From Verrucomicrobiota bacterium (GTDB taxonomy: Bacteria > Verrucomicrobiota > Verrucomicrobiia > Limisphaerales > JACDHS01): DNA of 64,000 nt. Below are positions 1-64,000 of the stretch, piece by piece. A program made the translations under genes and the position numbers. Numbering within the stretch: position 1 is the stretch's first letter; every line of letters begins with the position of its first letter. Where the stretch lies: positions 277-64,276 of the forward strand of contig JACDHS010000008.1 in the NCBI GenBank assembly GCA_013820875.1. The letters are read 5' to 3'. The notes below the pieces were generated by a model. The model saw only the letters and a list, made by a program, of their open reading frames with translations, was not told where the DNA came from and did no database searches.

Positions 1-61
1 GGTTGGCGGAAGCGAGCCTTCTTTGGAGTTAAATTCCCTCGAAAATAAGGCGAAATGAAGA

Positions 62-136
62 TGGCTCCAGAGGTAGGGCTCGAACCTACAACCCCGCGGT
101 TAACAGCCGCGTGCTCTACCATTGAGCTACTCTGGA
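62..136 (-). tRNA. tRNA-Asn (GTT)
   Basis: Reverse complement TCCAGAGTAGCTCAATGGTAGAGCACGCGGCTGTTAACCGCGGGGTTGTAGGTTCGAGCCCTACCTCTGGAGCCA: D-arm, anticodon loop CTGTTAA, GTTCGAG T-loop, encoded CCA. Confidence 0.97.
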
Positions 137-464
137 ATCCGGTTTCCCCCGAAAGGGAGGCGTAATCTACAAATGAGATTTCCATGCGTCAACTGGTTTC
201 CTTGAAGTTTTCGCACGACCAACATATGATAGCCCGATCAAGCGCAGCGGAGCCCTCGGTTGCCTCCCTCAGCCCAGCCTCCTACCGGCTGAACTTTGAG
301 GATTAATCCTCGCGCCTTGAAGGGAAGCGAAGTCTATCGCGATTTGCTGGATTTGAGATTGCACGAGGCAAATCCCCTCTTTTGTTACCCCGGATTTCCT
401 CAAAACTGCCAAAAGTAAGGAAAACGGGCTGTTTATCCATTTTTTCGTTCTGTTTTAGAACCCT

Positions 465-801
465 GGTTGGCCAACTTGCCGTCAAAACAGAACGAAAAAG
501 TAGGTAGGTTGGCCAACGAGGTGTCTAAAACGGAACGAAAAAGTAGGTAGGTTGGCCAACGAGGTGTCTAAAACGGAACGAAAAAGTAGGTAGGTTGGCC
601 AACGAGGTGTCCAAAACAGAACGAAAAAGTAGGTAGGTTGGCCAACGAGGTGTCCAAAACAGAACGAAAAAACAGGTAGGTTGGCCAACGAGGTGTCCAA
701 AACAGAACGAAAAAACAGGTAGGTTGGCCAACGAGGTGTCCAAAACAGAACGAAAAAGTAGGTAGGTTGGCCAACCAGGTGTCTAAAACAGAACGAAAAA
801 G
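465..801. repeat. 43-bp tandem repeat array (7 full units plus partial) with GTTGGCCAAC palindrome
   Basis: Unit AAAACAGAACGAAAAAGTAGGTAGGTTGGCCAACGAGGTGTC(C/T) starts at 484, 527, 570, 613, 656, 699, 742, 785; an extra GGTTGGCCAAC at ~465. Confidence 0.97.
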
Positions 802-925
802 TTGCAATTCGCAATTTGAAGCGGAATCGAGTTCGTCTCGACACGAGGCTCCGCTACAGAGAGATTTCCTGTGAGTGATCGGCTATAGACTGAATGCCGA
901 CCACATTCTGATCTTCAAAATTTTT

Positions 926-1333
926 ATGGATAAAATACCAGTAACGGAGACTGCGGTGATCATCCGCACAGACTTTTCAGACGACCGACAATGGAGCAAC
1001 CTAAAGAGAATCGCGATGGATCCACCAGACCCGTTCCACGGCAATTTCGAATTTATTGAAAATAGCGCCTGTCAGGAAAAGGAACTGGAGGAGCTTCTCC
1101 AAATGTTGCCGAAGGACTATCCTCACCCTGTCCTCTTCGTGGCGGATGAGGAAGCGATGGCCGAAAAGGGTTTTCCTTGTCTCGTCGTTGATCTTTTGGA
1201 AACCAAAGGTCAGACATTCAGGGCGATCGCGCGGCAACTGGCTTCCATCGAAAACAACCTGAGCATCGCCAATATGGGCTTCGAGGAATTCGCGGATGCG
1301 GTGGATGCAGAAGGAGTATTTCGCGGGTTTTAA
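926..1333 (+). CDS. DUF6924-like conserved hypothetical protein
   Basis: Motifs IIRTDFSDDRQW and FRAIARQLASIENNLSIANMGFEEFADAVDAEGVFRGF typical of this family; ATG at 926 preferred over the track start. Confidence 0.7.
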   Translation: MDKIPVTETAVIIRTDFSDDRQWSNLKRIAMDPPDPFHGNFEFIENSACQEKELEELLQMLPKDYPHPVLFVADEEAMAEKGFPCLVVDLLETKGQTFRAIARQLASIENNLSIANMGFEEFADAVDAEGVFRGF

Positions 1334-1413
1334 AAAGCAGCTAACGCAGAGACTCGAGGTCACGGCGCGGCGAATCCTGCGTTAAGATCAAACTGCCGTC
1401 TTAAAAACAGAAA

Positions 1414-1437
1414 CCCTGCGGTTAAAAAACCGCAGGG
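1414..1437. terminator. Hairpin between convergent genes, likely bidirectional terminator
   Basis: CCCTGCGGTT-AAAA-AACCGCAGGG stem-loop between the 3' ends at 1333 (+) and 1466 (-). Confidence 0.5.
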
Positions 1438-1465
1438 GGTGTGACCGAAAAAAACCACCTGTTAC

Positions 1466-1876
1466 TTACCAGCGCACATAACCCGAGTGCCTCGTAGAGT
1501 GACCATGGCTGGGGCGGTGATGACTGTAGCCCGGATTGGAATGGCCATAACCGTGACGCGGATAGCTGTGGCCATAACCGCCGTGATACCTGGGTTGCAC
1601 AACCACCGTGGGAGGACAAACCGGTGCGTAAACTGGCTGCTGATAGACCGGTGCGTAAACTGGCTGCGGATAAACAGGTTGATAGACCGGCCGATAAACG
1701 GGTCGGTACACCGGCGCAGGCGCAACATACACTGGGGTCGCACAAACTGGCGCCGCATACACTGGGGCGTAATGCCGGTGAGAGTTGCCGAAGGAGACAC
1801 TGAATGCCACGCCGGCTTTTGAAGTTGCAACTCCAACACTGAGAACTGCCAGAGCTACTAATATTGTTTTTTTCAT
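1466..1876 (-). CDS. Secreted low-complexity Pro/Val/Tyr-repeat (PVY) protein with His/Gly tail
   Basis: Signal peptide MKKTILVALAVLSVGVATSKA, repeated PVYxxPVY, C-terminal HGYGHS repeats. Confidence 0.75.
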   Translation of the reverse strand: MKKTILVALAVLSVGVATSKAGVAFSVSFGNSHRHYAPVYAAPVCATPVYVAPAPVYRPVYRPVYQPVYPQPVYAPVYQQPVYAPVCPPTVVVQPRYHGGYGHSYPRHGYGHSNPGYSHHRPSHGHSTRHSGYVRW

Positions 1877-1938
1877 ACTTCGTTTTTGGTTCGGTTATCC
1901 GTTCCTTCAAGAATAGACGAAGCGACACTTTGATTTCT

Positions 1939-2952
1939 TCAAATGGATTCTTTCCCTGGAAAATATTTGCTGGTTTCGAAAAGGTTAAGTGCTGGCAGGC
2001 GCGACTTGAGTTGATCTGAGAGGGCTTTGACTTCGGTTCGGCTGCGCCGCGTCAGGAAAAAGTTTAAAAACCGGAACGGTGGTGTCACGAGATGGATTAA
2101 GTGATTCGTCTCGATCAGACCCGCATCGGTGATGTGGTAGAATGCGTAGCCGAAATCTCGAAGCATATCCGCGAAGGCTGGTTCTTGTTCAAACAACACT
2201 TCAACGATGAGGTCGGGCCGGTGCCTGGAGAGGGTCTGCTCTCCGCCATCGAAGAAGGCTTGTTCGTGGCCTTCAATGTCCACTTTGATAAAGGCTGACC
2301 CTGCGATTGGATTCTGTTCAATGTAATCATCCATCGAACAGGTCTGCACCTCGATGGAATCCGTCTGCACAGTGTAGTCGGGCTGGAAATTTTCTGTGAG
2401 CGAAGCGCTCATGTCGGATTCACTCAGGTGAAGGGTCGCGGAGCCAGTGCTGTCGGAGATGGCGTATGGTTCGCACCGGATGTTCTGCGCCTGGTTGACG
2501 GAAATGTTCTTCTGAAAAGTGGCGTAGTTTTTTGGATTTGGCTCAAAGCTGATGATCCGGAGGCGCGGGTGCAACGTTCCCAGTGCCAGTGAAAAAAAGC
2601 CGATGTTCGCTCCAATATCGAAAAAGGTTTCTCCCGTTTCCGCAAGGGTCTCCAGGAGCGAACGGGTAATCGGTTCATAAAAGTCGCCACCATGCCAAAA
2701 CAATTGGAAGCTCAGGTAATTGTCATCTGGCTTCGTGAGTTTGAACCCGGAACGGTTGCGGAACTGAATCGAAACAGCGCGATTCTGGAAGCAACCTTCG
2801 CTGGTGCGAATTCCGAGGCGGCGGAGGTATTGTTTGCTGCGGGGCAGTGCCTGGGCGATTTCCGAAGTGCATCTCCCAATGTTTTTCTTCAACAGTGCTT
2901 TCATGGTTGTGACAGGCGAGTGAACAAACGCCGCTTCCATTGAAACGAGCAA
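1939..2952 (-). CDS. FkbM family SAM-dependent methyltransferase
   Basis: FFDIGANIGFFS, SFEPNP and FIKVDIEGHE motifs. Confidence 0.9.
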   Translation of the reverse strand: MLVSMEAAFVHSPVTTMKALLKKNIGRCTSEIAQALPRSKQYLRRLGIRTSEGCFQNRAVSIQFRNRSGFKLTKPDDNYLSFQLFWHGGDFYEPITRSLLETLAETGETFFDIGANIGFFSLALGTLHPRLRIISFEPNPKNYATFQKNISVNQAQNIRCEPYAISDSTGSATLHLSESDMSASLTENFQPDYTVQTDSIEVQTCSMDDYIEQNPIAGSAFIKVDIEGHEQAFFDGGEQTLSRHRPDLIVEVLFEQEPAFADMLRDFGYAFYHITDAGLIETNHLIHLVTPPFRFLNFFLTRRSRTEVKALSDQLKSRLPALNLFETSKYFPGKESI

Positions 2953-3265
2953 ATGGTCTTGGTTTTTTCTTCGCCATTCTCCACCTGTAGAACAGGTCTG
3001 CGATCGGGGAAAGTTAAACGCTACCCGATTGCGCTTTAGTGGGATTGAGTAATCTGGAGCGAGAGCAGACCTCTCTGCTATCGGGTTTTACAGCTTTGCG
3101 GCTGTTCTAAAAATGAAAGCGAAACACTTCTTATTATAATCGCGAGACATCATTGTAATGCGCCCGTTGTTCTTTGTTGTATATCGTAAGCACGAAGGAC
3201 AGATTCATGCGTTGGACTACGATGAAAACTAAATTTCCATTTCCAGTGGCGGCTATCTCGACACC

Positions 3266-3793
3266 ATGAAACTGAAATCTGCAACCGTGTGGTGGCTGGT
3301 GGCTCGAGGATTGTTGGCGCTGCATGCGCTTTTTGCTTTTATCGCGTGGTTCAATCTTCCTGAGCGCATCCCGACCCACTTTGGCATGGGAGGCGAGGCT
3401 GATGCCTGGAGCGGTCGTTCATTATGGACATGGTTTATGTTTGTCGCGATTTCACTCGGGTTTCATCTGTTGTTTTCTTTGCTCATCCTGCCTGGCGCTC
3501 TCCGTTTTTGGAACATCCCGGAAAAGGAACGATTTCTCCGGCTCACTCCTGAGCAGCAGAGGCCTGTTGTGGAACTGAAGCGTTCTTTCGCTGGCGCTGC
3601 GACGGTCTGCCTCACGGTGGTGATGTTGGCGTTGCAGATCGGGATTTATTTGACGGCGCAAGGTCATACCAAAGGGCTGCCCTGGTACATTCAGATTGCG
3701 CTGTTCGGCCCGGCGATTGGTTTAGTCATCGGAGTATTTTTTTGGATGAACGCCATGGAGCGTGTCATTGTAAAGGCATCTAGCTCGGAATAG
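3266..3793 (+). CDS. DUF1648 (SdpI-like) membrane protein
   Basis: LPERIPTHFGMGGEADAW motif with four hydrophobic segments. Confidence 0.8.
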   Translation: MKLKSATVWWLVARGLLALHALFAFIAWFNLPERIPTHFGMGGEADAWSGRSLWTWFMFVAISLGFHLLFSLLILPGALRFWNIPEKERFLRLTPEQQRPVVELKRSFAGAATVCLTVVMLALQIGIYLTAQGHTKGLPWYIQIALFGPAIGLVIGVFFWMNAMERVIVKASSSE

Positions 3794-3817
3794 TTCTGAA
3801 CACTGAATACTTTTTCC

Positions 3818-5299
3818 ATGTTCCCCGTAATCCTCAGCATCGACCTGGGCACAACCGGGAATCGCGCGATTATTTTCGATCGTGAAACGAACGTCGTGGC
3901 GGCGAGTTACCGTGAGTTCAAACAAATCTTCCCTCAGCCAGGCTGGGTGGAACACGACGCCGCAGAGATTTGGGCCAGCACACGCCGGGTCATTGCCGAA
4001 GCTGTGCAGCAGGTCGATCCAAAACGTATTGTCGCGATTGGTTTAACCAACCAGCGCGAAACCGTTGTCGCATGGAACCCAAAAACCGGCGAGCCAATCC
4101 ACAACGCAATCGTCTGGCAGGACCGGCGAACGTCCGCCCGTTGCGCAGAACTGAAGCGCGCGGGCATTGAGAAGGAAATCCGCGACCGAACCGGTCTGCT
4201 CGCCGATCCCTATTTCTCCGCCACCAAGATTGAATGGCTTCTCCAGAATGTTCCCGGTGCGAAAGACGCCATCTTCGGCACGATTGATTCCTGGATTCTT
4301 TGGAACCTCAGCGGGGGCAAAGTGCATGCCACTGACGTGAGCAATGCTTCGCGCACGATGCTGTTCAACTTGGAAACCTGCGATTGGGATGATCGGTTGC
4401 TCGATTTGTTTGGGGTTTCTCGATCGAGTTTGCCGGAGGTTCACGCCAGTTCCGGGGAGATCGCCGCGTTGGATCCGGAGTTGTTCGGGTTTTCCGCGCC
4501 TATCTGTGGTGTCGTCGGCGACCAGCAAGGATCCATGTTTGCGCAGGGATGTTATGAGCCGGGGATCGTCAAGAACACCTATGGCACTGGATTGTTCATG
4601 ATGATGAATACCGGCGCAGCGCGACCGATTGAGGAAGGGCTGCTCACGACTGTCGCATGGAAAATCGGGGGCGCCGTCGAATACGCCATCGAAGGGAGCG
4701 TGTTCACCGGCGGCGCCGCCATTCAATGGTTGCGCGATCAGTTGGGGATTGTGAAATCCGCGTCTGAAACGGAAGCGCTCGCTGCCAGTCTTGCGAGCAA
4801 TGAAGACGTCTATTTTGTCCCGGCATTGACCGGCCTGGGAGCGCCTCACTGGGATCCGGAAGCGCGCGGCACAATCATAGGGATTACTCGAGCGACCCGC
4901 CGCGCGCATCTCGCTCGCGCAGTGCTGGAAGCCATCGCCTATCAAACGCGCGATTTGACCGACCTGATGTGTCGAGCCACCGGCGCGCGTCTCCGCAAGT
5001 TGCAGGTGGACGGTGGCGCGTGTGCCAATAATTTCCTGATGCAGTTCCAATCGGATGTGCTCGATGCCCCGGTGGAGCGTCCGAAGATTATTGAAACGAC
5101 TGCCCTGGGAGCCGCGGGGCTGGCTGGTTTGGCGGCCGGGCTCTGGCCAAACCGAGAAGAGTTCATGAGACATCGGCGGGTGGAACGAACGTTCGAGCCG
5201 CACATGGATTCAGTAGAGCGCGACCGACTTTTTGCGAGATGGCAGAATGCCGTGCAACGCTCCCGCCATTGGGCCAGCGATCCAGCGCCAGGGATGTAG
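3818..5299 (+). CDS. glpK: Glycerol kinase
   Basis: IDLGTTGNRAI, GLTNQRETVVAW, IVWQDRRT, TDVSNASRTML, GDQQ, KNTYGTG, DGGACANNFLMQFQSD motifs. Confidence 0.96.
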   Translation: MFPVILSIDLGTTGNRAIIFDRETNVVAASYREFKQIFPQPGWVEHDAAEIWASTRRVIAEAVQQVDPKRIVAIGLTNQRETVVAWNPKTGEPIHNAIVWQDRRTSARCAELKRAGIEKEIRDRTGLLADPYFSATKIEWLLQNVPGAKDAIFGTIDSWILWNLSGGKVHATDVSNASRTMLFNLETCDWDDRLLDLFGVSRSSLPEVHASSGEIAALDPELFGFSAPICGVVGDQQGSMFAQGCYEPGIVKNTYGTGLFMMMNTGAARPIEEGLLTTVAWKIGGAVEYAIEGSVFTGGAAIQWLRDQLGIVKSASETEALAASLASNEDVYFVPALTGLGAPHWDPEARGTIIGITRATRRAHLARAVLEAIAYQTRDLTDLMCRATGARLRKLQVDGGACANNFLMQFQSDVLDAPVERPKIIETTALGAAGLAGLAAGLWPNREEFMRHRRVERTFEPHMDSVERDRLFARWQNAVQRSRHWASDPAPGM

Positions 5300-5706
5300 C
5301 CATGACCCTTTGGTCAGGACAACACTTGGAAGAAATCTCTACTTCAACCTGAGTGTAATCGTGGTTGCTGCACCGATGTTCTGTAAACCTTCCAACTTCT
5401 AACCTCAATGCACTGAATTAAACCACCCACTGTATGAGTAACAAGACTAACGAAAAGATGGAATGCACCGAAATGAACTTTATTGGCAATCGCCTGGCCA
5501 GTTGCCTTGACCTGGTTGGCCCGGATAAGAAAACCATTCGCGATAAATATCTCGTTGGCGATCCGCGCGATTGTCCGTTCGGATCTTCCGATGAAATGAA
5601 GCGGCGCGGTTTCGTTGGTATCTACGAAAAACAAACCGCCCATAGGATCTCCGGACCGAAGCTCAGTTTCCTCTTGAAAAAAGCCACCGCTGAATGGTGA
5701 GCGGCA

Positions 5707-5770
5707 GGGGGACAGTGTTCAGTATTCAGTTTTTTGACGTCTGAATACTGAACACTGAATACTGTCCCCC
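5707..5770. repeat. Intergenic imperfect inverted repeat (REP-like, CTGAATACTGAACACTG motif)
   Basis: GGGGACAGTGTTCAGTATTCAG...CTGAATACTGAACACTGAATACTGTCCCC; the same CTGAACACTGAATACT occurs at 3796-3811. Confidence 0.75.
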
Positions 5771-5831
5771 CTTGTTTCCCTGACGGTGCTTTCATAGTCG
5801 CGCCGTTACGGTTTCGGCGCGAGCTTTCAGC

Positions 5832-6665
5832 ATGCGAGCGATTTGGAAAGGTTCCATCAGTTTCGGGCTCGTTAATATCCCGGTAGGCCTCTACTCCGCC
5901 ACACGGCCCAGCAGCCAAATCAAATTGCGCATGCTGCGTAAAGGCGATCTCAGCCCGATCAAATACAAACGAGTGGCTGAAACCGACGACAAGGAAGTCG
6001 CCTGGGAAGAAATCATCAAAGGTTACGAATACGACAAAGACCAATTCATCGAAATCACCGAGGAAGATTTCCAGCGGGTGAATGTGGACGCCACCCAGAC
6101 TGTGGATATCAAAGAGTTTGTCGAACTGGATGAGATCGACCCGATGTTTTTCGATCAACCTTACTTTCTCGCGCCGGAAAAGGGGGGCGACAAAGCTTAC
6201 ACGTTACTCCGCGAGGCCCTCGCCAAAAGCGGGAGGGTTGGCATTGCCAAAGTCGTCATCAAAACCCGCGAACATCTCGCTGCGGTCAAACCCCTGGGCA
6301 AAGCGCTCGTCCTCGAATTGATGCACTTCGCCGAAGAACTTGCCGATCCGCAGGAGTTAAAACTGCCCGATGGCGAAGTCGGCAAAAAAGAACTCGTAAT
6401 GGCTGAGTCGCTCATTGAGCAGATGAGCGACAAATGGGATGCGCAAAAATATAAGGACGAATACCGCGATCAACTCGTGAAGTTGATTGAAGAAAAAATC
6501 AGCGCCGGTGGCGTAGTGACCGCCCCCCAGGCGAAAGCCCGCAAACCGACCAATGTTGTTGACCTGGTTTCAGTCCTGCAAGAGAGCTTGAATCAGACCA
6601 CCAAAAGCAAAGAAAAGAAGCCAGCCAAAGCACCCGGCAAAAAAACGAAGCGCAAAGCGGCGTGA
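5832..6665 (+). CDS. ku: Non-homologous end-joining protein Ku
   Basis: MRAIWKGSISFGLVNIPVGLYSA N-terminus, IDPMFFDQPYFLAP, VVDLVSVLQESL and a basic C-terminal tail. Confidence 0.96.
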   Translation: MRAIWKGSISFGLVNIPVGLYSATRPSSQIKLRMLRKGDLSPIKYKRVAETDDKEVAWEEIIKGYEYDKDQFIEITEEDFQRVNVDATQTVDIKEFVELDEIDPMFFDQPYFLAPEKGGDKAYTLLREALAKSGRVGIAKVVIKTREHLAAVKPLGKALVLELMHFAEELADPQELKLPDGEVGKKELVMAESLIEQMSDKWDAQKYKDEYRDQLVKLIEEKISAGGVVTAPQAKARKPTNVVDLVSVLQESLNQTTKSKEKKPAKAPGKKTKRKAA

Positions 6666-6688
6666 TTGCGGTTCCTCAGGGAGTGCAA

Positions 6689-6720
6689 ACCGCTAATCTG
6701 CGCTAACGAACGCTAATCCC
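6689..6720. repeat. ACCGCTAATC-type short-period REP-like motif
   Basis: ACCGCTAATCTGCGCTAACGAACGCTAATC; related copies at ~23696, ~23805-23835 (inverted) and ~51076. Confidence 0.65.
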
Positions 6721-6935
6721 GGGAGATTGCGGAAGATGTCGAACGATAGCTCCTCTAATCTCCGCAAAAACGTCTCAGATCAGGCCCTTGGCTCACACTT
6801 GGTGAGAAAGCGCTTGCTCCTGTCCAAACAGCCAAGGCAGCATTGTTTTAGCCAATGGATGCCCAGTTGACCGTCCAATGTTATCGTTCACTACGAATCG
6901 CCCGGGACACCAGGCTGCCGGATCATTTTATTTGA

Positions 6936-7949
6936 ATGAAAGACAATCTGCCCATCATTGATATGCACGTGCATATCGTCGGCAACGGAAGTGGCGGCAC
7001 AGGCTGCTGGGTGCGGGCGTCGAGGACACGTCGGCTACTGCAAACCTTCATGTGTCGGCACATCGGCTTGAAGGGGAGTGACCTTGAAGGAGATTTGGAC
7101 CGGCTTTACATCGAGGAACTTCTCAAGCAGGTGCTTGGTTCATCGTTGGATGCCATCGTGATTTTGGCGATGGAGCGAGTTTACGATTCGCAAGGAAAGT
7201 GCCTGGAGGATCACGGAACCAGCTATGTGCCAAACGATTATGTCCTCGCGCTGGCCCGGAAGCATCCGGAGTTTTTGCCTGCCGTCTCGATTCACCCGGC
7301 TCGCCCGGATGCCTTGGAGGAGCTGGAACGGTGTATTGCCGAAGGCGCAGTGATGATGAAGTGTCTGCCTTCGGTTCAGAACATTGATTGTCGCGATCGT
7401 CGTTACACGAAATTTTGGGAGCGGATGGCTGAAGCGGGCTTGCCGTTGCTGTCACACACCGGCACGGAGTTCACGCTGGAGGTGATTCGTCCCGAGTTCG
7501 CAGATCCCGCCATTCTTTCCTGGCCCCTTGAGTGTGGCGTCACGGTGATCGCGGCGCATTGTGCGACCAGGTGCGGATTGTTTGACCGGCAATTCTTTCA
7601 TGCCTTCTCCGAAATGACCCGCAGGTATCCTCGTCTATATGGAGACGTCAGCGCGTTCAATACCCCGATGCGCGGCAGCGTGGTTCCGGCTTGCCTGGAA
7701 GAACCGCTTTTGTCTCGCCTCGTTCATGGCAGCGATTACCCGGTTCCGGTTTTTGGCCATTGGGCCTGGATGCGCGATTTGATTGATTGGGAGGTTTTTC
7801 GAAAATGGGAACGCCAATCGAATGTTCTGGAACGTGATTATCAGATCAAACGAGCGATGGGTTTTCCGCCTGAAACATTTACCCGCATTAACGGTCTCCT
7901 GCCTGCGAAGGCTCCCCGACAGGCTGGCGCAGTTATTTCAAAACCCTGA
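6936..7949 (+). CDS. Amidohydrolase family (amidohydrolase_2-like) protein
   Basis: IIDMHVH, LLSHTG, VIAAHC and HGSDYP metal-binding motifs. Confidence 0.9.
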   Translation: MKDNLPIIDMHVHIVGNGSGGTGCWVRASRTRRLLQTFMCRHIGLKGSDLEGDLDRLYIEELLKQVLGSSLDAIVILAMERVYDSQGKCLEDHGTSYVPNDYVLALARKHPEFLPAVSIHPARPDALEELERCIAEGAVMMKCLPSVQNIDCRDRRYTKFWERMAEAGLPLLSHTGTEFTLEVIRPEFADPAILSWPLECGVTVIAAHCATRCGLFDRQFFHAFSEMTRRYPRLYGDVSAFNTPMRGSVVPACLEEPLLSRLVHGSDYPVPVFGHWAWMRDLIDWEVFRKWERQSNVLERDYQIKRAMGFPPETFTRINGLLPAKAPRQAGAVISKP

Positions 7950-7999
7950 CAGGCAAACGAGTTGCGTCTGGAGGTTTTGCCATCTTTCTCCAGGAATGG

Positions 8000-8242
8000 T
8001 CACTGACCTGCCGCTTCCGCCGCGCGGAATTCCACGACATGGATGTTCGGCGCTTTCGCTCGTCTGGCGGTCAGCTCAGTTTGTAATTGGGCGAGGTTCT
8101 TCACCTTCTTTTGCAACTCGATGAGGGCGGCCTTGGCTTGGATGTAATCGAAAGTTTCTGATGACGTGATCAATCGTTCCACCATCTGGCGGGTTTCGCT
8201 GATGTTGCGCAGGGCAATGTCAATGGGATCTGAGTTCTTCAA
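8000..8242 (-). CDS. Small coiled-coil hypothetical protein
   Basis: 80-aa ORF with amphipathic helical pattern filling an intergenic gap; TTG start. Confidence 0.55.
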   Translation of the reverse strand: MKNSDPIDIALRNISETRQMVERLITSSETFDYIQAKAALIELQKKVKNLAQLQTELTARRAKAPNIHVVEFRAAEAAGQ

Positions 8243-8331
8243 AAGCAGGAATTATATATCGGCTTTGTCGCAGTCGCTCAAATCAAAAAGAAAGGAGTGG
8301 AAGGGTTGAATTGGTTGGGAAGTGTCCGCAT

Positions 8332-8984
8332 GCGGAACATCAAATTGGAATCCGGAGCGTTTTCACCATGCAACAATGCAACAATTCACTCCAGATGTTT
8401 GAACTCCACGCGCAGGTCGTTTGCGTCGCAATGCAGGATGGCGACGACTCGCGGATCGTTGAAACGCTTTTTGCCGGCGGAACCGGGATTCAGGAAGAGG
8501 GTCTTGCCGATCATCTGGTTGAAGGGCTTGTGGGTATGGCCGAAAACAACGACGTCGGGTTTGGCAAGAAGGAGCCTGCGCTGGAACGTTTCTGAAGGAT
8601 TATGAATATCCACGATGTGATGGATCATGAATTTGCGCCCGGCGAGTTCGATGACTTCGGTTTCGCGTAACGGCAGGCCATCATCGGTGTTGCCATAGAC
8701 GGCAGTCACCGGCGCGATCTGCTCTAATTCAACGATGATATTGGATCGGCCGACATCGCCCGCATGAAGGATGTGATCCACACCGGCGAAAAGTTTTTCG
8801 ACCTGCGGATCAAACCAATTGTGCGTATCAGAAATGACGCCGATCTTCATGTAGCTGGACATGAATCCAAGTAAAGACGGAGAGAGACGTGAATTGCACG
8901 AATTTTCACGAATGGGGAAAGGAGGGTTACATGGATGAATGGTTGCATGGTGAAAACGCTCCGGATTCCAATTTGATGTTCCGC
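8332..8984. repeat. Perfect 43-bp inverted repeat pair (8332-8374 / 8942-8984) bracketing one gene
   Basis: GCGGAACATCAAATTGGAATCCGGAGCGTTTTCACCATGCAAC and its exact reverse complement; imperfect homology extends outward (GTTGGGAAG at ~8314 / ~9003). Confidence 0.9.
8386..8850 (-). CDS. Metallophosphoesterase (YfcE/MJ0936 family)
   Basis: MKIGVISDTHN, HAGDVG, GNTD, FGHTHKP, LNPGS calcineurin-like motifs; start reassigned to ATG 8850. Confidence 0.92.
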   Translation of the reverse strand: MKIGVISDTHNWFDPQVEKLFAGVDHILHAGDVGRSNIIVELEQIAPVTAVYGNTDDGLPLRETEVIELAGRKFMIHHIVDIHNPSETFQRRLLLAKPDVVVFGHTHKPFNQMIGKTLFLNPGSAGKKRFNDPRVVAILHCDANDLRVEFKHLE

Positions 8985-9175
8985 CTTGCAGGCGCTTCCC
9001 AACTGTGCCAGCCATTGAACTATGTAACTCCTCCTTTCTCCATTCGTGAGAATTCCTGTAATTCGTGTCTTAATTAACACCCCTTTTCCGATGCAAACTT
9101 TGCTTCCGCGAATTATGATGCATCTGCCTTGGTTTGAATATTGGCAGTGCGCGCAGTGTCCAAGGCTTGTCTTTT

Positions 9176-11470
9176 ATGTCGCCCCAATATTTTCGTGTCG
9201 CAAAGGTTTTCGCAGTCTTTGCCTTTGTTTTAGTTCACGGTTTCGTTGCTGCTGGCGCTTTTGGTGATCCTCGTGGTTTCCTGGTGAATCAACAGGTCTC
9301 CGAAACGGTTGTCTATCCGGGAGTCAAATACATCCGGGCCGATGGTTCTCACCTGGGGCTGCCCATGGTCACTCATGTTGTGACGGTTGATATGACCGAT
9401 CCCGGTGTGAAGCTCCAGATGCTACCGGGAGAACGCCTGGTCACAGCCTCTTCCGGCCAGTTCTTTCGCCGTTCACGGGTTTCCCATATGCAACAGGACA
9501 ACAACGCGCTCGTGGCGATCAACAGCGCCTTTTTCGACATCAGCGCCACCATGGCCCCGAGCGGGTTGCATGTGCGGGATGGCATGATGTTGCGTCAACC
9601 GGCGACCGGGAATCCGAGCTTTGCCGTGACTGAGGACGGCCTGGCTTTCATTAATAGTTTTGGGTGGAGCCGGAACGTCCGCTATGGGACAGGCACCGCT
9701 GCGTTGCAGGGTGTCAATAACAACATAATCGGCGACAACAACATAGCCTTGTATCAGTATCCATGGGACCGAAGTCCTGCGACCAATGCCGCATTCATCA
9801 ACGGGCGTGCGGTGACAGAAGTCGTGATCGGGAAAGTAGCTTTTACAAAATCGTCGGGCGGAACTCAGCGGCACCTGCTTCGAGGCAAGGTGTTGGAAGT
9901 TCGTAACAACAAAGGTTCTGTCGGGTTGAACGCCACCAATTATGTCCTGACTGCCACCGGGACATCTCGAAGTTTTTTGCAGCAGATGACCGTTGGTTCG
10001 ACGGTGGATGTGGATTGGCTACTGAGCAGTGTGCCGAGCGGCATCAATTGGAGTCGCATCAGCGAAGTGGTTTCCGGCAACAATCTTTTGATCGTCAATG
10101 GCGTTCTCCAGAACGGCAGCGGCAGTCATTGGGAATCGCGTCATCCGCGGAGTGTGGTCGGTATCAACGAGAGCCAAACCAAGGTGCTCTTTTTGTTGGT
10201 GGAAGGGCGTCAGAGTGGGCGGGCTGAAGGAATGAGCCTCGATAGTGTGCGCAATTATGTATCGCACATGGGTGTTTACAACTGTTTGGAACTCGATGGC
10301 GGTGGATCGTCTGCGATGGCTGGGCGTATCAATGGCAATAATGTGCTTCTCAGTACCCCGTCGGATGGTTCAGAGCGCTACGTCCCCTCGGGTCTCGGTG
10401 TGGTGGCTGTTCCCGAAATGGCCAATCCGTTTTTCCAAAACGTGCGTGTGAGCACTGGGCATGACATGGCGGCGATCAGTTGGGAAACGCCTGAGCCGGC
10501 AATCTCCTACTTGCTGTACGGCAAGGAGGGATATGACATCGAATCCATTCGGAACCAAGTGCCATCCAAAAGGCACACGATTTTTCTCTCCGGTCTGGAA
10601 TCTCATACGCTCTATTTCGCGCGAATGGCAGCGGAAACCGGTGCAGGAACACAAACGTCTCAGAGCCAGCAGTTCACCACCAGTTTCGAAGTGGTGGTGG
10701 ATGATGCCCAGGCCGCTTTCGACGGAACATGGAGCACTGGCGCATTTGAAGTTCCCTACGGCCCAAGCTACCGCTGGAGCAATGTGGACATCGCGAGCAG
10801 TCCAACGCGGACGGCGACGTTTCGCCCGAATCTTCCAGCCAGCGGTCACTACGATTTGTACGTGTGGTTTACGCCGGGAGGCAATCGCACGACCGAGGCG
10901 CGCTACGACATCAAAAACCAGGCAGGAACGCAGGTGTTGACGCAATCCCAGCGAACGGGTGGAAATAATTGGACACTGTTGGCCAGCAACATGGCCTTTG
11001 ATTCAGGAACAAACGGCTTCGCCAAAGTGCGCAATGACTCGACGGTGGGAACTGTCGTGATTGCGGACGCTTTCCGATGGGTGTTGAACAGCCCCGCGCC
11101 CATGCCACATGGAGAGGTGCCAACATGGTGGCGTGAACATTTCTTTGGGGTAAATGCTCCAGACGCTTCCACTGATGTGGATGAAGACGGTTATTCGATT
11201 TACGAGGAATACATTTGGGGAACGGTTCCCGATGACTCGACCTCTTCGCCGAGGACTATTTTCGAACAGACGCAAGGGGGTGGCTTCCAACTCACTTTCT
11301 CGCCAGTTCGCGCGGATCGAGTTTACCGAATCGAAGCCAGCACGGACCTGGATAGTTGGACAACATTCAATGTGCCTCTACAGGAAGTGAACGGACAGGG
11401 CATTGTTAATCTGCCGGTTGAATCCGGGTTGGGGCAACGGTATTATCGCCTCCGGGTCGCACTTCCGTAA
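9176..11470 (+). CDS. Secreted phosphodiester glycosidase (NAGPA-like) with Fn3-like and golvesin-like domains
   Basis: Signal peptide; VAINSAFFD, HPRSVVG, VEGRQ, LELDGGGSS motifs; later VVDDAQAAFDGTWSTG...YDLYVWFTPGGNR golvesin-like module. Confidence 0.85.
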   Translation: MSPQYFRVAKVFAVFAFVLVHGFVAAGAFGDPRGFLVNQQVSETVVYPGVKYIRADGSHLGLPMVTHVVTVDMTDPGVKLQMLPGERLVTASSGQFFRRSRVSHMQQDNNALVAINSAFFDISATMAPSGLHVRDGMMLRQPATGNPSFAVTEDGLAFINSFGWSRNVRYGTGTAALQGVNNNIIGDNNIALYQYPWDRSPATNAAFINGRAVTEVVIGKVAFTKSSGGTQRHLLRGKVLEVRNNKGSVGLNATNYVLTATGTSRSFLQQMTVGSTVDVDWLLSSVPSGINWSRISEVVSGNNLLIVNGVLQNGSGSHWESRHPRSVVGINESQTKVLFLLVEGRQSGRAEGMSLDSVRNYVSHMGVYNCLELDGGGSSAMAGRINGNNVLLSTPSDGSERYVPSGLGVVAVPEMANPFFQNVRVSTGHDMAAISWETPEPAISYLLYGKEGYDIESIRNQVPSKRHTIFLSGLESHTLYFARMAAETGAGTQTSQSQQFTTSFEVVVDDAQAAFDGTWSTGAFEVPYGPSYRWSNVDIASSPTRTATFRPNLPASGHYDLYVWFTPGGNRTTEARYDIKNQAGTQVLTQSQRTGGNNWTLLASNMAFDSGTNGFAKVRNDSTVGTVVIADAFRWVLNSPAPMPHGEVPTWWREHFFGVNAPDASTDVDEDGYSIYEEYIWGTVPDDSTSSPRTIFEQTQGGGFQLTFSPVRADRVYRIEASTDLDSWTTFNVPLQEVNGQGIVNLPVESGLGQRYYRLRVALP

Positions 11471-11589
11471 GAGCCTGTCTGAAAATGGGTGGAACGGGCT
11501 CCAAGGCAATAAAGGCCCAGACCTCGACAAGAACAGGCGAGGCAAAATATACCTTTTCTATAGGGTCAACCGTATTGAGTGAGTCGCTT

Positions 11590-13038
11590 ATGAGCCAATT
11601 CCGACCGAGTGTCAGTTATAGTTTCACCGTGCGCCTTTGCATCGAAAACAGGCCCGGCCGACTGGCCGAGGTGTTGAAAGTAATTGCTGCAAAACGAGGT
11701 GATCCCGGCGCAGTGGACGTCGTCCAGGCCGACCGCAATCTCAAAGTGCGCGATCTCACCGTGAGTGCCCGTGACGAGAAACACGCGCAGGCCATCGTCC
11801 AGGCCATCAAGAAAGTTAAAGGGGTCACCATTCGGAACGTCTCTGACCGCGTCTTTCTTCTGCACCTCGGAGGGAAAATCCGGATTCAAAATAAAATCCC
11901 GGTCAACACTCGCGACGCGCTTTCAATGGCCTACACACCTGGCGTCGCGCGCGTTTGCACCGCCATCGCCGAGGACAAACGCAAAGCACGCACCCTGACC
12001 ATCAAGCAGAACTCCGTCGCCGTCGTCAGTGATGGCTCCGCTGTTCTTGGCCTGGGCAACATCGGTCCCGAAGCCGCCATGCCGGTCATGGAAGGCAAAG
12101 CGATGCTGTTTAAGGAATTCGCCGATATCGACGCTTATCCCATCTGTCTGAGCACGCAGAACACCGAAGAAATTATCTCCGCAGTCAAATGGATGTCACC
12201 CGGTTTCGGCGCAGTCAACCTCGAGGACATCAGTGCGCCACGCTGTTTTGAAATCGAACAGCGTCTCAAAGACGAACTCGATATTCCTGTTTTTCACGAC
12301 GACCAACACGGCACAGCCGTAGTCGTGCTCGCAGCCACACTCAATGCGTTGAAACTCGTGGGCAAGAAACCGAGCCAGATTCGAGTGCTGATCATTGGCG
12401 CAGGTGCGGCAGGAGTTGCCATCGCCCGAATCCTCAAATCCGCGTGCGTGCGCGACATCCTTTGCTGCGACCGCGAGGGAATCATCAGCCGTAAACGTTT
12501 GCCGGATTTGAATACGAGTAAAGCCTGGCTCGCCCGGAACACAAATGGACGCAATTGCAGCGGCTCCATCGAGGACGCCGCGTCTGGTGCGCACATTGTA
12601 ATCGGTGTTAGCGGCCCGGGACTTTTTTCATTGCAGGCACTCAAGAAAATGGCCAAAGACCCGATTGTTTTTGCTCTCTCGAATCCCACTCCCGAGATCA
12701 TGCCCGAAGAGGCTGCGTCCCACGCGCGAATCATCGCCACTGGACGCAGCGATTATCCGAACCAGATCAACAACGTGCTGGCGTTTCCCGGCATTTTCCG
12801 AGGAGCGCTGGACTCAAGGGCTGTTGACATCAACGAAGAAATGAAACTTGCCGCGGCTTACGCGATTGCGGGTTGCATTGCCGAGGATGAACTCAGCGAG
12901 GAATACATCATCCCGAGCGTGTTCAACAAACAAGTGGTTCGCCGCGTGGCCCGTGCTGTTGAAGCCGCCGCCCATAAAAGTGGCGCCGTTAAGAATTCGC
13001 GGCGCGGTTCTGGCGGGAAACATTCCGTCTGCCCGTAA
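11590..13038 (+). CDS. NAD(P)-dependent malic enzyme with N-terminal ACT domain
   Basis: ACT-like N-terminus; [52 protein letters not shown] motifs. Confidence 0.93.
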
Positions 13039-13076
13039 CTGCAACTGGAGCGGTTTGTCCCGGTGACGGGAGACTT

Positions 13077-13117
13077 AATCATGTGGCAGAACATCGCGTC
13101 GCGCAGTTTCGGTTCAA
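13077..13117 (-). repeat. Displaced copy of the DUF1015 3' end (att-like)
   Basis: AATCATGTGGCAGAACATCGCGTCGCGCAGTTTCGGTTCAA encodes EPKLRDAMFCHMI on the minus strand, identical in protein to the end of 24014-25228. Confidence 0.9.
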
Positions 13118-13126
13118 TAAAGAGGT

Positions 13127-13243
13127 CGGGGAGACCGGCGGGAGCCGATCTTCAAGGATGACGCGGATCATCGTTGTTTTCTCAAGACGCTGGGAGAAGC
13201 GTGCCTGCAAACGGATTGACAGGTGCATGCCTTCTGCCTGATG
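13127..13243 (+). pseudogene. Relic of a REP-associated tyrosine transposase (RAYT, Y1/HUH family)
   Basis: Reads RGDRREPIFKDDADHRCFLKTLGEACLQTD*QVHAFCLM, matching the RG..R..IF.DD.D...FL..L.....W..HAYCLM.NH.H N-terminus; TGA at the conserved Trp position; breaks off before the HUH motif. Confidence 0.8.
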
Positions 13244-13310
13244 CACAAGGGGGTTTTAAAAACTCAAAACTGCCCATTGCAAACATTGAACCAGACAATA
13301 CACCGACTCC

Positions 13311-13418
13311 ATGACCGCCATCGCCGTCGAATTGGATCAAAAACTTCAAAGCCTGGATCCGGAAACGGCTGCGTCCGTCGAGCGGTTGGTGCGCGACGCA
13401 TTGCAACTGGCGGAAAAG
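13311..13418 (+). pseudogene. 5' half of a small antitoxin-like gene interrupted by an insertion
   Basis: MTAIAVELDQKLQSLDPETAASVERLVRDALQLAEK; its last 40 bp (13379-13418) recur exactly at 17020-17059. Confidence 0.55.
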
Positions 13419-13530
13419 GTTACACGCCAGGCAACCGTTGAAAGTTTGCTCGCTCCTTACGTTTCACTTCCATTCGATGACGCCGCCGCGCCCCAAATCA
13501 CTCATTCGATCGCACAACACACCTGGACGG

Positions 13531-15657
13531 CTATTGCGCCCATTTCACAGCGTCCGCTATGACGACGAAGCCTGTTGTGGTCCAGCAGCTCAGTTTTACC
13601 GTGTTGGTTCCAGCGTTCAGAGTGAATGTGCCCAGCAATCGCCATCCACCGCCGTTCGCTTGCTGGTTCTTGTTCACCGTCGTCGATCCTGTCGAGTGGT
13701 ACACAATATAGGGAGCGGTCGTGGAACGGTTGATGCCTTGCGACCACCATGCGCGAACGTTGTAGGAACCAGTGTTGGCAAGAGCAGCGGCCCATGTCGC
13801 CGGATCGCTCACCGCAGCCGTGTTGCGAAACCGGTAGTTCGTACCGTATTTGTCGGTAGCGCTCGTTCCCGTGCTCCAACTCGTCGCAACGGAAAATCCG
13901 GAATCCACGTTGTCCACAGTGGCGCTGACTTTAACCACGAGCGTAGCACTGGCGCTGGTCACACTGCCAGCGACGTTTGCGACCACGACGGAATAGTTGC
14001 CCTGATGCGATGGCTGCGCGTTGCTCCTCGTGTAACTGCTCCCCGTGGCGCCAGAAATATTCGCCCCGTTGAATCGCCATTGATACGTCAACGGCGCAGT
14101 GCCGGTAGCCACAACGCTGAACGTGGCCGATGAACCTTGCGCCACGGTTTGGGTGACAGGCTGGGTCGTGATGGACGGCGGCACATTCACAGTCAAAGCC
14201 GCATTGGCACTCGTCGCACTGCCGGCGACGTTGCTGACTACAACGGAGTAATTTCCCGCGTCGCCGCTTTGCACATTGCTTATTGTAAAGCTGGCGGCCG
14301 TTGCGCCAGAAAGGTTCGCGCCATTGAATCTCCATTGATAATTCAGCGGAGCCGTGCCGCTGGCCGAGACCGTGAAGGTCACACTCGAACCGGCAATTAC
14401 GGTTTGGCTGGATGGCTGCGTCGTGATCGATGGCGGCACATTCACAGTCAAAGCTGCATTGGCACTCGTTGCACTGCCTGCGGCATTGCTAACAACAACG
14501 GAGTAATTCCCGGCGTCGCCGCTTTGCACATTGCTTTTCATCAAGCTGGCGGCCGTTGCGCCGGAAATGTTCGCGCCATTGAATCTCCATTGATAAGTCA
14601 GTGGAGCCGTGCCGCTGGCCGTGACAGTGAAAGTGACATTCGCGCCGGCATTTACGGTTTGGCTGACAGGCTGCGTCGTAATGGACGGCGGCACATTGAC
14701 AGGCCAAAGGGGATCTTCGCTTTCTTCCCAGTTCGAGGAGCCATCAGTCCTGAGCCAGCAATAGCCGTCGCCATGACCGGTCGACCAATAACGAATGTTT
14801 CTATCCTGCAGGCGCTGGCGGATGGTGGCATCAATCACCTTATCGCCGTCGGTGATCAACGCTTTGGTGACGCCCGCCGCATCGAGGTAGGCTTCCCGGG
14901 TTGAGATGACACCCCCGGGGGCGCTGACACCGTGATGTCCGACTTTGAGCACCTGGCAATTGTTGATTTCGCCAGCATAGGGCCCCGCCAGGATCTCCAT
15001 TTCATTAAAACCCCAGGCATCGGCCTGCAACAAAATCGCTTTGCTGCCATACTGTATCTTGAGGACCAAAGAGGCTTCATTCGGACCACTCCAATCGTCG
15101 CTGCCACCGTTGACTTTGTAATTCTCCGGACTGAGGACGCGCACTTTAAGCGGCTTGCCGTCATGGGTGGTGTTGATGATATAGTTCCCGGCTACAAGTT
15201 TAGTGACCGCCAGACCGCGGTTGTTAGCCGCGTTCACCATGTTGTGGTAGTGAGTGCTGGTGGCATTGACAGCCCCTTTAGGATAATAAATTTGGGTGTT
15301 ATTGATATTGAATCCGCTGTTGAGGAAATTATTAATCCCGCCAATGTGATCCACATGCTCATGCGTGCCCACCAGGTATTTGATGCCGCCGCCAAACCCC
15401 AGTTCGTTCAATTTGTTTATCAGGGTGGTGTTATAGCCGTCGGGGATATCGACAACCATTTTGCTGTTGTCCGGAAGCTCGATCAGGAAACAATCACCCC
15501 TCCCAGTCCCGGCGGCGATCATGTGTATTTTCAGGAAGCCTGTGGCGGCGTGAACAGATGTAGTGGCGGCCAGCAAGCATGCAGTCAGAACTAGATAGTT
15601 GATGCACCTCTTCGAGGATGCCGCCATAACCGATAGAAGACTGAGTGCTTTTTTCAT
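13531..15657 (-). CDS. Secreted ComEC/Rec2-like metallo-beta-lactamase-fold hydrolase with three Ig-like repeats and a golvesin-like C-terminal domain
   Basis: Signal peptide, GDCFLI, THEHVDHIGG, NEASLVLK, LKVGHHG; three VNVPPSITTQP...YQWRFNG...YSVVVSN repeats; VDNVDSGFSV...ADAVKW module. Confidence 0.88.
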   Translation of the reverse strand: MKKALSLLSVMAASSKRCINYLVLTACLLAATTSVHAATGFLKIHMIAAGTGRGDCFLIELPDNSKMVVDIPDGYNTTLINKLNELGFGGGIKYLVGTHEHVDHIGGINNFLNSGFNINNTQIYYPKGAVNATSTHYHNMVNAANNRGLAVTKLVAGNYIINTTHDGKPLKVRVLSPENYKVNGGSDDWSGPNEASLVLKIQYGSKAILLQADAWGFNEMEILAGPYAGEINNCQVLKVGHHGVSAPGGVISTREAYLDAAGVTKALITDGDKVIDATIRQRLQDRNIRYWSTGHGDGYCWLRTDGSSNWEESEDPLWPVNVPPSITTQPVSQTVNAGANVTFTVTASGTAPLTYQWRFNGANISGATAASLMKSNVQSGDAGNYSVVVSNAAGSATSANAALTVNVPPSITTQPSSQTVIAGSSVTFTVSASGTAPLNYQWRFNGANLSGATAASFTISNVQSGDAGNYSVVVSNVAGSATSANAALTVNVPPSITTQPVTQTVAQGSSATFSVVATGTAPLTYQWRFNGANISGATGSSYTRSNAQPSHQGNYSVVVANVAGSVTSASATLVVKVSATVDNVDSGFSVATSWSTGTSATDKYGTNYRFRNTAAVSDPATWAAALANTGSYNVRAWWSQGINRSTTAPYIVYHSTGSTTVNKNQQANGGGWRLLGTFTLNAGTNTVKLSCWTTTGFVVIADAVKWAQ

Positions 15658-15825
15658 ATATAGTGGGTTTGATGGCGGCGCAGTGCCGCAGTGTTTATTG
15701 ATAACAGGGAATTCACTGGTTTTTATAACGGAGGTATGCCCGCGGTCAATACCCTCAAATTAGGGTGCTACCCCTTTTCGTGGTAAAGTGTAATACTGCT
15801 GGGCAATTCTCCCTTGTTTGTCCCA

Positions 15826-16938
15826 ATGAAATTAAAAACGGCAGTTTCAACGGCAATAGCCGCTACCATTCTTTCGGCATCTGCGGCCACGCTCAGTGAA
15901 GGAGACCCGGCTCCGAAACTATATGTTTCCAAATGGGTTCAGGGCGAACCGGTAAAAGCGTTTCAACCAGGAACCGTTTACCTTGTGGAATTCTGGGCGA
16001 CCTGGTGGACCCCTTGCAAGGAGGCACTGGCACACGTGAACCGCCTGCACCAAAAGTACAAAGACAAGGGACTGGTGGTGATTGGTCAAAACGTTAAGGA
16101 GCCACACGGAACCAACATTGAACCGTTTATCAAACGCATGGGCGAGCTGATGAGCTATCGCGTTGCACTCGATGAAGGCGCAACCAATCGGTTGTCCGGC
16201 AAAATGCAGGAGAACTGGTTGTACGCGGCCGAAGCAGGTATTCCGACAGCGTTCATTATCGATAAGAAAGGCAACATCAGCTTTATCGGTCATCCCGAAG
16301 AAATCGATGAGCAACTCATCGAGCAAGTTCTGGCGGGCACTTTCGACCCGAAGAAGAGGGCTCTCGACCGGGAGGCCACGGCAGCCAAAGCCGAAGAGTG
16401 GGAGACGCACAACGAATTGGGCAGGGCAGCCTGGAAAGCCAAACAGTGGGACAAAGCAATGAGCGAGATTGACCAGATGGAGAAACTCTTTCCTCATAAA
16501 CGCGCCCTCACCCAGTGTCTCCGCATTACGGTTTTCATCCGCAAGGAGGACTTCGAAGCCGCCAGCAATCTGGCGCTCCAACTTAGCAATGACAACCGGG
16601 AGGATCCCTTTCTACAGCACCGCGTAGCCCAGACCATCGCGAATCAGGCGCGGTTAAAATACCGAATAGAAGGTTTCGAACGCGATTTGATTTTTGAGGG
16701 CGCCACCAACAACATCATTCTCAAAACGGCCGATCTGCTCATGGAACGCGCGATTAGCCTGATGAAAGGACCAGAGCCTGAATTCCTCCATACGCAAGCT
16801 CAGCTCGCGTTCCTGCAGGGCAAAAGAGAGAAAGCCATCCAACTGGCCACCGAGGCCGTGGGCCTGGCCGAGCCGGGGATCAAGGACCAGTTCGCCGAGG
16901 CGCTGGAGAATTTCAAGCAGGATAGACTGCCGCAATAG
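15826..16938 (+). CDS. TlpA/redoxin-family protein with helical C-terminal region; atypical WxxC site
   Basis: Signal peptide, GDPAPKL, VEFWATWWTPCK, GIPTAFIIDKKG; the first Cys of CxxC is Trp (TGG). Confidence 0.85.
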   Translation: MKLKTAVSTAIAATILSASAATLSEGDPAPKLYVSKWVQGEPVKAFQPGTVYLVEFWATWWTPCKEALAHVNRLHQKYKDKGLVVIGQNVKEPHGTNIEPFIKRMGELMSYRVALDEGATNRLSGKMQENWLYAAEAGIPTAFIIDKKGNISFIGHPEEIDEQLIEQVLAGTFDPKKRALDREATAAKAEEWETHNELGRAAWKAKQWDKAMSEIDQMEKLFPHKRALTQCLRITVFIRKEDFEAASNLALQLSNDNREDPFLQHRVAQTIANQARLKYRIEGFERDLIFEGATNNIILKTADLLMERAISLMKGPEPEFLHTQAQLAFLQGKREKAIQLATEAVGLAEPGIKDQFAEALENFKQDRLPQ

Positions 16939-17019
16939 GAATACCTGAAACGTGACGGAGAGCGTCGAGCCATCCGCACACGCCGCCGGCTGAATTCCTC
17001 GAAGCCGTTAGGGGTCACC

Positions 17020-17128
17020 CGAGCGGTTGGTGCGCGACGCATTGCAACTGGCGGAAAAGAAGGCAACAGCCGTTCAAAATCCTGCCGCGATTTCCGTCCA
17101 TCAGTCTCACATCGCGACAAACTTCTAA
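17020..17128 (+). pseudogene. 3' half of the small interrupted gene (see 13311)
   Basis: Starts with the duplicated 40 bp and reads ERLVRDALQLAEKKATAVQNPAAISVHQSHIATNF*. Confidence 0.5.
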
Positions 17129-17214
17129 ACGCCATTTGCGCACGCTTTGGAGACGCTTTCGTTCGTTTTACTGTTGTTGAACCGGAGGGAAATCCGGAAT
17201 TCCCGAAGAAGCAA

Positions 17215-17272
17215 AACCACGGATGGACACAGATAAAACCCTGCTCTTCTGAATCTGTGTCCATCTGTGGTT
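17215..17272. repeat. Palindromic REP-like element (CCACGGATGGACACAGAT type)
   Basis: AACCACGGATGGACACAGAT...ATCTGTGTCCATCTGTGGTT inverted pair. Confidence 0.75.
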
Positions 17273-17292
17273 TCTCAATTCCTAAAATTCTG

Positions 17293-17374
17293 CCCTTTGG
17301 GATTCGGGAACGACGACGGGCGCGCAAACGGACGGCGCTTTGACTTCACGAAAAGGTAAAGCGGGCTTTGAAAA
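17293..17374 (+). repeat. Cassette-boundary repeat R1 (~80 bp)
   Basis: CCCTTTGGGATTCGGGAACGACGACGGGCGCGCAAACGGACGGCGCTTTGACTTCACGAAAAGGTAAAGCGGGCTTTG. Confidence 0.95.
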
Positions 17375-17432
17375 TGGAGCTTCGTCAAATCTGCCGTTGA
17401 TTCATGGCGCAATGACGTTAAAATGACGTGTC

Positions 17433-17690
17433 ATGAAAACGCTTCCCAAGATGGAGATTAACGACGATCTCGAAGCCCAAATCGCTCAAGGGATGGAAAT
17501 CTCGGATTTGTGCAAAGCCGACGTCATTCGACAGGCGTTGAAGATTGGCCTGCCGCAGTTTGCCGCGCGTTTTCAGCCCGCTCCGCTTTGGTTGGAGGAA
17601 CGCATCCGCGAAGCTCTCGCGGAACCCGCCGAGCCTGTGACCCCGTCCCAATTTGACCGAACCATGAAAGCCATCGCCGATGGCCGCTAA
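17433..17690 (+). CDS. Putative antitoxin (RHH-like N-terminus)
   Basis: 85 aa, KADVIRQALKIGL helix pattern, overlaps the downstream toxin start; TTGATT-N17-TAAAAT-like promoter upstream. Confidence 0.7.
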   Translation: MKTLPKMEINDDLEAQIAQGMEISDLCKADVIRQALKIGLPQFAARFQPAPLWLEERIREALAEPAEPVTPSQFDRTMKAIADGR

Positions 17691-18011
17691 ACTGGTTGTC
17701 CATCCGCATTCTATCGCCGCGTGCGTCATTACCGCGACCGCATCGGTATTCAAGACGCCCGCTCCCAAACTGCGATCCGGTTTGTTCGCGCTGTGCGCGA
17801 TCTGGTGCCCCGACTGTTGGAAAATCCGGGGCGCGGCCATCCGGCGCGTTTTGAAGCACTGGATCTGGCTGACATCCTTCGGGTTTCCGTGCCGGGCTTT
17901 GCCGTGTTCGCCCTCTTCTATCGTTGGGACGGAGAAACTCTCACGGTGATCACTTTGGAGCACACCGCCCAGGATTTGCCATCTCGTCTCGCCGCCGTTC
18001 TTGAGAAATAG
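17680..18011 (+). pseudogene. RelE/ParE-family toxin with a 1-bp frameshift
   Basis: ATG 17680 frame gives MAAKLVVHPH; the body (VRHYRD...LLENPGRGHP...FALFYRWDGETLTVITLEHTAQDL) is offset by one base near 17708. Confidence 0.75.
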
Positions 18012-18032
18012 CACGAAAGAAAAGAACAGAAT

Positions 18033-18115
18033 CCCTTTTGGATTCGGGAACGACGACGCGCGCGCAAACGGTCGGCGCATTGACTTCACGAAAATGTAAT
18101 GCGGGCTTTGGAAAA
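18033..18115 (+). repeat. Cassette-boundary repeat R2
   Basis: CCCTTTTGGATTCGGGAACGACGACGCGCGCGCAAACGGTCGGCGCATTGACTTCACGAAAATGTAATGCGGGCTTTGGAAAA. Confidence 0.95.
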
Positions 18116-18137
18116 CGCACGATTGACTGGCGTTTTA

Positions 18138-18291
18138 TGGAGTGCGGTGGCAGAGCGCAGCGGCGACACCGCTTTGGGTTGGCGTGGACCGCCGGGGAAA
18201 TCTCTCCGCTGCAAAACATCTCACGCTCTTTCCCCCCGGCTCCGCCGTTTCCCAAAGCGCCGTCGCCGCTGCGCTCTGCCGGCGCACTCCA
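18138..18291. repeat. REP doublet (REPIN-like)
   Basis: TGGAGTGCGGTGGCAGAGCGCAGCGGCGACACCGCTTTGGG...CCCAAAGCGCCGTCGCCGCTGCGCTCTGCCGGCGCACTCCA; a related doublet lies at 38964-39089. Confidence 0.85.
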
Positions 18292-18305
18292 AATACGCAC
18301 CACCC

Positions 18306-18388
18306 CACTTTGGGGTTCGGGAACGACGACGGGCGCGCAAGCGGACGGCGCTTTGACTTCACGAAAAGGTAAAGCGGGCTTTGGAAAA
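18306..18388 (+). repeat. Cassette-boundary repeat R3
   Basis: CACTTTGGGGTTCGGGAACGACGACGGGCGCGCAAGCGGACGGCGCTTTGACTTCACGAAAAGGTAAAGCGGGCTTTGGAAAA. Confidence 0.95.
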
Positions 18389-18403
18389 CGCTTGTTTCGA
18401 TTC

Positions 18404-18709
18404 TTAATCTTTTCTTTTGCTCAGTTCCTTACGAATCCAATTTGGTTCTCTTCGCAAATCCAACACGGCCAGGACCTGCGTCTCCGTTGCAGTTTCCCGA
18501 TAGTAAATGCCGAATGGAAACCGGTCAGCCAGTCGCCTGAAGAAACCAAAATGGCGGGAGTGAATTCCGTGATAAAGCGCCAAACTTTCAATGTCAGCCA
18601 CCAATGAGTCAGCGCAGTAATCTCCGATGCCGGGCTCTTGAGCGTCGTAGAAGTCACGCGCCTGCTCGATATCTGCGGCGGCTTCGGCCAGAACCACGAC
18701 TCTTCTCAT
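18404..18709 (-). CDS. RelE/ParE-family toxin
   Basis: VVVLAEAAADIEQARDFY...FPFGIYY...VLAVLDLRREP pattern; ATGA overlap with the antitoxin. Confidence 0.88.
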   Translation of the reverse strand: MRRVVVLAEAAADIEQARDFYDAQEPGIGDYCADSLVADIESLALYHGIHSRHFGFFRRLADRFPFGIYYRETATETQVLAVLDLRREPNWIRKELSKRKD

Positions 18710-18924
18710 GGTTTGCGTTTAGCGAGACGTTTTTTCAGTTGCGCTAGCGTTAGAAATTCACCCCGCCCTGCTGCAACTTTGGCCATGCGCTGATCGAGAA
18801 TCTTTTTGTGCCAGGCGGGCGATTCCACTTTGTCCGGAGTGCGAGCCATCGAACGCCAGAGTAATTCCATGGCCTGAAGTCGTTCAGTGGCACTCATCCG
18901 TTCAATTTCGCCTGCTCCAATCAT
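18706..18924 (-). CDS. Addiction-module antitoxin component
   Basis: ERLQAMELLWRSM...SPAWHKKILDQR pattern; coupled to the ParE toxin. Confidence 0.85.
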   Translation of the reverse strand: MIGAGEIERMSATERLQAMELLWRSMARTPDKVESPAWHKKILDQRMAKVAAGRGEFLTLAQLKKRLAKRKP

Positions 18925-18980
18925 GCTGCAAAATTACTTCCTCCTTTTGCGAGCGGCAAGCCAATCGCTCGACGAATTCA

Positions 18981-19053
18981 GATTCAGGAACGACGACGGG
19001 CGGGTAAACGGACGGCGCTTTGACTTCACGAAAATGTAAGCGGGCTTGGGAAA
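18981..19053 (+). repeat. Cassette-boundary repeat R4
   Basis: GATTCAGGAACGACGACGGGCGGGTAAACGGACGGCGCTTTGACTTCACGAAAATGTAAGCGGGCTTGGGAAA. Confidence 0.93.
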
Positions 19054-19100
19054 TGGAGACTGATGTTGCAACCCAACCTCCAGAATCGTAACTTCCGGCT

Positions 19101-19319
19101 ATGAGCTATCTAACGGTTGAAGTCGAAATCGACCACGGGCGCGTTTCAGCCAAAGGCGCGGAAACATTGCCGGAGAAAGCATCCGGCTTGCTCACGATTC
19201 TAAATCCTCCCGCCCTTTCCCAGCCACGTCCCATCGGTTTGGCCAAAGGTCAATTTACTGTGCCGGAGGATTTCAACGCGCCGCTGCCGGAAGACGTGTT
19301 GCGAACGTTTGAAGGCTAA
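19101..19319 (+). CDS. VapB-like antitoxin
   Basis: C-terminal RPIGLAKGQFTVPEDFNAPLPEDVLRTFEG typical of PIN-associated antitoxins; TAATG overlap with the toxin. Confidence 0.85.
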   Translation: MSYLTVEVEIDHGRVSAKGAETLPEKASGLLTILNPPALSQPRPIGLAKGQFTVPEDFNAPLPEDVLRTFEG

Positions 19320-19702
19320 TGAGGATTCTGCTCGATACCTGCGAGTTCCTCTGGCTCGTCTCCGGCGACGCAAAATTGTCATCATATGTCGCCTCGGCGG
19401 TTCGCGACCCGCAAAATCAGGTTTTTCTCAGCGTGGTTTCGTTTTGGGAAATTTCCATCAAACACGCCATCGGCAAACTTCCGTTGCCGCAGCCACCTTC
19501 TATCTTTGTGCCGCAGCAACGCGACAAACATTTGATCATGCCAATGGCATTGGATGAAGCCGCCGTCTCGCAATTGAGCGGCCTACCGACTCTGCATCGC
19601 GATCCGTTCGACCGCATGTTAGTTTGCCAGGCGCAAGCGCACGGTCTGATGTTCGCTTCATCCGATCCACTCATCAAACAGTATCCGGTTACGCTGCTTT
19701 AA
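19319..19702 (+). CDS. vapC: VapC-family PIN-domain toxin
   Basis: MRILLDT, SVVSFWEISIK and HRDPFDRMLVCQA motifs. Confidence 0.93.
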   Translation: MRILLDTCEFLWLVSGDAKLSSYVASAVRDPQNQVFLSVVSFWEISIKHAIGKLPLPQPPSIFVPQQRDKHLIMPMALDEAAVSQLSGLPTLHRDPFDRMLVCQAQAHGLMFASSDPLIKQYPVTLL

Positions 19703-19713
19703 GGGCAGTTACA

Positions 19714-19792
19714 CCCTTTGGGACCCGGGAACGACGACGGGCGCACAAACGGTCGGCAAATTGACTTTACGAAAATGTAAAGCGGGCTTTGG
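19714..19792 (+). repeat. Cassette-boundary repeat R5
   Basis: CCCTTTGGGACCCGGGAACGACGACGGGCGCACAAACGGTCGGCAAATTGACTTTACGAAAATGTAAAGCGGGCTTTGG. Confidence 0.93.
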
Positions 19793-19834
19793 CTTTGCGT
19801 TTCCAAAAATATTCGTAAGAATGGCTCAAAATTT

Positions 19835-20545
19835 ATGGGCCTTTTCGACTTCTTTCGCAAACCAAAGTCTGAACTCGACTCGTTGACGGAGGAATGGAAC
19901 CAGCGATTATTTCCTGGCGGCAAACAAGAGATACTCTATGGAGCAAAAATTGTCGTCCAAATCAGCAATGGAAAATTGAGTGAGATAGAAGCTGCAAAAG
20001 TTTTTGCGATGGCGAAGTCACGATACACGCTCGCATCAACTGCATTCAATGGGACAACAAAATTGGGGCCAAAACTGGAGGAGATGTCGGCGTGAACAAT
20101 AGCCGATTCTGAGGACAAATTAAGCGCTCCAGAGGCGGCCCGAATTATCTACTACGTGATGTTTTGTAAGGTTGATTCTTCGCTGGAAACTCCCATTACA
20201 ATCAAAAATTTTCTCGAAGGAGGATTCGGTTCTGATTCTTTTGGTTGTGCCTCTGACGAAATCCCCTCTGCAATTGGAGAGTTCGGATTTGATCCAACTA
20301 ACCCGATTCCAGTTCGCGGCATTGTTTCCAGTAACATTTATTTGGAACGGCTGCTTACAAGCGAAGGGAAGAAAGTTGACTATAAGCGAAATGGTTCGCT
20401 GATTGTTCCCAACATCTCCGGTAACATTGACGAATACGAAATTAGTCAGAATGGTCGTCCGTTGTGTAAATTGTATATCAGTCCCTACAACCAGCGAATT
20501 TCAGGACGACCGCCGCGTGGTTTTATTCTTTTTCAGGAAGATTAG
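19835..20545 (+). pseudogene. AT-rich hypothetical gene split by one in-frame TGA
   Basis: ORFs 19835-20095 and 20156-20545 share a frame, with only TGA 20093-20095 between them; C-terminal GEFGFDPTNPIPV...YLERL...YKRNGS...NIDEY block looks like a conserved domain. Confidence 0.65.
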
Positions 20546-20593
20546 GCTAAATGCCGTTACAACTCAGCAGGAGGCTGAAAACCCAAATCAATC

Positions 20594-21223
20594 ATGTTTA
20601 ACTTTTTCAAAAAGGATTTGAGCGAAATTAGCGACACCAAATATCAGATGCTGGCTATGCTTGTTCTTTCCAACACGACAGGTTCGGCGATGGCGTTGGC
20701 GGCAAGTTCCCCTAAACGCGATCCGAAGACTGCGTATTTCGTTATTCTTGAGACGTTGGCCTTCGCAACGTGTCTGGTGGAAATGTGTGCCCAACGGAAG
20801 TTCAAATTCACGGATGGGCATCAAGCTCTTGCCATGATCCAAACTTTGCAAAAACACTATGGGAAATTTTCAAAAATGGGCGAAATCAAAATCGAAGATG
20901 GCACTTTCGATCCTTCCCTATTTGAGGGTGCTGCTTCCGATGAGTTTCTCGAACGGGTGTTGTTTTATGCCGCTCGTGATTATCAGGGCTTGGGCATTAC
21001 CGAAGAAATGTTCGATGAATTTTGCAAAGCGACTGGCCAATACGCTCGATTGCTAAAGAATTCCGACCTGAATATGGCAACCGCGATGTACCAAGCAACA
21101 ATTTTTGGAGTGCTCGGCGATCAAGTGACAAACGAATATTACAATTTTCTCCTGCAGAACACGGATGAGATTAAAGATCGTTTGGTTAAGAAAATTGAGC
21201 GCCTCTTCAAGCAAGATATCTGA
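20594..21223 (+). CDS. AT-rich hypothetical protein
   Basis: 209-aa open frame starting MFNFFKK; no family recognised. Confidence 0.7.
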   Translation: MFNFFKKDLSEISDTKYQMLAMLVLSNTTGSAMALAASSPKRDPKTAYFVILETLAFATCLVEMCAQRKFKFTDGHQALAMIQTLQKHYGKFSKMGEIKIEDGTFDPSLFEGAASDEFLERVLFYAARDYQGLGITEEMFDEFCKATGQYARLLKNSDLNMATAMYQATIFGVLGDQVTNEYYNFLLQNTDEIKDRLVKKIERLFKQDI

Positions 21224-21276
21224 ACAATCCCAAACAAAATGACGTTTCTGGTCTCTCGATAAATCACGAAAGCTTG

Positions 21277-21972
21277 TCAATGTATCTCCGCTTGAAACTC
21301 GAAGCAACCGTTTGGGTCCATCACAACAAATTTATCGAGATCGTGTGATTCAATTACGATTTTTGTAAACCACTTTGGCTTTTTCCAAAACCACACACAG
21401 TCTCCGCGAAGAGTCTCTGACCTCCAGAGAAGTTCTGCTTTACATAGAGACAATGTATCCACAAGAACAAGCCAAGTCTCGTCGTAATGGAAAAAGTTGC
21501 TGGCATTCAACCTTTGGGTTTTGGTGACAATTATTTCCTTAGCTTTTTTGAGCCAGTAATCATCTTGTTGGTCGGCTGTATAACCTTGGAAAAACTGAGA
21601 GTTCAGAGCGCTTTGATTCTTTAATTCTTGGGAACTGTTTCCACTCTCAACCAAATAAGGCGTTGAATCGAAAGGTCGCTTTGCGTGAACCCTTCGCTCT
21701 TCGAGTCGGGGATTAGCAATCCTCGACGCTTCGATTCCAATTGTTCGCCCAGCCATTCGCAATTTGAAATCAGGATTTATTTCTGTGGTGTGGGTAATCT
21801 CCAAAGGAAAAGCGTGCATGTTTTCTGAAGCAGCGAATAGAAACTTATTGATCTGCAATCTTTCACAACGAAGTCTGTTCGGCAACTTGTTGGCCAAACA
21901 ACAGTCTGCTTTCAGTTTAGTAAGCAATTCATCGAGGGAATCAGCGGTTAAATACGGTTTTGGATCATTCAT
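21277..21972 (-). CDS. Hypothetical protein, possible PD-(D/E)xK nuclease fold
   Basis: AT-rich 231-aa ORF containing NPDFKL...IGIEASR. Confidence 0.55.
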   Translation of the reverse strand: MNDPKPYLTADSLDELLTKLKADCCLANKLPNRLRCERLQINKFLFAASENMHAFPLEITHTTEINPDFKLRMAGRTIGIEASRIANPRLEERRVHAKRPFDSTPYLVESGNSSQELKNQSALNSQFFQGYTADQQDDYWLKKAKEIIVTKTQRLNASNFFHYDETWLVLVDTLSLCKAELLWRSETLRGDCVWFWKKPKWFTKIVIESHDLDKFVVMDPNGCFEFQAEIH

Positions 21973-22327
21973 AGTTCGGAATCTTTCAATATCTCCCAAG
22001 CCAGAAGTTCTTTCACCAAACTCTGAATTGAGTCAGATGGTCCGTCAGGGAGGCAAGGGAGTGTGAGCAAAGTGGGTGCCACGAATTTTGACCACCTAAC
22101 TGGAAGATTTAAGCCGATGAAGTCAATTATCGAATAGCGCTGATAGAATCGGTTACAAATTAACCTCTTCAGCTCTGCCTTATGAATTAAGAGGCATCAC
22201 CTAAACAGTAAGTTTGTAAGAGCTACTTTCCCCATTCTTCCCTCCCTTTTTTTGAGGGTTTCGTATCAGCCGTTTTTCATCCGAACGACCGGAACCTTGA
22301 CTGTCAAAGTGCGGGCCAACGCCAGGC

Positions 22328-22513
22328 CTATTCTTCGAGCACCGCCAGAATTTCCATTCGCACCTGGTGATAGGGTTCCGATTGCCGTTCGAAATCGGTG
22401 ATCGTTCGCGCGATTCGGCGGGTGATCTCATCGGCTCGCTCGGGATTCCGTTTCGCCAGCGAGGTGAGCAGCGCATGGTCGATGACGCCTTCACGGAACG
22501 AAACCATTCGCAT
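22328..22513 (-). CDS. Small hypothetical protein divergent from the wHTH gene
   Basis: C-terminal 61 codons of track ORF 22328-22846 look helical; start uncertain. Confidence 0.35.
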   Translation of the reverse strand: MRMVSFREGVIDHALLTSLAKRNPERADEITRRIARTITDFERQSEPYHQVRMEILAVLEE

Positions 22514-22670
22514 GGACGGAATGAACGCATGCCGTTTCAATGTGGGGGCTCTGCCGCATAAATGCGGCGTTCCGGGCGCGCGGAGGAACGCCGCCTTCAG
22601 GTGCCTTCGGGCGGCAGTATCGGCGTCTTCCGAGCTTGCGGAAATGAGATACGATTTAGAAGATGCCCGC

Positions 22671-23024
22671 ATGGCCCAGGAACATTCGCCTAAAACAATT
22701 CCGCTCAAGGTTCGCCGATGGAAGACGGATGACGTGTTTCTCATGTTGAAGGATCCATTCAGGCAACAGATCCTGCGGTCGCTCGCAAACGGCGAAGCGA
22801 AAACGGGGATGGAACTGAACGCCGCTTCAGGACGGACACGCCACACCTACCTCAAACACCTGACGGCGCTGTGTAAGGTCGGACTCCTGGTTAAAAAGGA
22901 GAACCAAAATGATCGTCGACTACTTCTTTACGGTTTGGCTCCAGGCGTCAGCGTGTGTAACACGGACGATGGCATGACGATGGACTTCGGTTGCTGCATG
23001 CTGCGGTTTGCCCAATTGAAATAG
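22671..23024 (+). CDS. Winged helix-turn-helix (ArsR/MarR-like) DNA-binding protein
   Basis: LKDPFRQQILRSLANGEAKTGMELNAASGRTRHTYLKHLTALCKVGLL...DRRLLLY pattern. Confidence 0.75.
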   Translation: MAQEHSPKTIPLKVRRWKTDDVFLMLKDPFRQQILRSLANGEAKTGMELNAASGRTRHTYLKHLTALCKVGLLVKKENQNDRRLLLYGLAPGVSVCNTDDGMTMDFGCCMLRFAQLK

Positions 23025-23200
23025 GGCCAGGATAGCAGCATTTCACGGATAAACAGTTCGGGCGCTTTCTGCCGCCAGAAATGCGGCGGCACTTTGGGTT
23101 CACCCGCTGTTGCACGGAATTGTTTTCAGCAAAGGTTGGGCGAACCGAAATCCGGGGCGCTCCGAGGGCTTGCAAGCTAGGTAAACCCGTTTTCGTCCCA

Positions 23201-23520
23201 TTTTGCTGAAAAATAAGTTAACGAACACCTGCGCTAACCCTTCTTTCCGGAAGAAAAAGTTAACGACCTCATGTGATGAAGGATCTTTATGGAAAGAAAA
23301 GTTAACGAATGGCCTGCCGAAGGTTGGTTTATGGAAAAATTAGTTAACGATCACACACAACGAGTGCCTTTTCCGGAAGAAAAAGTTAACAAATGCATGC
23401 GAGAACCCATTATTCCGGAAATAAAAGTTAACGACGGCATGTGATGAAGGATCTTTACGGAAACAAAAGTTAACGATGGCATGTGATGAAGGATCTTTAC
23501 GGAAACGAAAGTTAACGAAA
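23201..23520. repeat. 42-bp-period array: 8 GTTAAC-centred conserved motifs with 19-bp variable linkers
   Basis: GTTAAC at 23217, 23259, 23301, 23343, 23385, 23427, 23469, 23511; conserved TTT(C/A)(C/T)GGAA-N-AAAGTTAACGA. Confidence 0.95.
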
Positions 23521-23760
23521 TTTCTGTTTAGAGACTTTTGGAGGGCGGAAAAGCGCCGAAATCCATGTATTCGGCGGTTTTTTTGTCAGGAATTGACGTG
23601 AAATGTGTGTTTACGAGTTTTTGCAGTGTGTTTTGGCGGTGCTTTTCGGGTTAGTGGGCTTTCGTTGGAATGATCTCAAATCCGGCAGTTCAATACCGCT
23701 AATCTACGCTAATGACCGCTAATCAGAGGGGGGATTGCGAAGAAGGCCGATTGAAAAGCC

Positions 23761-23851
23761 AACCACCTGTTGGGTGAAGTCCTTGTTTCGCCTAACCACT
23801 TCTCTATTAGCGATTATCAGCGCAGATTAGCGGTTAACTGCGGTTTTTAGG
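23761..23851 (-). repeat. ~90-bp dispersed element, copy 1
   Basis: Reverse complement aligns by eye to 51059-51149 with about 9 mismatches and 2 indels. Confidence 0.85.
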
Positions 23852-24013
23852 TTGAATTGAAAATGGAAACGAAGCCGCCATTCCGCGCCGGAGAAGTAAT
23901 GCATCCTGGCGCAAGTTCCACCCCGTTGTTGGTAATCCATTGTTCCTGTCATCAATGGTGATCTGCTGGGCACACGCGTAAGGACGACGTTTATGGAGTG
24001 CCTTTTTTCCAGG

Positions 24014-25228
24014 CTAAATCATGTGGCAGAACATTGCGTCGCGCAGTTTGGGTTCAAACCAGGTGCTTTTAGGCGGCATGATTCCACCGGCGTCGGAGAT
24101 GCTCATTAAATCTTCGATGCTCGTGGGGAACATGGAAAACGCGCAGGCGTAATCGCCGTTGTTCACCAGTTTTTCCAACTCGGCTGTTCCGCGGATGCCA
24201 CCGACGAAGTTGATGCGCTTGCTCGTGCGCGGATCATCGATGCCAAAGATCGGGTCGAGGACATGTTTTTGCAGGAGCGTGACGTCGAGTTGCTCGATCG
24301 GATCCGTTGTGGTGGCGAATTCCGGGCGGAAATGGAGCGTGTGCCATTGGCCTTTGATGAAGAGTCCGAGTTCGTGTTTGCGCGTCGGTTTGGCAGCGCC
24401 GTTCGGCTGGATGATGAAAACGGCATCAAGTTTCTCGAGCACCTGTTCGACTGTAAGCCCATTCAAATCTTTCAGGACGCGGTTGTAGGGCAGAATCTGC
24501 ATTTGGTTGTGTGGAAAAATCACCGTCAGGAATGAGCCGCTGTTCCCGGCTCCTTTGCGGGATTGATACACCCGGCCTGCGGCAGCACTGCGATGATGTC
24601 CATCGGCAATGTAGAGGAATGGGATCTTCTGAAATTCACTTTCAATCTGCGCAATCATCTCAGGTTCGTTTACCACCCAGGCGGTGTGGCGGACGCCATC
24701 CGGCGCGGTGAGATCCATGTTTGGCATCTCTGCGGTTTTCCTGGTTGCCAGTTCATTGAGCGCATCCACTGCACGATAGGTGAGAAAGACCGGGCCGGTT
24801 TGTGAATTCAACGCTTCAATGTGGCGAACGCGATCATCCTCTTTATCCGGGCGCGTGAATTCGTGCTTCTTGATGATGTCGTTCAGGTAATCTTCGCAAC
24901 TCGCGGCGGCGACCAGGCCGATCTGGCTGTGGTTGCCCATGATCTGGCGGTAGAAATAGAAGCAGGCTGTTTCGTCCTGGCGCAGGGCGCCTTGTTGAAT
25001 CAGGCGATCGAAGTTTTCTTTGCCTTTGGCATAAACTTCGGGCGAGTGAACATCCGTTCCAGCAGGCAGATCGATTTCCGGTTTGCTGACGTGCAGAAAG
25101 CTGAGTGGATTATCTTTAGCCATATCGCGGGCTTCCTCGGATGACATGACATCATAAGGGAGTTCGCAGATTTTATCGGCCAATTCAGGTTTGGGGCGGA
25201 GCGCGGGGAACGGTTTAATAATCGCCAT
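24014..25228 (-). CDS. DUF1015 family protein
   Basis: MAIIKPFPALRP, ELPYDV, HEFTRPDKEDDR, YIADGHHRSAAA, MPPKSTWFEPKLR motifs. Confidence 0.93.
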   Translation of the reverse strand: MAIIKPFPALRPKPELADKICELPYDVMSSEEARDMAKDNPLSFLHVSKPEIDLPAGTDVHSPEVYAKGKENFDRLIQQGALRQDETACFYFYRQIMGNHSQIGLVAAASCEDYLNDIIKKHEFTRPDKEDDRVRHIEALNSQTGPVFLTYRAVDALNELATRKTAEMPNMDLTAPDGVRHTAWVVNEPEMIAQIESEFQKIPFLYIADGHHRSAAAGRVYQSRKGAGNSGSFLTVIFPHNQMQILPYNRVLKDLNGLTVEQVLEKLDAVFIIQPNGAAKPTRKHELGLFIKGQWHTLHFRPEFATTTDPIEQLDVTLLQKHVLDPIFGIDDPRTSKRINFVGGIRGTAELEKLVNNGDYACAFSMFPTSIEDLMSISDAGGIMPPKSTWFEPKLRDAMFCHMI

Positions 25229-25491
25229 AAAGTCGCGCGAAGATACAAAATGACAGTTGGAACGCAAATGGTTCGTTTCTCCTTTGAGCATTTTTATGGA
25301 GCGTTCCAGGGATTGAATCGCTCAGAACTGAGCAAATCAGTTTCTCCATTAGAGCTAATTACATTCATTACCGAGGACGTTTTCACTTGCGACTAATCTA
25401 ATACGGGGCTTAAATAACAATGTAATTGGGCATGAGCCCTACAGATGGTTATCGAATACTGCATGAATAAACTTCAACTGGTGAGGGTTTC

Positions 25492-26220
25492 TTGAGCCGC
25501 CCTTATTCTCCTCGATCACAACAATCGAGTTCTTTCGTCCGCGTAAACGGGAAGATCCGCGCCCGGGAAGTGCGCCTGATTGGGCACGACGGTCAGCAAC
25601 TCGGAGTCGTATCTCTGAGCGATGCATTGAACATCGCTCGTCAACAAGGTGTGGATCTCGTTGAAATCGCGTCGAACGCGACCCCGCCCGTCTGCAAGGT
25701 GATTGACTTCGGGAAATATCGTTACGAATTGTCGAAGAAGGAAAAGGAATCCAAGAAGCACCAGCACGGCAACAAGGTTAAGGAAGTCCAGCTCAGCCCG
25801 AAGATCGATCCGCATGATTTCGCAACGAAGCTCCAGCATGCCGTTGATTTCTTGTGCGACGAAATGAAGGTGAAAGTCACTCTTCGCTTCCGCGGCCGGG
25901 AAAATGCCCACAAGGAAATCGGTTTTCAGCAGGTGAACAATTTTATCCGCGATGTCTCGCCCTTTGCCCAACCTGATGCGCCGCCGAAGCTAATTGGCAA
26001 AGGCATCAACGTGATGCTGAGTCCATTGCCGAAGAACAAACGCGCCAAAAATCCGAAGGAGGCTGAGGCAGATGAGAGTCCTGAGGTCGTGGAAGAGCCG
26101 GTGCAGAAGAAAGAGGTCAAGCCACCCAAAGCCAAAAAGGTGGTGCCGGTCACTGCTGCTGAAGAATCATCGGCCCCCGAGTTTGCCAATACCCCGTTCT
26201 CTGATTTGGAGCCGAAGTAA
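25492..26220 (+). CDS. infC: Translation initiation factor IF-3 with C-terminal extension
   Basis: RVNGKIRAREVRLI, DLVEIA...PPVCKVIDFGKYRY, KVTLRFRGRE; non-ATG (TTG) start. Confidence 0.96.
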   Translation: MSRPYSPRSQQSSSFVRVNGKIRAREVRLIGHDGQQLGVVSLSDALNIARQQGVDLVEIASNATPPVCKVIDFGKYRYELSKKEKESKKHQHGNKVKEVQLSPKIDPHDFATKLQHAVDFLCDEMKVKVTLRFRGRENAHKEIGFQQVNNFIRDVSPFAQPDAPPKLIGKGINVMLSPLPKNKRAKNPKEAEADESPEVVEEPVQKKEVKPPKAKKVVPVTAAEESSAPEFANTPFSDLEPK

Positions 26221-26289
26221 CCCACCGAGGGGGCAGGTTTAAGGTTCGGAGTTGGACTTGGAACTTTGAACCTGAAACTTTGAACTTCC

Positions 26290-27720
26290 TCAGGCTTGCT
26301 TGATTTGCTTCACGAGGTCTGGGAAGCGGCAGTTCTCGCAGATGGCGTTCGAATGTTCACAGAAATCGCGCACAATCTGCAAGAGACCCTGCTGGGCAGC
26401 GGCGGATTTCAACAACCCATTTTTGTTTCCTGACAGCAATCGTTTGCGGGCCAGCTTAAGCACCGAATTGTCTTCCGCCATGGGCCATTCAAAATAGCGG
26501 TTTTCTGCAGCCCGCTGCATTACCTGGTTTTTACCTGCTACCGACCGGATCCAGAACCAGGGCAGCACGACGTTTATTGCCAGATCGGTGGCGCGATTCT
26601 CTCCAATCAAAGTTTGCTCTGTTTCAAACCCCGCGGAGCTGAAGGTCCAGTGTTTGGCCCAAAAAATATCTTTATCGTTCTGCAGAACTTTCAACAGTGA
26701 TGGCAGAAGTTCCTTTTCCGGTTTGGCGGTGGCAAACCAGTTTTCCAGGCGATGAAAGAAATCGGGTGAACTGAGCCAATGCGCGGCCAGGGCGAGGCGT
26801 CGTTGCGGATGATTCGCGGGACGGATCCCAGCCAGTTTCCAAACGTTTTTCGGCAAACTGAATTCCGCCAGGCTTTCGCGTTCGCGCCACCAGATATTCC
26901 AGAGTTGTTGCACGTAGCTATTCGCGCCAGAACGGCCAGGTAATTCGCCGGGCAACAAACCGCTGATCCCGAGAAGGCGCGCCTGCATCTGGAGAAGATT
27001 GGGAGCATCACTGGTCAAGGCGGGCAGGCATTCTGCGATGCGTTGCATCGGCCAGGTATTATGTTTATAGCCGAGAGCGCGAAAGGCGCTTTCCCAGAAT
27101 GCTTGCGTCCAGCCGACCTGCCGTGAGCGAAACTCTATTTCCTTCGATTTTCGTTGGAATCGAACAAGGGCTGCCTGCCGGAGGAGGTCGCCGAGTTTAT
27201 CCGATTCCAACGCACAAAGCGGCGCGCAACAATTACCGCTCAGTTCCTTCGGCCAGCCCTGGGCCGGTTCGGTCCCGAGCCATTCTGCAAGTTCAGGGAG
27301 CGAGGCATCCAGGATGTTGCCGAGAGTGAGGACCGGGAACGGCATCGGCAGGTTTTCGCCTGACCAGATGACGTGAAGGATGACATTCCTGAAATTGGGG
27401 TTGGAATGATGCCCGTGATCGCGCCAACCGCGATGCGTCAGGTCCAGTTCGATATCGCCCGTTTTAATCTCCCCGCCGATTTTGATCACTGCATTGCGAA
27501 AATCCGGGCCCGGTTCGCTGTTCCAAAAACCAGGATGAAGCACCTGGAGCGTTTTGCCGTCCAAGGTTTGCATGGCATCGCGCTTCAACCGTTGATGATG
27601 CCAGATGACTTGTAGCAGGCGCTCGGGAGGCGCGGCGCCAACTTCCTGTAGCGTAGTGAATGGCAAGTGTTCGTAGCGCCATTGTGCATAAAGGTTTGTT
27701 CCCAGGAGAGACACGACCAT
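26290..27720 (-). CDS. DUF2851 family protein
   Basis: ERLLQVIW, PGFWN...GPDF..A, GDIELD...W..HGH...NF.NVILHV, RPANHPQRRLA motifs. Confidence 0.88.
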   Translation of the reverse strand: MVVSLLGTNLYAQWRYEHLPFTTLQEVGAAPPERLLQVIWHHQRLKRDAMQTLDGKTLQVLHPGFWNSEPGPDFRNAVIKIGGEIKTGDIELDLTHRGWRDHGHHSNPNFRNVILHVIWSGENLPMPFPVLTLGNILDASLPELAEWLGTEPAQGWPKELSGNCCAPLCALESDKLGDLLRQAALVRFQRKSKEIEFRSRQVGWTQAFWESAFRALGYKHNTWPMQRIAECLPALTSDAPNLLQMQARLLGISGLLPGELPGRSGANSYVQQLWNIWWRERESLAEFSLPKNVWKLAGIRPANHPQRRLALAAHWLSSPDFFHRLENWFATAKPEKELLPSLLKVLQNDKDIFWAKHWTFSSAGFETEQTLIGENRATDLAINVVLPWFWIRSVAGKNQVMQRAAENRYFEWPMAEDNSVLKLARKRLLSGNKNGLLKSAAAQQGLLQIVRDFCEHSNAICENCRFPDLVKQIKQA

Positions 27721-27991
27721 GCTTTTCAGCGGATGGAAGCACAAAGTCAAGCCGCGCCTGTAGAGAAGGGGTGTTTTTAAGCAGGTGAATGCTGCCGACA
27801 GCACATATTGAATTGGCGGAAGCCAAACGCAACTTCAACCATTTTGAACGAAGCGAAAGCAATTTTGTCGTGTTTATATCCAAGTCTGGCTTGGCGATTG
27901 GCAAAAAAGAGACTCGAAACAGGTTCAAATTCAATTGAAATAGAAATTTCATTGGCGCATCCCGGTGTGCCCCTTAAATTGTGCCCCCTAA

Positions 27992-28960
27992 ATGTCAGGT
28001 AATGGATACATGATCGAAGTCTCAAACCTCACCAAGCGATACGCCGGTCATGTCGCCATCTCCAATCTCTCCTTCACCGTCGAACGCGGCGAGATTGTTG
28101 GGCTGCTTGGGCCAAATGGGGCAGGGAAGTCCACCACCATGCGTATCTTATCCTGCTTTATGCCGGCAACCTCCGGAACGGCGCGGGTGGCAGGCCTGGA
28201 TGTTTTTCATGACGCAGACGAAGTGCGCCGTCGGATTGGCTTCATGCCGGAGAATAACCCGCTCTATACAGAAATGCGGGTTCGGGAGTACGTGAAGTTT
28301 CGTGCCCGCATTAAAGGGCTTTACGGCGCTAAAATGCGCGACCGCGTGGACACCGTCCTGCAACAGTGTGGCCTGACCGATGTTACAAAGAAGATGATTG
28401 GTGTGTTGTCGAAAGGGTATCGGCAACGGGTTGGATTGGCTGACGCCCTGGTCCATGAACCGGAACTGATTATTCTCGACGAGCCGACCATTGGGCTGGA
28501 TCCCGACCAGATTCGTTCCGTGCGCCAGTTGATTAAGGATCTCGGCAAGAAACACACCGTTCTTATTTCCAGCCATATCCTGCCTGAGGTGGAAATGACC
28601 TGCAGCCGTGTCCTCATCATGCGCGGCGGCCACATCCTGGCGGCAGACAGTCCGGCGAACCTCGAGAAAGCGCTTAGTCACGAGAACCAGATCGTTGTCG
28701 AGCTTGCCGCACCCATCGAAGACCTTACGATCTGCTGGGAACAGATGGCCGAGGTGGAACATTTCGATATCGCGCCGATTGATTCCGATTACTTCCGTTG
28801 CTCGCTCACCCCGGTGAACGGAGCGGATATCCGCCCGCAAATCTTCAACATGGTGAAAGAGCGTGGCTGGACGTTGCGTGAACTGTCGCGCAGCCGCTAT
28901 TCGTTGGAAGACATTTACGTGCGCGTCACCCGTCCTCAAAGTGAGGAGGAACTTTACTGA
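27992..28960 (+). CDS. ABC transporter ATP-binding protein (GldA-like)
   Basis: GPNGAGKST Walker A, LSKGYRQRVGLA, ILDEPT. Confidence 0.95.
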   Translation: MSGNGYMIEVSNLTKRYAGHVAISNLSFTVERGEIVGLLGPNGAGKSTTMRILSCFMPATSGTARVAGLDVFHDADEVRRRIGFMPENNPLYTEMRVREYVKFRARIKGLYGAKMRDRVDTVLQQCGLTDVTKKMIGVLSKGYRQRVGLADALVHEPELIILDEPTIGLDPDQIRSVRQLIKDLGKKHTVLISSHILPEVEMTCSRVLIMRGGHILAADSPANLEKALSHENQIVVELAAPIEDLTICWEQMAEVEHFDIAPIDSDYFRCSLTPVNGADIRPQIFNMVKERGWTLRELSRSRYSLEDIYVRVTRPQSEEELY

Positions 28961-29709
28961 TGAGAGTTTTCTTTACCCTCACCCGGCGCGAGTTGGCTGG
29001 CTTTCTCGTTTCCATTGCCGGGTATGTCATCATTGCGATGGCGGTGTTTCTCATGGGGCTTAGTTTTTCCGTGCTGGTTGGAAAACTGGAAGTGCCAACG
29101 CCGATGCCGATTGTGGAACTCTTCTACATGACCCCCTTCTTTTGGTTGATCCTGATCTTGTCGGTGCCAGTCATCACGATGCGTTTGTTCGCTTTGGAAA
29201 AGTATTCCGGCACCTACGAAACTTTGATGACGACTCCGGTGGGTGATTGGCAGGTTGTTCTGGCGAAGTTCACCGCTTCCCTGATCTTCTATATGCTGAT
29301 GTGGATCCCGCTGATTGGATGCATGTATGTGTTGAGCCGTTACTCGAACGATGCCGCGGCTTTTAATTGGGTTAGTATTGGCACGACGTATCTGGGGATC
29401 TTTTTAGTCGGAGCCCTGTTCATGTCGGTGGGGCTGCTCGCTTCCTCTCTCACGCGCAACCAAATCGTGGCAGCGATGGTGAGCCTGGCATTTACGGTGA
29501 GCGTGTTTCTGCTCAGTTTTGCCGGTGAAAAATTCGGCATGGAAACCGATTGGATGAACGAAGCCTTACGGTATGTCGCCATGGTTGATCACATGCAGGA
29601 TTTCGCGCGCGGCATTGTGGACACACGCCAGGTTGCGTTCTATTTAACCCTCAGCTCATTCTTTTTGTTCCTCACTTACCGCGTGGTGCAAAGCCGACGT
29701 TGGAAATAA
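28960..29709 (+). CDS. ABC-2 permease (GldF-like)
   Basis: ITMRLFALEKYSGTYETLMTTP, SSLTRNQIVAA, DFARGIVDTR; six hydrophobic segments. Confidence 0.92.
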   Translation: MRVFFTLTRRELAGFLVSIAGYVIIAMAVFLMGLSFSVLVGKLEVPTPMPIVELFYMTPFFWLILILSVPVITMRLFALEKYSGTYETLMTTPVGDWQVVLAKFTASLIFYMLMWIPLIGCMYVLSRYSNDAAAFNWVSIGTTYLGIFLVGALFMSVGLLASSLTRNQIVAAMVSLAFTVSVFLLSFAGEKFGMETDWMNEALRYVAMVDHMQDFARGIVDTRQVAFYLTLSSFFLFLTYRVVQSRRWK

Positions 29710-29710
29710 A

Positions 29711-31219
29711 ATGGCCACAAAACCTAAACCCAGTTTCTCTCCCGCACGCCGGTTCGCGATTTTGCTCAATGTCGTTCTTTCAGCTATGGCGTTGCTGGTG
29801 CTCGTTGGGATGGCGAATTATCTCTCCGCGGGTTATTACAAAAGGCTGCAACTCGCCGAAAACTCCCGCGTGGAACTCTCCCCGCAAACCCGAAAGGTTT
29901 TGCAAAGCATCACCAACAATGTGGATGTCACGCTGTTTTATGATGTCGAAATGGAGGAAGAACTTTACACGCTTTCTTCGGAACTGCTGAAGGAATACAG
30001 CCTGGTCAATCCCCGCATCAAAGTCCGGACCCTGGATTATACCCGTTTTCCAGGTGACGCCGCGTTGTTCCTGGCCAAATACCGGCTTGATGCAATGAAG
30101 GATCGCAACCTGATCCTTTTCGATTCCAACGGCCAGACGAAAATCGTTAATCAAACTCAACTCTCTGACTACGACGTCAACGCTGTCTTGCGTGGTGATA
30201 CAAAGGAATTCCGGCGGAACGCTTTTCGCGGCGAGATGATGTTTACCCCGGCGGTTTTTACAGTCAGTTACCCGCGCAACCTCAAGGCATATTTCCTCTG
30301 GGGCCATGGCGAACATGATCCCGACAACACATCGCATGATTACGGCTATGCAAAATTCGCCGCGGTATTGAAAGACGAGAACAATACGGATTGGGAAAAG
30401 CTGACACTATCGGCAACAAATGATGTCCCTGCCGATTGCCAGCTTCTGATCATTGCCGGGCCGAGGTCGGCCCAGTTTACTGAGAATGAATTGGAGTCCC
30501 TGGACCGTTATTTAACTCGTGGCGGACGGATGTTCGTCCTGATGAACAATTTGAAACACGGTCCTGCCTCGGGGATTGAACAGTTGCTGATGAAATGGGG
30601 TGTTGAAGTGGCGGAAAACATCGTTCTCGATGGCGAAAACACCACTAGCGGGCACGATATTCTCACCACCCAGATTAATCCCACCCATCCTGTCACAAAA
30701 ACGATGTTCAGCGAAGGTTTGCGGGTGCAACTGGTGTTGCCTCGCTCCGTTACGCCTGCGCTGGATGTCTCCAGAAGTGCGGACGCGCCGAAAGCTGAAA
30801 TTCTTGCCGCCAGCGGCACGAATGCCGTTGGACATTTTGTTATCAAGGGCCAGGGAACAGTGGATACCCAGGAGAAAACAGGCGCGTTCGGTCTCATCGC
30901 AGCGGTGGAGCAGGGGGGGATCAAAGGAGTTTCTGCCGAACGCGGTTCCACTCGCATCATTGTCATCGGCGATTCGCTTTGCTTGAACAATCAACTGCTT
31001 GATTCAGCGGCGAATCATTATTTCGCCGTGTTCGCGATCAATTGGCTGCTCGCTCAACCAAGCCTGCTTTTGGAAGGACTTGGTCCGCGTCCGATCAAAG
31101 AATACAAACTGACCATGAGCACTGCTGAAATGCGCAAGGTGCGATGGGTTCTGATGGCTGGCATGCCGGGCGCTGTTCTTGCATTTGGCGGGCTGGTTTG
31201 GCTGCGCCGCCGCAGTTAA
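29711..31219 (+). CDS. GldG-family ABC auxiliary component
   Basis: N- and C-terminal TM anchors, YFLWGHGE, IIAGPR, IVIGDS motifs. Confidence 0.88.
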   Translation: MATKPKPSFSPARRFAILLNVVLSAMALLVLVGMANYLSAGYYKRLQLAENSRVELSPQTRKVLQSITNNVDVTLFYDVEMEEELYTLSSELLKEYSLVNPRIKVRTLDYTRFPGDAALFLAKYRLDAMKDRNLILFDSNGQTKIVNQTQLSDYDVNAVLRGDTKEFRRNAFRGEMMFTPAVFTVSYPRNLKAYFLWGHGEHDPDNTSHDYGYAKFAAVLKDENNTDWEKLTLSATNDVPADCQLLIIAGPRSAQFTENELESLDRYLTRGGRMFVLMNNLKHGPASGIEQLLMKWGVEVAENIVLDGENTTSGHDILTTQINPTHPVTKTMFSEGLRVQLVLPRSVTPALDVSRSADAPKAEILAASGTNAVGHFVIKGQGTVDTQEKTGAFGLIAAVEQGGIKGVSAERGSTRIIVIGDSLCLNNQLLDSAANHYFAVFAINWLLAQPSLLLEGLGPRPIKEYKLTMSTAEMRKVRWVLMAGMPGAVLAFGGLVWLRRRS

Positions 31220-31228
31220 TCGCTCTCG

Positions 31229-33067
31229 ATGAATTATAAATCGACATGGTTGCTCTTGCTCTTCGCTGGTGCGTTGTTCGTTTTCGTTGTCTTTGTCGAG
31301 CGCCCCTTCCGTGAAACGCGCCAGATGCAGGCTGACACTCGCCTGCTTCCATCTCTCACCTTTAGCAACCTGACGGCCATACAGATTCGTCCTGCCGGGC
31401 GGTTCGACATTTTTGTGGAGAACACAAATGATGCGTGGCGGCTGATCAAACCAATTGATTACCCGGCCAACGCCGAATTCATCGAAGTGCTGATTGCAAA
31501 TCTTGCTTCTCTCCAATGGCACACGCGCATCACTGCCGACGAATTGAAGCAGCGTCCCAATGCCCAGGAGGAGTTCGGCATGAGCACGCCTCAATTTACG
31601 CTCAAGATTCAGACGAAAGATTCTGAGCATAACATCCTGGTCGGCAGCAAAAGCGTCATGGGCAATGAAGTCTTCGTGCAATTTGTGGGCGGCGACAGTT
31701 TATACCTCGTTGACTCCGCATGGATGGATTTCCTCCCGCGCCGCCCGGAAGACTGGCGTGATCCGGCGGTCTTTCCTGCTGCGATTCTCAGTGTCACCGG
31801 CATAGATGTCCGTGCTGGAACCCGTGGATTGAAGCTCGATGTGAATCCCACCAATCAGCTTTGGCGGATGACGCGGCCGATCGAGGCCCGAGCGGATAAT
31901 GCCAAGATTATTTCTCTACTCACAAACCTTGCTGCGATGCGCATATCGGCTTACGTCGCCGAGGAAACAGAGTTGGACCTGGAGCAGTTTGGCCTGCCCA
32001 ACACCTCCGGCACGCCTCCGCAACTGGAGCTTTCATTTTTTCAGGGAACCAACCTGCTGTCGGGGTTGCAGATTGGAAACAGCCTGACCAACGCTCCGGA
32101 GTTCATCTTCGCCAAATATCTAGAGCGAGATGCTGTCTTCGTTGTGCCAAAAGCTCCTTTCGATGCATGGCTGGTGCCCCTGGCGGAATTCCGTAATCGT
32201 CGTCTGACCCGTTTCAGCACGAACCAACTTGAGCGCTTCGACGTCCGTGGCAGTAAACATTTTTCAATCGTTCGCCACCCAAAAGGTAAATGGGACGTGG
32301 CGCAGGCGGAAACCTTTACGGCCGATGCCGAATCCATCAACGACCTTCTGTTTGCTCTTTCAAACGTGCAGGTGACGTTCGAGAACGATGTCGTCACCGA
32401 TTTCAGTTCCTTTGGTCTCGTGAATCCCGTCCTGGACTACACCATCTCAGGCCACATGACCAACGCGATTCGTGGACACATGGAAATCATCCAGGAACAG
32501 CTTCGCTTCGGCACCAATGAAACCGGCAAAGTGTTCGTGCGCAGAAACGACGAATCGCGCGTTTACTCCATTCATCCGCAGGAGTTTTCCCTGTTCCCAC
32601 ATTCCGCCTGGCAATTGGCTGACAAACAGGTCTGGAATTTCACCGTCAGCAATGTCGTGAGTGTCCTCATTGAGCAGCACGGAAAAAGTCGGAAATTACT
32701 GCGTCGTGGCGAAAACGAATGGTCTGTGGCACCGGGTTACGAGGGAATCATCAACCCGTTTCTCATCGAGGAAGCGATGCATCGTCTTGGAAAGCTGAAT
32801 GCAGTCTTCTGGACTGCTCGTGGTGAGTTGCCGAACGATCCTTATGGAATCAAACAGAATGATTTTCGTCTCACCATTGAAATACAACGGGACGGCAAAA
32901 CCGAACTGCTCCCGCTGGGTTTCGGGGATTTTTCGGAATTCAAGATGCCTTACGCCTCGACTATCCTGAAAGACCAGCCAGTGGTGTTTGAATTTCCGCT
33001 CGCATTATACCTTGAATTCATTCGCCGGGATTTGAGTATTGTCCCGGCGCCTTTGCCGCCGCAATAA
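31229..33067 (+). CDS. DUF4340 domain protein
   Basis: N-terminal TM, repeated W....P...RAD...I..LL..L and EFGL..P modules following GldG. Confidence 0.82.
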   Translation: MNYKSTWLLLLFAGALFVFVVFVERPFRETRQMQADTRLLPSLTFSNLTAIQIRPAGRFDIFVENTNDAWRLIKPIDYPANAEFIEVLIANLASLQWHTRITADELKQRPNAQEEFGMSTPQFTLKIQTKDSEHNILVGSKSVMGNEVFVQFVGGDSLYLVDSAWMDFLPRRPEDWRDPAVFPAAILSVTGIDVRAGTRGLKLDVNPTNQLWRMTRPIEARADNAKIISLLTNLAAMRISAYVAEETELDLEQFGLPNTSGTPPQLELSFFQGTNLLSGLQIGNSLTNAPEFIFAKYLERDAVFVVPKAPFDAWLVPLAEFRNRRLTRFSTNQLERFDVRGSKHFSIVRHPKGKWDVAQAETFTADAESINDLLFALSNVQVTFENDVVTDFSSFGLVNPVLDYTISGHMTNAIRGHMEIIQEQLRFGTNETGKVFVRRNDESRVYSIHPQEFSLFPHSAWQLADKQVWNFTVSNVVSVLIEQHGKSRKLLRRGENEWSVAPGYEGIINPFLIEEAMHRLGKLNAVFWTARGELPNDPYGIKQNDFRLTIEIQRDGKTELLPLGFGDFSEFKMPYASTILKDQPVVFEFPLALYLEFIRRDLSIVPAPLPPQ

Positions 33068-33068
33068 G

Positions 33069-36000
33069 ATGACAAAAAAGAAGCCCAGTCGTTTCTGGCG
33101 CATCATGCGCCTCATGTTTCGATGGAGTCGCATTGCGGTTTGGCTGCTCCTTTTGGCGATCATCGTCGCAGTCATCTACGTCAATTCAATCGGTCTCCCC
33201 AGTTTCTTGAAAGAACCGCTCCTGGCGGAGTTGCGCGAGCGCGGTTGGGACGTGGAATTCAGCCGCATGCGCTGGCGATGGTTCCGGGGCATCGTCATCG
33301 AGAACGCTACTTTCTCGCCGGTGGATAAGGACTCTCAGTCTAGATTTTCTACGACTGAGGCAGAGTTGAACGTCGATTTTTCGCGGAAAAAAGATTCCAG
33401 GGTCACATTGAAATCGATTTTGATTCGCGAAGGCGAATTCACGGCCACCCTTGAGACCAACACTCCTCCGCTACTGTTGGAAAAAATCCAGGCGACAATT
33501 CATTTCCTGCCAGACGATCGGCTACTGATCCAACCGTTCGAAGCGCAGTTTCGGGGAATTCATTTTCAACTCTCCTGCGACCTCACCAATGCTTCCGCGC
33601 TTAAAGAATTAAGCTTTCTCTTGCCGGAAAAGAAACCGGCTGACGCATCTGAGACGGCGGTGAAAAAGTGGCTTGAGATGGTCCAGGAAATCCAGTTTGC
33701 TGACGAACCGGAAGTGACTCTGACGGCATCGGGCGATCTGCGCGACTGGCAAAAAATGACGGCAGAATTGAAGGTCGGAACCGCAGGGGCAAAGACGCCA
33801 TGGGGACGGTTCGAAGGAGTCGGTTTTCTCGGGGAAATGAATCCGCGCGGCACGACGAATCCACCTCTCTTCGGCCTTCAATTGAGCGCTACTGATTCGC
33901 GCACCCGTTGGGGCAGTGTGAAGGATTTGAATAAACGATCGCAGTTTTCACTTTCTGATTTGCGCACCAATGTTTTGGAGTGTGAATTCGCCTTGAGCGG
34001 CAACCAGTTTCGCACACGTTGGATCACGGAAAACGCCACCAATATACTGCGCTCTGGCAAAGCCCAAATCTCCGGGACAACGGCGCTCTCGTTGACGAAC
34101 TTCCTCCCGCTGGCCGCGGCAACACAGGTGCAATTGCGTCAAACCAACCTGCGTTTGCAGAAGCCAGGTTCAAGTAATGTGATCAACGCCGCGCTTCACC
34201 AGGCGGATTTCGCCGTCGCTTACGATCCTGTCCGGCCAAATGCGATGGACAATGTGGAAGAGTTTGGCTTTTGGACAAACCTCCAGCCGTTCACTGTGAG
34301 TGGGCGCTTCGATTTTGGCCGCGTGAAAGATCAGCAAATCAATCTTGAGAAACTTCTCGTCTCGGGCGATTGGGCCTGGCCCCGCGTGGAACTCATGGAT
34401 GTTCAAAGCTCCTTGTATGGCGGCGAATCTGCCGTCCGCGGAAACCTTGATGTTGTCACCCGCGAGCTCGCGCTAAATGTCACCAGTAGTTTTGATGTGA
34501 AGAAGATTTCCTCATTGCTGCCTCCTGCTGGTCAACGTGTCATGGCAGATCTGGCCTGGAAAAAACCGCCGCGTGCAGAAGGGGATATTCGGATTATTTT
34601 ACCGGCATGGACCGATGCGCAACCAGACTGGCATCAGGAAATTCTGCGAACCTTGCAACTCAATGCCCGCGTTCGAATAGAGAATGGCAGTTACCGGAAA
34701 ATTCCCGCCACCCTGGCGAGCACTGATCTTCATTACTCGAACAGGGTTTTGCGTTTGCCGAACATTCATCTAGTGACACCTACAAGCGAAGCGAAGCTGA
34801 GTCTCCTCGCTGATGAACGCACGCACACCTTCGAGGCGCATTTTGATGGGACCATCGATCCGAGACCTATTCGTTCTCAACTCGATCCAGAGCAACAGGA
34901 ATGGCTGGACCAGGTTTCATTTGTTAAACCGCCTAAACTCGAAGCGCGTCTCCGCGGTGGGTGGGACGATGTCCGATCGCTCAGCGCTGAAGGCCGTTTT
35001 TCCGCGGAAGAGTTTACCGTTCGTGGCGTGGACTTCTCTTCCGTTGATTCAACATTGAACTACACCAATTTCGTGGCGCGATTCGATGACCTTTTGTTGA
35101 AGCGCAACGACAAGCAAATTGCCGCCGATCGCATCACTCTTCATACCAACCGGATATTCTTCGACAATGTTGCGAGCACACTCGATCCAATGCTGGTGGC
35201 GGACATCATTGGCGAGGAGGTTGTTGAGGTGCTGTCCCCGTATGTCTTTGCTGAACCGCCCCACGTTTTGCTCAATGGCAGTCTTGGCCTGCAGACCATC
35301 GACGATGCAGACATGCGTTTCCAGATTGCTGGAGGAAAATTTCAATGGGGATTGCTCCATGCCGATTCCGGTTCGGGCGAGGCAAACTGGATTGATGAAA
35401 CGCTTACACTGACCAATTTGCACGCGATGGCCTACGGTGGAGGCACCTTGGCTGGAAACGCATTTCTTGATTTTTCGCCCCAGGTGAGAGCCGATTATCG
35501 CCTCGATGTCACCTTCACAAACGTGGATGTGCAATCGGCTGTTCTTAGCCTCAATGGCACCAACGAAGTCGAAGGGTTGTTGAACGGAGCTTTGACGGTT
35601 AATTTTGCTGACACCACCGGCTTGCACACCTGGCAGGGATATGGCCGGGGCGAACTGACCGACGGATTGATCTGGGAAATGCCGGTCTTTGGAATCTTTA
35701 CACCGGTCCTGAATGCCATCGTGCCCGGACTCGGCAAAAGCCGCGCTCGCTCCGCCACCGCTGATTTCATCATCACAAACGGCGTTGCCTTCTCGGACGA
35801 TTTGGAAATTCGTTCCTCCGGCTTTCGCATGCAATACCGAGGCACATTGTCTCACGAACTGGAGATCAATGCGCGCGTCATCGCCGAGCCGTTGCGCGAC
35901 ACCTGGGTCGTGGGCAAACTCCTCAGCACAGCACTGCTGCCGCTCAGCAAACTCTTCGAATACAAAGTCACCGGCCCGGCGCACGACCCCCAAATGAAAC

Positions 36001-36116
36001 CGGTGTATGTGCCCAAAGTACTGATGATGACATTGCGCCCCTTCAAAACCATCAAGGGACTTTTGCCCGACGACGACAAAGACGAAATTCAAGCAGTGCC
36101 AATCCTGGCGCCCTAA
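33069..36116 (+). CDS. AsmA/YhdP-like large periplasmic protein
   Basis: N-terminal TM, long beta-rich body, AsmA-like C-terminus (ADFIITNGVAFSDDLEI...MQYRG...EYKVTG...DP). Confidence 0.8.
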   Translation: MTKKKPSRFWRIMRLMFRWSRIAVWLLLLAIIVAVIYVNSIGLPSFLKEPLLAELRERGWDVEFSRMRWRWFRGIVIENATFSPVDKDSQSRFSTTEAELNVDFSRKKDSRVTLKSILIREGEFTATLETNTPPLLLEKIQATIHFLPDDRLLIQPFEAQFRGIHFQLSCDLTNASALKELSFLLPEKKPADASETAVKKWLEMVQEIQFADEPEVTLTASGDLRDWQKMTAELKVGTAGAKTPWGRFEGVGFLGEMNPRGTTNPPLFGLQLSATDSRTRWGSVKDLNKRSQFSLSDLRTNVLECEFALSGNQFRTRWITENATNILRSGKAQISGTTALSLTNFLPLAAATQVQLRQTNLRLQKPGSSNVINAALHQADFAVAYDPVRPNAMDNVEEFGFWTNLQPFTVSGRFDFGRVKDQQINLEKLLVSGDWAWPRVELMDVQSSLYGGESAVRGNLDVVTRELALNVTSSFDVKKISSLLPPAGQRVMADLAWKKPPRAEGDIRIILPAWTDAQPDWHQEILRTLQLNARVRIENGSYRKIPATLASTDLHYSNRVLRLPNIHLVTPTSEAKLSLLADERTHTFEAHFDGTIDPRPIRSQLDPEQQEWLDQVSFVKPPKLEARLRGGWDDVRSLSAEGRFSAEEFTVRGVDFSSVDSTLNYTNFVARFDDLLLKRNDKQIAADRITLHTNRIFFDNVASTLDPMLVADIIGEEVVEVLSPYVFAEPPHVLLNGSLGLQTIDDADMRFQIAGGKFQWGLLHADSGSGEANWIDETLTLTNLHAMAYGGGTLAGNAFLDFSPQVRADYRLDVTFTNVDVQSAVLSLNGTNEVEGLLNGALTVNFADTTGLHTWQGYGRGELTDGLIWEMPVFGIFTPVLNAIVPGLGKSRARSATADFIITNGVAFSDDLEIRSSGFRMQYRGTLSHELEINARVIAEPLRDTWVVGKLLSTALLPLSKLFEYKVTGPAHDPQMKPVYVPKVLMMTLRPFKTIKGLLPDDDKDEIQAVPILAP

Positions 36117-36290
36117 AAAGCGCGGCGCCTGACGCGTTCTGTTTCTGTCAGCCCAATTTTCAATTTCCCAAAGATTTCAAATTGTAGTTGAAACCACGCA
36201 TGACCGTTGATGCTCCGGCAAAGCATTTATGAGCACAATATCGGCAAGGCTGCGGAAGAACTGCAAATCGAAAAAGAATGGGCAGTGAGT

Positions 36291-37568
36291 TTACTTGGAC
36301 TCGCCGTTGACCACATCTACCGGAGCGCGCCCCACGAAGAATTCTTTGGTTTCCCCGTTTACCGCCAGGATCACGGAGGACTGCTTAATCTCGAGGCATT
36401 TGATTCCCAGGAATCCTTCGGCAAGTTTTAGCTGCTGTTCCTCTCCTTCGCTGAGGGTGAGGTCGTTGATCAAAGCGCTACTATTCTTTCCGAAGAAAAT
36501 GCCTTTCAGAATGACTGTCGTGGGCCTGGACGCTGGTTGCGGTTGCGGTGCTTCGGCGACCAACTCAGACGGTTGAGCGTTGGTTTGAGTGGCGGGTTGA
36601 ACCATAGGAACGGCAGGTTTAACAGCCGAGGTTTGCTTCGGAAGGGGCGAGTCGCTGATTTGCCTGATTAGATCAGCGCTCTGAAGCCTCCGATTTGTCC
36701 CCTTGTAAAGCCACTGCAGAATCCTGTTAAAACCGTAGCCGGACTCGACCTCGATCAATATATTTTGCTGCCCCACAGTGTAGAGATTTTTGCGAATCGA
36801 AGTTCTCACATGGGCTGCATTCTCATGTTCCATCAACTGGTATGCGACGAGTTCGCAAAAGCCTTCGACAGTATCCCGATCAATTGCGTTTGCCCTCTCG
36901 AACGGCAGGTTTTCATGAATCCATACGTGTGCTAATTCGTGAGCAATAGTTGACTTGATTTTGATTTCGGGAAAGCCATTGGCTACATAAATGTCATGCT
37001 GATAGCGCAGTTGTGTTCCCGCCGGTTGCTTGCTTCTTTCTGAGAGTTTTATTTCCTTATCCTCAGCATCAAAACACTTAGTCATGGTAAGTCCGACGAT
37101 GCTGGCCTGCTGCGGATTGAATCTCAGTTCCAATAAATCGTATAAAGTCGCGCTGCTGACCAGGGAAACCGTTACGTTTGATATCGCGAAATTCATTTTG
37201 AAACGCCAGAAGGCCCGATTGAGATCGACCGTGGTCTGGTAAGCCAGTCTATCCATCTCTTCGTAGGCGAATATCGCGGCTTGAAAATCTCGATCGCAGA
37301 AAAGCCGGTTGTCATCATACGTTTTGGAACCTTTCAGCGCAGGAAGCATGCAGACGAAGCATTGAGGAGCGTTGTCGATGCAGTGATGGCAGATATTTCG
37401 CTGGAAGCTTCCGTCGTATGAACTCAAGGAGACAACCTTCCTGCTATCCCTGCGACAGGATTCGCAGATATTGTCAGAGAATCCCCGTGGAGAAAGCGCC
37501 AGGAACAAAACCAGGACAACGATCTTCAGGAGTCGGGGAAGATATCTAATCACGTGGGCAAGGTTCAT
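36291..37568 (-). CDS. Secreted protein DA1-like zinc metallopeptidase
   Basis: Signal/TM, Cys pairs (CESC, CHHC, CFVC), IAHELAHVWI and VEGFCELVAY. Confidence 0.78.
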   Translation of the reverse strand: MNLAHVIRYLPRLLKIVVLVLFLALSPRGFSDNICESCRRDSRKVVSLSSYDGSFQRNICHHCIDNAPQCFVCMLPALKGSKTYDDNRLFCDRDFQAAIFAYEEMDRLAYQTTVDLNRAFWRFKMNFAISNVTVSLVSSATLYDLLELRFNPQQASIVGLTMTKCFDAEDKEIKLSERSKQPAGTQLRYQHDIYVANGFPEIKIKSTIAHELAHVWIHENLPFERANAIDRDTVEGFCELVAYQLMEHENAAHVRTSIRKNLYTVGQQNILIEVESGYGFNRILQWLYKGTNRRLQSADLIRQISDSPLPKQTSAVKPAVPMVQPATQTNAQPSELVAEAPQPQPASRPTTVILKGIFFGKNSSALINDLTLSEGEEQQLKLAEGFLGIKCLEIKQSSVILAVNGETKEFFVGRAPVDVVNGESK

Positions 37569-37681
37569 AACTTCTTTTTCCGTCCGTGCAAGGTTTTACA
37601 GAAAGATATTGTTCCTTCGGACGCCAGGCCCAATTTGCAATTTGCATTTCTTAATTTTCACTTTTCAATATCTCTACACAA

Positions 37682-38932
37682 ATGAGCATCGTTTCTCCTG
37701 ACCAAGTTTCCGAAATCGTCGCCTCCACTTGTCCTGCCAGGGATTACCGCGACAAAAAGGTGTTGCTCATCGTCCCGGATGGCACACGCACCGCGCCGAT
37801 TGGCTTGATGTTTCAGACTTTGTTCCAGCAGCTCGGTGAAGCGGTGCGGAATATGGATGTGCTGATCGCGCTTGGAACGCACCAACCGATGAGTGAAACG
37901 GCCATCTGCGAGCGACTGGATATTTCTGAAACCGAACGGCGCGACAAATATAAGAAAGTCCGTTTCTTCAACCACGCCTGGGATGATCCCGATGCGCTCC
38001 GCAACATCGGCGCCATCACTGCCGATGAAATCTCGAAGCTTTCCGGCGGCTTGTTCGCCATGGATGTGCCGGTTGAAATCAACAAGCTCGTCTATGATTA
38101 CGATCAACTCATCATCATCGGGCCGGTGTTTCCCCACGAAGTAGTCGGATTCTCTGGCGGAAATAAATACTTGTTCCCGGGCATCAGCGGCCCGCAAATC
38201 TTGAACTTCTTCCATTGGCTCGGCGCGGTCGTCACCAACCCGATGATCATTGGAAACAAATGGACCCCGGTTCGCGCCGTGGTGGATCGGGCCGGCGCAA
38301 TGGTCAGTGTGCCGAAACTTTGCTTCTCGCTTGTTGTGGATGGCAAAGAGTTGGCCGGCGTTTTCGCCGGTTCACCGGAATCGGCATGGGACCAGGCAAG
38401 CGAACTGTCGCGTCAACGCCACATTCTCTACAAGGACAAGCCGTTCCACACCATTCTCTCCTGTGCGCCGACAATGTATGACGAGATTTGGACCGCTGGG
38501 AAATGCATGTACAAGCTTGAGCCAGTGCTGGCTGATGGCGGCGAACTGATTATTTACGCGCCGCACGTTTCAGAAGTTTGCGTGACGCATCATGAAACGA
38601 TCATGGAGGTCGGCTATCATTGCCGCGATTACTTCCTGAAACAGTGGGATAAATTCAAGGATTACCCATGGGGAGTCATCGCCCATTCAACGCACGTCCG
38701 CGGCATCGGCACGTATGAAAACGGTGTGGAAAAGTGCCGGGCCCATGTAACGCTCGCCACGCAAATACCTGAAGAGGTTTGCAAAAAAATCAATCTCGGC
38801 TATCGCGATCCGAACAGCATCCGGATCGAAGATTACGCCGATCGCGAAGACGAAGGCGTCCTGCTGGTCCGAAAAGCCGGAGAAATGCTTTACCATTTGA
38901 AACAGCAACCCAAGTGGGCTGGCGGCCAGTAG
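37682..38932 (+). CDS. Lactate racemase (LarA)-superfamily protein
   Basis: VPDGTR, IALGTHQPM, FNH, PHEVVGFSGGNKYLFPG, FHWLG motifs. Confidence 0.85.
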   Translation: MSIVSPDQVSEIVASTCPARDYRDKKVLLIVPDGTRTAPIGLMFQTLFQQLGEAVRNMDVLIALGTHQPMSETAICERLDISETERRDKYKKVRFFNHAWDDPDALRNIGAITADEISKLSGGLFAMDVPVEINKLVYDYDQLIIIGPVFPHEVVGFSGGNKYLFPGISGPQILNFFHWLGAVVTNPMIIGNKWTPVRAVVDRAGAMVSVPKLCFSLVVDGKELAGVFAGSPESAWDQASELSRQRHILYKDKPFHTILSCAPTMYDEIWTAGKCMYKLEPVLADGGELIIYAPHVSEVCVTHHETIMEVGYHCRDYFLKQWDKFKDYPWGVIAHSTHVRGIGTYENGVEKCRAHVTLATQIPEEVCKKINLGYRDPNSIRIEDYADREDEGVLLVRKAGEMLYHLKQQPKWAGGQ

Positions 38933-38963
38933 GCGACATTTTCGCTCCTCGCTGTTTTCGCAT

Positions 38964-39089
38964 TTTGGACTGCGCTGGCAGCGCGCAGCGGCGACAGCGC
39001 TTTCGGGCGTATAAAGCACCAGGAAATTGAAAACTCCGCATTGGGCGTCCGAAAGCGGTGTCGCGCTTCGCTTGCCACCGCAGTCCAAA
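38964..39089. repeat. REP doublet
   Basis: TTGGACTGCGCTGGCAGCGCGCAGCGGCGACAGCGCTTTCGG...CCGAAAGCGGTGTCGCGCTTCGCTTGCCACCGCAGTCCAA. Confidence 0.85.
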
Positions 39090-39306
39090 TTCGTCTCCTC
39101 GTCACCGGATAATCTGTGTTGGTCGAATATTGCCCGTCTTCAACGAGGTTCGGCCAACATGGTCCGGATTTCGGTGCGAAACCCAAAGTAATCATCTAAA
39201 CTGAGGAAGGTGGACGGATGGAAACGAAGACCGCAGATTGACACCGCCCCGACACCGTCGAACTTTGGTTTTGTGCTTACGGACTGGCAGGACGGGAGAA
39301 CGATCA

Positions 39307-40224
39307 ATGGCTTTTCATTTCAAACGAGGCGAAGGAGTGGCGGTTGGCATTCATCGCCTTTTGCAGGAGCAAGTGGATTGTTCCATCCAACGCTTCGCTG
39401 AATGCATTCACCCAGGCGATTCCGTCCATGCGGTCCGCAAAAATATAAAAAAAATTCGAGCAATACTGACGCTGGTGCGCCCGCATTTTGAGAGCAAGGC
39501 TTATCGTCGCGAAACGGAAATACTCCGGGAAATTTCCAAGTTGCTTGCGCCGGTCCGTGACACCCAGGTACACCTGCAAACACTGAAAAGCCTTGCCGCC
39601 CATCTCAGAATAAAGCGCGGGGACAAATCTTTTGCAGCCATCGAACACCTGCTTGAGATGGAATGTAGAAAGGTGCGGAAAATATTCTTTTCAACGCACG
39701 AAGATCGCAAAGCAACGAAACTGCTTAAAGCGGCAAAGAAGGGCATCGCAGGGTTGAAAATCGTCAAGCAGAAGGGCGATTGGAAACTATTGAGCCATGG
39801 AATTAGGGATACCTATAAATGTGGGAAAAAGGGATTGCTCACTGGGCAAGAGGAGGGTGGGGCGGAAGAGTTCCACGAATGGAGGAAGTCGGTAAAACGT
39901 TTGTGGTATCAAATGCGTTTGCTATCCCCGGCATGGCCGGTGGTGATCCAAGCGCTAAATGACGAACTCGGACGCCTCGGCGAAGATCTTGGGATTGATC
40001 ACGATTTGTTCGTTCTTCGAACAATTATCGAGGAACTGCCCGCATCGGCGCTATCCGTCAAACAACGGGAATATTTATTTCGCTTGATAGCAAAACGTCA
40101 GGGTGAACTGCGCCGGGAAGCGCTGAGTCTGGGCAAAAGAATTTATTACGAAAGTCCGGCCCAGTTCTGTAAACGCGTAGGTCAGTATTGGGAGGCATGG
40201 CGCGGCGACCTGGAATGCGTTTGA
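39307..40224 (+). CDS. CHAD domain protein
   Basis: VHAVRKNIKKIRA, APVRD, FHEWRKSVKRLWY, LGIDHDLFVL motifs. Confidence 0.9.
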   Translation: MAFHFKRGEGVAVGIHRLLQEQVDCSIQRFAECIHPGDSVHAVRKNIKKIRAILTLVRPHFESKAYRRETEILREISKLLAPVRDTQVHLQTLKSLAAHLRIKRGDKSFAAIEHLLEMECRKVRKIFFSTHEDRKATKLLKAAKKGIAGLKIVKQKGDWKLLSHGIRDTYKCGKKGLLTGQEEGGAEEFHEWRKSVKRLWYQMRLLSPAWPVVIQALNDELGRLGEDLGIDHDLFVLRTIIEELPASALSVKQREYLFRLIAKRQGELRREALSLGKRIYYESPAQFCKRVGQYWEAWRGDLECV

Positions 40225-40228
40225 TTTC

Positions 40229-40417
40229 TCAACCGATTAGCAACCATTGATCTCGGCACAGCGGTAAGCGCCCGGACAAAGGTGGAAAAACGATTTCACG
40301 AAACGGCACTACAATGATACGCCCTTCCACACGGTCGAAATAGCCCAGTTCAAAGTCCCCGCGCGAAAACTCCTCATCCCAACAGATGCGATTCAACAGT
40401 TCATGTATCGGCGCCAT
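40229..40417 (-). pseudogene. Truncated DUF504/MJ1316-domain protein
   Basis: MAPIHELLNRICWD...ELGYFDRVEGRIIVVPF matches the family N-terminus, then degenerates into unrelated sequence. Confidence 0.6.
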
Positions 40418-40464
40418 AAGGGCTTCGCGTTGTGCTCGCGGTTCTACCTTGCCATGGCTGGTGT

Positions 40465-41256
40465 TCAGGTCTCGCGCGGCTCACGATTTTTTTGGAGATA
40501 AGGCGCAAACAATTCGATCGGCAGCGGAAGCACCGCCAGGGTGGTGCGTTCGTTGGAGACATCACCAATCGTTTGAAGAAAGCGCAATTGAAGTGCGATC
40601 GGTTGTTTTGCAATTCTTTCGCCCGCCTGCACCAGCCTTTCTGCCGCCTGGTATTCGCCTTCCGCATGGATGACTTTTGCCCGGCGTTCCCGTTCCACTT
40701 CGGCTTGTCGCGCCATTGCACGCCGCATCGTTTCGGGCAACGAGACATCGCGGATTTCCACCGCCGTTACTTTCACCCCCCACGGATCGGTCTGACGATC
40801 AATGATCTCCTGGAGCTTGCGATTGATTTTGTCACGTTGGGATAGCAGTTCGTCCAATTCCGCCTGGCCCACGACACTGCGCAACGTGGTTTGCGCGATC
40901 AATGAGGTGGCACGGAGAAAGTTTTCCACTTTTACGATGGCGGCTTCGGCGTCCATCACCCGAAAATAAACCACCGCATCCACACTCACCGGCACGTTGT
41001 CACAGGTCATCATGTCTTGCTTGGGCACGTCCACCGTCACCACGCGCAAATCCACTCGCACCATTTTGTCCACGATGGGGATGAGGAGGATCAGGCCCGG
41101 TCCTTTGGCGCACAGCAGTTTGCCCAACCGAAACACCACCCCGCGTTCGTATTCACGCAATATGCGAACTGCGGCAGGCAGGATCACTGCGATCAAAACA
41201 ATCAATGGTATCAACCAGGAGAGCCAGCCTCCGAATTGTTCTACAATAGCTTCCAT
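40465..41256 (-). CDS. Slipin (SPFH/stomatin-like) protein
   Basis: [51 protein letters not shown]. Confidence 0.95.
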
Positions 41257-41264
41257 AATTCACC

Positions 41265-42536
41265 TCAGGTTTTTGGTTTTACTTTTAAGGTCAGCCCTTC
41301 GATGCCAATGATTTCCACCAGTTGGCCGGCTTCGACAGGGTTCTCGCTGACTGCATTCCAAATCTCGCCCTCAACAAACACTGTGCCGCTCTGCTGGTTA
41401 ATGAGGGTCTCCGCTTTCGTGATTTTGCCGAGCAATGTTTCCCTCCCGGCACGCACGGGTCGCAATTGCGCCCGCAATCCGGCGCCCATCATGAAAAGGA
41501 AAAACACGGCCGTGAGAAGCGCGCCGGGAATGATGAAGCGCAGTGGCACGCGGAAGGCAGGCGTGTCAAATAACATCATGCTCCCGAAAATAAATGCGGC
41601 AATACCGCCTGCTGTCAGGAGGCCAAAAGAGGGCGTGAAGATCTCGGCAATGAACAGCGCCACGGCCAGTACCAGCAAAGCGATGCCAGCGATATTCACC
41701 GGCAGGACCGCCGCCATATAGAGAACGAGGATCAGCGCAATGGCGCCGACTACTCCAGGAAAAATCGCTCCTGGATTACCCAACTCGCCCAGGATGCCGT
41801 AAATGGCCACCAACATCAGGATGAACATCACCTCCGGCCGCCAGAACATCTGGAAAAACCTTTCCCGCAGCAGCATCGGTATCTCCCGGACTTTTGCCGA
41901 AGCGGTCTGGAGTTGATGGTCGTCCACCTGGCGACCGTCGAGTTTTTCCAATAGCTCGGGAAGATCCAGGGCAATGAGGTCAATGACGTTTGTTGCCAAC
42001 GCAGTTTCAGCAGTGATGGCAGCACTTTCCCGCACCGCCGACTTCGCCCACTCGATATTGCGACCGCGTTTTTTGGCAATCGTTTCGATGTAACTGACGG
42101 CAAAGTTAACCATCTTTTCTTTCATCACCTCATCCGCCTGGCCGCCGCCCAGGGCGACAGGATGGGCAGCGCCGATGCCGGTATCGGGTGCCATGGCCGC
42201 GACATGCGCCGCCAAGGTGATGAAAACTCCTGCGCTGCCCGCGTAAGCTCCGGCAGGAGCGACATAAACCACTACCGGCACTTTCGCGCCATAAAATGCG
42301 CGGACAATGTCTTTGGTGGAATCAAGCAGCCCTCCGGGTGTGTCGAGTTGAATGATGAGACACTGGAAATTTTGCTCGGCAGCCGCATCGATTGATCGCG
42401 AAATGTAATCAGCCGTCGCCGGACTGATCGGCCCCTGGATATGAATGATGCCGACTTCCGCAGCTTCGGCATCCACTTTGGGCCAGAAGAAGACGAGTCC
42501 CAACAGCAAACTCAAAAGCCAGCCCCTGGTGCGCAT
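41265..42536 (-). CDS. NfeD-family membrane-bound serine protease
   Basis: LDTPGG, AGSAG, AAMAPDTGIGAAHPV, TM bundle and C-terminal VEGEIWNA OB domain. Confidence 0.93.
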   Translation of the reverse strand: MRTRGWLLSLLLGLVFFWPKVDAEAAEVGIIHIQGPISPATADYISRSIDAAAEQNFQCLIIQLDTPGGLLDSTKDIVRAFYGAKVPVVVYVAPAGAYAGSAGVFITLAAHVAAMAPDTGIGAAHPVALGGGQADEVMKEKMVNFAVSYIETIAKKRGRNIEWAKSAVRESAAITAETALATNVIDLIALDLPELLEKLDGRQVDDHQLQTASAKVREIPMLLRERFFQMFWRPEVMFILMLVAIYGILGELGNPGAIFPGVVGAIALILVLYMAAVLPVNIAGIALLVLAVALFIAEIFTPSFGLLTAGGIAAFIFGSMMLFDTPAFRVPLRFIIPGALLTAVFFLFMMGAGLRAQLRPVRAGRETLLGKITKAETLINQQSGTVFVEGEIWNAVSENPVEAGQLVEIIGIEGLTLKVKPKT

Positions 42537-42732
42537 AATGCGTTTTCCAATCTCCAAAATTCCGCAGTTTCCTGAAATCAATTCAACCAATCATTGATGT
42601 GTGTTGGTGTAAATGAGGCAGAAAGCATGATTTTATGTTGGTTCTTTTCACCTCGCACCGCTCAAGCATCGGCTCACGCCAAGAGTCGAAACTTCAAATT
42701 GCGGTTGAGCTTACAAAACTGGGGCGGGAACC

Positions 42733-43182
42733 TCACAAATCGAAGCCTAGTTGTTCTTGTGTTGTGCTTGCAGGCGGGAGCGGTTGGGGATTCGGATACT
42801 CTGGAGGCAAAGGTTTTTCTGGTTCTGCAATTTTCTTGAAGAGTTTTGCCCGTTGTTCTCCCAGGGTTCGCGCGTCGGCTGGCATTTTTAGCATATTCAG
42901 AGCGTCTTGCGCCCCTTGCACTTTGCGCTGAGCGGCTAAGGTCAGCCACTTGCACGCTTCCGCCAAATCCCAGTCCACGCCAACACCATTGCTGAACGCG
43001 AGTCCTATATGCAATTGCGCCCGGCTATGTCCCTGCTGAGCGGCCCGTAAATACCACTCTGTTGCCACAGAAATGTTGCGCATTGTTCCGTGCCCCATCT
43101 CATAGCAGTAACCAAGCTGAAATTGAGCTTCCGCGTCGCCGCTTTCCGCGCGCGAACCCCACATATGGCACAAATCGTTCAT
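42733..43182 (-). CDS. Sel1-repeat protein
   Basis: AESGDAEAQFQLGYCY..G.G and AAQQGHSRAQLHIG...G.GV repeats. Confidence 0.85.
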   Translation of the reverse strand: MNDLCHMWGSRAESGDAEAQFQLGYCYEMGHGTMRNISVATEWYLRAAQQGHSRAQLHIGLAFSNGVGVDWDLAEACKWLTLAAQRKVQGAQDALNMLKMPADARTLGEQRAKLFKKIAEPEKPLPPEYPNPQPLPPASTTQEQLGFDL

Positions 43183-43631
43183 GGGAATGGCGCCGATATT
43201 AGATCCTTTCAAAAACTCCGACAAGAATCATGTGTCGAAACGGGTGTGATTGAAAGATCTGAGGGAAATTCTTCACCCACTTTTAATCACCGCCCGATTC
43301 TTCAGGTGAATTATTTTGCCCCTCAGGGATTTACGACGCTATAGAGATGGGGCGGAAGTGGGGGGGGGACGATGGCCGAGATGCCTGGTATTTCTCGGAA
43401 ACAAGGCTGATGTAAGAAGGGCGAGGCTTGTATTTCTCCGAAGAGGGCAGCTTGCCGGGGTGGGATTTCAAACGACTGAGATGGAAGGGGTGCGTATGCA
43501 CAAACGGAGCGCGGCGTAACCGCAGAGCGGTTCGTCTCATTTATAGTTCTGGCTTGTCCGTAGGATCAGCCGCAGCACGTGAGTTTTGGGAGCGATATTC
43601 GGATTCCCATCGCTATAATTCCGTGGAGGTT

Positions 43632-45017
43632 TTAGGGGCTTCTTGGCCGTGTCAGGAGAGAACCAATCGCGGCGAGGCCCAGTGCGAGCGCGCCCAATGC
43701 CGCCACAGGTTTGGCAAGTGTCAGCGCTTTGGTTTTCGTCGAGCCATACTGCAGTCGATGGCGGGTGCGCCGTTCAAACTGTTCCCATTTCATGATGGCT
43801 TTTCCGGGCATTTGGACGCCGAGCCCTTTCATGAGTTCCGGCATGGCATTGCGCAACACGGGATGGCCAGGAATGAAATAAACCCGGGAATCGTTTTTGT
43901 ATTGGGGCTTCGCGGAATCGTCAAAAACAACGTAAGGCCCTTCCTTCAGATGCTCTTCAAAAGCGGGATCATCCGCCTCTCCAATCATGATTGTCGGAGT
44001 TCCACGGGCCCAGATCACTTTGTTCAGATCGCCCCGCGCCAACATGCTGTCGAGCACGCTTTTCACATGGCCTATGGTTCCGGCAAGCGTGACTTTCTTT
44101 CCGACAATGAAATTGATTGGCAAATAATCGAAGCCCTCGTGCCCTGGCCAGGCAGGAAACGAAACTTCATCGATGGGAACTCCGCGGAATTCAATCGGCT
44201 CGCGCACTCCCAAACCGCGTTCCTCCGCTTCGCGTGCAAACTCCAGCTTCCGCCAATCGCGCTGCAGCAATCGCGCAATCGCCACATCCGTCGCCACGGG
44301 ATCCGTCGAGGCCAGGATGCAACCACACCAGCGCGGCACATTCGCGATCGGACCGTCACCTTCGCCGCAAATCAGCGCATCAACAACGCACAAGGTGGGC
44401 CGAGTCACCGTCATAATGTCCATGAACCGGCCGATCATGTCTTCATCGCCGTGGTTGTGTTCGCGCCAGTTCTGATTCACCGCGCCGACCCAATTTTTTA
44501 ACGCGCCGCTGATCGGCTCGATGTGATGATTTTTCGCCTTCGGCACATTGATGATTACATCGGCATTGAGCAGCGGGGTTGGCAACGGAGCATGATTCAC
44601 CACGCGTCCATCTGGAATTTGAACGGTTCGGTTCGGCACATCATCGCTGCCGAGGTCGATTAGTTCTGCGCCTTCCTTCTTTGCGACGGCAGCCATACCG
44701 GTAATCTTCATGCACTCGAGGGAATTGAAGAACCCGCCGCTTGATTCAGCGACGATGACCCGGCGGGCTTTCGCTTCTTTGCAGAGTCGAATAAGCGCGC
44801 CGACCACGAGCGGATCCGTCGTGCAACCTTCTTCCGCGGAATAATAAACTGTTTGATTGGGTTTAATCAGCACGGTAGCGCCGGGTGGAATAAATTGTGA
44901 AATCCCGCCGATCTCCAGCAGTGCCGCTTCGACCAGCGCCAATACCCGCTCTTGTGAACGATGCTTTTCTTTTGTATGCGCGATTGCAACCACAGCCCCA
45001 CCTTCATTTTTCATCAT
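43632..45017 (-). CDS. DUF362-domain (putative Fe-S) protein
   Basis: VLIKPN, TTDPLVV, IINVPKAKNH, GALKNWVG, VDALICGEGDGP, ASTDPVATD; start reassigned to ATG 45017. Confidence 0.88.
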   Translation of the reverse strand: MMKNEGGAVVAIAHTKEKHRSQERVLALVEAALLEIGGISQFIPPGATVLIKPNQTVYYSAEEGCTTDPLVVGALIRLCKEAKARRVIVAESSGGFFNSLECMKITGMAAVAKKEGAELIDLGSDDVPNRTVQIPDGRVVNHAPLPTPLLNADVIINVPKAKNHHIEPISGALKNWVGAVNQNWREHNHGDEDMIGRFMDIMTVTRPTLCVVDALICGEGDGPIANVPRWCGCILASTDPVATDVAIARLLQRDWRKLEFAREAEERGLGVREPIEFRGVPIDEVSFPAWPGHEGFDYLPINFIVGKKVTLAGTIGHVKSVLDSMLARGDLNKVIWARGTPTIMIGEADDPAFEEHLKEGPYVVFDDSAKPQYKNDSRVYFIPGHPVLRNAMPELMKGLGVQMPGKAIMKWEQFERRTRHRLQYGSTKTKALTLAKPVAALGALALGLAAIGSLLTRPRSP

Positions 45018-45298
45018 GCCTCCCTGTTTGATTTCGCTGCCATCGTCGTGAAGCAGCATCACACCAATGCATTCAAATTCGCCGCGAGGTACCCTGTTGT
45101 CTATAGGGACTGCCAACGTAATCTGCGGATAATTGGAATCCGCTATCCGAAATGGGTAGCAGACGAGGTGACGAGGCTCCATTTAACGACGTTGGTCAGA
45201 ACTTCCTGACGTCAGCTGCTACTTCGGTGATCTAGCGTATTATGCAAAGGATAAGGTGAGCAACTGAAAGCCTGTGAGATTCCCCAGTTCGTCAACAA

Positions 45299-45805
45299 TT
45301 AAGGATCGGATGAACAGCTGACACGTCGATGTTGATTACTTCTAACCGAACGGTTTCGAGCAGTTCGGGCAAAGGCTTTGAACATTTTATGAACAGTGTT
45401 TGCCTCGTCCTTTAGATCGTGCTCCCAGATACGAACGACTGTCCAACCCGCTTTACGAAGCGCTCGGCTCACGGCGCGATCTCGCTCCATATTTCTTTCC
45501 AGTTTTGCCGACCAAAAAGCTGATCGTGTCAATGGGATATGTCCATGCCGTCGACAGCCGTGCCAAAAGCAACCATCCAAGAATAACGCTAGACGCTCAC
45601 GTTTCCAGACGAAGTCTGGGCGTAGGTGCCCATGTTGAACCGGTGGATTCGGTCCACGCAATGTCAATCGGATATGCCGACGCCATCCTCGCATCTTATT
45701 GGCGCGAAGGATCGATAACATGCGTTGCTCGGTACTCAGGTTGCCTTGCGAACGAATGGAAGCCATCAATTGTGAGCGCTTCGAGGTCGTGAAGATGTCT
45801 GCCAT
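45299..45805 (-). CDS. vsr: Very-short-patch repair endonuclease
   Basis: MADIF...RSQLMASIRS...TE, RPDFV, FLDGCFWHGC, WSAKLERNMERD, WEHD. Confidence 0.93.
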   Translation of the reverse strand: MADIFTTSKRSQLMASIRSQGNLSTEQRMLSILRANKMRGWRRHIRLTLRGPNPPVQHGHLRPDFVWKRERLALFLDGCFWHGCRRHGHIPLTRSAFWSAKLERNMERDRAVSRALRKAGWTVVRIWEHDLKDEANTVHKMFKAFARTARNRSVRSNQHRRVSCSSDP

Positions 45806-45823
45806 TGTGTTCTGGATTGTAAA

Positions 45824-46963
45824 CTAACAAACCAAAGCGAATTCTATAAAATCGGCATCCCTTTGCTTCCATGCCTCTTCGTGTTTCTCAAAGAATGCGC
45901 GTTGCTCTGCAGAACATTTTAAGCCTCGATTCAACAGTTTGAAAATTTTATTAATGTAATAACGAAATGCAGGCTCAATTGTAGCTTCATCATAACCGTG
46001 GGTATAGATGCCGAGTTTCGGACAGGCAAACAGCCAGGCGTTATCTCCACGATGTTTTATGAAATCTCCCCCTTGCTGTAATGGGCCAAAATCTTTCAAA
46101 AGAAATTGATCCAGTTCAGTGGTGTACTGTTTTGGGGTGTTGCCGGCTTTCTCCACAACGCGAATTTCTTTTTCATCGATCATTTCTGCAGTGAGGAGAT
46201 CGCCTTCGTCGAGTATCGGTCCCTGAAATAGTAAACCGACCGACGCTGCCTCGTTAAGGCGATTGAATACAAATAAAAGCCGAGGCACGTCATCTAGATT
46301 GTCTGTTTCAAGTAACTTTTCGAAAAAGTCTTTTTGAACGTCGCTAAGAGTAGATTGAAATGCTGGCATCGAGACGGCGGTGAAGTGGGTATTCTCGATT
46401 TCTTCAGAGCTGGATTTACGTGATCGAGGCACCAGCAAGGCGAACGTTGTAAAATTGTTTGGGTTCGCAGTTTTCTTTTCCAGAATTGAATACATTCCAT
46501 CATCTTGAATTTGGTCGGGGGCGATCAAGGCAGCATCTTGCATCGGATCTTCGATGAAGGTTTTCAAAGCTGCGACGGTTGATTCGCACGGTTTTAGGGC
46601 AGCTTTGAATTGCTTAAGAAAATGCGAGCACTGTTGTTTTGCTACTTTTACACAACAAATCCGTTTGATCTTACTAGGATCCGACCTGCGCGTTATGAAC
46701 CAGAATTGGATGCATCCCGGCCAAATGTCAACCAATCGACATCTTCGTTCCAGAAGGTGTTCCCAAACATTAGTATCCCGGATCTCACCTTTATGAGAAT
46801 TCCACACGGGGGTAGCCAAAGGTTTGCAATCTTCGACTAGTAGGTCGCCAATTCTTGCAAATGCTGTATATGAATCAATATCCGCGTCTGGGAAGCGTTT
46901 GATTACTGCAAGACCAGTCTGGGATGTCCGTCCTTCATATGACAGGATAGAGGGGATGTTCAT
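45824..46963 (-). CDS. Uncharacterised AT-rich protein in the methyltransferase operon
   Basis: 379-aa ORF whose ATG overlaps the upstream TGA (ATGA at 46960-46963); no family recognised. Confidence 0.8.
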   Translation of the reverse strand: MNIPSILSYEGRTSQTGLAVIKRFPDADIDSYTAFARIGDLLVEDCKPLATPVWNSHKGEIRDTNVWEHLLERRCRLVDIWPGCIQFWFITRRSDPSKIKRICCVKVAKQQCSHFLKQFKAALKPCESTVAALKTFIEDPMQDAALIAPDQIQDDGMYSILEKKTANPNNFTTFALLVPRSRKSSSEEIENTHFTAVSMPAFQSTLSDVQKDFFEKLLETDNLDDVPRLLFVFNRLNEAASVGLLFQGPILDEGDLLTAEMIDEKEIRVVEKAGNTPKQYTTELDQFLLKDFGPLQQGGDFIKHRGDNAWLFACPKLGIYTHGYDEATIEPAFRYYINKIFKLLNRGLKCSAEQRAFFEKHEEAWKQRDADFIEFALVC

Positions 46964-48102
46964 TTCTTCGCCCCTTTTTTTATGCATTTTGAACATACCT
47001 CAGCGATCTGCTCTAGCAGTTCTGAAACTTTTGATGTTATCTCTTCGGCTGGAAGCCCCTTGATCCAAGCTAAAAATAGTCGTGCTTTGTCCTCTGCTGC
47101 GCGCAACGCCCTTTTCTCATTCATCATTGCTACCACCTGCTCCAACTTTGTTCCTTTCGATTCCTTGAGTAAGCTCCACGCTTCTGAATCCCGTCTTGCG
47201 CGAATCATTGGTTCAACCTGTTTCAGGTTTTGAAACCCATCTTGTTGCGCCATCAAGTGAAAAAACATTCTTTTGGTATCAGGCAACTCGGTCGCGTTTA
47301 ACTGAGACCGCCCTTTCATTGCTTTGTTTCGGAATTCCCAGAAGTAGACGAATTGTTCTTCTACGACTTGGCGGTGTTTATAGTGTGCATCCTCCGTTTT
47401 CGATGATGAAACAAACTCGTTGGCGATTTGGAGTGTCTCAAGCCATTGGTTAGCTATCGATTCGGACATCGCAAATACTTCAGCGATTTCAGCGAGTGCC
47501 TTTTCATGTGTTAGCTTTGACTTAAGGCAAGCAGTGTAATAGTCCTCGACAACCTTGGCCTTGGCCCCAAACGGCCAAGGTATTTTAAGGTCTGGAACAA
47601 AATTTGCCTCTGCGAGAATTTTGAGCCGTTGTTTCTCATTCAAGTCCGTTGTTTTAATCACCCAAACTGGTATGCGATCTAATACTTGGGGCTGTTGCTG
47701 CTTTTTTCGTTCGAATCGCCGTCTCAGCAAATGGCTGGCAAAAAAGCGACGGTTTCCATCCAGTAGCGTTGCATCATCTAATATGATCATTGGAACCCGC
47801 ACTCCATTCCTTTCTATTGAGCGGGAAAGGCTGTCGAGTTCGTGAATTGGGAGGCTGGTGACAAAATCCACCACCCTTTCAAAAGGTATCTCGGCAAGCT
47901 TCTTTTTTTCTATGCGCTCGAGGCGATCAAACGTGAATTTGGTTCGATCGTTTTCTGGCCAGTAGGTGATTTTCGACAAAGGCAGTTCGGTAGGATATAC
48001 AGTTATCCATTCATCGTGGAACAGCTCTGTTTTCGGCTTCAGCCCCTTTGTAGATACGATAGCAGAATCGATCTTTTTCGTTAGGGTTTTGAGTTTTGAC
48101 AT
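46960..48102 (-). CDS. ParB N-terminal-domain protein with HTH-like segment
   Basis: LSRSIERNGVRVPMII...LLDGNRR; later LAEIAEVFAMSESIANQWL helix-turn-helix pattern. Confidence 0.78.
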   Translation of the reverse strand: MSKLKTLTKKIDSAIVSTKGLKPKTELFHDEWITVYPTELPLSKITYWPENDRTKFTFDRLERIEKKKLAEIPFERVVDFVTSLPIHELDSLSRSIERNGVRVPMIILDDATLLDGNRRFFASHLLRRRFERKKQQQPQVLDRIPVWVIKTTDLNEKQRLKILAEANFVPDLKIPWPFGAKAKVVEDYYTACLKSKLTHEKALAEIAEVFAMSESIANQWLETLQIANEFVSSSKTEDAHYKHRQVVEEQFVYFWEFRNKAMKGRSQLNATELPDTKRMFFHLMAQQDGFQNLKQVEPMIRARRDSEAWSLLKESKGTKLEQVVAMMNEKRALRAAEDKARLFLAWIKGLPAEEITSKVSELLEQIAEVCSKCIKKGAKK

Positions 48103-48150
48103 GTATTTAAATCCAGTTTTCCTAGCCTAACTTCCCGCGCATCAAAAAAA

Positions 48151-49479
48151 TCAGCACACAGGACGTATTTTCAACGCGGCAAATCCCTTGCGTAGGCCAC
48201 CAGCTTTTCCCAACCAAGCACAGTCCGCTTCCCTGCCAGTATTCTCGCGCATGAAATAGGGATTCAAAGTCGTGCGTGGCCGATTTCTTAATTTTTCCAA
48301 AATCTCACGATTTGCACACAGAACTTCACCGCAATAGCGAATTTTATTCCTGCTGCTTATCATTCTTCGAATTGCCGCCCCGATTGCACTACCTAGCCCT
48401 ACTGGCGTGGCGTTGCCGATTTGTCGATATTGCTCGCCAATTGCGCCTGCAAAACGCCATTCATCGGGAAAACCTTGGATCCGAGCGCACTCTTGGACGC
48501 TTAACGGTCTGTCTTCAGCAGGGTGACACAGCATAGTTGCGCGACTTCTAGGGTTGTTGATGATTGTCGGTGCAGGCTCATTCCATGCTAATCGTCGTAA
48601 GAAGCCACATCGCCCTCCCCAAGAATGATAAGCACCACCGATTGCTTGGGCTTGAAGCTCAGTCGGCAGGGCTCGCCAATTTGCTCCAGCAGGAATGCGT
48701 CGCAAATATTCGAGATTTACTTCATTGAAAGGCTGATAAACAGGTTCATTTTCATTCAAATCGGCAACTGCAGTCTGAAAGTCCACCCATGGGTGCAGGC
48801 CATCGCTGCCATTCTCAGCATGAGTGGCCACTGGCCAGATGCTTGAACCGTCGCGTGCCCCTATAATAACGAAACGTTCTCGTTTTTGCGGAACTCCGAA
48901 ATCGGCCGCGTTTAATGTGCCCCAAGTAGCGCAGTAGCCTGTTTTTTCACAGAAAGCTTTTAAATCCTCAAGGATACGCCGGAAAGCAGAACCATATTCC
49001 TCGGACGGCTTTAGAGGCGGAAAACCTGGGCCACGTTCTGCTAAAGGTCGATGCTTCAGTGCTGCAGATAAGAGCCCCTTCACGTTTTCAATAACGAAAT
49101 AGCGTGGTTGAAGCAATGCGACTGCATTGAACATAATGTCGAACCCTGAGGCTCTTTCGTCCTTCAAAGAAAGTCTCTTGCCAGCAGTGCTAAACGGTTG
49201 GCACGGTGGAGCACCGGCCAAAATACCTATGCTTCCGACCTTAAGGCGTGCCTGTTTTATGATTTTTGCGCACGCATATTCAACGTTGTTTTCCGTCAGT
49301 GGTTCGGAGAAAACAACCAAGGGGCGTCCTTTCTTTGCGTGCTGGTTCAATTCAATTGTTTCTAGGGCGGCCTTATTGCAATCGGCAACGGCGCGAAGAG
49401 AAAATCCGGCAGCTTCCAAACCGAGATCTAACCCTAGCGCACCAGAAAAAAAAGATACAATTGTTTGCGGCTTTGACAT
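48151..49479 (-). CDS. DNA (cytosine-5)-methyltransferase
   Basis: FFSGALGLDLG, PPCQPFS, ENVKGL, QKRER, RIQGFP, QIGNATP motifs. Confidence 0.96.
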   Translation of the reverse strand: MSKPQTIVSFFSGALGLDLGLEAAGFSLRAVADCNKAALETIELNQHAKKGRPLVVFSEPLTENNVEYACAKIIKQARLKVGSIGILAGAPPCQPFSTAGKRLSLKDERASGFDIMFNAVALLQPRYFVIENVKGLLSAALKHRPLAERGPGFPPLKPSEEYGSAFRRILEDLKAFCEKTGYCATWGTLNAADFGVPQKRERFVIIGARDGSSIWPVATHAENGSDGLHPWVDFQTAVADLNENEPVYQPFNEVNLEYLRRIPAGANWRALPTELQAQAIGGAYHSWGGRCGFLRRLAWNEPAPTIINNPRSRATMLCHPAEDRPLSVQECARIQGFPDEWRFAGAIGEQYRQIGNATPVGLGSAIGAAIRRMISSRNKIRYCGEVLCANREILEKLRNRPRTTLNPYFMRENTGREADCAWLGKAGGLRKGFAALKIRPVC

Positions 49480-49900
49480 TTATTTGTTGGTTCTAACAGA
49501 ATCGGTTCCCATCATAGTTTTAAAGTAAATTGTGGATCAACGTTGAGGAAAAGCACGTTTCCTAGTCATTTGTCTTCCAGTTTGTTGGGTTTCTTGTTGC
49601 TGGGCAAAGCGTCATTAGAATTTACGCTTTCTCGTTCAGATGGTCACGCTGACCATACATAGCAGGTTTTACGTATCAAAGATATTTCCATTGATAAACT
49701 CTGGAACGGAGTGTTTAGCGCCTTTGGCATTTTATAAGTCCCAAAATCAAGCCTACAGGGCCGATAAATGCCAGGAGCGGGGCAGGGATGAGATTGTTGA
49801 AAATGTACGGGTTGTTTCCCGAGCTCTACATGGGACTGCCGGGTTGTCCGACGGAATTGAACTTTGAGATTGCCATTCTTTTTAGGCGGACTGGTTGCCG

Positions 49901-50143
49901 CTACTTCTTTCGCTTGAAAAGGAAGCCTTGAGTTTTTTCGAAAGAAAAAAAGCCAACAGCTTCCCAGCCATCATCGCCCAACCTGCTAAGCCGGTCAGGA
50001 TCAAGATGGGATGAGCCGCTCCGGTAGTAGGTCGTATACTCCCATTGCGTGCGTTTCTCTTGGACAGCAGCGATTGTGAGGATCAGAAGGGCACTCAAGA
50101 CTGCGCCGGTTACCAGGCTTCGAATGTTTACGTTATGTTTCAT
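49901..50143 (-). CDS. Small exported DUF4177-like protein
   Basis: Signal/TM followed by QWEY...LGDDGWEAV...FLFKRKK. Confidence 0.75.
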   Translation of the reverse strand: MKHNVNIRSLVTGAVLSALLILTIAAVQEKRTQWEYTTYYRSGSSHLDPDRLSRLGDDGWEAVGFFSFEKTQGFLFKRKK

Positions 50144-50496
50144 CTATGTGGTCTTCCCGTGGTGAATTTCTGTGAAGCATTGACAATGTCGGATGCTTCT
50201 CTGGTCTGACGTGGGGGGATCGGGATTATTCGAGGCTGTGGTCGACTCACCCGGAAACGCACGCAGCGGAGAGTTAATCCTCGTCTGGTTTTTATGCGAC
50301 GAGGGACGGCATGTTCGGTTGGAATGGGAGAAAGATGGTTCGGGAAAGCTGCTTGGAACCGGTCGGAAAGCACGTTTGGCGCGTGATTTTCCGATCGGGT
50401 TGTCGGAATGGATTGTTACAGGGAAATAAACAGGGTGTCGCTTCGTCATACTTTCCGTTCCGCGGACACTTTTCTCCCCTGCGTTATTGGCTCCAT

Positions 50497-50888
50497 ATTT
50501 CTCGGGGAAAAAGGTCTGATTCACGACCGGATGGCCATTTTTTTCGGCGGAAAAGTTCAGATCAATAGGTGTTCATGGCTTTTTCCGCCGAAAAAAATCA
50601 AGTGCATAAGGTGATAACGACTTTTTTCGGCCGAAAAAACGAAATCAACAGGTGTTCATGACTTTATCCGGCGGAAAAAACCATTGTCATAAGGTGTTCA
50701 TGACCTTTTTCGCCGGAAAAAACCGATGTCATAAGGTGATAACGACTTTTTTCGCCGAAAAAAACCAAATCAATAGGTGTTCATGACTTTTTCCCGCGAA
50801 AAAAACCGATGTCATAAGGTGTTCATGACTTATTTCGCCGAAAAAACCCGAATCAACAGGTGTAGGTGACTTTTTTTGCGGGAAAAAA
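50497..50888. repeat. 41/42-bp-period array of 8 units with T/A-tract palindromes
   Basis: AGGTG at 50567, 50609, 50650, 50692, 50734, 50775, 50817, 50858; unit approximates AGGTGTTCATGACTTTTTTCGCCGAAAAAAACCGATGTCATA. Confidence 0.93.
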
Positions 50889-51058
50889 TGGCAGTCTGGT
50901 GCTGTTTCCGGTTGTAACGGCCTTTAAGGCAGAGGTTTACGAACCGTCTGGAGGTTTTTCGCTGTTTTCGGTGGAATAGAAAGGCGGCTTCTGATCTGGT
51001 CTTTGCTTTGTTCCGGAGGAGTCCATTCTTCCGGGGTATTTCGCCAATGAAGATTGAT

Positions 51059-51149
51059 CCTAAAACCGCAGTTGAACCGCTAATCTTCGCTGATAGTCGC
51101 TAATGGAGAAGTGAATGTGCGAAACAATGACTTCAACCAACAGGTGGTT
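51059..51149 (+). repeat. ~90-bp dispersed element, copy 2
   Basis: CCTAAAACCGCAGTTGAACCGCTAATCTTCGCTGATAGTCGCTAATGGAGAAGTG...GCGAAACAATGACTTCAACCAACAGGTGGTT; see 23761. Confidence 0.85.
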
Positions 51150-51312
51150 CAAAGATCCAAACGAAGGCAAAAGTCAGGGAGGAGAGTTAGAGTTGTAGAG
51201 TCGCAGCCCGCACGCCGGACCTTCAATAATCCGACAACGTCAACAATTCCAACTGAACTGGTTGACTTGGGGAAACGATGAAAATTGTTCCGGTGGACTG
51301 TTCGGGGAGGTC

Positions 51313-51652
51313 GAAAAACGCGTATTTCTCGTGATTTCCCTTCGGGCGGACAGGTGAATTACGTAATTGACGTGTTTTCATGAAGGGAAATTCCGTGAAT
51401 TACGTAATTCACGACTCCGCCCGACGGGCGAGGTGGTGAATTCTGTAATTCACGTGTCCGCCCGACGGGCGGAGAGGCCAAATACGTAATTCACGTGCTC
51501 GCACGACGGGCGGAGACGTCAATTACGTAATTCTCGTCCTCGCCCGACGGGAGAAGTGGTGAAATACGTATTTGTCGTGTTTTCCTGAAGGGAAACTCCG
51601 TGAATTACGTAATTCACGACTCCGCCCGATGGGAAATCACGAGAAAAACGTG
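51313..51652. repeat. 41-bp-period array built on the palindrome GTGAATTACGTAATTCAC
   Basis: TACGTA core or variant at 51319, 51360, 51401, 51442, 51483, 51524, 51565, 51606; linkers are a second hairpin (CGCCCGACGGGCG or TTTCCTGAAGGGAAA). Confidence 0.95.
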
Positions 51653-51835
51653 TTGTCTGCTGTTGTAAGTCGCTGCGAGGGAAGGGGATATTTGCTTTTA
51701 ACCACGCATGGAAAGGATTAACCGAGCGCGGCGTAGCTGCAAAAGCGCTTTTACAACGGAAGAGGGGGATTGGCATTGGTTTATTCCGTTCGCATCTGCG
51801 AAATTGGACCGGGTTTTAGAGCCAGCCGAGAGGCG

Positions 51836-53038
51836 TTAGATTATGATTAACTCGTCTGTTCTATCGTGGAATTTCGTTAGCACTTCTGCGCCAGTTTTTG
51901 TCACCAGCACCATGTCGCAATGGCGAGCGCCGCCAAATCCTTCCTCGTAAAAGCCGGGTTCGACATTGAAGACCATGCCTTCCTCCAAAACGTCCGTTGA
52001 TTTCGGATGCAGCATTGGCGGTGCGCTGTGATTGATCGCAGCGAAGCCAACCCCATGGCCAGTGGGATGCTTGAACTCTTTTCCAAACCCCCGCTCTTTC
52101 ATTGTCTCGCGGGCAGCGCGATCCACTTCGCTTGCCTTCACACTAGGTTTGATTTTTGCGAGGGCGGCATCGCGCGCTTCGAGCAGCGCGTCCAAAATGT
52201 TCTGCTTTCGATCATCCGCTTTGCCGAGAATATAGGTTCGCGTGATGTCAGTCCAAAAACCATCGGCGTAGGAGTTACAGTGGATCAAAACGAAATCGCC
52301 GTCCGCTAACCGGCGGGAACGCGACCATTGATAAGCGGCGGAGGCATCGGCGGCGTTTGGACCTGACATGCAATAGACAAATCCATCGGCCCGCAGAATG
52401 TTTTCATTCTCGGGAACGCTGAGCGGCGTGCGAAAGAAATTTGCCAACTCCGTTTCCTTGAGGTCGGGACGTATGTTCTTTTTGCCGACGACATAGGCTT
52501 GTTCTGCAATTGCGCAGGCGCTACGAAGGCGCGTGATTTCGCCGGGCGTAAGGGTAGTTCGGAGCGTGCTAATCAGAGCATCCGCTGAAACCAACTTTGC
52601 ACCATAAGATGCCTGCTCCACCATTTCTTTGATGATGGGTGCGAAGGAGTGCATGGAGGCATAGCTGCAAGGCTGGTATTGATCTTCGCTTTCGAAGCCG
52701 ATCTTTCCGTTGCTGAAAAGGTTCAGGCTGGTCGCGATTTCCACGAGAGGTGCTCGGGCCGACTCTGCTTTCTTTTTAATTTCCTCCAGTGACCCACCGG
52801 AGAACGTACGGACCTCGTCAGCCCAACTCTGTTTCGCGAGCACCTTTTCATCTTCGGGCACGATCAAAATAATTTTCCCATCGCGGGTGGCGAGCGCGAT
52901 TGAACTGCCTATGACCGGCCAATATCCTGAAAGCAGCAGGACGTTCGATGGAAAGCAGCAAGCCACTGCATCCAGTTGCGCTCTCTCCAATGCTTGTTGG
53001 ATCCGTGTTACGCGTTCATTGTCGCGGTGGATTGTCAT
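51836..53038 (-). CDS. M24 (Xaa-Pro) peptidase family protein
   Basis: DITRT, HPTGHGVG and VFNVEPGFY pita-bread motifs plus a creatinase-like N-domain. Confidence 0.9.
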   Translation of the reverse strand: MTIHRDNERVTRIQQALERAQLDAVACCFPSNVLLLSGYWPVIGSSIALATRDGKIILIVPEDEKVLAKQSWADEVRTFSGGSLEEIKKKAESARAPLVEIATSLNLFSNGKIGFESEDQYQPCSYASMHSFAPIIKEMVEQASYGAKLVSADALISTLRTTLTPGEITRLRSACAIAEQAYVVGKKNIRPDLKETELANFFRTPLSVPENENILRADGFVYCMSGPNAADASAAYQWSRSRRLADGDFVLIHCNSYADGFWTDITRTYILGKADDRKQNILDALLEARDAALAKIKPSVKASEVDRAARETMKERGFGKEFKHPTGHGVGFAAINHSAPPMLHPKSTDVLEEGMVFNVEPGFYEEGFGGARHCDMVLVTKTGAEVLTKFHDRTDELIII

Positions 53039-54360
53039 ACCGGTTCCGTTTCATCGCGCTTGCCTGTTGAAGGATCGTTTTGCCCCCAATGTTCCGGCGG
53101 ATGCTTGAGGATTTCAGGATCCCATTCCCCCGTGAGTGTCAGTGGACCATTCGGCAGCAGTGGCTGATAACTCCATTGCTGGATCAGTTTTTTATAAGCA
53201 GTCCCTACTTTCCGGATATTGCGGTCGAGATCGAAGAGCCCGAGAGAATTGACATTGCCATTGTTTTCCCGGAGCGCCGTGTCCCAGTCCACCTGGTCAG
53301 TGAGGCTATACCAGGTCATGCCGCAAATAGGCACGCCATCGTGGCGAAGCTTCTGGATGTTACGCCATGTCTTCCAAAGCCAGCGTTCGGACTCGGGTTC
53401 GATGTGATTCGTTTCGGTGTGCATGATGGGCAGGTTATAGCGCTTGTGGTAGTCACGTGTAATCACGTAGTAGCCGAATGTCTCCCCGCCAAAGACTCGA
53501 GTCTCTGGATCAACCAGCAAGTGTTCATTGGTGGTGTAGTAATCATTTCCCATGACGCAATGTTCCCGCAGATTTTTGCCCATGAAGAAATCGTATTCCT
53601 TGCCAGTCATCCCATTGTCGCGCAGGTACTCATACATGCCCGAACTCACGCGGCGGCCGTAGTTCAAGTCGAGTGAAAGGAAGCGGCGCTCGTTGAGCAT
53701 TTCCGCTTCGTCCACCAAATCGGGAGATGCTGGGTGTGTAAACTCGGAAGATTCGCTTTGGATGAAAAGGGCATCTGGTCGGACGTTGAGGATCGCAAGC
53801 ATGGCTTCCACGTTCGCCTGTACCAGGTGCTTGAGTGCAGTGACAAATCCACGGTGCGTCTGCAAACGTTCATTCCACCATCCAAAATAGGCGCTGAACT
53901 CTGCCGCGATGTAGATTTCGTTGACCGGAGTATAAAAGCGTACCCAGGGGTAGCGTTCGGCAAAGGCGCGAGCGAATTCGGCAAAGCACTTTGGAAAATC
54001 GGGATTCTGGAAATTTTCAAGCCAATCGGGAACACCGAAGTGACAAAGTTCGACAATCGGCACGATTTTCAACCGATGCATTTCCGGGAAAACCATGTCC
54101 GTCCAGGACCAGTCGTAGCGCCCCGGGCCCAGGTGCATTTTATAATACGGCGGACCATAGCGAAGGTAGTGGATGCCAAGTTCACAGGTCAGTTTCAGGT
54201 CAGTGCGCCAGCAATCATAGTGCCGGCACTTCTCCATTTCATCCACCCGCTCCCGGCCTTTGCTCGTTTCGATCGTCGGATAGCTGCACTCGATTCCAGT
54301 CGCGAAAATGAAGCGTTGCGTAGCAGGGTTTTGGGTCTGATTGGGCTTAAAGTATTTCAT
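53035..54360 (-). CDS. Family 1 glycoside hydrolase-like protein
   Basis: FIFATGIECS, LCHFGVP, YTPVNE (acid/base), MHTETN (nucleophile), WYSLTDQVDW. Confidence 0.88.
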   Translation of the reverse strand: MKYFKPNQTQNPATQRFIFATGIECSYPTIETSKGRERVDEMEKCRHYDCWRTDLKLTCELGIHYLRYGPPYYKMHLGPGRYDWSWTDMVFPEMHRLKIVPIVELCHFGVPDWLENFQNPDFPKCFAEFARAFAERYPWVRFYTPVNEIYIAAEFSAYFGWWNERLQTHRGFVTALKHLVQANVEAMLAILNVRPDALFIQSESSEFTHPASPDLVDEAEMLNERRFLSLDLNYGRRVSSGMYEYLRDNGMTGKEYDFFMGKNLREHCVMGNDYYTTNEHLLVDPETRVFGGETFGYYVITRDYHKRYNLPIMHTETNHIEPESERWLWKTWRNIQKLRHDGVPICGMTWYSLTDQVDWDTALRENNGNVNSLGLFDLDRNIRKVGTAYKKLIQQWSYQPLLPNGPLTLTGEWDPEILKHPPEHWGQNDPSTGKRDETEPV

Positions 54361-54797
54361 CGTGTTTCGATTTGGATCAGGGCGAGCCCGGTTTCGGGAT
54401 CCACGGCCCGTCGTAAGTGCCGGGGAGATTCAGTCAACATAACCTCGAGGGTGGGCATCACGTGCGCCTCAAGCAAATGGCCGCCATGCGCTGTGCCATC
54501 TATCTTACCCACGACGATATGCGCATGGACTTTGGGTTCATTGTCCTTCAAGGAAATATCACCCGTGAGCGAGAGAACTTCCACCTGTTCGCGAATGGCA
54601 ATTCGGTTGTAATCCTTTTTTTCTAAAACGAAGAACCCAAGGGTGAGATCTGAAAAAGCGCCTATGCCCGTGAATTGGGTTGCGCTCAAGCGTTGTTCCC
54701 GGGCGAAACAATCCAGGTTCGACATCACCTCGTCCCCTTTATCAAAAATTAACGCCCACGTTTTCTGTGGGGCGTCATTAATGAGTTTTGCTTTCAT
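54357..54797 (-). CDS. PPC-domain (DUF296) protein
   Basis: FTGIGA, EVLSLTGDIS, HAHIVVG...AHGGHL...PTLEV. Confidence 0.92.
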   Translation of the reverse strand: MKAKLINDAPQKTWALIFDKGDEVMSNLDCFAREQRLSATQFTGIGAFSDLTLGFFVLEKKDYNRIAIREQVEVLSLTGDISLKDNEPKVHAHIVVGKIDGTAHGGHLLEAHVMPTLEVMLTESPRHLRRAVDPETGLALIQIETR

Positions 54798-54848
54798 GGT
54801 TCACGCCTGTTCATAAAATTCCCTCACAGTTTCCAATAAGCCGGCGAG

Positions 54849-57800
54849 CTAATGACGGCTCTTTCGATTCCACAAAAACGAAAATATGCCAGCGACCGCT
54901 CCAACGGTGGCTCCGACTGCATTTGCCGCTACTTCAACAAAGGACCTCCTCGGTTTTGCTGGGTAAAACCGGTTTGTTTGGATGGGTGTTTTCCGGTCTT
55001 TGGCGCGTTCTGTCGCGTCTTCTCGCAAGCCCATCTGCAGCACTTGAGCGGTGTGCAATGCTTTGCGTCCGGCTAGTTGAGAGATCTGCTCACGGCAACT
55101 GAAACCATCGGCTATGACCAGAGTCGTTTCGTCGGCTTGGCGAACTCTCGGCAGCAGCACGCGTTCGCCACAGGCCACCGAAACATCATACTTTTCCTTC
55201 TCAAATCCGAACGATCCGGCCATGCCGCAACAACCAGAGTCGAGGATTTCAAAATCGAGCCCCATCTTCTCTAAAACTTTCTCCTCACAATGCATTTTCA
55301 TGATTGCCTTGTGATGGCAGTGGCCCTGGATGATGGCTTCGCGATGGAGCTTTGGAATCTGGAAGTGCGGCGCTTTCTTTTCTAAAAATTCACTGAGTGT
55401 GTAGGTGTTTTCTTGCAGCCGCCGCGCATCTTCCACCATGTGGAAAAGTCCACGTAATTCCTCGCGGAAAACAGAAACGCAACTCGGCTCCAAACCAACG
55501 ACGGGAATTCCTTCGGCAATTTCGTCGTGCAAGTTATCGAGCACCTGTTGCAACAGATGCTTCGCGGTTTTCAACATGCCGAAGTCGTAAAGTGGTCGGC
55601 CGCAACAAAGCATTTTCTCTGGAATGATGACATGGAAACCGGCCGCTTCCAAAACGGCAACGGCAGCTTTGCCAATATCAGGATGAAAAAAATTGGTGAA
55701 GGTATCGGGCCAAAGCAACACCTTCGCTTTTCCCTTGTTCCGTGGTGTGCGCTTTCCGAACCATGCGCGAAATGTTTCTTCCGCAAACTTCGGCATTTTG
55801 CGTTCGGGTGCAATTCCGCCGGAAACCTTCATCAACGAACTGAACGGTCTGGATTGCGTAAAGAAATTTGCAACTTTTGGCATTTGCGACGCCATTCGCG
55901 CCCACCAGTAAATCAGCCCCATTGCGTAAGCGCTGCTTGGGCGTAACCGGCCTTTGTAGTAATGTGCAAAAAATTCGGCTTTGTAGGTCGCCATGTCCAC
56001 ATGCACCGGGCAATCCGATTTGCACCCTTTGCAGGCAAGGCAAAGGTCGAGCGATTCTTTGACTTCGTCACTGCGCCAGCCACTTTTCAAAACATCGCCG
56101 TTCAGCATTTCCCAGAGCAATCGTGCGCGGCCACGAGTGGTGTGTTTTTCCTCTTTGGTCACCATGTAGCTGGGACACATTGTGCCATCTTCTTCGCGCC
56201 GACATTTTCCAACACCGACGCATCGTTCCATCGCATAAGGAAAACTGCCGTGATCATTCGGATATTTAAAATGCGTCTCGAGCTGTGGCGGATTGTAATC
56301 TGCACCGTATCGCAAATTTTCATCCACACGATACGGATGAACCACCTTGCGCGGGTTCATCTTGTTTTGCGGATCCCAGATCGCTTTGAACTCTTCAAAA
56401 GCTCGAACCATTTCGTGGCCGTACATAATAGGCATCATCTCGGCACGTGATTGCCCATCGCCATGCTCGCCGGAAAGTGACCCGCCATGGCTGACGACGA
56501 GGTGCGCGGCTTCATGCACAAAGTCGCGATACTTCTTGATGCCGTCTTTTGTCTTCAGGCCAAAATCGATTCGCGTGTGCACGCAACCACCCGCGAAATG
56601 GCCGTAGAGCGAGCAGGCGTATCCGTACTTGTTGAACAGTCCGCGCAGGTCACGAAGGTATTGACCAAGTTTCTCTGGCGGCACCGCTGAATCTTCCCAA
56701 CCTTCCCACGCGTCGTCATCAGGTCCGCGATGGGCCGTTGCCCCCAAACTCGACTCGCGAATTTCCCAAATTTTCTGCTGCTCTGATTGTTGTTTTAATA
56801 ATTTGATATTCGGAGAGTCGCCATTGCGCTTCAAAGCCTCGATCATTTCACGTGATTTCTCATCTGCTTCCCGGTGTGAGTCAGCGCCAATCTCAACCAG
56901 GAGCCATCCATTCCCTTCCGGCAGAATGGGAAGATCTTCGACGTGCAATCCGCGACTCCGCATGTTGTCGATCAACACATCATCGATTCCTTCAAGGCCC
57001 GTCGGCTTAAACTTCGAAATTTCAGCAACTGCATCGCCAGCCGTATAAATGTCGGGATAACCGAGTAACAACAAGTAAGTGACAGACGGTTTGTGCAACA
57101 GGTGAACGGTGGCTTGCAGAACGGTCGCGCAGGTTCCTTCCGTTCCAACAAGTGCCCGGGCCACATTGAAACCATTCTCGGGCAGCAACTGGTTCACTGC
57201 ATAGCCAGATACCTTTCGCGGCAACTTCGGAACGCGTTGACGGATCAAATCCGCGTACTTGTCGCGAAACGCTTTTAGATGCTTATAGATTTCAGCCGGC
57301 CGGCCACCGCGCCTGATAATTTCCGCAAATTGCAAATCGTTGGTCGGACCAACTGTCATCCGGCAGCCATCATAAGTAAGAATATCGAGTTCGACGACCT
57401 GGTCTGAAGTGCGCGCGCCATTCCCGTAAAATTGCCCCATTGCTGAATGCACACCGCAGGCGTTGTTGCCGATCATTCCCCCGATCGTGCACCACTGGTG
57501 GGTGGAGGGATCGGGGCCGAACCTTAACTGAAATGGTTTAGCCGCATCCTGGAGATGATCGAGGACCACCCCCGCCTGGACCCGGGCGAGCTTGCTCACA
57601 GGGTCGAGGTCAATGACTCGATTCATGTATTTAGAAAAATCGAGAATGACGGCGACGTTGCAGCATTGCCCGGCAAGGCTCGTTGCACCGCCGCGACAGG
57701 TAATCGGTGCGTCAAATTCGCGGCAAAGAGCCACTGTCTCGATTACATCTTCTTCGTCGTGCGGAATGATAATGCCAATGGGAACCTGCCGATAATTCGA

Positions 57801-57926
57801 ACTGTCGGTGGCGTAGAGCGCGCGACTGCCCTCATCGAAACGAACCTCACCTTTTATTTTACGACGAAGACGCGTTGCAAGAGCGTCAGCCTCGTTGCGT
57901 AGCGGTTTTTCAAAGCGCTGTTTCAC
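54849..57926 (-). CDS. FAD-linked oxidase with C-terminal Fe-S/CCG domains (YdiJ/GlcD-like)
   Basis: RGGATSLAGQ, GPDPST, GGMIGNNACG, SLSGEHGDG, CLACKGCKSDC, CCGRP, CCGMAGSFG. Confidence 0.92.
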   Translation of the reverse strand: MKQRFEKPLRNEADALATRLRRKIKGEVRFDEGSRALYATDSSNYRQVPIGIIIPHDEEDVIETVALCREFDAPITCRGGATSLAGQCCNVAVILDFSKYMNRVIDLDPVSKLARVQAGVVLDHLQDAAKPFQLRFGPDPSTHQWCTIGGMIGNNACGVHSAMGQFYGNGARTSDQVVELDILTYDGCRMTVGPTNDLQFAEIIRRGGRPAEIYKHLKAFRDKYADLIRQRVPKLPRKVSGYAVNQLLPENGFNVARALVGTEGTCATVLQATVHLLHKPSVTYLLLLGYPDIYTAGDAVAEISKFKPTGLEGIDDVLIDNMRSRGLHVEDLPILPEGNGWLLVEIGADSHREADEKSREMIEALKRNGDSPNIKLLKQQSEQQKIWEIRESSLGATAHRGPDDDAWEGWEDSAVPPEKLGQYLRDLRGLFNKYGYACSLYGHFAGGCVHTRIDFGLKTKDGIKKYRDFVHEAAHLVVSHGGSLSGEHGDGQSRAEMMPIMYGHEMVRAFEEFKAIWDPQNKMNPRKVVHPYRVDENLRYGADYNPPQLETHFKYPNDHGSFPYAMERCVGVGKCRREEDGTMCPSYMVTKEEKHTTRGRARLLWEMLNGDVLKSGWRSDEVKESLDLCLACKGCKSDCPVHVDMATYKAEFFAHYYKGRLRPSSAYAMGLIYWWARMASQMPKVANFFTQSRPFSSLMKVSGGIAPERKMPKFAEETFRAWFGKRTPRNKGKAKVLLWPDTFTNFFHPDIGKAAVAVLEAAGFHVIIPEKMLCCGRPLYDFGMLKTAKHLLQQVLDNLHDEIAEGIPVVGLEPSCVSVFREELRGLFHMVEDARRLQENTYTLSEFLEKKAPHFQIPKLHREAIIQGHCHHKAIMKMHCEEKVLEKMGLDFEILDSGCCGMAGSFGFEKEKYDVSVACGERVLLPRVRQADETTLVIADGFSCREQISQLAGRKALHTAQVLQMGLREDATERAKDRKTPIQTNRFYPAKPRRSFVEVAANAVGATVGAVAGIFSFLWNRKSRH

Positions 57927-58233
57927 GAGGTGTCATTCGTTAAGATGTTTCCCCCGCCTGATGGCTCTGGGCTTACGACGATCCTCCAGGGAATCAGTAT
58001 TGCGCCGCCGTGAAACGTACGCAAAGACGATGATGGCTAAGAGACACAAGAGAAGGACTGGAATTATCCAAGTTTGAAACATACACCGCCTTTCAACCAT
58101 TAAACCAAACGAAAGACTTCCTGAGCCTTTCCTCCTGCTCTTGTTCTATCCGAACCAAATGCCCCAGACGACCACGGTCGGGAAAAGCACCAATGGGATT
58201 AACCATGTGTGCAGTCATAAAACCGGCATCTCC

Positions 58234-59988
58234 TCAGATCAGTTCCCGCACTTTGTCTTCAAGGATTGTCGTCGCAATTTTCATACGCCTCGGTTGCCCT
58301 CGAGCGAGTGACTTGGCGAACTTGGCCGCTTGCGAGGCTTCGATTGTTGCGGGCATCGGCGGTTCAAATGGATCAACGACAGCCTCGACGATGACCGGTC
58401 CCGGAGTTGCTAAAGCTTCGTCCAAAATATCGCCGCATTCGGCAGGATCTTCGATGGTGAACCCGGTGCCACCGCAGGCCTCGGCGATTCCGACGAAATC
58501 GATCGGCTCCAACTCGCAGCCATATTCCGGGTTTCCGAGAAACACCATTTGCTCCCATTTGATCTGCCCGAGTGTGTTGTTTTTAATGATCACTACCTTG
58601 ATGGGAAGCTTGTATTTAACCGCGGTGACGAATTCGGACATTAGCATGGAGAATCCACCGTCGCCCACGAAGGCGATGCACTGGCGTTCGGGATGCGCGA
58701 TTTGAGCGGCAATCGTGTAGGGCAATCCGTTGGCCATTGTAGCGAGCGTGCCCGACAACGAATACATCTGCCCAGCCTTCACTTTCATTTGTCGCGCAAA
58801 CCAGGTGGCGATCGTGCCGCTATCACATGAGACAATGGCATTTTCCTGCAATCGCTTTCCGAGTTCCCATGCCACCACCTGAGGTTTCATCGGCATGTCC
58901 TGTCGAGTGCCGCGTTCTTCCATCAATTCCCACCAACTCTCCATTCCCTTCTGCGCTTCTTCCAGAAAATCGCTCTCCTTGTTCTTGCGCAGCAGCGGCA
59001 GCAATTTTTGCAACGTGCGTTTGGTGTCGCCCGCCAAACCAACTTCGATCGGGTAACGCAAACCAATTCGGGCAGGATCAATATCAATCTGCACGCCGCG
59101 CGCTTTCCCGGGCTTTGGTAGAAATTCGATATAGGGAAACGAGGTCCCAACCATCAAGAGCGTGTCACAATTTTCGATGGCCTCTTGCGACGGTTTAGTG
59201 CCGAGCAATCCAATCGTGCCGGTGGTGTACGGGCTGTCATCCGGAACACAGGCTTTGCCGAGTAGTGCCTTGATGATGGGTGCCTGCAGTTTTTCCGCGA
59301 GAGCAATCAACTCATCGCTAGCGTGGAGTGCGCCGCGTCCGGCGAGTATCGCAATTTGTTTACCGGAATTCAAAACCTCCGCCGCCCGAATCAAATCCTG
59401 ATCTGTCGGAAGACCAGCTCGTGACGCAAAGACATTTGTGTCCATTCCTTTGACGTTCCGCTTCGAGCGAAAACCAGACTTTACGGACTCCGACTGGGTA
59501 TCCACCGGGAAATTAATGTGAGCCACGCCGCGACGAGCGATGGCGGTGCGGCATGCCAGGTGAATGACATTCTCAACGTGCTCTGGTCCCATGATGCGCG
59601 TGTTGTAAACGGCGACATCCATAAAGACGCGATCCAGTGGGATGTCCTGTTGCGCATGGGTGTCGATCAGGTCGTGGTAATGATGCCCGGTGATCGCGAG
59701 CACCGGTTGCCCGTCGAATTTGGCATCATACAAACCATTCAGAAGATGAATGCCTCCGGGCCCGGAAGTGGCGAGGCAAACGCCAAGCTTCCCGGTGTAC
59801 TTCGCGTAACCGCATGCCATGAACGCTGCCGATTCCTCATGGCGCACCTGCACAAATTTTATTCTTTTCTTACATTTGCGCAGGGATTCCATAATCCCGT
59901 TGATGCCGTCGCCGGGGAGTCCAAAGATAACTTCAACGCCCCAATCACAAAGTGTTTCGACCAGAATATCTGCTGCTGTAATTGCCAT
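58234..59988 (-). CDS. ThDP/FAD-dependent pyruvate oxidase/dehydrogenase (PoxB-like)
   Basis: FGLPGDGIN, VRHEESAAF, SGPGGIHLLNGLYDA, GDGGF...NN ThDP motif; start reassigned to ATG 59988. Confidence 0.9.
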   Translation of the reverse strand: MAITAADILVETLCDWGVEVIFGLPGDGINGIMESLRKCKKRIKFVQVRHEESAAFMACGYAKYTGKLGVCLATSGPGGIHLLNGLYDAKFDGQPVLAITGHHYHDLIDTHAQQDIPLDRVFMDVAVYNTRIMGPEHVENVIHLACRTAIARRGVAHINFPVDTQSESVKSGFRSKRNVKGMDTNVFASRAGLPTDQDLIRAAEVLNSGKQIAILAGRGALHASDELIALAEKLQAPIIKALLGKACVPDDSPYTTGTIGLLGTKPSQEAIENCDTLLMVGTSFPYIEFLPKPGKARGVQIDIDPARIGLRYPIEVGLAGDTKRTLQKLLPLLRKNKESDFLEEAQKGMESWWELMEERGTRQDMPMKPQVVAWELGKRLQENAIVSCDSGTIATWFARQMKVKAGQMYSLSGTLATMANGLPYTIAAQIAHPERQCIAFVGDGGFSMLMSEFVTAVKYKLPIKVVIIKNNTLGQIKWEQMVFLGNPEYGCELEPIDFVGIAEACGGTGFTIEDPAECGDILDEALATPGPVIVEAVVDPFEPPMPATIEASQAAKFAKSLARGQPRRMKIATTILEDKVRELI

Positions 59989-60310
59989 GATTGCTCCTTT
60001 TAAACGGAAAAGCTGGTGACCGATGTTCAGAGTTAACGTCGGCATTGTTTGGGGGCTGGGCAACGCGCTTATCCCCTGATTCTCGGTTGGGGGGGAACCT
60101 CTTTCTGCACTTAAATACCGATAGGCCCTCAAGAGGTTGCCACATGGCTTGAGGCATCCGGAGTCAGTAAAAACCGCAGTTCTGTAAAGTGGTGAAAATG
60201 GAACGAAGCAGGCGTAAAGCCGCACACCTGATTCGGGAACAAACCGAGTTATTCTTTCTCGTCGACAGCCTTAAGGTTGTTCCTGAGGCAACTTCACTTC
60301 ACGGAGAGAA

Positions 60311-60787
60311 ATGGAACGACGAACTTTTTTACAAATTGCGATCGCCACAGGAGGGTTGGTCACCGCTGCAATTGTTGCAATTCCCGTCATCGGCACTGCA
60401 TTGTCGCCGGTGCTGCGACGAGAATCCGGCGAGTTGTGGCAGCCAATTGGCGCATTGGAAAATTTCCCGATCGGCCAAATGACGAGGGCAAACGTCACTG
60501 TTCCACGCGATGACTGGTCGCAAACGCTTCGTGAAAAAGGGCTGTATGTCCTGCGCTCATCCAATGCCGAACTGATCGTCTTCTCGCGCAACTGCACCGA
60601 CCTGAGCTGCCCGATTGTGTGGGACGAAGGGAGTAACTGCTTTTTCTGTCCGTGCCACGGTGGAATTTTTTCACGTCAAGGCGACCCGATGAAGGGTCCA
60701 CCTAAGCGGGCGCTTTACCGTTACGCAGCGCGTGTGCGCAATGACACTGTGGAAATCGATTTAAGATCAGTTCCGCCGATGGCTTAA
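60311..60787 (+). CDS. Rieske iron-sulfur subunit (QcrA/PetA-like) with CTDLSC box I
   Basis: Tat-like MERRTFL plus TM helix; CTDLSCP and CPCHGG boxes; GPPKRAL. Confidence 0.9.
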   Translation: MERRTFLQIAIATGGLVTAAIVAIPVIGTALSPVLRRESGELWQPIGALENFPIGQMTRANVTVPRDDWSQTLREKGLYVLRSSNAELIVFSRNCTDLSCPIVWDEGSNCFFCPCHGGIFSRQGDPMKGPPKRALYRYAARVRNDTVEIDLRSVPPMA

Positions 60788-60796
60788 GGAAAAACT

Positions 60797-62209
60797 ATGG
60801 CGAAACGATGGCGCACATGGATTTCGGATCGGTTCGGGTTGCGCCGGGTGTATGAAGGGACACTGAATCGCCGCGTCGCCAAGAGCTCATGGTATTACGG
60901 CGATGGCGCCACGCTGACATTTCTCCTGGGGGTGTTGGTGGTGACGGGAATGTTCATGTCGCTCACCTACACGCCATCGCCTGATGGCGCCTATGAAAGT
61001 ATTCGATTTATCACCGAAAAGCAGGTGCTCGGATGGTTTGTGCGCGGACTGCACTATTGGGCGGCGGGAATGATGGTGGTGATGCTCTTCTTCCATTTGT
61101 TCCGCCAGATCCTCGTCGGAGGCTACAAGTTTCCTCGCGAAGGCACATGGCTGATTGGAGTCATTCTTTTTTTCGCAATTATCCTCATGTCGTTCACCGG
61201 GTACTTGCTGCGATGGGATGAACGATCGATTTATGCGCTGAAGGTGGCGCAGCATATGTTCTCTCGTTTGCCGTGGATTGGAGAGAGTGTTGTCGTTTTT
61301 ATCCAGGGAGGAACGGAACCCGGCGCAACAACGTTGACCCGGCTCTACGCCGTTCACGTAATTTTTGTGCCGGTGCTGTTGGGACTTTTTGTCATCTGGC
61401 ACATCTACCTTGTCATTATTCACGGGGTCACTTCACAAGAGGAACGGAATCAACCCATTTATACCGCTTCGCAGCAACGTCAACTTTATCGAGCCCAGGC
61501 GCGTTCCCGTGAGAAAGGCGAAAACTTCTTCCCGATGACTGTCTTCAAATCGGGGCTCATGGCCACGATTGTTTTTGCGATCGTTCTGACGCTCACGCTC
61601 ACTCTCGGCCCGCAGCGCCTCTATCCAGAGGCTGATCTCACCACGATTTCACGACCCATTGAGGAATGGTGGTTCTATTGGTACAGCGGTTTGATCGCGC
61701 TTTTGCCAAATACGATTGCGCCCTGGTTCGTTGTCATTTTTCCGATCGTGCTGTTCATCATTCTGATCTTGCTGCCGTTCATCGACCGCAGCCCCTGGCG
61801 CGGTTTTAAAAAACGGTTGTGGCCGCCGATTGTCGTCGGGATTTGTGTCATCGGAATTCTTTACCTCACCGATTTGCGCAGGCGCTCCCCCTGGACAGGG
61901 TGGCCGGACTCTGAACCTCCACCAGTTCCCGCAGGCGTGGTATTGTCACCGGAAGCGGAGCAGGGCAGGCAGTTGTTCGCGCAATACGGCTGTAACAGTT
62001 GCCATCCGATTTCGGGTCACGGCCGAAAAGTGGCCGTTGATTTCGGGCAAATTGAACGACGCCTTTCGCAGGATTACATTCGCGACTACATCCTGCAGCC
62101 GCCTGAAGGCATTGCCATGCCGGGTTATCGGGGTCGGATGTCGGCACAAGATCTTGAGCGAATCGTCGAGTTCGTTCTCGTGGCCCAAACCTTTCCGCGC
62201 AGCCAATGA
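60797..62209 (+). CDS. Cytochrome b fused to a C-terminal cytochrome c
   Basis: YTPSPDGAYES, LHYWAA, FHLFR, TGYLLRWD, YAVH, IWH heme-b ligands; CNSCH...AMP heme-c. Confidence 0.93.
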   Translation: MAKRWRTWISDRFGLRRVYEGTLNRRVAKSSWYYGDGATLTFLLGVLVVTGMFMSLTYTPSPDGAYESIRFITEKQVLGWFVRGLHYWAAGMMVVMLFFHLFRQILVGGYKFPREGTWLIGVILFFAIILMSFTGYLLRWDERSIYALKVAQHMFSRLPWIGESVVVFIQGGTEPGATTLTRLYAVHVIFVPVLLGLFVIWHIYLVIIHGVTSQEERNQPIYTASQQRQLYRAQARSREKGENFFPMTVFKSGLMATIVFAIVLTLTLTLGPQRLYPEADLTTISRPIEEWWFYWYSGLIALLPNTIAPWFVVIFPIVLFIILILLPFIDRSPWRGFKKRLWPPIVVGICVIGILYLTDLRRRSPWTGWPDSEPPPVPAGVVLSPEAEQGRQLFAQYGCNSCHPISGHGRKVAVDFGQIERRLSQDYIRDYILQPPEGIAMPGYRGRMSAQDLERIVEFVLVAQTFPRSQ

Positions 62210-63195
62210 AAGCTCCGCAAATTCGAACGGCCATTGCGCTCATGACAGCCACGCTGTTGTGCGGCTGCGGCGGAGAACATTTTCAATCCGTGCTTCACCC
62301 GGCCAGTCCTGAAGCAGGCGAGATTTCCCGGCTCTGGTGGTTCATGCTCGCAGTTTGCGGCACCGTTTTTGTCATTGTCATTGCGCTTTTGATTGTTGCG
62401 ATTGGAAGGCGCGGCAATCGCAAGCCGCAGGCGCCAGGGGGCGACGCCAAATTCGTGTTGATCGGAGGGATGCTGATTCCGGGAATCATTTTGTTCGTGC
62501 TGCTCATTTACTCCATCAGCGCAAAGGTCGTGCTCACGGGCGACGAACGAAACCTCACCATTCAAGTGATTGGTCACCAATGGTGGTGGGAAGTGCGCTA
62601 TCCCAATCAGGACATCGTCATTGCGAACGAAATCTACATCCCGGTCGGCGAACCGGTTCGTCTTCAATTGAAATCCGCCGATGTGATTCACAGTTTTTGG
62701 GTGCCAAACCTGCACGGCAAAATGGACATGCTGCCGGAACACATCAACACGTTTTGGATTCGCGCCGACAAGCCCGGCGTATATCGCGGCCAATGCGCGG
62801 AATTCTGCGGCGCACAACATGCATGGATGGCTTTTGAAGTCGTTGCGCTTTCGACAAATGATTTTCAACAGTGGGTTTCTGAACGCCGCAAACTAGCCGT
62901 CGAACAGGTGGCATCCGCGGAACGCAAATTCTCCCACGAAGTCTATATGCGCGTCGGTTGCGGCCAGTGCCATGCGATAAAAGGCACTTCTGCCGTCGCA
63001 CAGATCGGCCCCGACCTCACGCACTTCGGCAGTCGCCGAACCATTGGCGCGGGTTTGATGACCAACAATACGGAGACCCTGACACGCTGGATTCTCGCTC
63101 CGCAAAAGATGAAACCCGGCAATCTCATGCCGCACACGAAACTGACCGATGAAGAACTTCAGGAACTGGTCGCTTATTTGACTTCATTGAAATGA
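62206..63195 (+). CDS. ctaC: Cytochrome c oxidase subunit II with cytochrome c domain (caa3-type)
   Basis: Lipoprotein signal (LLCGC), GHQWWW, DVIHSFWVP, CAEFCGAQHAWM CuA site, CGQCH. Confidence 0.94.
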   Translation: MKAPQIRTAIALMTATLLCGCGGEHFQSVLHPASPEAGEISRLWWFMLAVCGTVFVIVIALLIVAIGRRGNRKPQAPGGDAKFVLIGGMLIPGIILFVLLIYSISAKVVLTGDERNLTIQVIGHQWWWEVRYPNQDIVIANEIYIPVGEPVRLQLKSADVIHSFWVPNLHGKMDMLPEHINTFWIRADKPGVYRGQCAEFCGAQHAWMAFEVVALSTNDFQQWVSERRKLAVEQVASAERKFSHEVYMRVGCGQCHAIKGTSAVAQIGPDLTHFGSRRTIGAGLMTNNTETLTRWILAPQKMKPGNLMPHTKLTDEELQELVAYLTSLK

Positions 63196-64000
63196 CAACG
63201 CGCCCGTTAACCGAATTTGAGAAAACCTGGAGTCCGGGTGTCAGCCGGGCTGCGCGCTGGTTTGCGGTGGTTAACAACCAACCGCTCGGAAAACGTTACA
63301 TGCTGACTGCCTTCGTCTTTTTTACAATCGGCGGTGTTCTTGCCCTGCTGATGCGCGTTCAACTGACTGTTCCCGAAAACAACCTGATCGACCCGCACGT
63401 TTTCAATCAGCTCTTCACGATGCACGGCTCGACGATGATGTTTCTCTTTGCGGTGCCATTCCTGGAAGGACTCACGCTCTACATTCTGCCGATGATGATT
63501 GGTTCGCGCGACGTTGCCTTTCCGCGTCTCACCGCGTTCAGTTACTGGACCTACCTGTTTGGAGGGATCCTTTTCTATTCGAGCTTCCTGTTCGGAACCG
63601 TTCCGGATGCCGGATGGTTTGCCTATACGCCGCTTTCCGGGCCGCGCTATTCCGGCCTGGGCGTGGACTTCTGGCTGCTTGGTTTGAGCCTGGTAGAAAT
63701 CGCTGGAATCACTGCCGGCGTGGAAATCGTCGTCACGATTTTGAAGCTCCGGGCACCCGGCATGACGATCAGCCGCATGCCGCTCTTCGTCTGGGCGTTG
63801 CTTGTGACCGGCGTGATGATTTTGTTCGCCTTCACGACACTGCTCGTAGCCACGGTATTACTTGAGATGGATCGCTCAATCGGCACGCGATTCTTTGATT
63901 CTGCCGCCGGGGGAAACAGTCTGCTCTGGCAACATCTCTTCTGGTTCTTCGGCCACCCGGAAGTTTACATCATGTTCCTTCCGGCAACCGGCATCGTCTC
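63192..64000 (+). CDS. ctaD: Cytochrome c oxidase subunit I (partial, runs off the window)
   Basis: Own translation from ATG 63192: FTMHGSTMMFLF, GWFAYTPLS, WQHLFWFFGHPEVY; absent from the track because it has no stop in the window. Confidence 0.95.
   Translation, partial: MTTRPLTEFEKTWSPGVSRAARWFAVVNNQPLGKRYMLTAFVFFTIGGVLALLMRVQLTVPENNLIDPHVFNQLFTMHGSTMMFLFAVPFLEGLTLYILPMMIGSRDVAFPRLTAFSYWTYLFGGILFYSSFLFGTVPDAGWFAYTPLSGPRYSGLGVDFWLLGLSLVEIAGITAGVEIVVTILKLRAPGMTISRMPLFVWALLVTGVMILFAFTTLLVATVLLEMDRSIGTRFFDSAAGGNSLLWQHLFWFFGHPEVYIMFLPATGIV

Follow-up and report, generated by a model that had tools for sequence, protein, structure and literature searches.

An eight-unit array of exact 42-bp pitch beside a divergent winged-helix gene in soil Verrucomicrobia

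The locus and its parts

The DNA analysed here, a stretch of 64,000 nucleotides from contig JACDHS010000008.1 of the Verrucomicrobiota assembly GCA_013820875.1 (hereafter the window), carries a gene for a small winged-helix protein, wHTH-A, which is followed by an array of direct repeats. The span 22671-23520, which had been singled out in an earlier sequence-only reading, takes in both the gene and the array, with the array alone lying at 23202-23518. The features of the locus are as follows.

22544..22600, + strand: leader piece with two hairpin-forming inverted repeats (blastn, 88% identity over 51-57 bp to C27:39752-39696 and C93:27445-27398)
22671..23024, + strand: wHTH-A gene, 117 aa, divergent ArsR/SmtB-type winged helix (profile, AlphaFold2, Foldseek)
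23070..23091, + strand: terminator-like hairpin with a weak T tail (consensus scan; pattern match only)
23202..23518, + strand: array of 8 units with an exact 42-bp pitch (sequence reading, Tandem Repeats Finder, shuffles, homologous arrays, per-position conservation)
23519..23545, + strand: trailer motif aatttctgtttagagac (read in the window, C173, C27/C93 and G005:C590)
23554..23584, + strand: intrinsic-terminator-like hairpin, CGCCGAA, 9-nt loop, TTCGGCG, G, seven T (sequence reading; present in the minimum-free-energy fold)
24011..24057, no strand assigned: right copy of a 47-bp direct repeat (repeat search, 91% identity to the left copy at 13071-13117, 10,940 bp apart)

The leader is common to both sister arrays of the genome (C27 and C93), where some 50 bp separate it from unit one of the array; at the window locus the wHTH-A gene sits between leader and array. 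The hairpin at 23070..23091 lies 46 bp past the wHTH-A stop codon, and the trailer is kept after the last unit of related arrays in the form ..tgtttcgggag... The hairpin at 23554..23584, which was passed over by the consensus terminator scan because its loop exceeds 8 nt, closes the module at the position that is occupied in relatives by a second winged-helix gene, wHTH-B. Within the array a sigma-70-like promoter scan gave one weak match, not above shuffles, and Rfam (gathering-threshold) and tRNA scans of the window returned a tRNA-Asn only. The wHTH-array module is the last element inside an island of about 10.9 kb, which is bounded by the 47-bp repeat pair and lies in the 3' end of a DUF1015 gene. 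In the same-genus genome G001 the island is absent, and the DUF1015 gene abuts the orthologue of window positions 8386-9015. A RAYT-like relic is found at the opposite end of the island.

Eight GTTAAC cores are found at 23217, 23259, 23301, 23343, 23385, 23427, 23469 and 23511, giving seven consecutive steps of exactly 42 bp each, and eight of the 14 GTTAAC sites of the 64-kb window fall inside the array. This eight-core pattern, as described in the sequence-only reading, is confirmed by the positions and was matched in none of 100 dinucleotide-preserving shuffles of the window. Each unit consists of a conserved site of about 23 bp followed by a divergent 19-bp linker, and can be written as TTT(C/A)(C/T)GGAA-N-AAAGTTAACGA plus 19 variable bases. 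Two elements are distinguished in the site: E2, of the form TTT-N5-AA, which in the window array reads TTCCGGAA, TTACGGAA or TTATGGAA, and E1, AAAGTTAAC-GA, which lies 3' of E2 and is followed by the free 19-bp linker. Both E1 and, in its TTCCGGAA form, E2 are loop-less dyads. The terminal unit is degenerate, and Tandem Repeats Finder reports a period of 42, with 6.6 copies and 70% matches. The claim that several linkers are related to one another also holds, linkers 2, 6 and 7 being near-identical and linkers 1/5 and 2/3 visibly alike.

The family profile of wHTH-A matches ArsR/SmtB structures of the PDB with E = 1.4e-10. An alignment-based AlphaFold2 model (pLDDT 83.5), which replaced a single-sequence model that was too poor (pLDDT 48), is placed by Foldseek on SrnR, CadC and NolR with an rmsd of 1.1-1.5 A over about 70 residues. 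By profile and Foldseek, the winged helix-turn-helix core of the ArsR/SmtB family is present in wHTH-A; the curated cut-off score and the C-terminal dimerisation helix of that family are both lacking, as the protein reaches 27.8 bits against NCBIfam ArsR NF033788 (cut-off 55) and its model carries an extra C-terminal three-strand sheet in place of the last ArsR dimerisation helix. Matches to MarR/HTH_27 are likewise sub-threshold (Pfam MarR_2, 18 with a cut-off of 27), TubR is absent from the top 50 fold matches, and the PHROGs and PADLOC libraries gave nothing informative, with PADLOC returning a weak match to the Csa3 winged helix (E = 3.4e-5). In a set of 1.84 billion representatives the family accounts for no more than 142 clusters (50% identity), and it is known only from one family of Limisphaerales-like Verrucomicrobia. 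The recognition helix of wHTH-A is conserved (G-x-RRH-xx-LKH), and the helix region of wHTH-B is variable.

Conservation of the array and its adjacency to winged-helix genes

The adjacency of gene and array is conserved across at least five genomes. Eight wHTH copies are present in the source genome, five of which lie within 200 bp of a 41/42-bp array while a sixth opens a contig, and the chance probability that at least five of eight copies stand beside such arrays is about 5e-6. Among the good wHTH homologues of four related genomes (set G001-G005), 15 of 17 have an adjacent 41/42-bp array. The check that had been suggested for the pairing, a search for wHTH homologues beside similar arrays, was therefore strongly positive, both within the genome and among relatives. 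When every ORF of the genome was searched with an HMM of A and B, the same seven loci alone were returned, with no further wHTH beside arrays. The triple AAGTTAAC at 40-44 bp pitch is found only in G000, G001, G002, G004 and G005, all of which have strong wHTH hits, and is absent from the 55 other genomes that were scanned in the order; a reversed control pattern gave no match. In a scan of 185,579 species, A/B homologues were found to flank such arrays only in Verrucomicrobiales/Limisphaerales MAGs.

The modules that were found comprise five complete units, in the canonical order wHTH-A, array and paralogue wHTH-B, and ten half-units, with 3-16 module copies per chromosome. The ancestral module has both wHTH genes on either side of the leader, array and trailer, with everything on the same strand, and the window copy has retained wHTH-A and the array and lost wHTH-B. 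GTTAAC arrays adjoin all six of the closest A homologues as opposed to three of the 12 distant ones (Fisher p ~0.005, a hand calculation), and the wHTH paralogues at C32 and C229 have one common array family. The GTTAAC family is limited to four loci in the source genome, and there are several orphans among the GTTAAC arrays. When wHTH similarity was compared with array 7-mer similarity in a Mantel test, a crude metric in which the linkers swamp the signal, the result was null (r = 0.008, p = 0.46).

In a pooled logo of 125 units from 21 arrays in five genomes, AAAGTTAAC is invariant or near-invariant, also across genera, and the TTT and AA of E2 are near-invariant. The second 5-bp element, within E2, is rich in information inside a given array and poor in it once arrays are pooled, and is thus array-specific, while the linkers are free to vary across the 21 arrays. 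Between paralogous arrays, in which unit order, linker order and pitch pattern are kept, core positions are substituted 5-6 times less often than linker positions (5/200 versus 19/136 in the first pair, p = 1e-4; 7/175 versus 23/119 in the second, p = 4e-5). This deficit, together with the invariance of AAAGTTAAC across genera, supports the earlier proposal that selection holds the site and the pitch and not the linker. A size of about 7-8 units recurs among the arrays. Every step in the 21 arrays is either 41 or 42 bp, and because related arrays mix the two, the array is not a coding repeat of 14 aa, a candidate that is also excluded by the lack of any frame open through the array. An intact 14-aa-repeat ORF in relatives, which the sequence-only reading had named as a finding that would overturn it, is not seen.

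A genome-wide class of 41-43 bp arrays

The window array belongs to a much larger class. At least 274 arrays with a period of 41, 42 or 43 bp are present in the source genome (5.7 Mb), at a density of about one per 21 kb, and these fall into at least 46 unit families, with a 43-bp GGTTGGCCAAC unit among the abundant ones. Lags of 40 and 44 bp are essentially absent, and a molecular ruler is therefore called for. The related soil Verrucomicrobia in which the gene-plus-array unit recurs likewise have hundreds of further, unexplained arrays of this pitch in their genomes. Most arrays of the class have no adjacent wHTH, and most have identical units, "spacers" included. Arrays of the same family have common flanks of about 75-250 bp at up to 23 loci, and 26 further arrays lie upstream of members of a 50-copy gene family of about 305 aa with an FN3-like C-terminus. 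A perfect inverted-repeat stem of at least 6 bp is found in the unit consensus of 18 of the 46 families, as compared with 10% of shuffles, so that such stems are enriched and not universal. By a home-made gene caller, 43 arrays lie in divergent, 69 in tandem and 27 in convergent gene contexts, which amounts to a mild excess in divergent gaps and reveals no rule that ties the arrays in general to promoters or terminators. In this assembly 46 contigs end in an array, which makes the arrays a major reason why MAGs of the lineage are fragmented.

Candidate functions and known systems

Judged by comparison across genomes, the array is probably a multi-site DNA platform for its cognate proteins, two small ArsR-like winged-helix paralogues that are specific to this lineage, because the gene-plus-array unit recurs in several related soil Verrucomicrobia. 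Dimers of the ArsR/SmtB family recognise inverted repeats, and the ArsR-type fold modelled for wHTH-A fits a dimeric binder of dyads. On such a platform, wHTH dimers would bind the loop-less dyad GTTAAC in every unit, and because 41-42 bp corresponds to four helical turns, the bound dimers would all lie on one face of the DNA, where they could contact one another, perhaps through the extra C-terminal beta-sheet, to give a one-sided nucleoprotein filament or ring of about 330 bp. Protein A, with its conserved recognition helix, probably reads E1, and protein B, with its variable helix region, may read E2, a division of roles that is based on nine sequences. Most probably, such binding would act as a cooperative switch that controls or insulates the gene following the array (B in intact units) and would also let the module regulate itself, and the proteins would bind in trans to orphan arrays that share this E1. 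Simple promoter-proximal autoregulation is a poor fit to the window copy, because there the array lies downstream of the gene and past a terminator-like hairpin.

Some considerations run against a binding platform. Adjacency and the matching of paralogues with arrays could come from co-duplication alone, the Mantel test was null, and short-tract gene conversion between units could keep cores alike and yield a concerted switch of E2 without selection. In addition, the orphan GTTAAC arrays count against it, and about 240 other 41-43 bp arrays of the genome have no wHTH of this family alongside, and because of these the shared pitch needs a cause beyond the wHTH proteins. A wider proposal, which is tentative and on balance doubtful, is that the wHTH-array module is the first readable case of a lineage-wide system set by geometry and not by sequence, in which each unit family would be an address for its own binder, pitch and length would be imposed by a common four-turn scaffold or by machinery that builds the arrays, and the arrays would act as addressable switches upstream of expanded gene families. 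Under this proposal, almost any unit sequence would be used, always as repeats of 41, 42 or 43 bp, about 6-10 times over and in hundreds of arrays per genome; the wHTH A/B pairs would be one binder set and the 50-copy family of about 305 aa an example of switched genes.

We consider it unlikely that the array is instead a dispersed repeat, selfish or neutral, like REP/BIME or the BOX elements of pneumococcus, composed of leader, tandem modules and trailer and possibly copied by Y1 (RAYT/IS200-like) transposases, with the wHTH genes as passengers or neighbours and the cores kept alike through gene conversion. Membership in a class of at least 274 arrays and at least 46 families, with its recurrent flanks, is what such an element would show, and the C93 array is a gene-less copy, of about 570 bp, of the C27 leader, array and trailer. 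Immediately upstream of the C27 array is a gene that matches the NCBIfam REP-associated tyrosine transposase (NF047646, 85.3 bits, cut-off 80), Y1 genes precede array-plus-gene units in C32 and C73, and the RAYT-like relic of the window's island can be counted on the same side. Leader and trailer are common to C27, C93, C173 and the window, which resembles the A-(B)n-C build of BOX elements (PMC3049150), at four loci and with the window leader split from its array by the wHTH gene. However, AAAGTTAAC is invariant across genera while E2 and linkers drift, a pattern that gene conversion inside arrays cannot maintain; the order of units and the pattern of steps are preserved between paralogous arrays, which are therefore stable rather than rapidly turning over; the GTTAAC family has just its four loci; and wHTH adjacency is far above chance. 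The seven Y1 loci of the genome stand against at least 46 array families, none adjoins the window array or any wHTH module seen in relatives, and RAYT was rejected as a general partner on the latter ground. The units also lack the 20-40 nt imperfect palindromic hairpin and the GTAG or CGTC tag of REP/BIME elements, holding only the loop-less dyads GTTAAC and TTCCGGAA.

Partition systems provide a match in geometry, as F sopC is built from 43-bp direct repeats, 12 in number, and SopB binds a 16-bp inverted repeat in every one of them (PMC3177203), TubR recognises two types of iteron and spreads into a ring (PMC6009700), and StbA is reported to function without an NTPase of its own (bioRxiv 10.1101/2022.04.29.490116). 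By sequence and comparison, tandem dyad repeats do lie beside the gene of a putative binder here, the size of about 7-8 units recurs, and arrays with one E1 are scattered over the chromosome and could be bridged. That the array is a centromere-like or chromosome-structuring element, with the wHTH as a centromere-binding protein of the TubR/ParR/SopB/StbA kind and with DNA pairing, anchoring or segregation in place of gene regulation, is nevertheless improbable: neither a conserved NTPase (ParA, ParM or TubZ) nor any other third gene is found beside the five complete modules, the loci are chromosomal and multi-copy (3-16) and not plasmid- or prophage-borne, the copy in the window belongs to an accessory island, and TubR is not a top-50 fold match. 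Least probable is a CRISPR- or TIGR-type repeat-spacer array, in which 23-nt repeats and 19-nt spacers would be processed into guide-like RNAs. The regular 23+19 alternation, the unique look of the C27/C93 linkers, the leader, degenerate terminal unit and terminator-like hairpin past the array, and the Csa3 match all suit it, but the linkers are diverged copies of one ancestor in the same order in paralogous arrays, not unique foreign spacers between identical repeats, and most arrays of the class have identical "spacers". The array-strand fold is unstable and no better than shuffles (z = -1.28), Rfam gives no match, the conserved dyads have no loop, and no cas-like genes are found beside the modules read, the ORFs at the window locus and five complete modules being wHTH genes and unrelated neighbours only. 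The interpretation in the sequence-only reading is therefore upheld in part, the proposed protein-binding array for the adjacent wHTH being strongly backed by comparison across genomes and the repeat-spacer RNA alternative finding no support.

If the binding-platform model is true, two winged-helix paralogues and an eight-site, four-turn-phased array evolve together as a compact natural system, with one element of the site held fixed and the other drifting in concert, and this would be a tractable model for protein-DNA co-evolution and cooperative nucleoprotein filaments. The module would also be the first functional handle on an undescribed array feature of these soil Verrucomicrobia; a literature search found no published description.

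Among known systems, the winged-helix core of wHTH-A is that of ArsR/SmtB repressors (SrnR 7p6f, CadC 1u2w, NolR 4omz, SmtB 1r22), from which the protein differs by its scores below the curated Pfam/NCBIfam cut-offs, by the three-strand sheet that replaces the C-terminal dimerisation helix, and by its proposed target, an eight-site phased array as opposed to one or two operators. F sopC/SopB (PMC3177203) and tubC/TubR (PMC6009700) likewise have tandem direct repeats with a dyad per unit for a small dimeric binder encoded alongside, which here is a putative one. The 43-bp sopC unit is close to four helical turns, like the arrays here, and TubR is a small winged-helix protein with two kinds of iterons and a higher-order ring (PMC6009700), whereas the present modules have no ParA, ParM or TubZ motor gene, are chromosomal and multi-copy, have an array flanked by two paralogous wHTH genes, and encode an ArsR-like protein with a C-terminal beta extension.

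REP/BIME elements with RAYT (PMC3733652) and REPIN-RAYT systems are also intergenic, dyad-bearing, lineage-specific, present in hundreds of copies and partly clustered. In contrast, the arrays described here are strictly head-to-tail, have a pitch quantised at 41-43 bp and many unrelated unit families, and the conserved partner of the GTTAAC family is the wHTH and not RAYT. Pneumococcal BOX elements, boxA-(boxB)n-boxC, are likewise dispersed and have a conserved leader and trailer that enclose tandem modules of about 40-45 bp in varying number, and like the arrays here are intergenic and can affect neighbouring genes (PMC3049150). BOX is a single family that is thought to act as a folded RNA or MITE (PMC3049150), as opposed to the at least 46 families here, which share only their pitch, and to the DNA-level dyad signal and cognate flanking DNA-binding genes of the GTTAAC family.

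The window array and its sister copies

Array 2, the run of eight GTTAAC cores beside a winged-helix (wHTH) gene, is composed of units reading TTT(C/A)(C/T)GGAA-N-AAAGTTAACGA and then 19 variable bases, in which an E2 element (TTT-N5-AA) precedes a GTTAAC-centred E1 element and a free linker. The exact 42-bp spacing reported in the sequence-only reading was borne out by the core positions, as it holds in seven consecutive pairs of cores and was found in 0 of 100 window shuffles, and 8 of the 14 GTTAAC sites in the 64-kb window lie inside the array. Tandem Repeats Finder (TRF) describes it with a period of 42, 6.6 copies and 70% matches. Several linkers had also been said to be related among themselves, and this is the case: three are near-identical and others recognisably alike, so that the linkers are diverged copies. 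The locus contains the following features.

13071-13117 and 24011-24057: 47-bp direct repeats, 91% identical and 10,940 bp apart
13127-13243, + strand: relic of a Y1/RAYT-like transposase N-terminus (RGDRREPIFKDDADHRCFLKTLGEACLQTD*QVHAFCLM)
22544-22600: leader piece, which recurs ~50 bp upstream of the sister arrays on contigs C27 and C93
22671-23024: ORF of wHTH-A, a 117-aa winged-helix protein
23202-23518: array 2, with GTTAAC cores at 23217, 23259, 23301, 23343, 23385, 23427, 23469 and 23511
23554-23584: terminator-like hairpin; it and a conserved trailer motif occupy the place expected for wHTH-B, the paralogue found on the other side of the array in relatives
23660-23860: palindromic dispersed repeat of ~190 bp, after the hairpin, between the array trailer and the DUF1015 gene

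The direct repeats duplicate the 3' end of the DUF1015 gene and flank an island of ~10.9 kb, absent from the same-genus genome G001, of which the wHTH-A gene and its array form the final element. The transposase relic lies at the left junction of the island, with an in-frame stop preceding its HUH region. The ~190-bp palindromic 'gctaat' repeat is MITE-like, and over 100 copies of it, complete or partial, occur genome-wide, another one in the window being at 51060-51170.

Three sister arrays were identified by blastn in the same assembly (G000), at C27:39210-39648, C93:27016-27351 and C173:18811-19161. The C27 and C93 arrays carry eight GTTAAC cores each at exact 42-bp pitch, and their linkers are unrelated between units yet identical in set and order in both, so that C93 can be described as a ~570-bp gene-less copy of leader, array and trailer. 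Before the C27 array stands a gene scoring above threshold for the NCBIfam REP-associated tyrosine transposase model (85.3 bits, cut-off 80), and after the array comes a 128-aa protein with 32% identity to the window wHTH (E = 2e-15). In the orphan C173 array half of the units have drifted to GTTACC, which fits relaxed constraint.

The wHTH genes and the anatomy of the site

In the related genomes G004 and G005, a module is found on a single strand in which wHTH-A of the window type (105-123 aa) is followed by an array of 6-10 units and then by wHTH-B of the C27 type (127-145 aa, C-terminus ...DFGF-VARLSADGN); no conserved third gene was found in the modules. The 21 GTTAAC arrays comprise five complete modules, five with A only, five with B only and six orphans, a tally in which several incomplete modules are cut by contig ends, and the window locus is an A-plus-array copy without B. 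At one complete module (L034, G005:C360) a classical ArsR-family gene (107 aa, 2913-3236) lies directly downstream. Two-domain proteins of ~220-280 aa with two wHTH copies also occur, at G000:C118:19602-20444 and among representative-library proteins, and may be A-B fusions or tandem genes read through.

Whether wHTH homologues elsewhere sit beside similar arrays, a check proposed in the sequence-only reading, can be answered in the affirmative. G000 has eight copies of the family at seven loci, five of them within 200 bp of a 41/42-bp array (window, C75, C32, C229 and C27); at least five of eight would be so placed by chance with p ~5e-6, given that arrays and 200-bp margins make up 3.9% of the genome. 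Of the remaining copies, one opens a contig and two form a tandem pair with an array ~1 kb away. In a survey of 60 related genomes, confident homologues were restricted to the five other genomes of the family-level group to which G000 belongs (2-16 copies per genome), a few more having weak matches, and 15 of 17 good homologues in these relatives have a 41/42-bp array at ~50-350 bp, the other two abutting contig ends. Triple AAGTTAAC at 40-44 bp pitch is confined to G000, G001, G002, G004 and G005, being absent from 55 further genomes of the order; the reversed control pattern gave no matches. In a broad scan of one genome per species (185,579 species), A/B homologues flank such arrays only in MAGs labelled Verrucomicrobiales or Limisphaerales, and none was found beside GTTAAC arrays of other phyla; the family is rare, and a search of 1.84 billion representatives yielded 142 clusters of it at 50% identity. 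In unrelated phyla, too, GTTAAC cores recur 7-11 times with a step of exactly 41 or 42 bp, at loci L136, L150 (Geomonas), L138 (Aerococcaceae) and L162 (Prevotella). GTTAAC arrays lie beside 6/6 of the closest A homologues versus 3/12 of the distant ones (Fisher p ~0.005, by hand), distant paralogues adjoining arrays with other cores. A global k-mer Mantel test was null, and co-duplication would be equally able to produce this pairing.

When 125 units of 21 arrays are pooled, the consensus is ATTT-N5-AA-N2-3-AAAGTTAAC-RA; E1 (AAAGTTAAC) and the bracketing TTT and AA hardly vary in any array, and the linker holds almost no pooled information. The five inner bases of E2 are highly conserved inside each array and different between arrays, with forms including CCGGA, CATGC, TGCGG, GGACA, TCGAG, ATAGA and AGGGT. 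All of the ~115 distances between neighbouring cores are 41 or 42 bp, and several arrays have in common the pattern 42,41,41,42,41,41, a super-period of 124 bp. A three-unit super-period of 124-125 bp (42,41,41) is kept between paralogues (G005:C402, C256, C289; G004:C244; window 50567-50888). Between paralogous arrays, the core (25 bp) has changed 5-6 times less often than the linker (17 bp), with 5/200 versus 19/136 substitutions in one pair (p = 1e-4) and 7/175 versus 23/119 in another (p = 4e-5). Between the G005 arrays C402 and C289, E2 has switched from CATGC to CCCGG in 7/7 units, leaving the pitch pattern and some unit-specific linkers intact. Core conservation and this concerted switch are consistent with sites and a binding protein evolving together; the same pattern could arise by short-tract gene conversion that starts in the conserved core, and because that would also suffice, the earlier claim of selection on the site and not the linker is sustained on the cross-genus invariance of E1, the one observation counted as firm evidence.

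The A-family profile matches ArsR/SmtB structures (E = 1.4e-10), and wHTH-A scores below curated family cut-offs. AlphaFold2 with a 48-sequence alignment predicted wHTH-A (pLDDT 83.5) as a four-helix protein with a two-strand wing and with three additional strands at the C-terminus, which take the place of the ArsR dimerisation helix, and Foldseek matched the model to SrnR, CadC, NolR, SmtB and HlyU at rmsd 1.1-1.5 A over ~70 residues. A retains a conserved recognition-helix region (G-x-RRH-xx-LKH) regardless of the E2 of its array, whereas B has a ~10-residue insertion before the helix and a more variable helix region. This difference, in nine sequences, suggests that A may read E1 and B may read E2.

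A genome-wide class of 41-43 bp arrays

Array 2 is not private to its locus, as arrays of this period form a genome-wide class. TRF detected four arrays of period 41-43 bp within the window and 225 (at least 3 copies) in the whole 5.70-Mb assembly of 239 contigs, and a sequence-independent autocorrelation scan over lags 20-80 found 274 regions with best lag 41 (120), 42 (114) or 43 (40), compared with one region at lag 40, none at 44 and one at 45. The density in G000 is ~1 per 21 kb, and only five arrays overlap predicted genes by >30%. At least 46 unit families, each with a single fixed period, were resolved by k-mer clustering, the five largest having 13-23 loci. Contig ends are touched by 46 of the 225 TRF arrays, which makes these arrays a main cause of assembly breaks, and the true copy numbers of near-identical families are probably underestimated. 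Samples from other families of the order had 0 arrays in 77 kb and 0 in 87 kb (~4 expected in each), and a same-genus sample had 2 in 60 kb.

Arrays of one family have ~75-250 bp of flank in common, and those of the 43-bp family (window 465-802) run from a conserved leader through a distinctive first unit to a last unit that is degenerate, followed by a trailer; the arrays are composite dispersed elements. In this family (window 365-802 and 21 sister loci) an inverted partial unit closes the leader, and since TTTTTCGTTCTGTTTTAG matches part of the unit in reverse complement, the array begins at a large dyad centred on GGTTGGCCAAC.

Another gene family associated with the arrays encodes ~305-aa proteins, helical towards the N-terminus and matching FN3 weakly over the last 90 residues, for which Pfam and NCBIfam gave no match. 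It has ~50 loci in G000 (e.g. C73:13063-14659, C229:15972-17724, C12:18297-19777), solitary among unrelated neighbours, and at 26 of these a 41-43 bp array of one of many different unit families lies 0-1.5 kb upstream, mostly within ~500 bp; at least nine more have a contig end on the upstream side. Copies number at least 38 each in G000, G001, G002, G004 and G005 and 0-7 elsewhere, and in relatives an array is upstream at 8/15 loci and downstream at 0/15. Y1 transposase genes occur at seven loci in G000, and an order of Y1 (IS200-like or RAYT), array and gene (FN3-like or wHTH) recurs at C73:13063-15785, C27:38734-40327 and C32:3921-5751, which is suggestive of, though not general enough for, a partnership with arrays. 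About 240 arrays of G000 are without a nearby A/B-family wHTH, and the sharp 41/42/43 quantisation across unrelated families, which goes beyond the wHTH explanation, is the most interesting point.

Proposed role and relation to known systems

Array 2 is predicted, with somewhat better than even confidence, to be a binding platform for the adjacent wHTH. ArsR-type dimers would occupy the loop-less dyad of every unit and, the strict pitch being four helical turns, would all lie on one helix face, where lateral contacts could build a cooperative complex of ~330 bp; orphan arrays would be bound in trans. The repeat-spacer RNA array that had been offered as an alternative is a weak candidate, as the fold of array 2 has z = -1.28, Rfam gave no matches for it, and GTTAAC and TTCCGGAA are dyads in which hairpin formation is impossible. 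In intact modules and at most distant paralogue loci a wHTH gene follows downstream of the array, so that for the binding platform the most economical role would be to control that gene and the module in a switch-like manner or to insulate them, any specific downstream role being considered much less probable than binding itself.

Literature searches found no description of these arrays for Limisphaerales with repeats (full text), and for Verrucomicrobia with tandem repeats only general REP papers. Functionally closest are centromere or iteron arrays together with the proteins that bind them, such as F sopC, where each of 12 direct repeats of 43 bp contains a 16-bp inverted repeat for SopB (PMC3177203), and tubC, which has two iteron types and on which TubR spreads into a ring (PMC6009700). 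Unlike these, the wHTH-array module has no motor gene and is chromosomal and multi-copy, and is therefore not a member of such systems. It has features in common with REP/BIME-RAYT elements (PMC3733652), but lacks a hairpin with a tag, and with BOX elements (PMC3049150), but is not a single RNA-folding family. Compared with these systems, the module is best described as a putative phased multi-site binding array whose cognate wHTH genes flank it, and for the surrounding class of 41-43 bp arrays it is a real possibility that they are something new.

Follow-up and report, generated by a model that had tools for sequence, protein, structure and literature searches.

The DNA between positions 45299 and 49479 of the window, which is the whole 64,000-nucleotide stretch analyzed here, raises the question of what two proteins might do when they are encoded between a C5 cytosine methylase and a Vsr-type repair endonuclease, with no recognizable restriction endonuclease beside them. 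Four intact open reading frames were read there, all on the minus strand.

49479-48151, minus strand: C5 cytosine DNA methyltransferase, 442 aa (PF00145, TIGR00675, motifs)
48102-46960, minus strand: ParB/Srx-fold protein with a helix-turn-helix (HTH), 380 aa (AF2, Foldseek, hhalign)
46960..46963, minus strand: ATGA stop/start overlap from the ParB-like to the PDT-like gene (read in the sequence)
46963-45824, minus strand: PDT+ACT-fold (prephenate dehydratase-like) protein, 379 aa (PF00800, AF2, Foldseek, profile alignment)
45824..46135, minus strand: C-terminal domain (residues 277-379) of the PDT-like protein, restricted to this family (alignments, profile search)
45805-45299, minus strand: Vsr-type T:G mismatch endonuclease, 168 aa (PF03852, TIGR00632, PADLOC Vsr)

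The coordinates, and the ATGA read directly at 46963-46960, bear out a first-pass annotation that had described four co-oriented genes with the ParB-like frame coupled to the next by an overlap. A longer ATG start for the PDT-like gene is present at 46996, but its homologues begin at the 46963 ATG. The methylase and ParB-like genes are 48 nt apart, and vsr follows the PDT-like gene after 18 nt. An operon is plausible; promoter and terminator pattern matches at the locus were no more frequent than in shuffled sequence. The genes had been called AT-rich, and their GC content is indeed lower than that of the flanks (0.45-0.50 over 45000-50000 vs. 0.52-0.58), but the dip is only modest. The further proposal that they interrupt a host metabolic cluster could not be confirmed: the flanking DUF362 gene had no orthologue in 30 related genomes, and an empty site was therefore not demonstrable.

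The C5 Methylase and Vsr

Profile searches assigned the methylase to PF00145 (4e-49) and TIGR00675 (146 bits), and its canonical C5 motif set is complete (FxGxG, PCQ, ENV, QxRxR, GN(A)xP), the further motifs reading ENVKG, QKRERF, QGFPDEW and GNATP.

49449-49432, minus strand: FSGALG (motif reading)
49209-49189, minus strand: PPCQPFS (motif reading)
48624-48592, minus strand: target-recognition motif SWGGRCGFLRR (motif reading)
48282-48259, minus strand: conserved C-terminal tail RPRTTLNP

The target-recognition region (SWGGRxGFxRR) and the C-terminal tail are kept across the methylases of the module, and the tail is specific to cassettes linked to a ParB-like gene. The nearest solved structures are the catalytic domains of eukaryotic DNMT1. 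Three generic PADLOC models, DrmMII, DruM and MTase_II, were matched, the first two with good scores.

Vsr scored above the cut-off for PF03852 (42.8 bits vs. 27) and matched the PADLOC Vsr model (7e-15), while falling slightly below the cut-off for TIGR00632 (92.8 bits vs. 97.85). The first-pass annotation had placed it in the four-gene operon, but vsr was found in 10 of 21 loci, in variable positions, and Vsr is an optional accessory of the module rather than a core gene.

The ParB-like Protein

The AF2 model of the second protein (pLDDT 91.8) had its best Foldseek matches, at probability 1.0, in the pNOB8 ParB N-domain and Spo0J, and it also matched phage ParB proteins. Alignment with hhalign to the host's own ParB (probability 92%) placed GNRR on GERR and HTH on HTH. 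By sequence the window protein itself gave only weak hits, and none to PF02195 at E <= 0.1; among 36 family members, 16 hit that model at E <= 0.01, the best of them at 4e-4, and the homologues form >269 clusters.

47955-47941, minus strand: Box I-like motif ENDRT
47760-47746, minus strand: Box II motif DGNRR
47613-47599, minus strand: Box III-like motif AEANF
about 47499-47422, minus strand: HTH (profile alignment to host ParB)
47352-47320, minus strand: invariant helix FVYFWEFRNKA (family alignment)

Both DGNRR and AEANF are invariant, their aligned counterparts in the host ParB being GERR and IENLQ, and the GxRR sequence together with the acidic/Asn motif of Box III forms a predicted nucleotide pocket. 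The retention of nucleotide-binding boxes and HTH, seen with hhalign and in the family alignment, supports the ParB-like identity first given to this protein. In canonical ParB the Glu of GERR serves CTP hydrolysis (PMC13229309), and because it is replaced in the GNRR of this family, NTP turnover may be slow or absent. The presumed recognition-helix residues of the HTH vary among homologues, although the recognition region of the methylase is conserved.

The Prephenate Dehydratase-like Protein

The 379-aa product had been left without an assignment, but structure prediction gave it a PDT+ACT fold (pLDDT 91.7), and it matched PF00800 at 6e-13, with 49.4 bits against a gathering score of 25.2. 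The best Foldseek matches were true prephenate dehydratases (3mwb, 6vh5 and 2qmw) and the acylase GqqA, with E about 1e-13 over about 290 columns. Four motifs line the cleft.

46924-46913, minus strand: SQTG
46804-46784, minus strand: WNSHKGE
46633-46625, minus strand: QCS
46465-46442, minus strand: NPNNFTTF

In profile alignment the motifs line up with the PIEN, QC and TRF motifs of PDT, and the cleft is remodelled: Ser and the TRF Thr are kept, the substrate-binding Glu is an invariant Trp, and the TRF Arg is Thr or Ser (residue roles from PMC8192741). Scores against the NCBIfam PDT equivalog models are far under the cut-offs (34 vs. 219), and the genome encodes a separate, genuine PDT on contig C28 that scores 205 bits, vs. 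51 bits for the PDT-like protein. Beyond the ACT domain lies a C-terminal domain of about 100 aa in which family alignments show H304, C314, H322 and G323 to be invariant and E330, R334 and C350 nearly so; its profile, searched against 1.84 billion representative proteins, returned only 45 matches, all of the same architecture. The protein looks like a ligand-binding or enzyme scaffold, which may be a sensor, a regulator or a small-molecule enzyme at least as much as the "effector" first proposed.

No nuclease fold or motif was found in the ParB-like or PDT-like protein by Pfam, NCBIfam, PADLOC, PHROGs, PDB sequence search or Foldseek. Neither window protein matched a known restriction endonuclease or any PADLOC family, consistent with the earlier observation that none could be recognized; a divergent homologue gave one weak match to PD-Lambda-5_A (1e-3).

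Recurrence, Co-evolution and Neighbourhood

The first-pass annotation's proviso, that the genes might not co-occur elsewhere, falls away: of 21 independent loci, 20 have the genes for the methylase, the ParB-like and the PDT-like protein side by side, across about ten bacterial phyla and one Altiarchaeota genome. They form a recurrent module, with all four genes in nine loci and an identical gene order in locus L023. In each of the 19 loci examined the ParB-like and PDT-like genes are contiguous, their junction measuring -8 to +14 nt, and the two are always translationally coupled. Their distance matrices are strongly correlated (r = 0.97, Mantel p = 2e-4), a value that drops to a weak r of about 0.3 when the methylase is compared with the pair. 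Across the loci compared, the methylase switches between tandem and convergent orientation relative to the pair, and is often convergent; the M and R units of restriction-modification systems likewise flip orientation.

The module is rare and patchy, with 12 loci in 185,579 species and one among 401 genomes of the phylum, a distribution compatible with horizontal transfer. Its neighbours often belong to defence systems or mobile elements, including Tn7-like cargo, type III and type IIG restriction-modification, a TIR protein with IS110, HicAB, and T4SS/ArdC. ParA was absent from all locus gene tables examined, and other loci lack the repeat arrays that lie close to the window copy.

In locus L009 the ParB-like gene has been lost and the methylase and Vsr kept; when restriction-modification systems decay the restriction gene is usually lost first, and by analogy the state of L009 would fit that course. 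In loci L004 and L005 the pair adjoins a complete system of the Sau3AI-like kind, made up of a MutH-like endonuclease, Vsr and a C5 methylase unrelated to that of the module, with the module-type methylase absent within 8 kb, and a strict relation of one methylase to one specificity is therefore not universal. Sister methylases that share the recognition motif and tail have HhH-GPD as a partner, together with a longer homologue of the ParB-like protein and an SNF2 helicase, the latter matching the ZorD, DpdE and DrmD models. Because these related methylases have a ParB-like homologue with SNF2 instead of the PDT-like protein, the ParB-like protein is the constant partner.

Comparison With Known Systems

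Type II restriction-modification systems that combine a C5 methylase and Vsr (such as EcoRII/Dcm-Vsr-type and Sau3AI-type cassettes) share with the module an m5C methylase with a complete motif set and a conserved target-recognition region, an optional Vsr, joint inheritance as a compact mobile cassette, a methylase that flips relative to its partner unit, and a patchy occurrence in defence islands. Unlike them, the module has no adjacent endonuclease with a recognizable nuclease fold, and that place is held by co-evolving ParB/Srx-fold plus HTH and PDT+ACT-fold proteins. The ParB/Srx proteins of conflict and modification systems (DndB, DpdB, the DUF262 domains of GmrSD/BrxU and SspE, Osa, and the ParB activators of phage 5mYOX dioxygenases) resemble the module protein in the fold of the ParB N-domain, the phosphate-binding GxRR box, an adjacent DNA-modifying enzyme and a dedicated partner. 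The module protein differs in lacking a fused HNH or DUF1524 domain and any PADLOC model match, in its PDT+ACT-fold partner, and in standing beside a plain C5 methylase; it also has a ParB-type HTH, which the 5mYOX-associated ParBs do not (PMC13229309).

The chromosomal and plasmid ParB CTPase clamps, Spo0J and KorB with KorA, likewise combine an N-terminal nucleotide-binding domain with an HTH and have recognizable boxes I-III, and KorB resembles the module protein in having a small dedicated partner. In contrast, the module protein carries GNRR in place of GERR and a different C-terminal half, has no shared parS-type array, and is linked to a methylase rather than a replicon; a partition ParABS locus would have a parS centromere and an adjacent ParA, and the latter is absent from the module. 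PheA-type PDT+ACT proteins and GqqA share with the PDT-like protein the Pfam assignment and the two-lobed PBP-type catalytic fold followed by ACT, along with the cleft Ser and TRF Thr, but its substrate-binding Glu and TRF Arg are replaced, it has the extra family-unique domain, and its gene always follows a ParB-like gene beside a methylase and is not the PDT of the genome's phenylalanine pathway. Likeness to DISARM class 2 (DrmMII), Druantia (DruM) and Dpd (DpdE) is confined to methylase model scores and the sister SNF2 proteins, whereas DrmA/B/C/E, DruA-E and DpdA/C are lacking and the window cassette has no helicase. Among the anti-phage systems of PADLOC-DB v2.0, including DISARM, Druantia, Dpd and PD-Lambda-5, none had a signature non-methylase component in the window module. 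The literature searched yielded no published description of it, in agreement with the initial view that the system is undescribed.

Possible Functions of the Module

The module looks like an undescribed restriction-modification-type system without a recognizable DNA-cutting enzyme, and we give roughly even chances to its being a restriction-modification-like system for telling self from non-self, with the ParB-like/PDT-like pair as the restriction side. Such a horizontally mobile module would use the C5 methylase to mark one fixed host motif, its target-recognition region being conserved across the module, and Vsr, where present, would repair T:G mismatches left by deamination of 5-methylcytosine. 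The ParB-fold protein, with its HTH and its predicted nucleotide pocket intact (ENxRT, DGNRR, AEANF), would engage unmarked DNA under NTP gating, as a clamp, as an NTP-regulated nickase, or as both; the nickase option is modelled on some ParB/Srx proteins with NTP-regulated nicking activity that are cited in PMC12839542 and PMC10853773. The PDT+ACT-fold protein would bind the ParB-fold protein, and may either gate it through a ligand in the remodelled cleft or deliver a damaging activity through its His/Cys/Glu-bearing C-terminal domain; either protein, or neither, might cut DNA. Defence, clamping and replacement of the restriction endonuclease, all part of the first-pass proposal, are what we too infer.

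Several observations lean toward a restriction role: the linkage of the trio and co-evolution of the pair, the flips of the methylase and its conserved recognition motif, the defence and mobile neighbours, patchiness and lower GC, as well as the decay seen in L009, the sister SNF2 cassettes, the conserved ParB fold and boxes, and the cited nickases. Others lean away from it, namely the lack of a nuclease fold in the pair, the metabolic, ligand-binding character of the PDT+ACT scaffold, which is not known to act on DNA, the L004/L005 pairs without a module-type methylase, the variable HTH helix and the GNRR form of Box II.

It is also conceivable, though unlikely, that the module serves DNA modification or an epigenetic pathway rather than restriction, with the ParB-like protein activating or targeting a DNA-acting enzyme, in the way that such proteins serve phage thymine dioxygenases and DpdA, and the PDT-fold protein altering or reading methylated or other bases. 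Enzymes that modify DNA can depend on ParB homologues for their activation (PMC13229309), and in PMC12839542 DpdB figures as a ParB-like ATPase that serves dPreQ0 insertion. The PDT-like cleft is remodelled and under strong selection, in HisG this PBP-type cleft is a binding site for AMP (PMC8192741), and acylase activity has evolved on the PDT fold in GqqA. The pair beside an unrelated C5 methylase in L004/L005 would fit dependence on 5-methylcytosine itself, not on one motif. However, we know of no PDT-fold enzyme that acts on DNA, the frequent linkage to Vsr or HhH-GPD implies that the DNA retains plain 5-methylcytosine, and the defence-type SNF2 in the place of the PDT-like protein speaks for a motor or effector more than for chemistry on bases; the setting among defence islands and mobile elements is compatible with either reading.

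The ParB family includes regulators, KorB and DndB among them, and sensing of small molecules is a classic function of PDT/ACT and PBP-type domains. Together with the HTH of the ParB-like protein and a methylase tail that could be a docking site, this would suit a pair that regulates the expression or activity of the methylase (for example as a large controller analogue sensing a metabolite through PDT/ACT) or stabilizes the cassette by killing cells that lose it, with no anti-phage role. We regard this as very unlikely, given that about 750 codons far exceed the needs of known controllers, that the pair co-evolves internally and not with the methylase, which is often convergently transcribed, and that the SNF2 helicase standing in for the PDT-like protein in the sister system would make an unlikely regulator. 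A chance meeting of a housekeeping prephenate dehydratase and a partition ParB with an orphan methylase and Vsr, as source annotations of homologues ("prephenate dehydratase," "ParB/Spo0J partition protein") and the above-threshold Pfam PDT match might suggest, has almost no probability left and is effectively refuted by the cross-phylum linkage, stop/start coupling and co-evolution, by the genuine PDT and a canonical ParB (contig C9, 118 bits) elsewhere in the genome, by the absence of an adjacent ParA, and by the replaced PDT substrate residues.

Returning to the restriction-modification-like reading, a more far-reaching form of it, which we consider distinctly unlikely, is restriction that needs no nuclease or relies on a novel type of nuclease. 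The ParB-fold protein would load on unmethylated DNA as an NTP-gated spreading or locking clamp, and its PDT/ACT partner would be either a ligand-controlled lock, as KorA is for KorB, or a new DNA-acting enzyme using a nucleotide- or base-binding cleft with the invariant Trp and the unique His/Cys/Glu C-terminal domain. If this were true, a metabolic-enzyme fold with no earlier record of acting on DNA would silence or damage foreign DNA, and the SNF2 sister cassette would be a motor-driven version of the same logic, built around methylases that have eukaryotic DNMT1 as their nearest relative of solved structure.

Gene organization of the cassette

The cassette comprises four intact open reading frames arranged head-to-tail on the minus strand:

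49479-48151, minus strand: C5 methylase, 442 aa (PF00145 at 4e-49)
48102-46960, minus strand: ParB-like protein, 380 aa (fold and profile evidence)
46963-45824, minus strand: PDT-like (prephenate dehydratase-like) protein, 379 aa (Pfam PDT above the gathering score)
45805-45299, minus strand: Vsr, 168 aa (PF03852 and PADLOC Vsr matches; TIGR00632 score narrowly under the model's cut-off)

The first-pass annotation had described these genes as AT-rich, with an ATGA overlap coupling the second and third, and both observations hold: the overlap can be read directly in the window sequence, and GC content is 0.45-0.50 for the stretch compared with 0.52-0.58 in flanking DNA. Promoter and terminator scans of the cassette produced matches not above chance. 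A flanking gene (window 43632-45182) encodes a 516-aa DUF362 protein; a homologue at E <= 1e-30 is missing from all 30 related genomes compared, among them a member of its own genus, so the variable region may exceed four genes; because this gene lacks an orthologue, no empty site is demonstrable in relatives. Two tandem arrays with a 41-42-bp period and palindromes are also found in the window, at 50561-50888 and 51354-51636 (TRF scores about 300 and about 200). The idea that the ParB-like protein loads onto them was rejected since 18 other loci have nothing comparable close to the module, and the arrays are probably a peculiarity of this genome.

Recurrence, linkage and distribution

Exact-protein look-ups, combined with a search through 185,579 species genomes, yielded 21 independent loci, including the window, with gene content determined by HMM searches of six-frame ORFs. 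The C5 methylase, ParB-like and PDT-like genes are adjacent in 20 of the 21. The proposed four-gene unit therefore recurs elsewhere as far as these three genes are concerned, in one locus (L023) with gene order identical to that of the window, but Vsr is not a constant member, being present in 10/21 loci at variable positions. The methylase runs in the same direction as its partners in roughly half of the loci and converges on them in the others. The sole exception to adjacency, L009:7128-9107 from a Pseudomonadales MAG, is a copy in decay: the ParB-like gene has been lost, so that an ABC permease gene is followed by a non-coding gap, and the PDT-like gene is N-terminally shortened, while convergent Vsr and methylase genes remain intact.

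The ParB-like and PDT-like genes are tightly coupled: across the 19 loci checked, the spacing from the stop of the first to the start of the second stays within -8 to +14 nt. Pairwise protein distances are strongly correlated between these two families (r = 0.97, Mantel p = 2e-4), but those of the methylase follow either partner weakly (r about 0.24-0.33).

Hosts include Verrucomicrobiota, Kiritimatiellales, Gallionellaceae, Nitrosovibrio, Methylotenera, Pseudomonadales, Fibrobacterota, Bifidobacteriaceae, Margulisbacteria, Polarisedimenticolaceae and one Altiarchaeota archaeon. The module is rare, with 12 loci among the 185,579 species genomes and one occurrence in a sample of 401 genomes of the window's phylum, and it was not found in collections of 72,556 plasmids and 50,697 phages, where tblastn returned no match for the PDT-like protein and one partial match, on an Exiguobacterium plasmid, for the ParB-like protein. 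Because it is confined to uncultivated lineages, the module escapes the annotation libraries and models that were searched. Its neighbors include Tn7-like transposition genes, a type III restriction-modification system, a type IIG enzyme, a TIR protein with IS110, HicAB, and conjugation genes with ArdC and HipA.

Two arrangements depart from the usual pattern. At L011:563-6077 and L015:1788-6816 the ParB-like/PDT-like pair is flanked by two C5 methylases, with a divergent methylase on the upstream side and the usual, convergent one on the downstream side, which recalls two-methylase systems for asymmetric sites. A heterodimeric endonuclease of the BbvCI/Bpu10I type was considered because of these loci and is unsupported, as neither subunit resembles a PD-(D/E)xK nuclease. 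At L004/L005:3418-9191 the pair directly follows a complete Sau3AI-like system (Vsr, a 471-aa MutH-domain endonuclease, and a C5 methylase of 412 aa that is not related to the one normally found in the module), with no module-type methylase within 8 kb. These last loci are the main misfit to a simple scheme that pairs one methylase with one cognate enzyme.

The C5 methylase

The window methylase is a canonical C5 enzyme with a complete motif set. Among solved structures it is best matched by the catalytic domains of eukaryotic DNMT1 (about 88 bits, chiefly over residues 281-374), followed by M.HaeIII and M.HhaI, all of which are too distant for a recognition sequence to be inferred. The target-recognition segment SWGGRxGFxRRLxW is conserved among module methylases, suggesting that they have one common specificity. 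Methylases of most loci also end in a tail of about 60 aa, GxVxC...RPxTxLNP, conserved only in methylases linked to ParB-like genes; this tail, which covers residues about 385-442 of the window methylase, is possibly a docking element.

The ParB-like protein

Sequence matches of the ParB-like protein are weak (PHROGs ParB-like families, 3e-6; TIGR00180, 0.06), and Pfam ParB_N was matched by 16 of 36 sampled members of its family, which contains more than 269 clusters, all of about 365 aa. The AlphaFold model (pLDDT 91.8) is most similar in Foldseek to the N-domain of pNOB8 ParB and to Thermus Spo0J among solved structures, and phage ParB proteins were found in BFVD. Profile-profile alignment with the host's own canonical ParB (92% probability) pairs LLDGNRRFFA with LIAGERRWRAA in Box II and AEANF with IENLQ in Box III, and places the segment AEIAEVFAMSESIANQWLETLQIA on the HTH. 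That separate canonical ParB led us to reject a partition function for the cassette protein. Invariant features in the family alignment include ENxRT, DGNRR, E165/N167 and the helix FVYFWEFRNKA. The Glu of the canonical GERR motif, assigned to CTP hydrolysis (PMC13229309), is invariably Asn in the ParB-like family, and from this replacement we infer that these proteins bind nucleotide with slow or no turnover.

The PDT-like protein

The 379-aa product had initially been regarded as a novel protein. Structure prediction nevertheless gave it a known fold: a prephenate dehydratase-type model (pLDDT 91.7) that superposes on the full-length PDT + ACT enzymes 3mwb, 6vh5 and 2qmw, as well as on GqqA, an acylase derived from PDT (E about 1e-13, about 290 columns). 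In the family profile, PIWNSHEGE aligns with PIEN of PDT, TQCS with GQC, and NPNNFT(T/S)F with ENNVTRF. By the residue roles described for PDT (PMC8192741), the Ser of the cleft and the TRF Thr are retained, whereas an invariant Trp replaces the substrate-binding Glu and Thr/Ser replaces the TRF Arg. A true PDT (205 bits) is encoded on another contig of the same genome, which led us to reject a housekeeping identity; together with the kept and exchanged residues, it indicates that selection still acts on the cleft but that its specificity has changed.

An additional C-terminal domain spans residues 277-379; in it, H304, C314 and H322 are invariant and E330, R334 and C350 nearly so. A profile of this domain recovered only 45 proteins from 1.84 billion representatives, all of identical architecture, with no fusions to known effector domains. 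A strand-strand-helix segment at the C-terminus was considered as a His-Me finger candidate.

Searches for a nuclease or a described system

The cassette had been reported to lack a recognizable restriction endonuclease, and no match of the pair to a known one emerged from the models and databases searched: Foldseek found no nuclease fold in either structure model, and PADLOC v2.0 contains no model for either protein. Sequence searches of the pair against PDB, PHROGs, PADLOC and NCBIfam gave nothing informative past the weak ParB and PDT matches, source annotations assign both proteins generic names only, and no description of the methylase, ParB-like and PDT-like combination was found in full-text literature searches.

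Divergent relatives and a sister cassette

A far more divergent pair is found at L024:7856-10215, where the ParB-like and PDT-like proteins are 27% and 21% identical to those of the window, the methylase is 51% identical, and Vsr lies between methylase and pair; this ParB-like protein weakly matches the PADLOC model PD-Lambda-5_A (1e-3). Sister cassettes occur at L025:6001-12077 and L026:6001-12479. Their methylases are 48-50% identical to that of the window, share the SWGGRxGFxRR motif and RPRT(I)xNP tail, and adjoin an HhH-GPD glycosylase. A convergent gene pair alongside encodes a 523-530-aa protein with a full-length match to the ParB-like profile (88-122 bits) and an LLDGNRR motif, and a 585-593-aa SNF2 helicase matching ZorD, DpdE and DrmD models. 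L025 also encodes a sigma-70 region-4-like protein of 235 aa. The sister cassette appears to be undescribed in PADLOC. Its gene content marks the ParB-like protein as the constant partner of the methylase clade, with the PDT-like protein and SNF2 helicase as alternatives.

Possible functions and significance

The genomic behavior of the cassette resembles that of a restriction-modification cassette: it is a compact mobile module with optional T:G repair, located in defense islands, its methylase can flip orientation and is swapped more readily than the partner genes, and in the L009 copy the non-methylase side is eroding as methylase and Vsr persist. For this reason we favor, with about even confidence, a self/non-self system with the ParB-like/PDT-like pair in the role of the restriction component. 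ParB/Srx proteins with NTP-regulated nicking are on record, as cited in passages of PMC12839542 and PMC10853773, and such nicking by the ParB-like protein is one way in which DNA might be damaged in the absence of a classical nuclease; the C-terminal domain found only in the PDT-like family may be another source.

The main rival, a DNA-modification or epigenetic pathway, is consistent with ParB homologues that are proven activators of DNA-modifying enzymes (PMC13229309) and with the catalytic or ligand-binding appearance of the PDT-like cleft, and we consider it improbable. A regulatory or addiction role is more doubtful still, and chance adjacency of these genes is scarcely credible.

We class the cassette as a candidate methylase-linked self/non-self system, a known broad type, but if the restriction side works without a nuclease the category itself would be new. 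The replacement of the PDT-like protein by an SNF2 helicase in the sister cassette suggests a modular family with a single ParB-like core and a single methylase clade at its center, and since partners could be swapped, the system is experimentally tractable. If the cassette separates self from foreign DNA, it would be a restriction-modification-type system with a ParB nucleotide switch and a PDT/ACT-fold protein making up the non-methylase side, ParB biology would reach past segregation and past the activation of modification enzymes, and the PDT fold would gain a role in nucleic-acid conflict.

Follow-up and report, generated by a model that had tools for sequence, protein, structure and literature searches.

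A fully self-complementary 41-bp tandem array as the probable core of a BOX-like interspersed repeat in a Verrucomicrobiota genome

Array 4, the run of phased palindromes at 51313–51658 of the window (the whole 64-kb stretch of DNA analysed), is probably the core of a non-coding interspersed repeat organised as leader–(unit)n–tail, a selfish element of the BOX, BrickBuilt or MITE kind in which hairpin potential is maintained; we place the probability of this reading at about 0.6. The element measures ~0.45 kb, is present in five copies and contains no open reading frame with a Pfam match. As expected of a MITE, it is short, non-coding and multi-copy, and one of its copies (on contig C113) has an array-less counterpart in a genome of the same genus (G001). 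The leader–(unit)n–tail composition is shared by all five copies, and the same pattern recurs in other array families of this genome.

Array 4 comprises nine palindrome positions at a pitch of exactly 41 bp, and TRF assigns it a period of 41 with 6.9 copies, which bears out the strict 41-bp recurrence described in the initial annotation. Allowing up to three mismatches, the primary consensus GTGAATTACGTAATTCAC matches the 64-kb window six times, all within 51354–51617, against a chance expectation of 0.02; the copy at 51559, with four mismatches, makes the seventh. The two 20-bp palindromes that had been called perfect, at 51394 and 51599, are indeed so (51394–51413 and 51599–51618), and the start of the array stands as first given, but its end lies slightly beyond the original 51652, at 51658. 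Alternating with the primary palindromes are secondary hairpins, the centres of which fall exactly 20.5 bp from each primary centre. These had been described as being of two types, and a GC type (CCGCCCGACGGGCGG, four units) and an AT type (TTTCCTGAAGGGAAA, two units) do alternate with the palindromes; the two end units, however, are chimeric. The spacer types follow a mirror order, C B A A – A A B C′. This order was considered as proof of an inverted duplication and dropped, since the B-type hairpin has asymmetric loops in direct orientation; nor is the mirror order general, as other array families have higher-order direct repeats instead. Feature coordinates are collected in Table 1.

Table 1. 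Coordinates of array 4, of its neighbours and of mobile elements elsewhere in the genome (unprefixed positions refer to the window)
Feature	Position	Strand	Remarks
Leader	51238..51312	+	~75 bp left flank ending ...TTCCGGTGGACTGTTCGGGGAGGTC, common to the five element copies
Degenerate left terminal palindrome GAAAAACGCGTATTTCTC	51313..51330	.	In register, 41 bp ahead of the first full palindrome
Seven primary 18-bp palindromes, consensus GTGAATTACGTAATTCAC	51354..51617	.	Starts 51354, 51395, 51436, 51477, 51518, 51559, 51600
Secondary hairpins alternating with the primary palindromes	Centres 51342, 51383, 51424, 51465, 51506, 51547, 51588, 51629	.	
Degenerate right terminal palindrome GAGAAAAACGTGTTGTCT	51641..51658	.	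In register; sister copies keep GTGAAAAACGTTGTTT
Tail GCTGTTGTAAGTCGCTGCGAGGGAAGGGG ... TTTTAACCACGCATGG	51659..51715	+	Right flank common to the copies
Whole-array dyad	51317..51654	.	Two 155-nt arms, 77% complementary, centre 51485.5 (inverted-repeat search)
M24 peptidase gene	51836–53038	minus	One side of the array 4 gap
C5 cytosine methylase	48151–49479		Low-GC block
380-aa ParB-like protein, no Pfam match	46960–48102		Low-GC block
Prephenate-dehydratase-like protein and Vsr	Within 45299–49479		Low-GC block
MITE family with CCTWAAAACGGCAGTTAA	C109:90254–90794, C18:23826–24408, C227:3080–3690, C58:1470–2042, C69:16708–17375, others		
Three single-copy RAYT-like Y1 transposase genes	C145:15466–15810, C73:15444–15785, C54:65139–65483		

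Each unit of array 4 pairs an AT-rich palindrome of 18–20 bp with a GC-rich palindrome of 21–23 bp. Because the spacer palindrome is centred exactly 20.5 bp from the primary centre, the whole 41-bp unit is self-complementary: the consensus unit, CGTGAATTACGTAATTCACG followed by TCTCCGCCCGACGGGCGGAGA, matches its own reverse complement. It scores 0.88 for symmetry, the highest value among the 63 array families of the genome (shuffled units: mean 0.46, 99th percentile 0.62). A tandem repeat that reads alike on both strands necessarily contains two alternating dyads per period. The array 4 sequence is identical in an independent metagenome contig (L042, MWWI01004766.1) and is therefore no assembly artefact. 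This 1635-bp contig is itself a circular permutation of window 51115–52624 at 100% identity, joining 52624 directly to 51115, and its ends overlap by 127 bp. This pattern would be expected of a 1.5-kb circle, of a tandem duplication containing array 4 or of an artefact of the assembler, and no repeat common to both sides accounts for the 52624/51115 junction.

Searched across the genome, the palindrome has 29 matches, 28 of which fall within five arrays on five contigs (C126, which carries array 4, C15, C83, C113 and C150). Spacing within these arrays is always 41 bp, save for a single 82-bp interval in array 4 that spans the four-mismatch copy at 51559. When the five copies are aligned, those on C83 and C113 being inverted, a leader of ~60–80 bp is conserved, beyond which the sequences are unrelated, together with a tail of ~45–60 bp in which three copies carry the motif TTTTAACCACGNATGG. 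Leader and tail are asymmetric, the number of units ranges from 4 to 9, and the left terminal variant GAAAAACGCGTATTTCTC is found in five of five copies. The secondary hairpin varies among copies (CCGTGAGTCACGG, TTTGTGATCCACAAA, TTTTGGTTCCGCAAAA) yet always pairs. In an all-against-all BLAST of flanks, the array 4 leader also matches the flank of a family-23 array. The neighbours of the other four arrays encode a cation-efflux protein, sulfatases, an FAD oxidoreductase, an esterase and a large unannotated protein; among the Pfam-scanned neighbours, this last protein being left out, no DNA-binding gene is common to the five loci. For the copy on C113, the interval from the FAD-oxidoreductase gene to the large downstream gene is 908 bp with the array, versus 197 bp without it in G001. 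Filled and empty sites are too diverged at the base level to set the boundaries of the element or a target duplication, and neither boundaries nor a terminal inverted repeat or target-site duplication could be defined for the array 4 element itself from the five-copy alignment.

Dyad centres spaced every 20.5 bp mean that either strand could fold into ~16 small hairpins or into one ~170-bp fold-back. At minimum energy, each strand is predicted to form one long fold-back hairpin, with energies of −116 kcal/mol as DNA (z = −15.3) and −181 kcal/mol as RNA (z = −14.8) relative to shuffled sequences. Several G001 arrays share the architecture of array 4 and its GC hairpin with linkers (CGTCTTCGCCCCCGGGGCGGAG in G001, CGTCTCCGCCCGACGGGCGGAG here), and their primary palindromes (GTCAAAACTAGTTTTGAC, CGTAAAAACGTTTTTACG and GTGAAATATATATTTCAC) differ from that of array 4. 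Across 54 unfiltered units from both genomes, which are related copies set in the register that maximises pairing, 72.1% of cells form a pair, against 58.7 ± 1.3% after shuffling (0 of 500 shuffles reach the observed value) and 33–49% in slid controls. Cells changed on both sides number 175 (shuffled 102, slid controls 45–71), and the covariation score is 0.400 (shuffled 0.208, slid controls 0.11–0.17). Both dyads are kept through compensatory change. Symmetric change of this kind suits selection on hairpins, intrastrand templated correction and co-evolution with a binding dimer equally well. The multi-hairpin single-strand structure put forward as an option in the initial annotation is consistent with these compensatory changes and with fold z-scores of about −15, and such a structure may form.

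Analysis of the 5.70-Mb assembly by TRF yielded 225 merged arrays of at least three copies with a period of 41 (91 arrays), 42 (95) or 43 bp (39), which together occupy 56 kb, or ~1% of the genome. Among other periods of at least 15 bp, almost no arrays reach four copies; the next commonest period is 21–22 bp, and no arrays with periods of 31–32, 52–53 or 63 bp were seen in the same genome-wide search. Shared 9-mers sort the 225 arrays into 63 sequence families, within each of which the period is nearly constant (the sole exceptions are one array in family 10 and one in family 17, each off by 1 bp) and flanking homology extends over 50–300 bp. Predicted genes, called with a crude heuristic based on open reading frames and codon usage, overlap the arrays by ~10% on average, and arrays occupy divergent, convergent and co-directional gaps with no orientation bias relative to the flanking genes. 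Forty-six arrays lie at contig ends, indicating that they break short-read assembly. Hairpin potential is enriched across families, 60% of which contain at least one perfect stem of ≥5 bp (26% when shuffled) and 19% two hairpins (1% when shuffled). Significant strand symmetry is limited to 19 of the 63 families, and the three largest families are not symmetric; the period rather than the palindromes is the universal feature of the class. A full-text search of the literature found no description of these arrays, which is not proof of absence.

Turning to mobility, family 0 arrays reside inside MITEs bounded by an 18-bp terminal inverted repeat, CCTWAAAACGGCAGTTAA, with 5-bp target-site duplications (GTAAA, GTTAA, TCCAC and ATAAA). 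This 18-bp repeat also delimits arrays of family 7 and elements of 163–302 bp that contain no array; the motif has ~180 genomic copies, and the elements contain family 0 (42 bp), family 7 (41 bp) or no array. Only 9 of 156 testable arrays carry this motif on both sides. Pairs of terminal repeats 1.7–3.5 kb apart, considered as candidates for an autonomous partner of the family-0 MITE, hold ordinary genes and no transposases, and no transposase was found linked to any array family. Together with the presence/absence difference at the C113 site, the terminal repeats and target-site duplications of family 0 support copying of the array 4 element. The genome additionally has seven matches to Y1_Tnp (PF01797), three of them strong and corresponding to the RAYT-like genes in Table 1, which are flanked by classical GC-rich REP hairpins (e.g., CCCAGGCCAGCGGCCTGGG and AACCCCGTTGGGGTT) with 30–100 genomic copies. 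Searches with these RAYT-flanking REPs (22 to 165 genomic matches per search) gave no match inside any 41–43-bp array.

Same-family relatives of the organism retain the class without its sequences. The array 4 palindrome is absent from 40 relatives, including G001. A 656-kb sample of G001 nonetheless contains 30 arrays of 41–43 bp, approximately one per 22 kb and at a density like that of the array 4 genome, all with unit sequences that differ from those found here. Two more genomes of the same family, sampled like all those outside the genus at 18–100 kb each, also carry 41–43-bp arrays, and eleven genomes from other families of the order (18–40 kb per genome) show none in ~380 kb sampled, where ~16 would be expected at this density. 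On the DNA sampled, the class is confined to one bacterial family. A scan of JGI contigs with GTGAAWTACGTAWTTCAC for the array family in other metagenomes returned 32 loci; the sole array among them was this same locus at 100% identity.

Array positions are mostly not conserved between the congeners. When flanks of G001 arrays were projected onto the present assembly, 11 of 41 fell within 1.5 kb of an array or a contig end, against ~5 expected, and in the two G001 cases with both flanks on one contig the site is occupied here by an array of a different family. Together these results hint at preferred or functional positions: shared sites with unrelated arrays could be insertion hot spots or could reflect a positional function. 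The sites with unrelated arrays in both congeners are L078:7544 and L089:13207 in G001 and C162:12441 and C227:3173 here (G000). One orthologous two-array site differs in period, 43 versus 42 bp.

Array 4 lies inside a 2.3-kb non-coding gap flanked on one side by the M24 peptidase gene, which has no orthologue in four genomes of the same family, and on the other by a low-GC block (45299–49479, GC 0.45–0.48) containing no recognisable restriction endonuclease. Arrays 3 and 4 lie at the margin of this block, a low-GC island that resembles a restriction-modification locus. Array 3 (window 50497–50888) shares the gap and is an unrelated 42-bp array of ~8–9 units (AGGTGTTCATGAC-TTTTTTCGCCGAAAAAA-...) with a higher-order period of 125 bp and inverted-repeat ends (GACCGGATGGCCATTTTTTTCGGCGG ... 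CGGGAAAAAATGGCAGTCTGGTG); its sister copies are at C1:13938, C198:32783 and C233:9750. Between the two arrays is a ~100-bp interspersed repeat (window 51054–51151), ~90% identical copies of which adjoin arrays of other families on other contigs, as seen by flank BLAST.

The initial annotation had proposed array 4 as possible loading sites for a ParB-HTH protein encoded in this island. A profile built from the 380-aa protein and seven homologues gives a weak match to the N-domains of ParB, Spo0J and sulfiredoxin (E-value 0.013 over ~40 residues around an invariant LLDGNRR box), whereas no ParBc or HTH match was obtained in Pfam, even at E = 10; the ParB part of that description therefore has a weak N-domain signal in its favour, and the HTH part is not detectable. 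Array 4 does present the clustered palindromic sites of a ParABS system, as nine phased palindromes. No parS-like sequence was found there, no cognate ParB with both N-domain and HTH lies beside the sites and co-occurs with them, and the locus encodes no ParA-type ATPase, the neighbours being the C5 methylase, the prephenate-dehydratase-like protein and Vsr. Homologues of the ParB-like protein, at 41–49% identity, occur at seven loci in six phyla, including Verrucomicrobiota, Lentisphaerota, Bifidobacteriaceae, Altiarchaeota (an archaeon) and other lineages. Searched over up to 8 kb, none of the seven loci shows a 41–43-bp array or a palindrome related to that of array 4, so that the check on co-occurrence proposed in the initial annotation returns 0 of 7. 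In the 5.70-Mb assembly, the genes for the methylase, ParB-like, PDT-like and Vsr proteins are single-copy, against five copies of the palindrome array. As the operon is single-copy, the arrays number five and the homologue loci are array-less, array and operon do not co-occur, either inside this genome or across genomes. Judged from sequence, the proposal is not supported and we reject it: array 4 does not appear to be a loading site of the neighbouring ParB-like protein.

Other standard assignments were likewise rejected. A CRISPR is contradicted by 'spacers' that are a few recurring hairpin types, by the 41-bp period and by the lack of cas genes among the neighbours; a plasmid or phage iteron or centromere, by the absence of any match when 72,556 plasmids and 50,697 phages were searched with blastn; a known RNA, by a best Rfam match of 27.9 bits against a threshold of 88; and a coding repeat, by periods of 41 and 43 that are not multiples of 3 and by the absence of an open reading frame with a Pfam match. 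A search for a promoter or terminator at array 4 found nothing meaningful.

The internal module of BOX elements, boxB, is ~45 bp long. In Streptococcus pneumoniae these elements are organised as boxA-(boxB)n-boxC (PMC3049150), and the array 4 element resembles them in its conserved end modules, variable tandem internal units, multiple intergenic copies, high degree of base pairing and MITE-like character. It differs in having no sequence relationship to BOX, in a unit that is fully self-complementary and in lacking definable terminal inverted repeats or target duplications, and the genome differs in having ~63 unrelated families at 41–43 bp. BrickBuilt of Porphyromonas gingivalis is a MITE in which a tandem minisatellite lies between a leader and a tail, found in ~19 copies that are always intergenic (PMC4596501). 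The array 4 element shares this species-specific leader, tandem minisatellite and tail, but BrickBuilt is a single family with a 23-nt unit, whereas the arrays here have units of 41–43 bp, fall into many families and make up ~1% of the genome. We propose that the array 4 element behaves as selfish, copyable DNA. Whole elements would be copied to new intergenic sites by transposition in trans, the number of units would shift through slipped-strand pairing or unequal recombination, and the palindromes may persist because hairpin formation is selected, because intrastrand templated correction restores them, or for both reasons.

Purely selfish behaviour leaves the narrow 41–43-bp period across unrelated sequences and several genomes without an explanation. 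Array 4 could be a phased platform on double-stranded DNA, with a dimeric HTH protein acting in trans and binding each 18-bp palindrome on one helix face, so that a cooperative, centromere-like nucleoprotein complex would assemble on the five arrays. An exact pitch of 41 bp places the units about four helical turns and the dyads about two turns apart, which would suit such a protein, as would an operator-sized palindrome with a central CG and the occurrence of different-family arrays at some orthologous sites. The geometry strikingly resembles that of sopC of the F plasmid, where SopB binds a 16-bp inverted repeat in each of 12 direct repeats of 43 bp (PMC3177203): in both cases direct repeats of nearly the same length each contain one operator-sized palindrome. 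sopC, however, is a single plasmid locus beside sopAB, whereas array 4 occurs five times on the chromosome without a ParA/ParB pair beside it, its spacer is filled by a second palindrome and it does not co-occur with the ParB-like gene. Against a platform stand the lack of a DNA-binding gene common to the five loci and the presence of at least three secondary palindrome types in one array together with replacement of the primary palindrome in the congener; each of these palindromes would need its own binder, and 63 families would require dozens of cognate proteins. We consider such a platform unlikely. The special case raised in the initial annotation, with the neighbouring ParB-like protein as the binder, meets further objections in the missing co-occurrence, ParA and parS-like sequence and in the weak N-domain signal.

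Alternatively, array 4 could consist of tandem two-hairpin single-stranded-DNA elements of the PATE or REP/BIME kind, produced and mobilised by an HUH/Y1 transposase whose geometry, rather than the sequence, would set the unit length. The array 4 element resembles REP, BIME and REPIN sequences in being intergenic, in its clustered hairpin-forming palindromes, in its restriction to a clade and in its fast turnover (PMC3733652, PMC3116915). Hairpins are enriched among families (60% versus 26% of shuffled units), the genome has the Y1_Tnp matches described above, three of them strong, and structure-based recognition could explain how unrelated sequences share a period. The GTAG or CGTC tetranucleotide at the stem-loop foot that defines REP superfamilies (PMC3733652) is, however, not conserved in the array 4 unit, a strict tandem period is no feature of REPs, and the strong RAYT-like genes are flanked by their own, separate REP population, none of which lies inside a 41–43-bp array; we therefore reject RAYT/REP membership for array 4. 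Family 0 furthermore bears the marks of DDE-type movement, namely terminal repeats and 5-bp duplications, and the three largest families lack reverse-complement symmetry, leaving an HUH/Y1 origin improbable. It is more doubtful still that array 4 acts as RNA, that is, as a long or multi-hairpin non-coding transcript serving, for example, as an RNase III substrate, a protein sponge or a 3′ stabiliser. The very stable predicted RNA fold and the covariation of paired positions would suit this function, and BOX and BrickBuilt elements, which are transcribed and affect neighbouring genes (PMC3049150, PMC4596501), provide a precedent. The array nevertheless has no promoter-like site and no match to an Rfam family, neither the five copies nor the larger families are biased in orientation relative to flanking genes, and chimeric stems with G-U and C-A pairs occur on both strands.

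Least probable among these readings is that host selection acts on the DNA structure itself, with phased palindromes or A/T tracts that, as far as sequence can suggest, may form a cruciform or bend in phase and so buffer supercoiling, mark a domain boundary or insulate the island. Confinement of the period to roughly four helical turns, both in the relatives and across all 63 families, agrees with this, as do 21–22 bp as the next commonest period and the location of arrays 3 and 4 at the edge of the low-GC island. Helical phasing alone, however, predicts the 31–32, 52–53 and 63-bp arrays that are not seen, and array positions turn over quickly between the congeners. Neutral inheritance of an ancestral unit length should have produced wider drift, given that the sequences have fully diverged. 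Since that drift is not seen and the other phased periods are missing, an undescribed clade-specific 'ruler' encoded by the host or by the elements, either a DNA-binding scaffold or an array-building or copying enzyme, may operate in this family of soil Verrucomicrobia, a live possibility that we entertain tentatively and at long odds: it would make or select four-turn arrays whatever their sequence. Under a ruler, the maintained thing would be the period and not the sequence, and each genome would carry over 200 arrays that exchange their sequences between congeners at constant pitch, size and density.

Taken alone, array 4 is a negative result, in that the tempting parS–ParB pairing appears to be a coincidence of neighbourhood. 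Arrays of this class mimic operator, centromere and iteron arrays, and annotators should not take them for local regulatory sites. The class itself is unusual for bacteria, with ~1% of the genome minisatellite-like and ~60 unrelated families sharing one period of 41–43 bp; relatives keep the density of arrays but neither their unit sequences nor most of their positions. What makes the class interesting is the four-turn period, invariant across unrelated sequences and covered by none of the explanations considered here. If a ruler exists, it would represent a new principle of repeat formation or of nucleoid organisation, and array 4, with its fully self-complementary unit, would be the cleanest substrate with which to find the factor responsible.

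Follow-up and report, generated by a model that had tools for sequence, protein, structure and literature searches.

A clade of Rieske-type proteins with aspartate in place of the first histidine ligand, encoded beside caa3-type oxidase genes

Rieske centres and described variants

Rieske centres are defined by a Cys2His2 ligand set, the two histidines of which have a key part in every model of quinol oxidation by complex III and the b6f complex. The protein described here, called Asp-type in the following, is encoded in a stretch of 64,000 nucleotides (the window) and has an aspartate at the position of the first of these histidines. Carboxylate ligation of a [2Fe-2S] cluster is known from Streptomyces RsrR, which uses a Cys2-His-Glu set with two cysteines on one iron and the histidine and the carboxylate on the other. 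This is the kind of ligand set proposed below for the Asp-type Rieske protein. RsrR is, however, an Rrf2 regulator of unrelated fold with inter-subunit ligands; its carboxylate is Glu and not Asp, and it is no respiratory Qo-site centre.

Within a Rieske scaffold, non-histidine ligands were engineered into the Rieske-type ferredoxin ARF of Sulfolobus. With the exchange H64C in box II, a 3Cys-1His [2Fe-2S] cluster of low potential was formed, and H44C in box I abolished cluster assembly (Kounosu et al., 2004, reviewed in PMC2946596). These variants likewise place a non-histidine ligand in the scaffold, but they are artificial, whereas an aspartate is naturally fixed at box I in the proteins reported here.

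Compared with canonical bc1/b6f Rieske proteins (Chlorobaculum tepidum, 8hn2; Nostoc PetC, 2zt9; Kuenenia kuste4569, 9rk4), the Asp-type subunit has the same fold with an N-terminal helix, box II CPCHG, the disulfide cysteines, the Pro loop, a Tat-like signal and an adjacent cytochrome b gene. The difference lies in box I, in which all solved structures and all 124 aligned outgroup relatives have histidine. At the level of the whole chain, the actinobacterial bcc-aa3 system (7q21, 8ovd) offers the closest parallel in design: a menaquinol-oxidising complex III passes electrons through a built-in cytochrome c to an aa3-type oxidase without soluble cytochrome c. It differs in its canonical Cys2His2 Rieske protein, in a separate di-haem QcrC and in belonging to another lineage. 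Its Rieske chains were among the Foldseek matches of the Asp-type model. The gene order suggests that the Asp-type complex, too, may form a physical bc-caa3 supercomplex.

The partner cytochrome b has a fused class I cytochrome c in common with clades in a published cytochrome b survey. The fused clades of that survey mix Planctomycetes, Verrucomicrobia, Acidobacteria and others, which is attributed to horizontal transfer. At position 1 of the Qo motif, 84% of its sequences have Pro, and 84% have Tyr at position 4, compared to EEWW here. A term search of its text gave no EEWW, no PEWW and no Rieske partner lacking a histidine. Term searches in Kao and Hunte (2014), Dibrova (2017), Baymann (2012) and the 2025 paper on the Kuenenia Rieske proteins found no Asp variant. 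Searches of the full-text literature, to which subscription journals do not belong, gave no account of a Rieske subunit with Asp for His or of EEWW at a Qo site. Database names of the proteins are generic ('menaquinol/ubiquinol-cytochrome c reductase iron-sulfur subunits'). The Asp-type Rieske protein is probably a natural variant, so far undescribed, of a redox centre known from textbooks.

The Asp-type Rieske gene and its operon

The relevant features of the window are as follows.

60311 to 60787, plus strand: Asp-type Rieske iron-sulfur subunit, an open reading frame of 158 aa with an N-terminal membrane helix and a Rieske head domain
60317 to 60331, plus strand: Tat-like twin-arginine sequence motif R3-R4-T-F-L
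60593 to 60610, plus strand: box I, C95-T-D97-L-S-C100 (TGC ACC GAC CTG AGC TGC)
60647 to 60664, plus strand: box II, C113-P-C115-H116-G-G (TGT CCG TGC CAC GGT GGA)
60695 to 60703, plus strand: Pro loop, G129-P-P131, invariant in the Asp clade
60797 to 62209, plus strand: cytochrome b, 470 aa, with a fused C-terminal mono-haem cytochrome c (PF00033, 133.6 bits; PF13631; PF13442)
61661 to 61672, plus strand: E289-E-W-W292, the Qo motif, as against the usual P[D/E]WY
62206 to 63195, plus strand: CoxB, subunit II of the cytochrome c oxidase, fused C-terminally to a cytochrome c with CGQCH (TIGR02866, PF00116, PF00034)
63192 to 64000, plus strand: start of the CoxA gene, which leaves the window; on contig C126 it encodes an 837-aa fusion of subunits I and III

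The Rieske reading frame is preceded by an RBS-like GGAGAG. Its product matched the Pfam Rieske family PF00355 with 33.1 bits (cut-off 20.3). The NCBIfam models for bc1/b6f iron-sulfur subunits matched it below their cut-offs, the best being TIGR01416 with 49 bits against a required 97; no curated NCBIfam model reached its cut-off or separated the Asp-type proteins. The sequence-only reading of this DNA had reported a Rieske protein with CTDLSC in box I and an intact box II, CPCHGG, and both observations were exact. D97 is encoded by GAC (60599-60601), and HMMER alignments to the solved Rieske proteins 8hn2, 5cxm and 2zt9 placed it on the box I histidine without a gap (nCTdlsC...CPCHG on CTHLGC...CPCHG). 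With Asp at the histidine column, box I departs from the C-x-H-x-G-C pattern and the Cys2His2 set is incomplete. Box II retains the second cysteine ligand, the disulfide cysteine and the second histidine ligand, and the disulfide pair C100 and C115 is present. The positions at which Ser and Tyr tune the potential are occupied by G118 and F120.

An AF2 model of the subunit (mean pLDDT 89.6) consists of a helix (residues 3-35) followed by a beta domain, and its best Foldseek matches were Rieske chains of the bc/b6f type, e.g. 8hn2, 9rk4 and 2zt9, with a probability of 1.00. A membrane anchor, a Tat-type signal and the adjacency to cytochrome b, as expected of a Rieske iron-sulfur protein (ISP), were all found. 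Ahead of the membrane helix, the twin basic pair of the related proteins described below is RR in 74, KR in 23 and RK in 7 of 119 members. About 88% of the members keep such a Tat-like motif, as would suit a domain that is exported already folded and with its cofactor in place. Judged by its sequence, the Asp-type protein is a member of the ISP family by descent that is without the defining Cys2His2 set.

The cytochrome b gene starts 10 bases downstream of the Rieske gene. Both haem ligand pairs for bL and bH lie inside the PF00033 match (H86/H100 with 13 residues between them, H187/H202 with 14), and the fused domain contains the class I haem motif CNSCH (residues 399-403, 61991-62005; PF13442, 35.2 bits). 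Of the usual P-[E/D]-W-Y at the Qo site, the protein keeps the Glu/Asp of position 2 and the Trp of position 3. A comparison was made with the nearest His-type relative, P0133 (locus L091, CTHLGC in box I), the Rieske protein of which has ~44% identity and equal box spacing, and the cytochrome b of which is likewise fused to a cytochrome c. BLASTP aligned RPIEEWWFYW with QPKPDWYFQW of this cytochrome b without a gap. EEWW therefore occupies the usual P[D/E]WY site, with changes from Pro to Glu at position 1 and from Tyr to Trp at position 4, which confirms the earlier remark that EEWW stands where PEWY is usual. The operon of P0133 forms one unit with coxB, coxA, coxC and ctaA/B and in this resembles the Asp-type linkage to cox genes; it differs in the His ligand, in the PDWY motif and in having the cox genes upstream, not downstream.

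CoxB exceeded the cut-off of TIGR02866 clearly (179.4 against 147.7 bits) and contains the CuA motif CAEFCGAQHAWM. The CuA site, the fused cytochrome c and the CoxA gene downstream identify the operon partner as an A-type (caa3) oxidase. After CoxA, contig C126 encodes a 130-aa membrane protein and then a 322-aa multi-pass membrane protein; from its position, the latter is possibly a CtaG-type assembly factor.

Two genes stand head-to-head with the operon. The one at 54849-57926 (minus strand) encodes a protein of 1025 aa in which an FAD-linked oxidase (FAD_binding_4 and FAD-oxidase_C) is fused to a part with two 4Fe-4S motifs and a CCG domain; it is similar to GlcD/GlcF or D-lactate dehydrogenase. 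At 58234-60225 (minus strand) lies the gene of a TPP enzyme that is PoxB- or acetolactate-synthase-like; its listed ORF start is probably about 80 codons early. Both enzymes might reduce quinone for the quinol-oxidising module.

Elsewhere in this genome, contig C117 (479-2964) carries a canonical Rieske gene (CPHAGC...CPCHNS) and a cytochrome b of ~598 aa with PEWY, and the genome therefore holds both a His-type and an Asp-type complex. The C-terminal extension of the C117 cytochrome b contains a CxxC. A third, odd cytochrome b of 709 aa, with a cysteine-rich, 4Fe-4S ferredoxin-like C-terminal part, is encoded on contig C205 (~2300-10000). Its neighbours are a cupredoxin CoxB-like protein (173 aa), a divergent protein resembling subunit I of haem-copper oxidases (582 aa), a SCO1/SenC-like gene, a cytochrome c and a NirK-like multicopper protein. 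This cluster is unusual and possibly NOR- or oxidase-related.

Conservation and distribution of the aspartate

A protein search over 5.8 billion sequences returned 305 matches. All of the best 120 of these, at 50-70% identity, have Asp: their box I is CTDL[S/G]C, and box II, 12 residues further on, is CPCHG[G/A]. A scan of GTDB with one genome per species gave 185 related stretches, and the 80 loci that were kept carry Asp without exception (CTDLGC in 45, CTDLSC in 33, CTDVGC and CTDLAC in one each), encoded by GAC in 44 and by GAT in 36. The use of both codons points to selection on the amino acid. In an exhaustive HMMER search over 1.84 billion cluster representatives, the boundary was sharp: full-length relatives above ~45% identity have Asp, with the single exception of P0122 (see below), and the more distant ones all have CxHxxC at an unchanged box spacing of 12 residues.

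In a joint alignment, Asp was present in 130/130 clade sequences and His in 124/124 outgroup relatives; neither Glu, Asn nor Ser occurred at the ligand column of the 130. The Asp clade is monophyletic in the Rieske tree, with a support of 100/99 and a long stem. Within it, C95, C100, C113, C115, H116, G129, P130 and P131 are conserved to 100% and L98 to 98%. From these alignments, the residues of the Rieske site are, as far as conservation tells, at least as constrained in the Asp clade as in the canonical relatives.

Some positions around the site, R93, D105, G107, S108 and I119, are near-invariant specifically in this clade. R93 (60587-60592 together with the preceding S92) is found in 98% of the members and is replaced by V, I, S or P outside. 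D105 to S108 (60623-60634) form a near-invariant stretch that flanks the cluster-binding boxes. As a guess, R93 might offset the charge of Asp97 by pairing with it.

The comparison bears directly on a caution of the sequence-only reading, namely that GAC is one base from CAC and that a mutation or error could be involved. A sequencing or assembly error, or a recent mutation from CAC to GAC private to this genome, has the single-base difference on its side, but Asp in more than 200 independent homologs, written as GAC or GAT, makes it next to impossible, and we regard it as effectively excluded. Histidine in all close homologs, which would have spoken for such an event, is the opposite of what the best 120 homologs show. 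The suggested search for CTDLxC homologs in the same type of operon was productive as well: besides Asp in each of the 80 loci, the order Rieske, cytochrome b-c, CoxB and CoxA follows directly downstream in ~60. Several further loci have cox genes elsewhere, and the Desulfobulbaceae-type loci have them upstream. By these sequence comparisons, the substitution is no artefact; well over a hundred species, belonging to at least eight phyla, have it as a fixed character.

The only known clade member with histidine is P0122 (CTHLSC, codon CAC; locus L090, positions 451-927), which comes from one 3.4-kb Logan contig of SRR34348078. It also carries D105T and P131T, both at near-invariant positions of the cluster-binding part. 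Its gene order is that of the Asp clade and its cytochrome b has PAEEWW. P0122 falls into a basal polytomy in the Rieske tree and in the tree of the longer cytochrome b, and the trees favour neither a basal position nor a reversion.

Across the clade, PxEEWW was found in ~70 of the 77 loci that cover the Qo site. Positions 2 (E) and 3 (W) are invariant, position 4 is Tyr in three loci, and the first Glu is replaced by G or A in three loci that have Asp. EEWW and Asp arise on the same stem branch, the sister clade having His and PDWY. The proposal of a Qo site that co-evolved with the Rieske ligand stands insofar as the two changes share this branch; a strict interdependence is contradicted by P0122, with His and EEWW, and by the three Asp loci with G or A.

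According to the record titles, the carriers belong to Verrucomicrobiota, Planctomycetota (many), Desulfobacterota, Bdellovibrionota and Bacteroidota/Rhodothermota (Rhodothermales), and further include Sericytochromatia CBMW_12, a Chloracidobacterium MAG and an Armatimonadetes MAG. These phyla are interleaved in the cytochrome b tree. Among 301 sampled genomes of the phylum of the window, the Asp type was present only in this genome and one other. The patchy occurrence in phyla, the interleaved tree and the low count (2/301) indicate a rare, patchy and evidently mobile module.

Eight other carrier genomes were searched as a whole. In six of them, the cytochrome b beside the Asp-type Rieske gene is the only PF00033 match; among these are the isolate Oligoflexus tunisiensis Shr3 (Bdellovibrionota) and Ca. 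Laterigemmans baculatus. In three of the genomes with a sole cytochrome b, other Rieske-domain matches lie far from it. The canonical complex on contig C117 could suggest that the Asp-type genes of this genome are a redundant, decaying and non-functional paralog. Such decay is highly improbable and effectively excluded by the intact reading frames across the whole operon, by the strong purifying selection in the clade and by the six of eight genomes in which the Asp type is the sole complex. In the window's genome itself, the canonical Rieske protein and cytochrome b mean that a function of the Asp type is not forced.

Proposed centre chemistry and function

We consider it likeliest, with a probability of roughly 60%, that the Asp-type genes of this monophyletic and horizontally spread clade encode a functional menaquinol:cytochrome c reductase whose [2Fe-2S] centre is of the Cys2-His-Asp kind. 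Conservation of the four cysteines, the box II histidine and the Tat-like signal makes such a reductase the most plausible reading, and the conserved Asp, alongside the retained ligands, disulfide cysteines and export signal, supports a Cys2-His-Asp centre. The presence of the cluster, its ligation by Asp and the electrochemical consequences discussed in this section are inferred from sequence.

In the proposed arrangement, the Rieske subunit would be anchored in the membrane, probably exported by Tat, and part of a Rieske/cytochrome b complex that acts as a menaquinol:cytochrome c oxidoreductase. The genes of this complex are hard-wired to those of a caa3-type oxidase in the order Rieske, cytochrome b-c, CoxB-c and CoxA/C. 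The [2Fe-2S] cluster would still be bound, with Cys95 and Cys113 on one iron, and with Asp97 (O-delta) and His116 (N-delta) holding the redox-active iron; Cys100 and Cys115 would form the usual disulfide. His116, which we take from the bc1 structures to be the counterpart of bovine His161, the quinol-contacting histidine, would retain substrate binding and proton-coupled electron transfer. Owing to this correspondence, the proton-coupled first electron transfer could proceed. The docking surface on cytochrome b would have been altered on the same branch, with EEWW for PDWY.

The geometry is compatible with ligation by aspartate. Histidines of Rieske centres bind through N-delta (PMC2946596), and the O-delta of Asp is the same number of bonds away from the backbone, a match that Glu would not provide. 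The cluster might also be kept while Asp97 serves not as a ligand but as a second-sphere base or hydrogen-bond partner, with the fourth position taken by water or hydroxide, or by C100 or C115 in a 3Cys-1His site. In the engineered scaffold, Cys for the box I histidine fails and a 3Cys-1His cluster at box II is viable (PMC2946596), and the two extra cysteines are invariant, all of which would suit a non-ligand Asp. We still regard it as unlikely: the Asp sits exactly on the ligand column in 130/130 sequences with no Glu, Asn or Ser, its O-delta equals the reach of the His N-delta, and C100 and C115 are equally invariant in the His-type relatives, in which they form the disulfide.

A more drastic alternative is the loss of the cluster, or its replacement by a single metal ion, which would reduce the protein to a structural subunit and send the Qo electrons along another route, e.g. 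through the fused cytochrome c. One defining ligand is absent and the Qo motif is altered too. Moreover, engineered removal of the box I histidine blocks cluster insertion; with assembly abolished by the change of His44 to Cys, the box I position is not generally permissive (PMC2946596). Against cluster loss stands the constraint on four cysteines, H116, the Pro loop and the Tat-like signal across at least eight phyla at an overall identity of ~50%, which is hard to explain for an empty site. In addition, the complex holds the only cytochrome b of several aerobes. Loss of the cluster therefore appears improbable to us, and the Cys2-His-Asp centre remains the preferred reading.

For such a centre, the anionic Asp carboxylate would be expected to lower the potential and to remove one of the two redox-linked imidazole ionisations. 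Hydrogen bonds from Ser and Tyr raise the potential of Rieske centres, and mutation of these two residues in yeast lowers it by 130 mV and 65 mV (PMC12954380). With G118 and F120 providing no such donors, the scaffold would already be of the low-potential, menaquinol type. An anionic ligand on top of the missing Ser/Tyr donors might leave little driving force for menaquinol oxidation. One idea is that one ionisable His ligand fewer might help at an alkaline periplasmic pH.

In the strictly aerobic, oxidase-positive O. tunisiensis, MK-7 is the sole quinone, and aa3 and cbb3 cytochrome c oxidases are encoded (PMC4179278, PMC5154148). The window's genome contains two genes of the MqnA/MqnD family, i.e. 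of the futalosine menaquinone pathway; a search of this genome for MenA found none. In view of the sole cytochrome b in aerobes, of MK-7 and of MqnA/D, menaquinol is most probably the substrate of the complex, and the neighbouring oxidase most probably receives its electrons.

To the more specific proposal that a natural Cys2/His-Asp [2Fe-2S] site of the Rieske fold drives quinol oxidation in a menaquinol-dependent bc-caa3 module, we give even odds. If it is true, the box II histidine alone would suffice for proton-coupled electron transfer and bifurcation at the Qo site, and the carboxylate ligand would lead to single-proton coupling with a potential that is lower and less pH-dependent. For a mobile respiratory module, the Asp site may be adaptive.

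The clade represents a natural, widespread and apparently functional lineage in which one Rieske histidine is missing and the Qo motif is correspondingly altered. It is a ready-made experiment on which Rieske histidine does what, on the part that ligand charge plays in setting the potential of menaquinol-based chains, and on the range over which the machinery of the Q-cycle can vary. The cultured strict aerobe O. tunisiensis Shr3 has the Asp type beside its only cytochrome b, and no other candidate for a complex III of this kind is present in it, which opens the question to direct tests in culture.

Regarding habitats, the isolate names CSSed, DLM2/PLM2, Lejia and ACE appear to refer to samples from soda or saline lakes. 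Names of this kind are attached to the loci L029, L030, L048, L062, L063, L012, L014, L015, L017, L042, L054 and L068; further carriers of the Asp type are from soil and freshwater.
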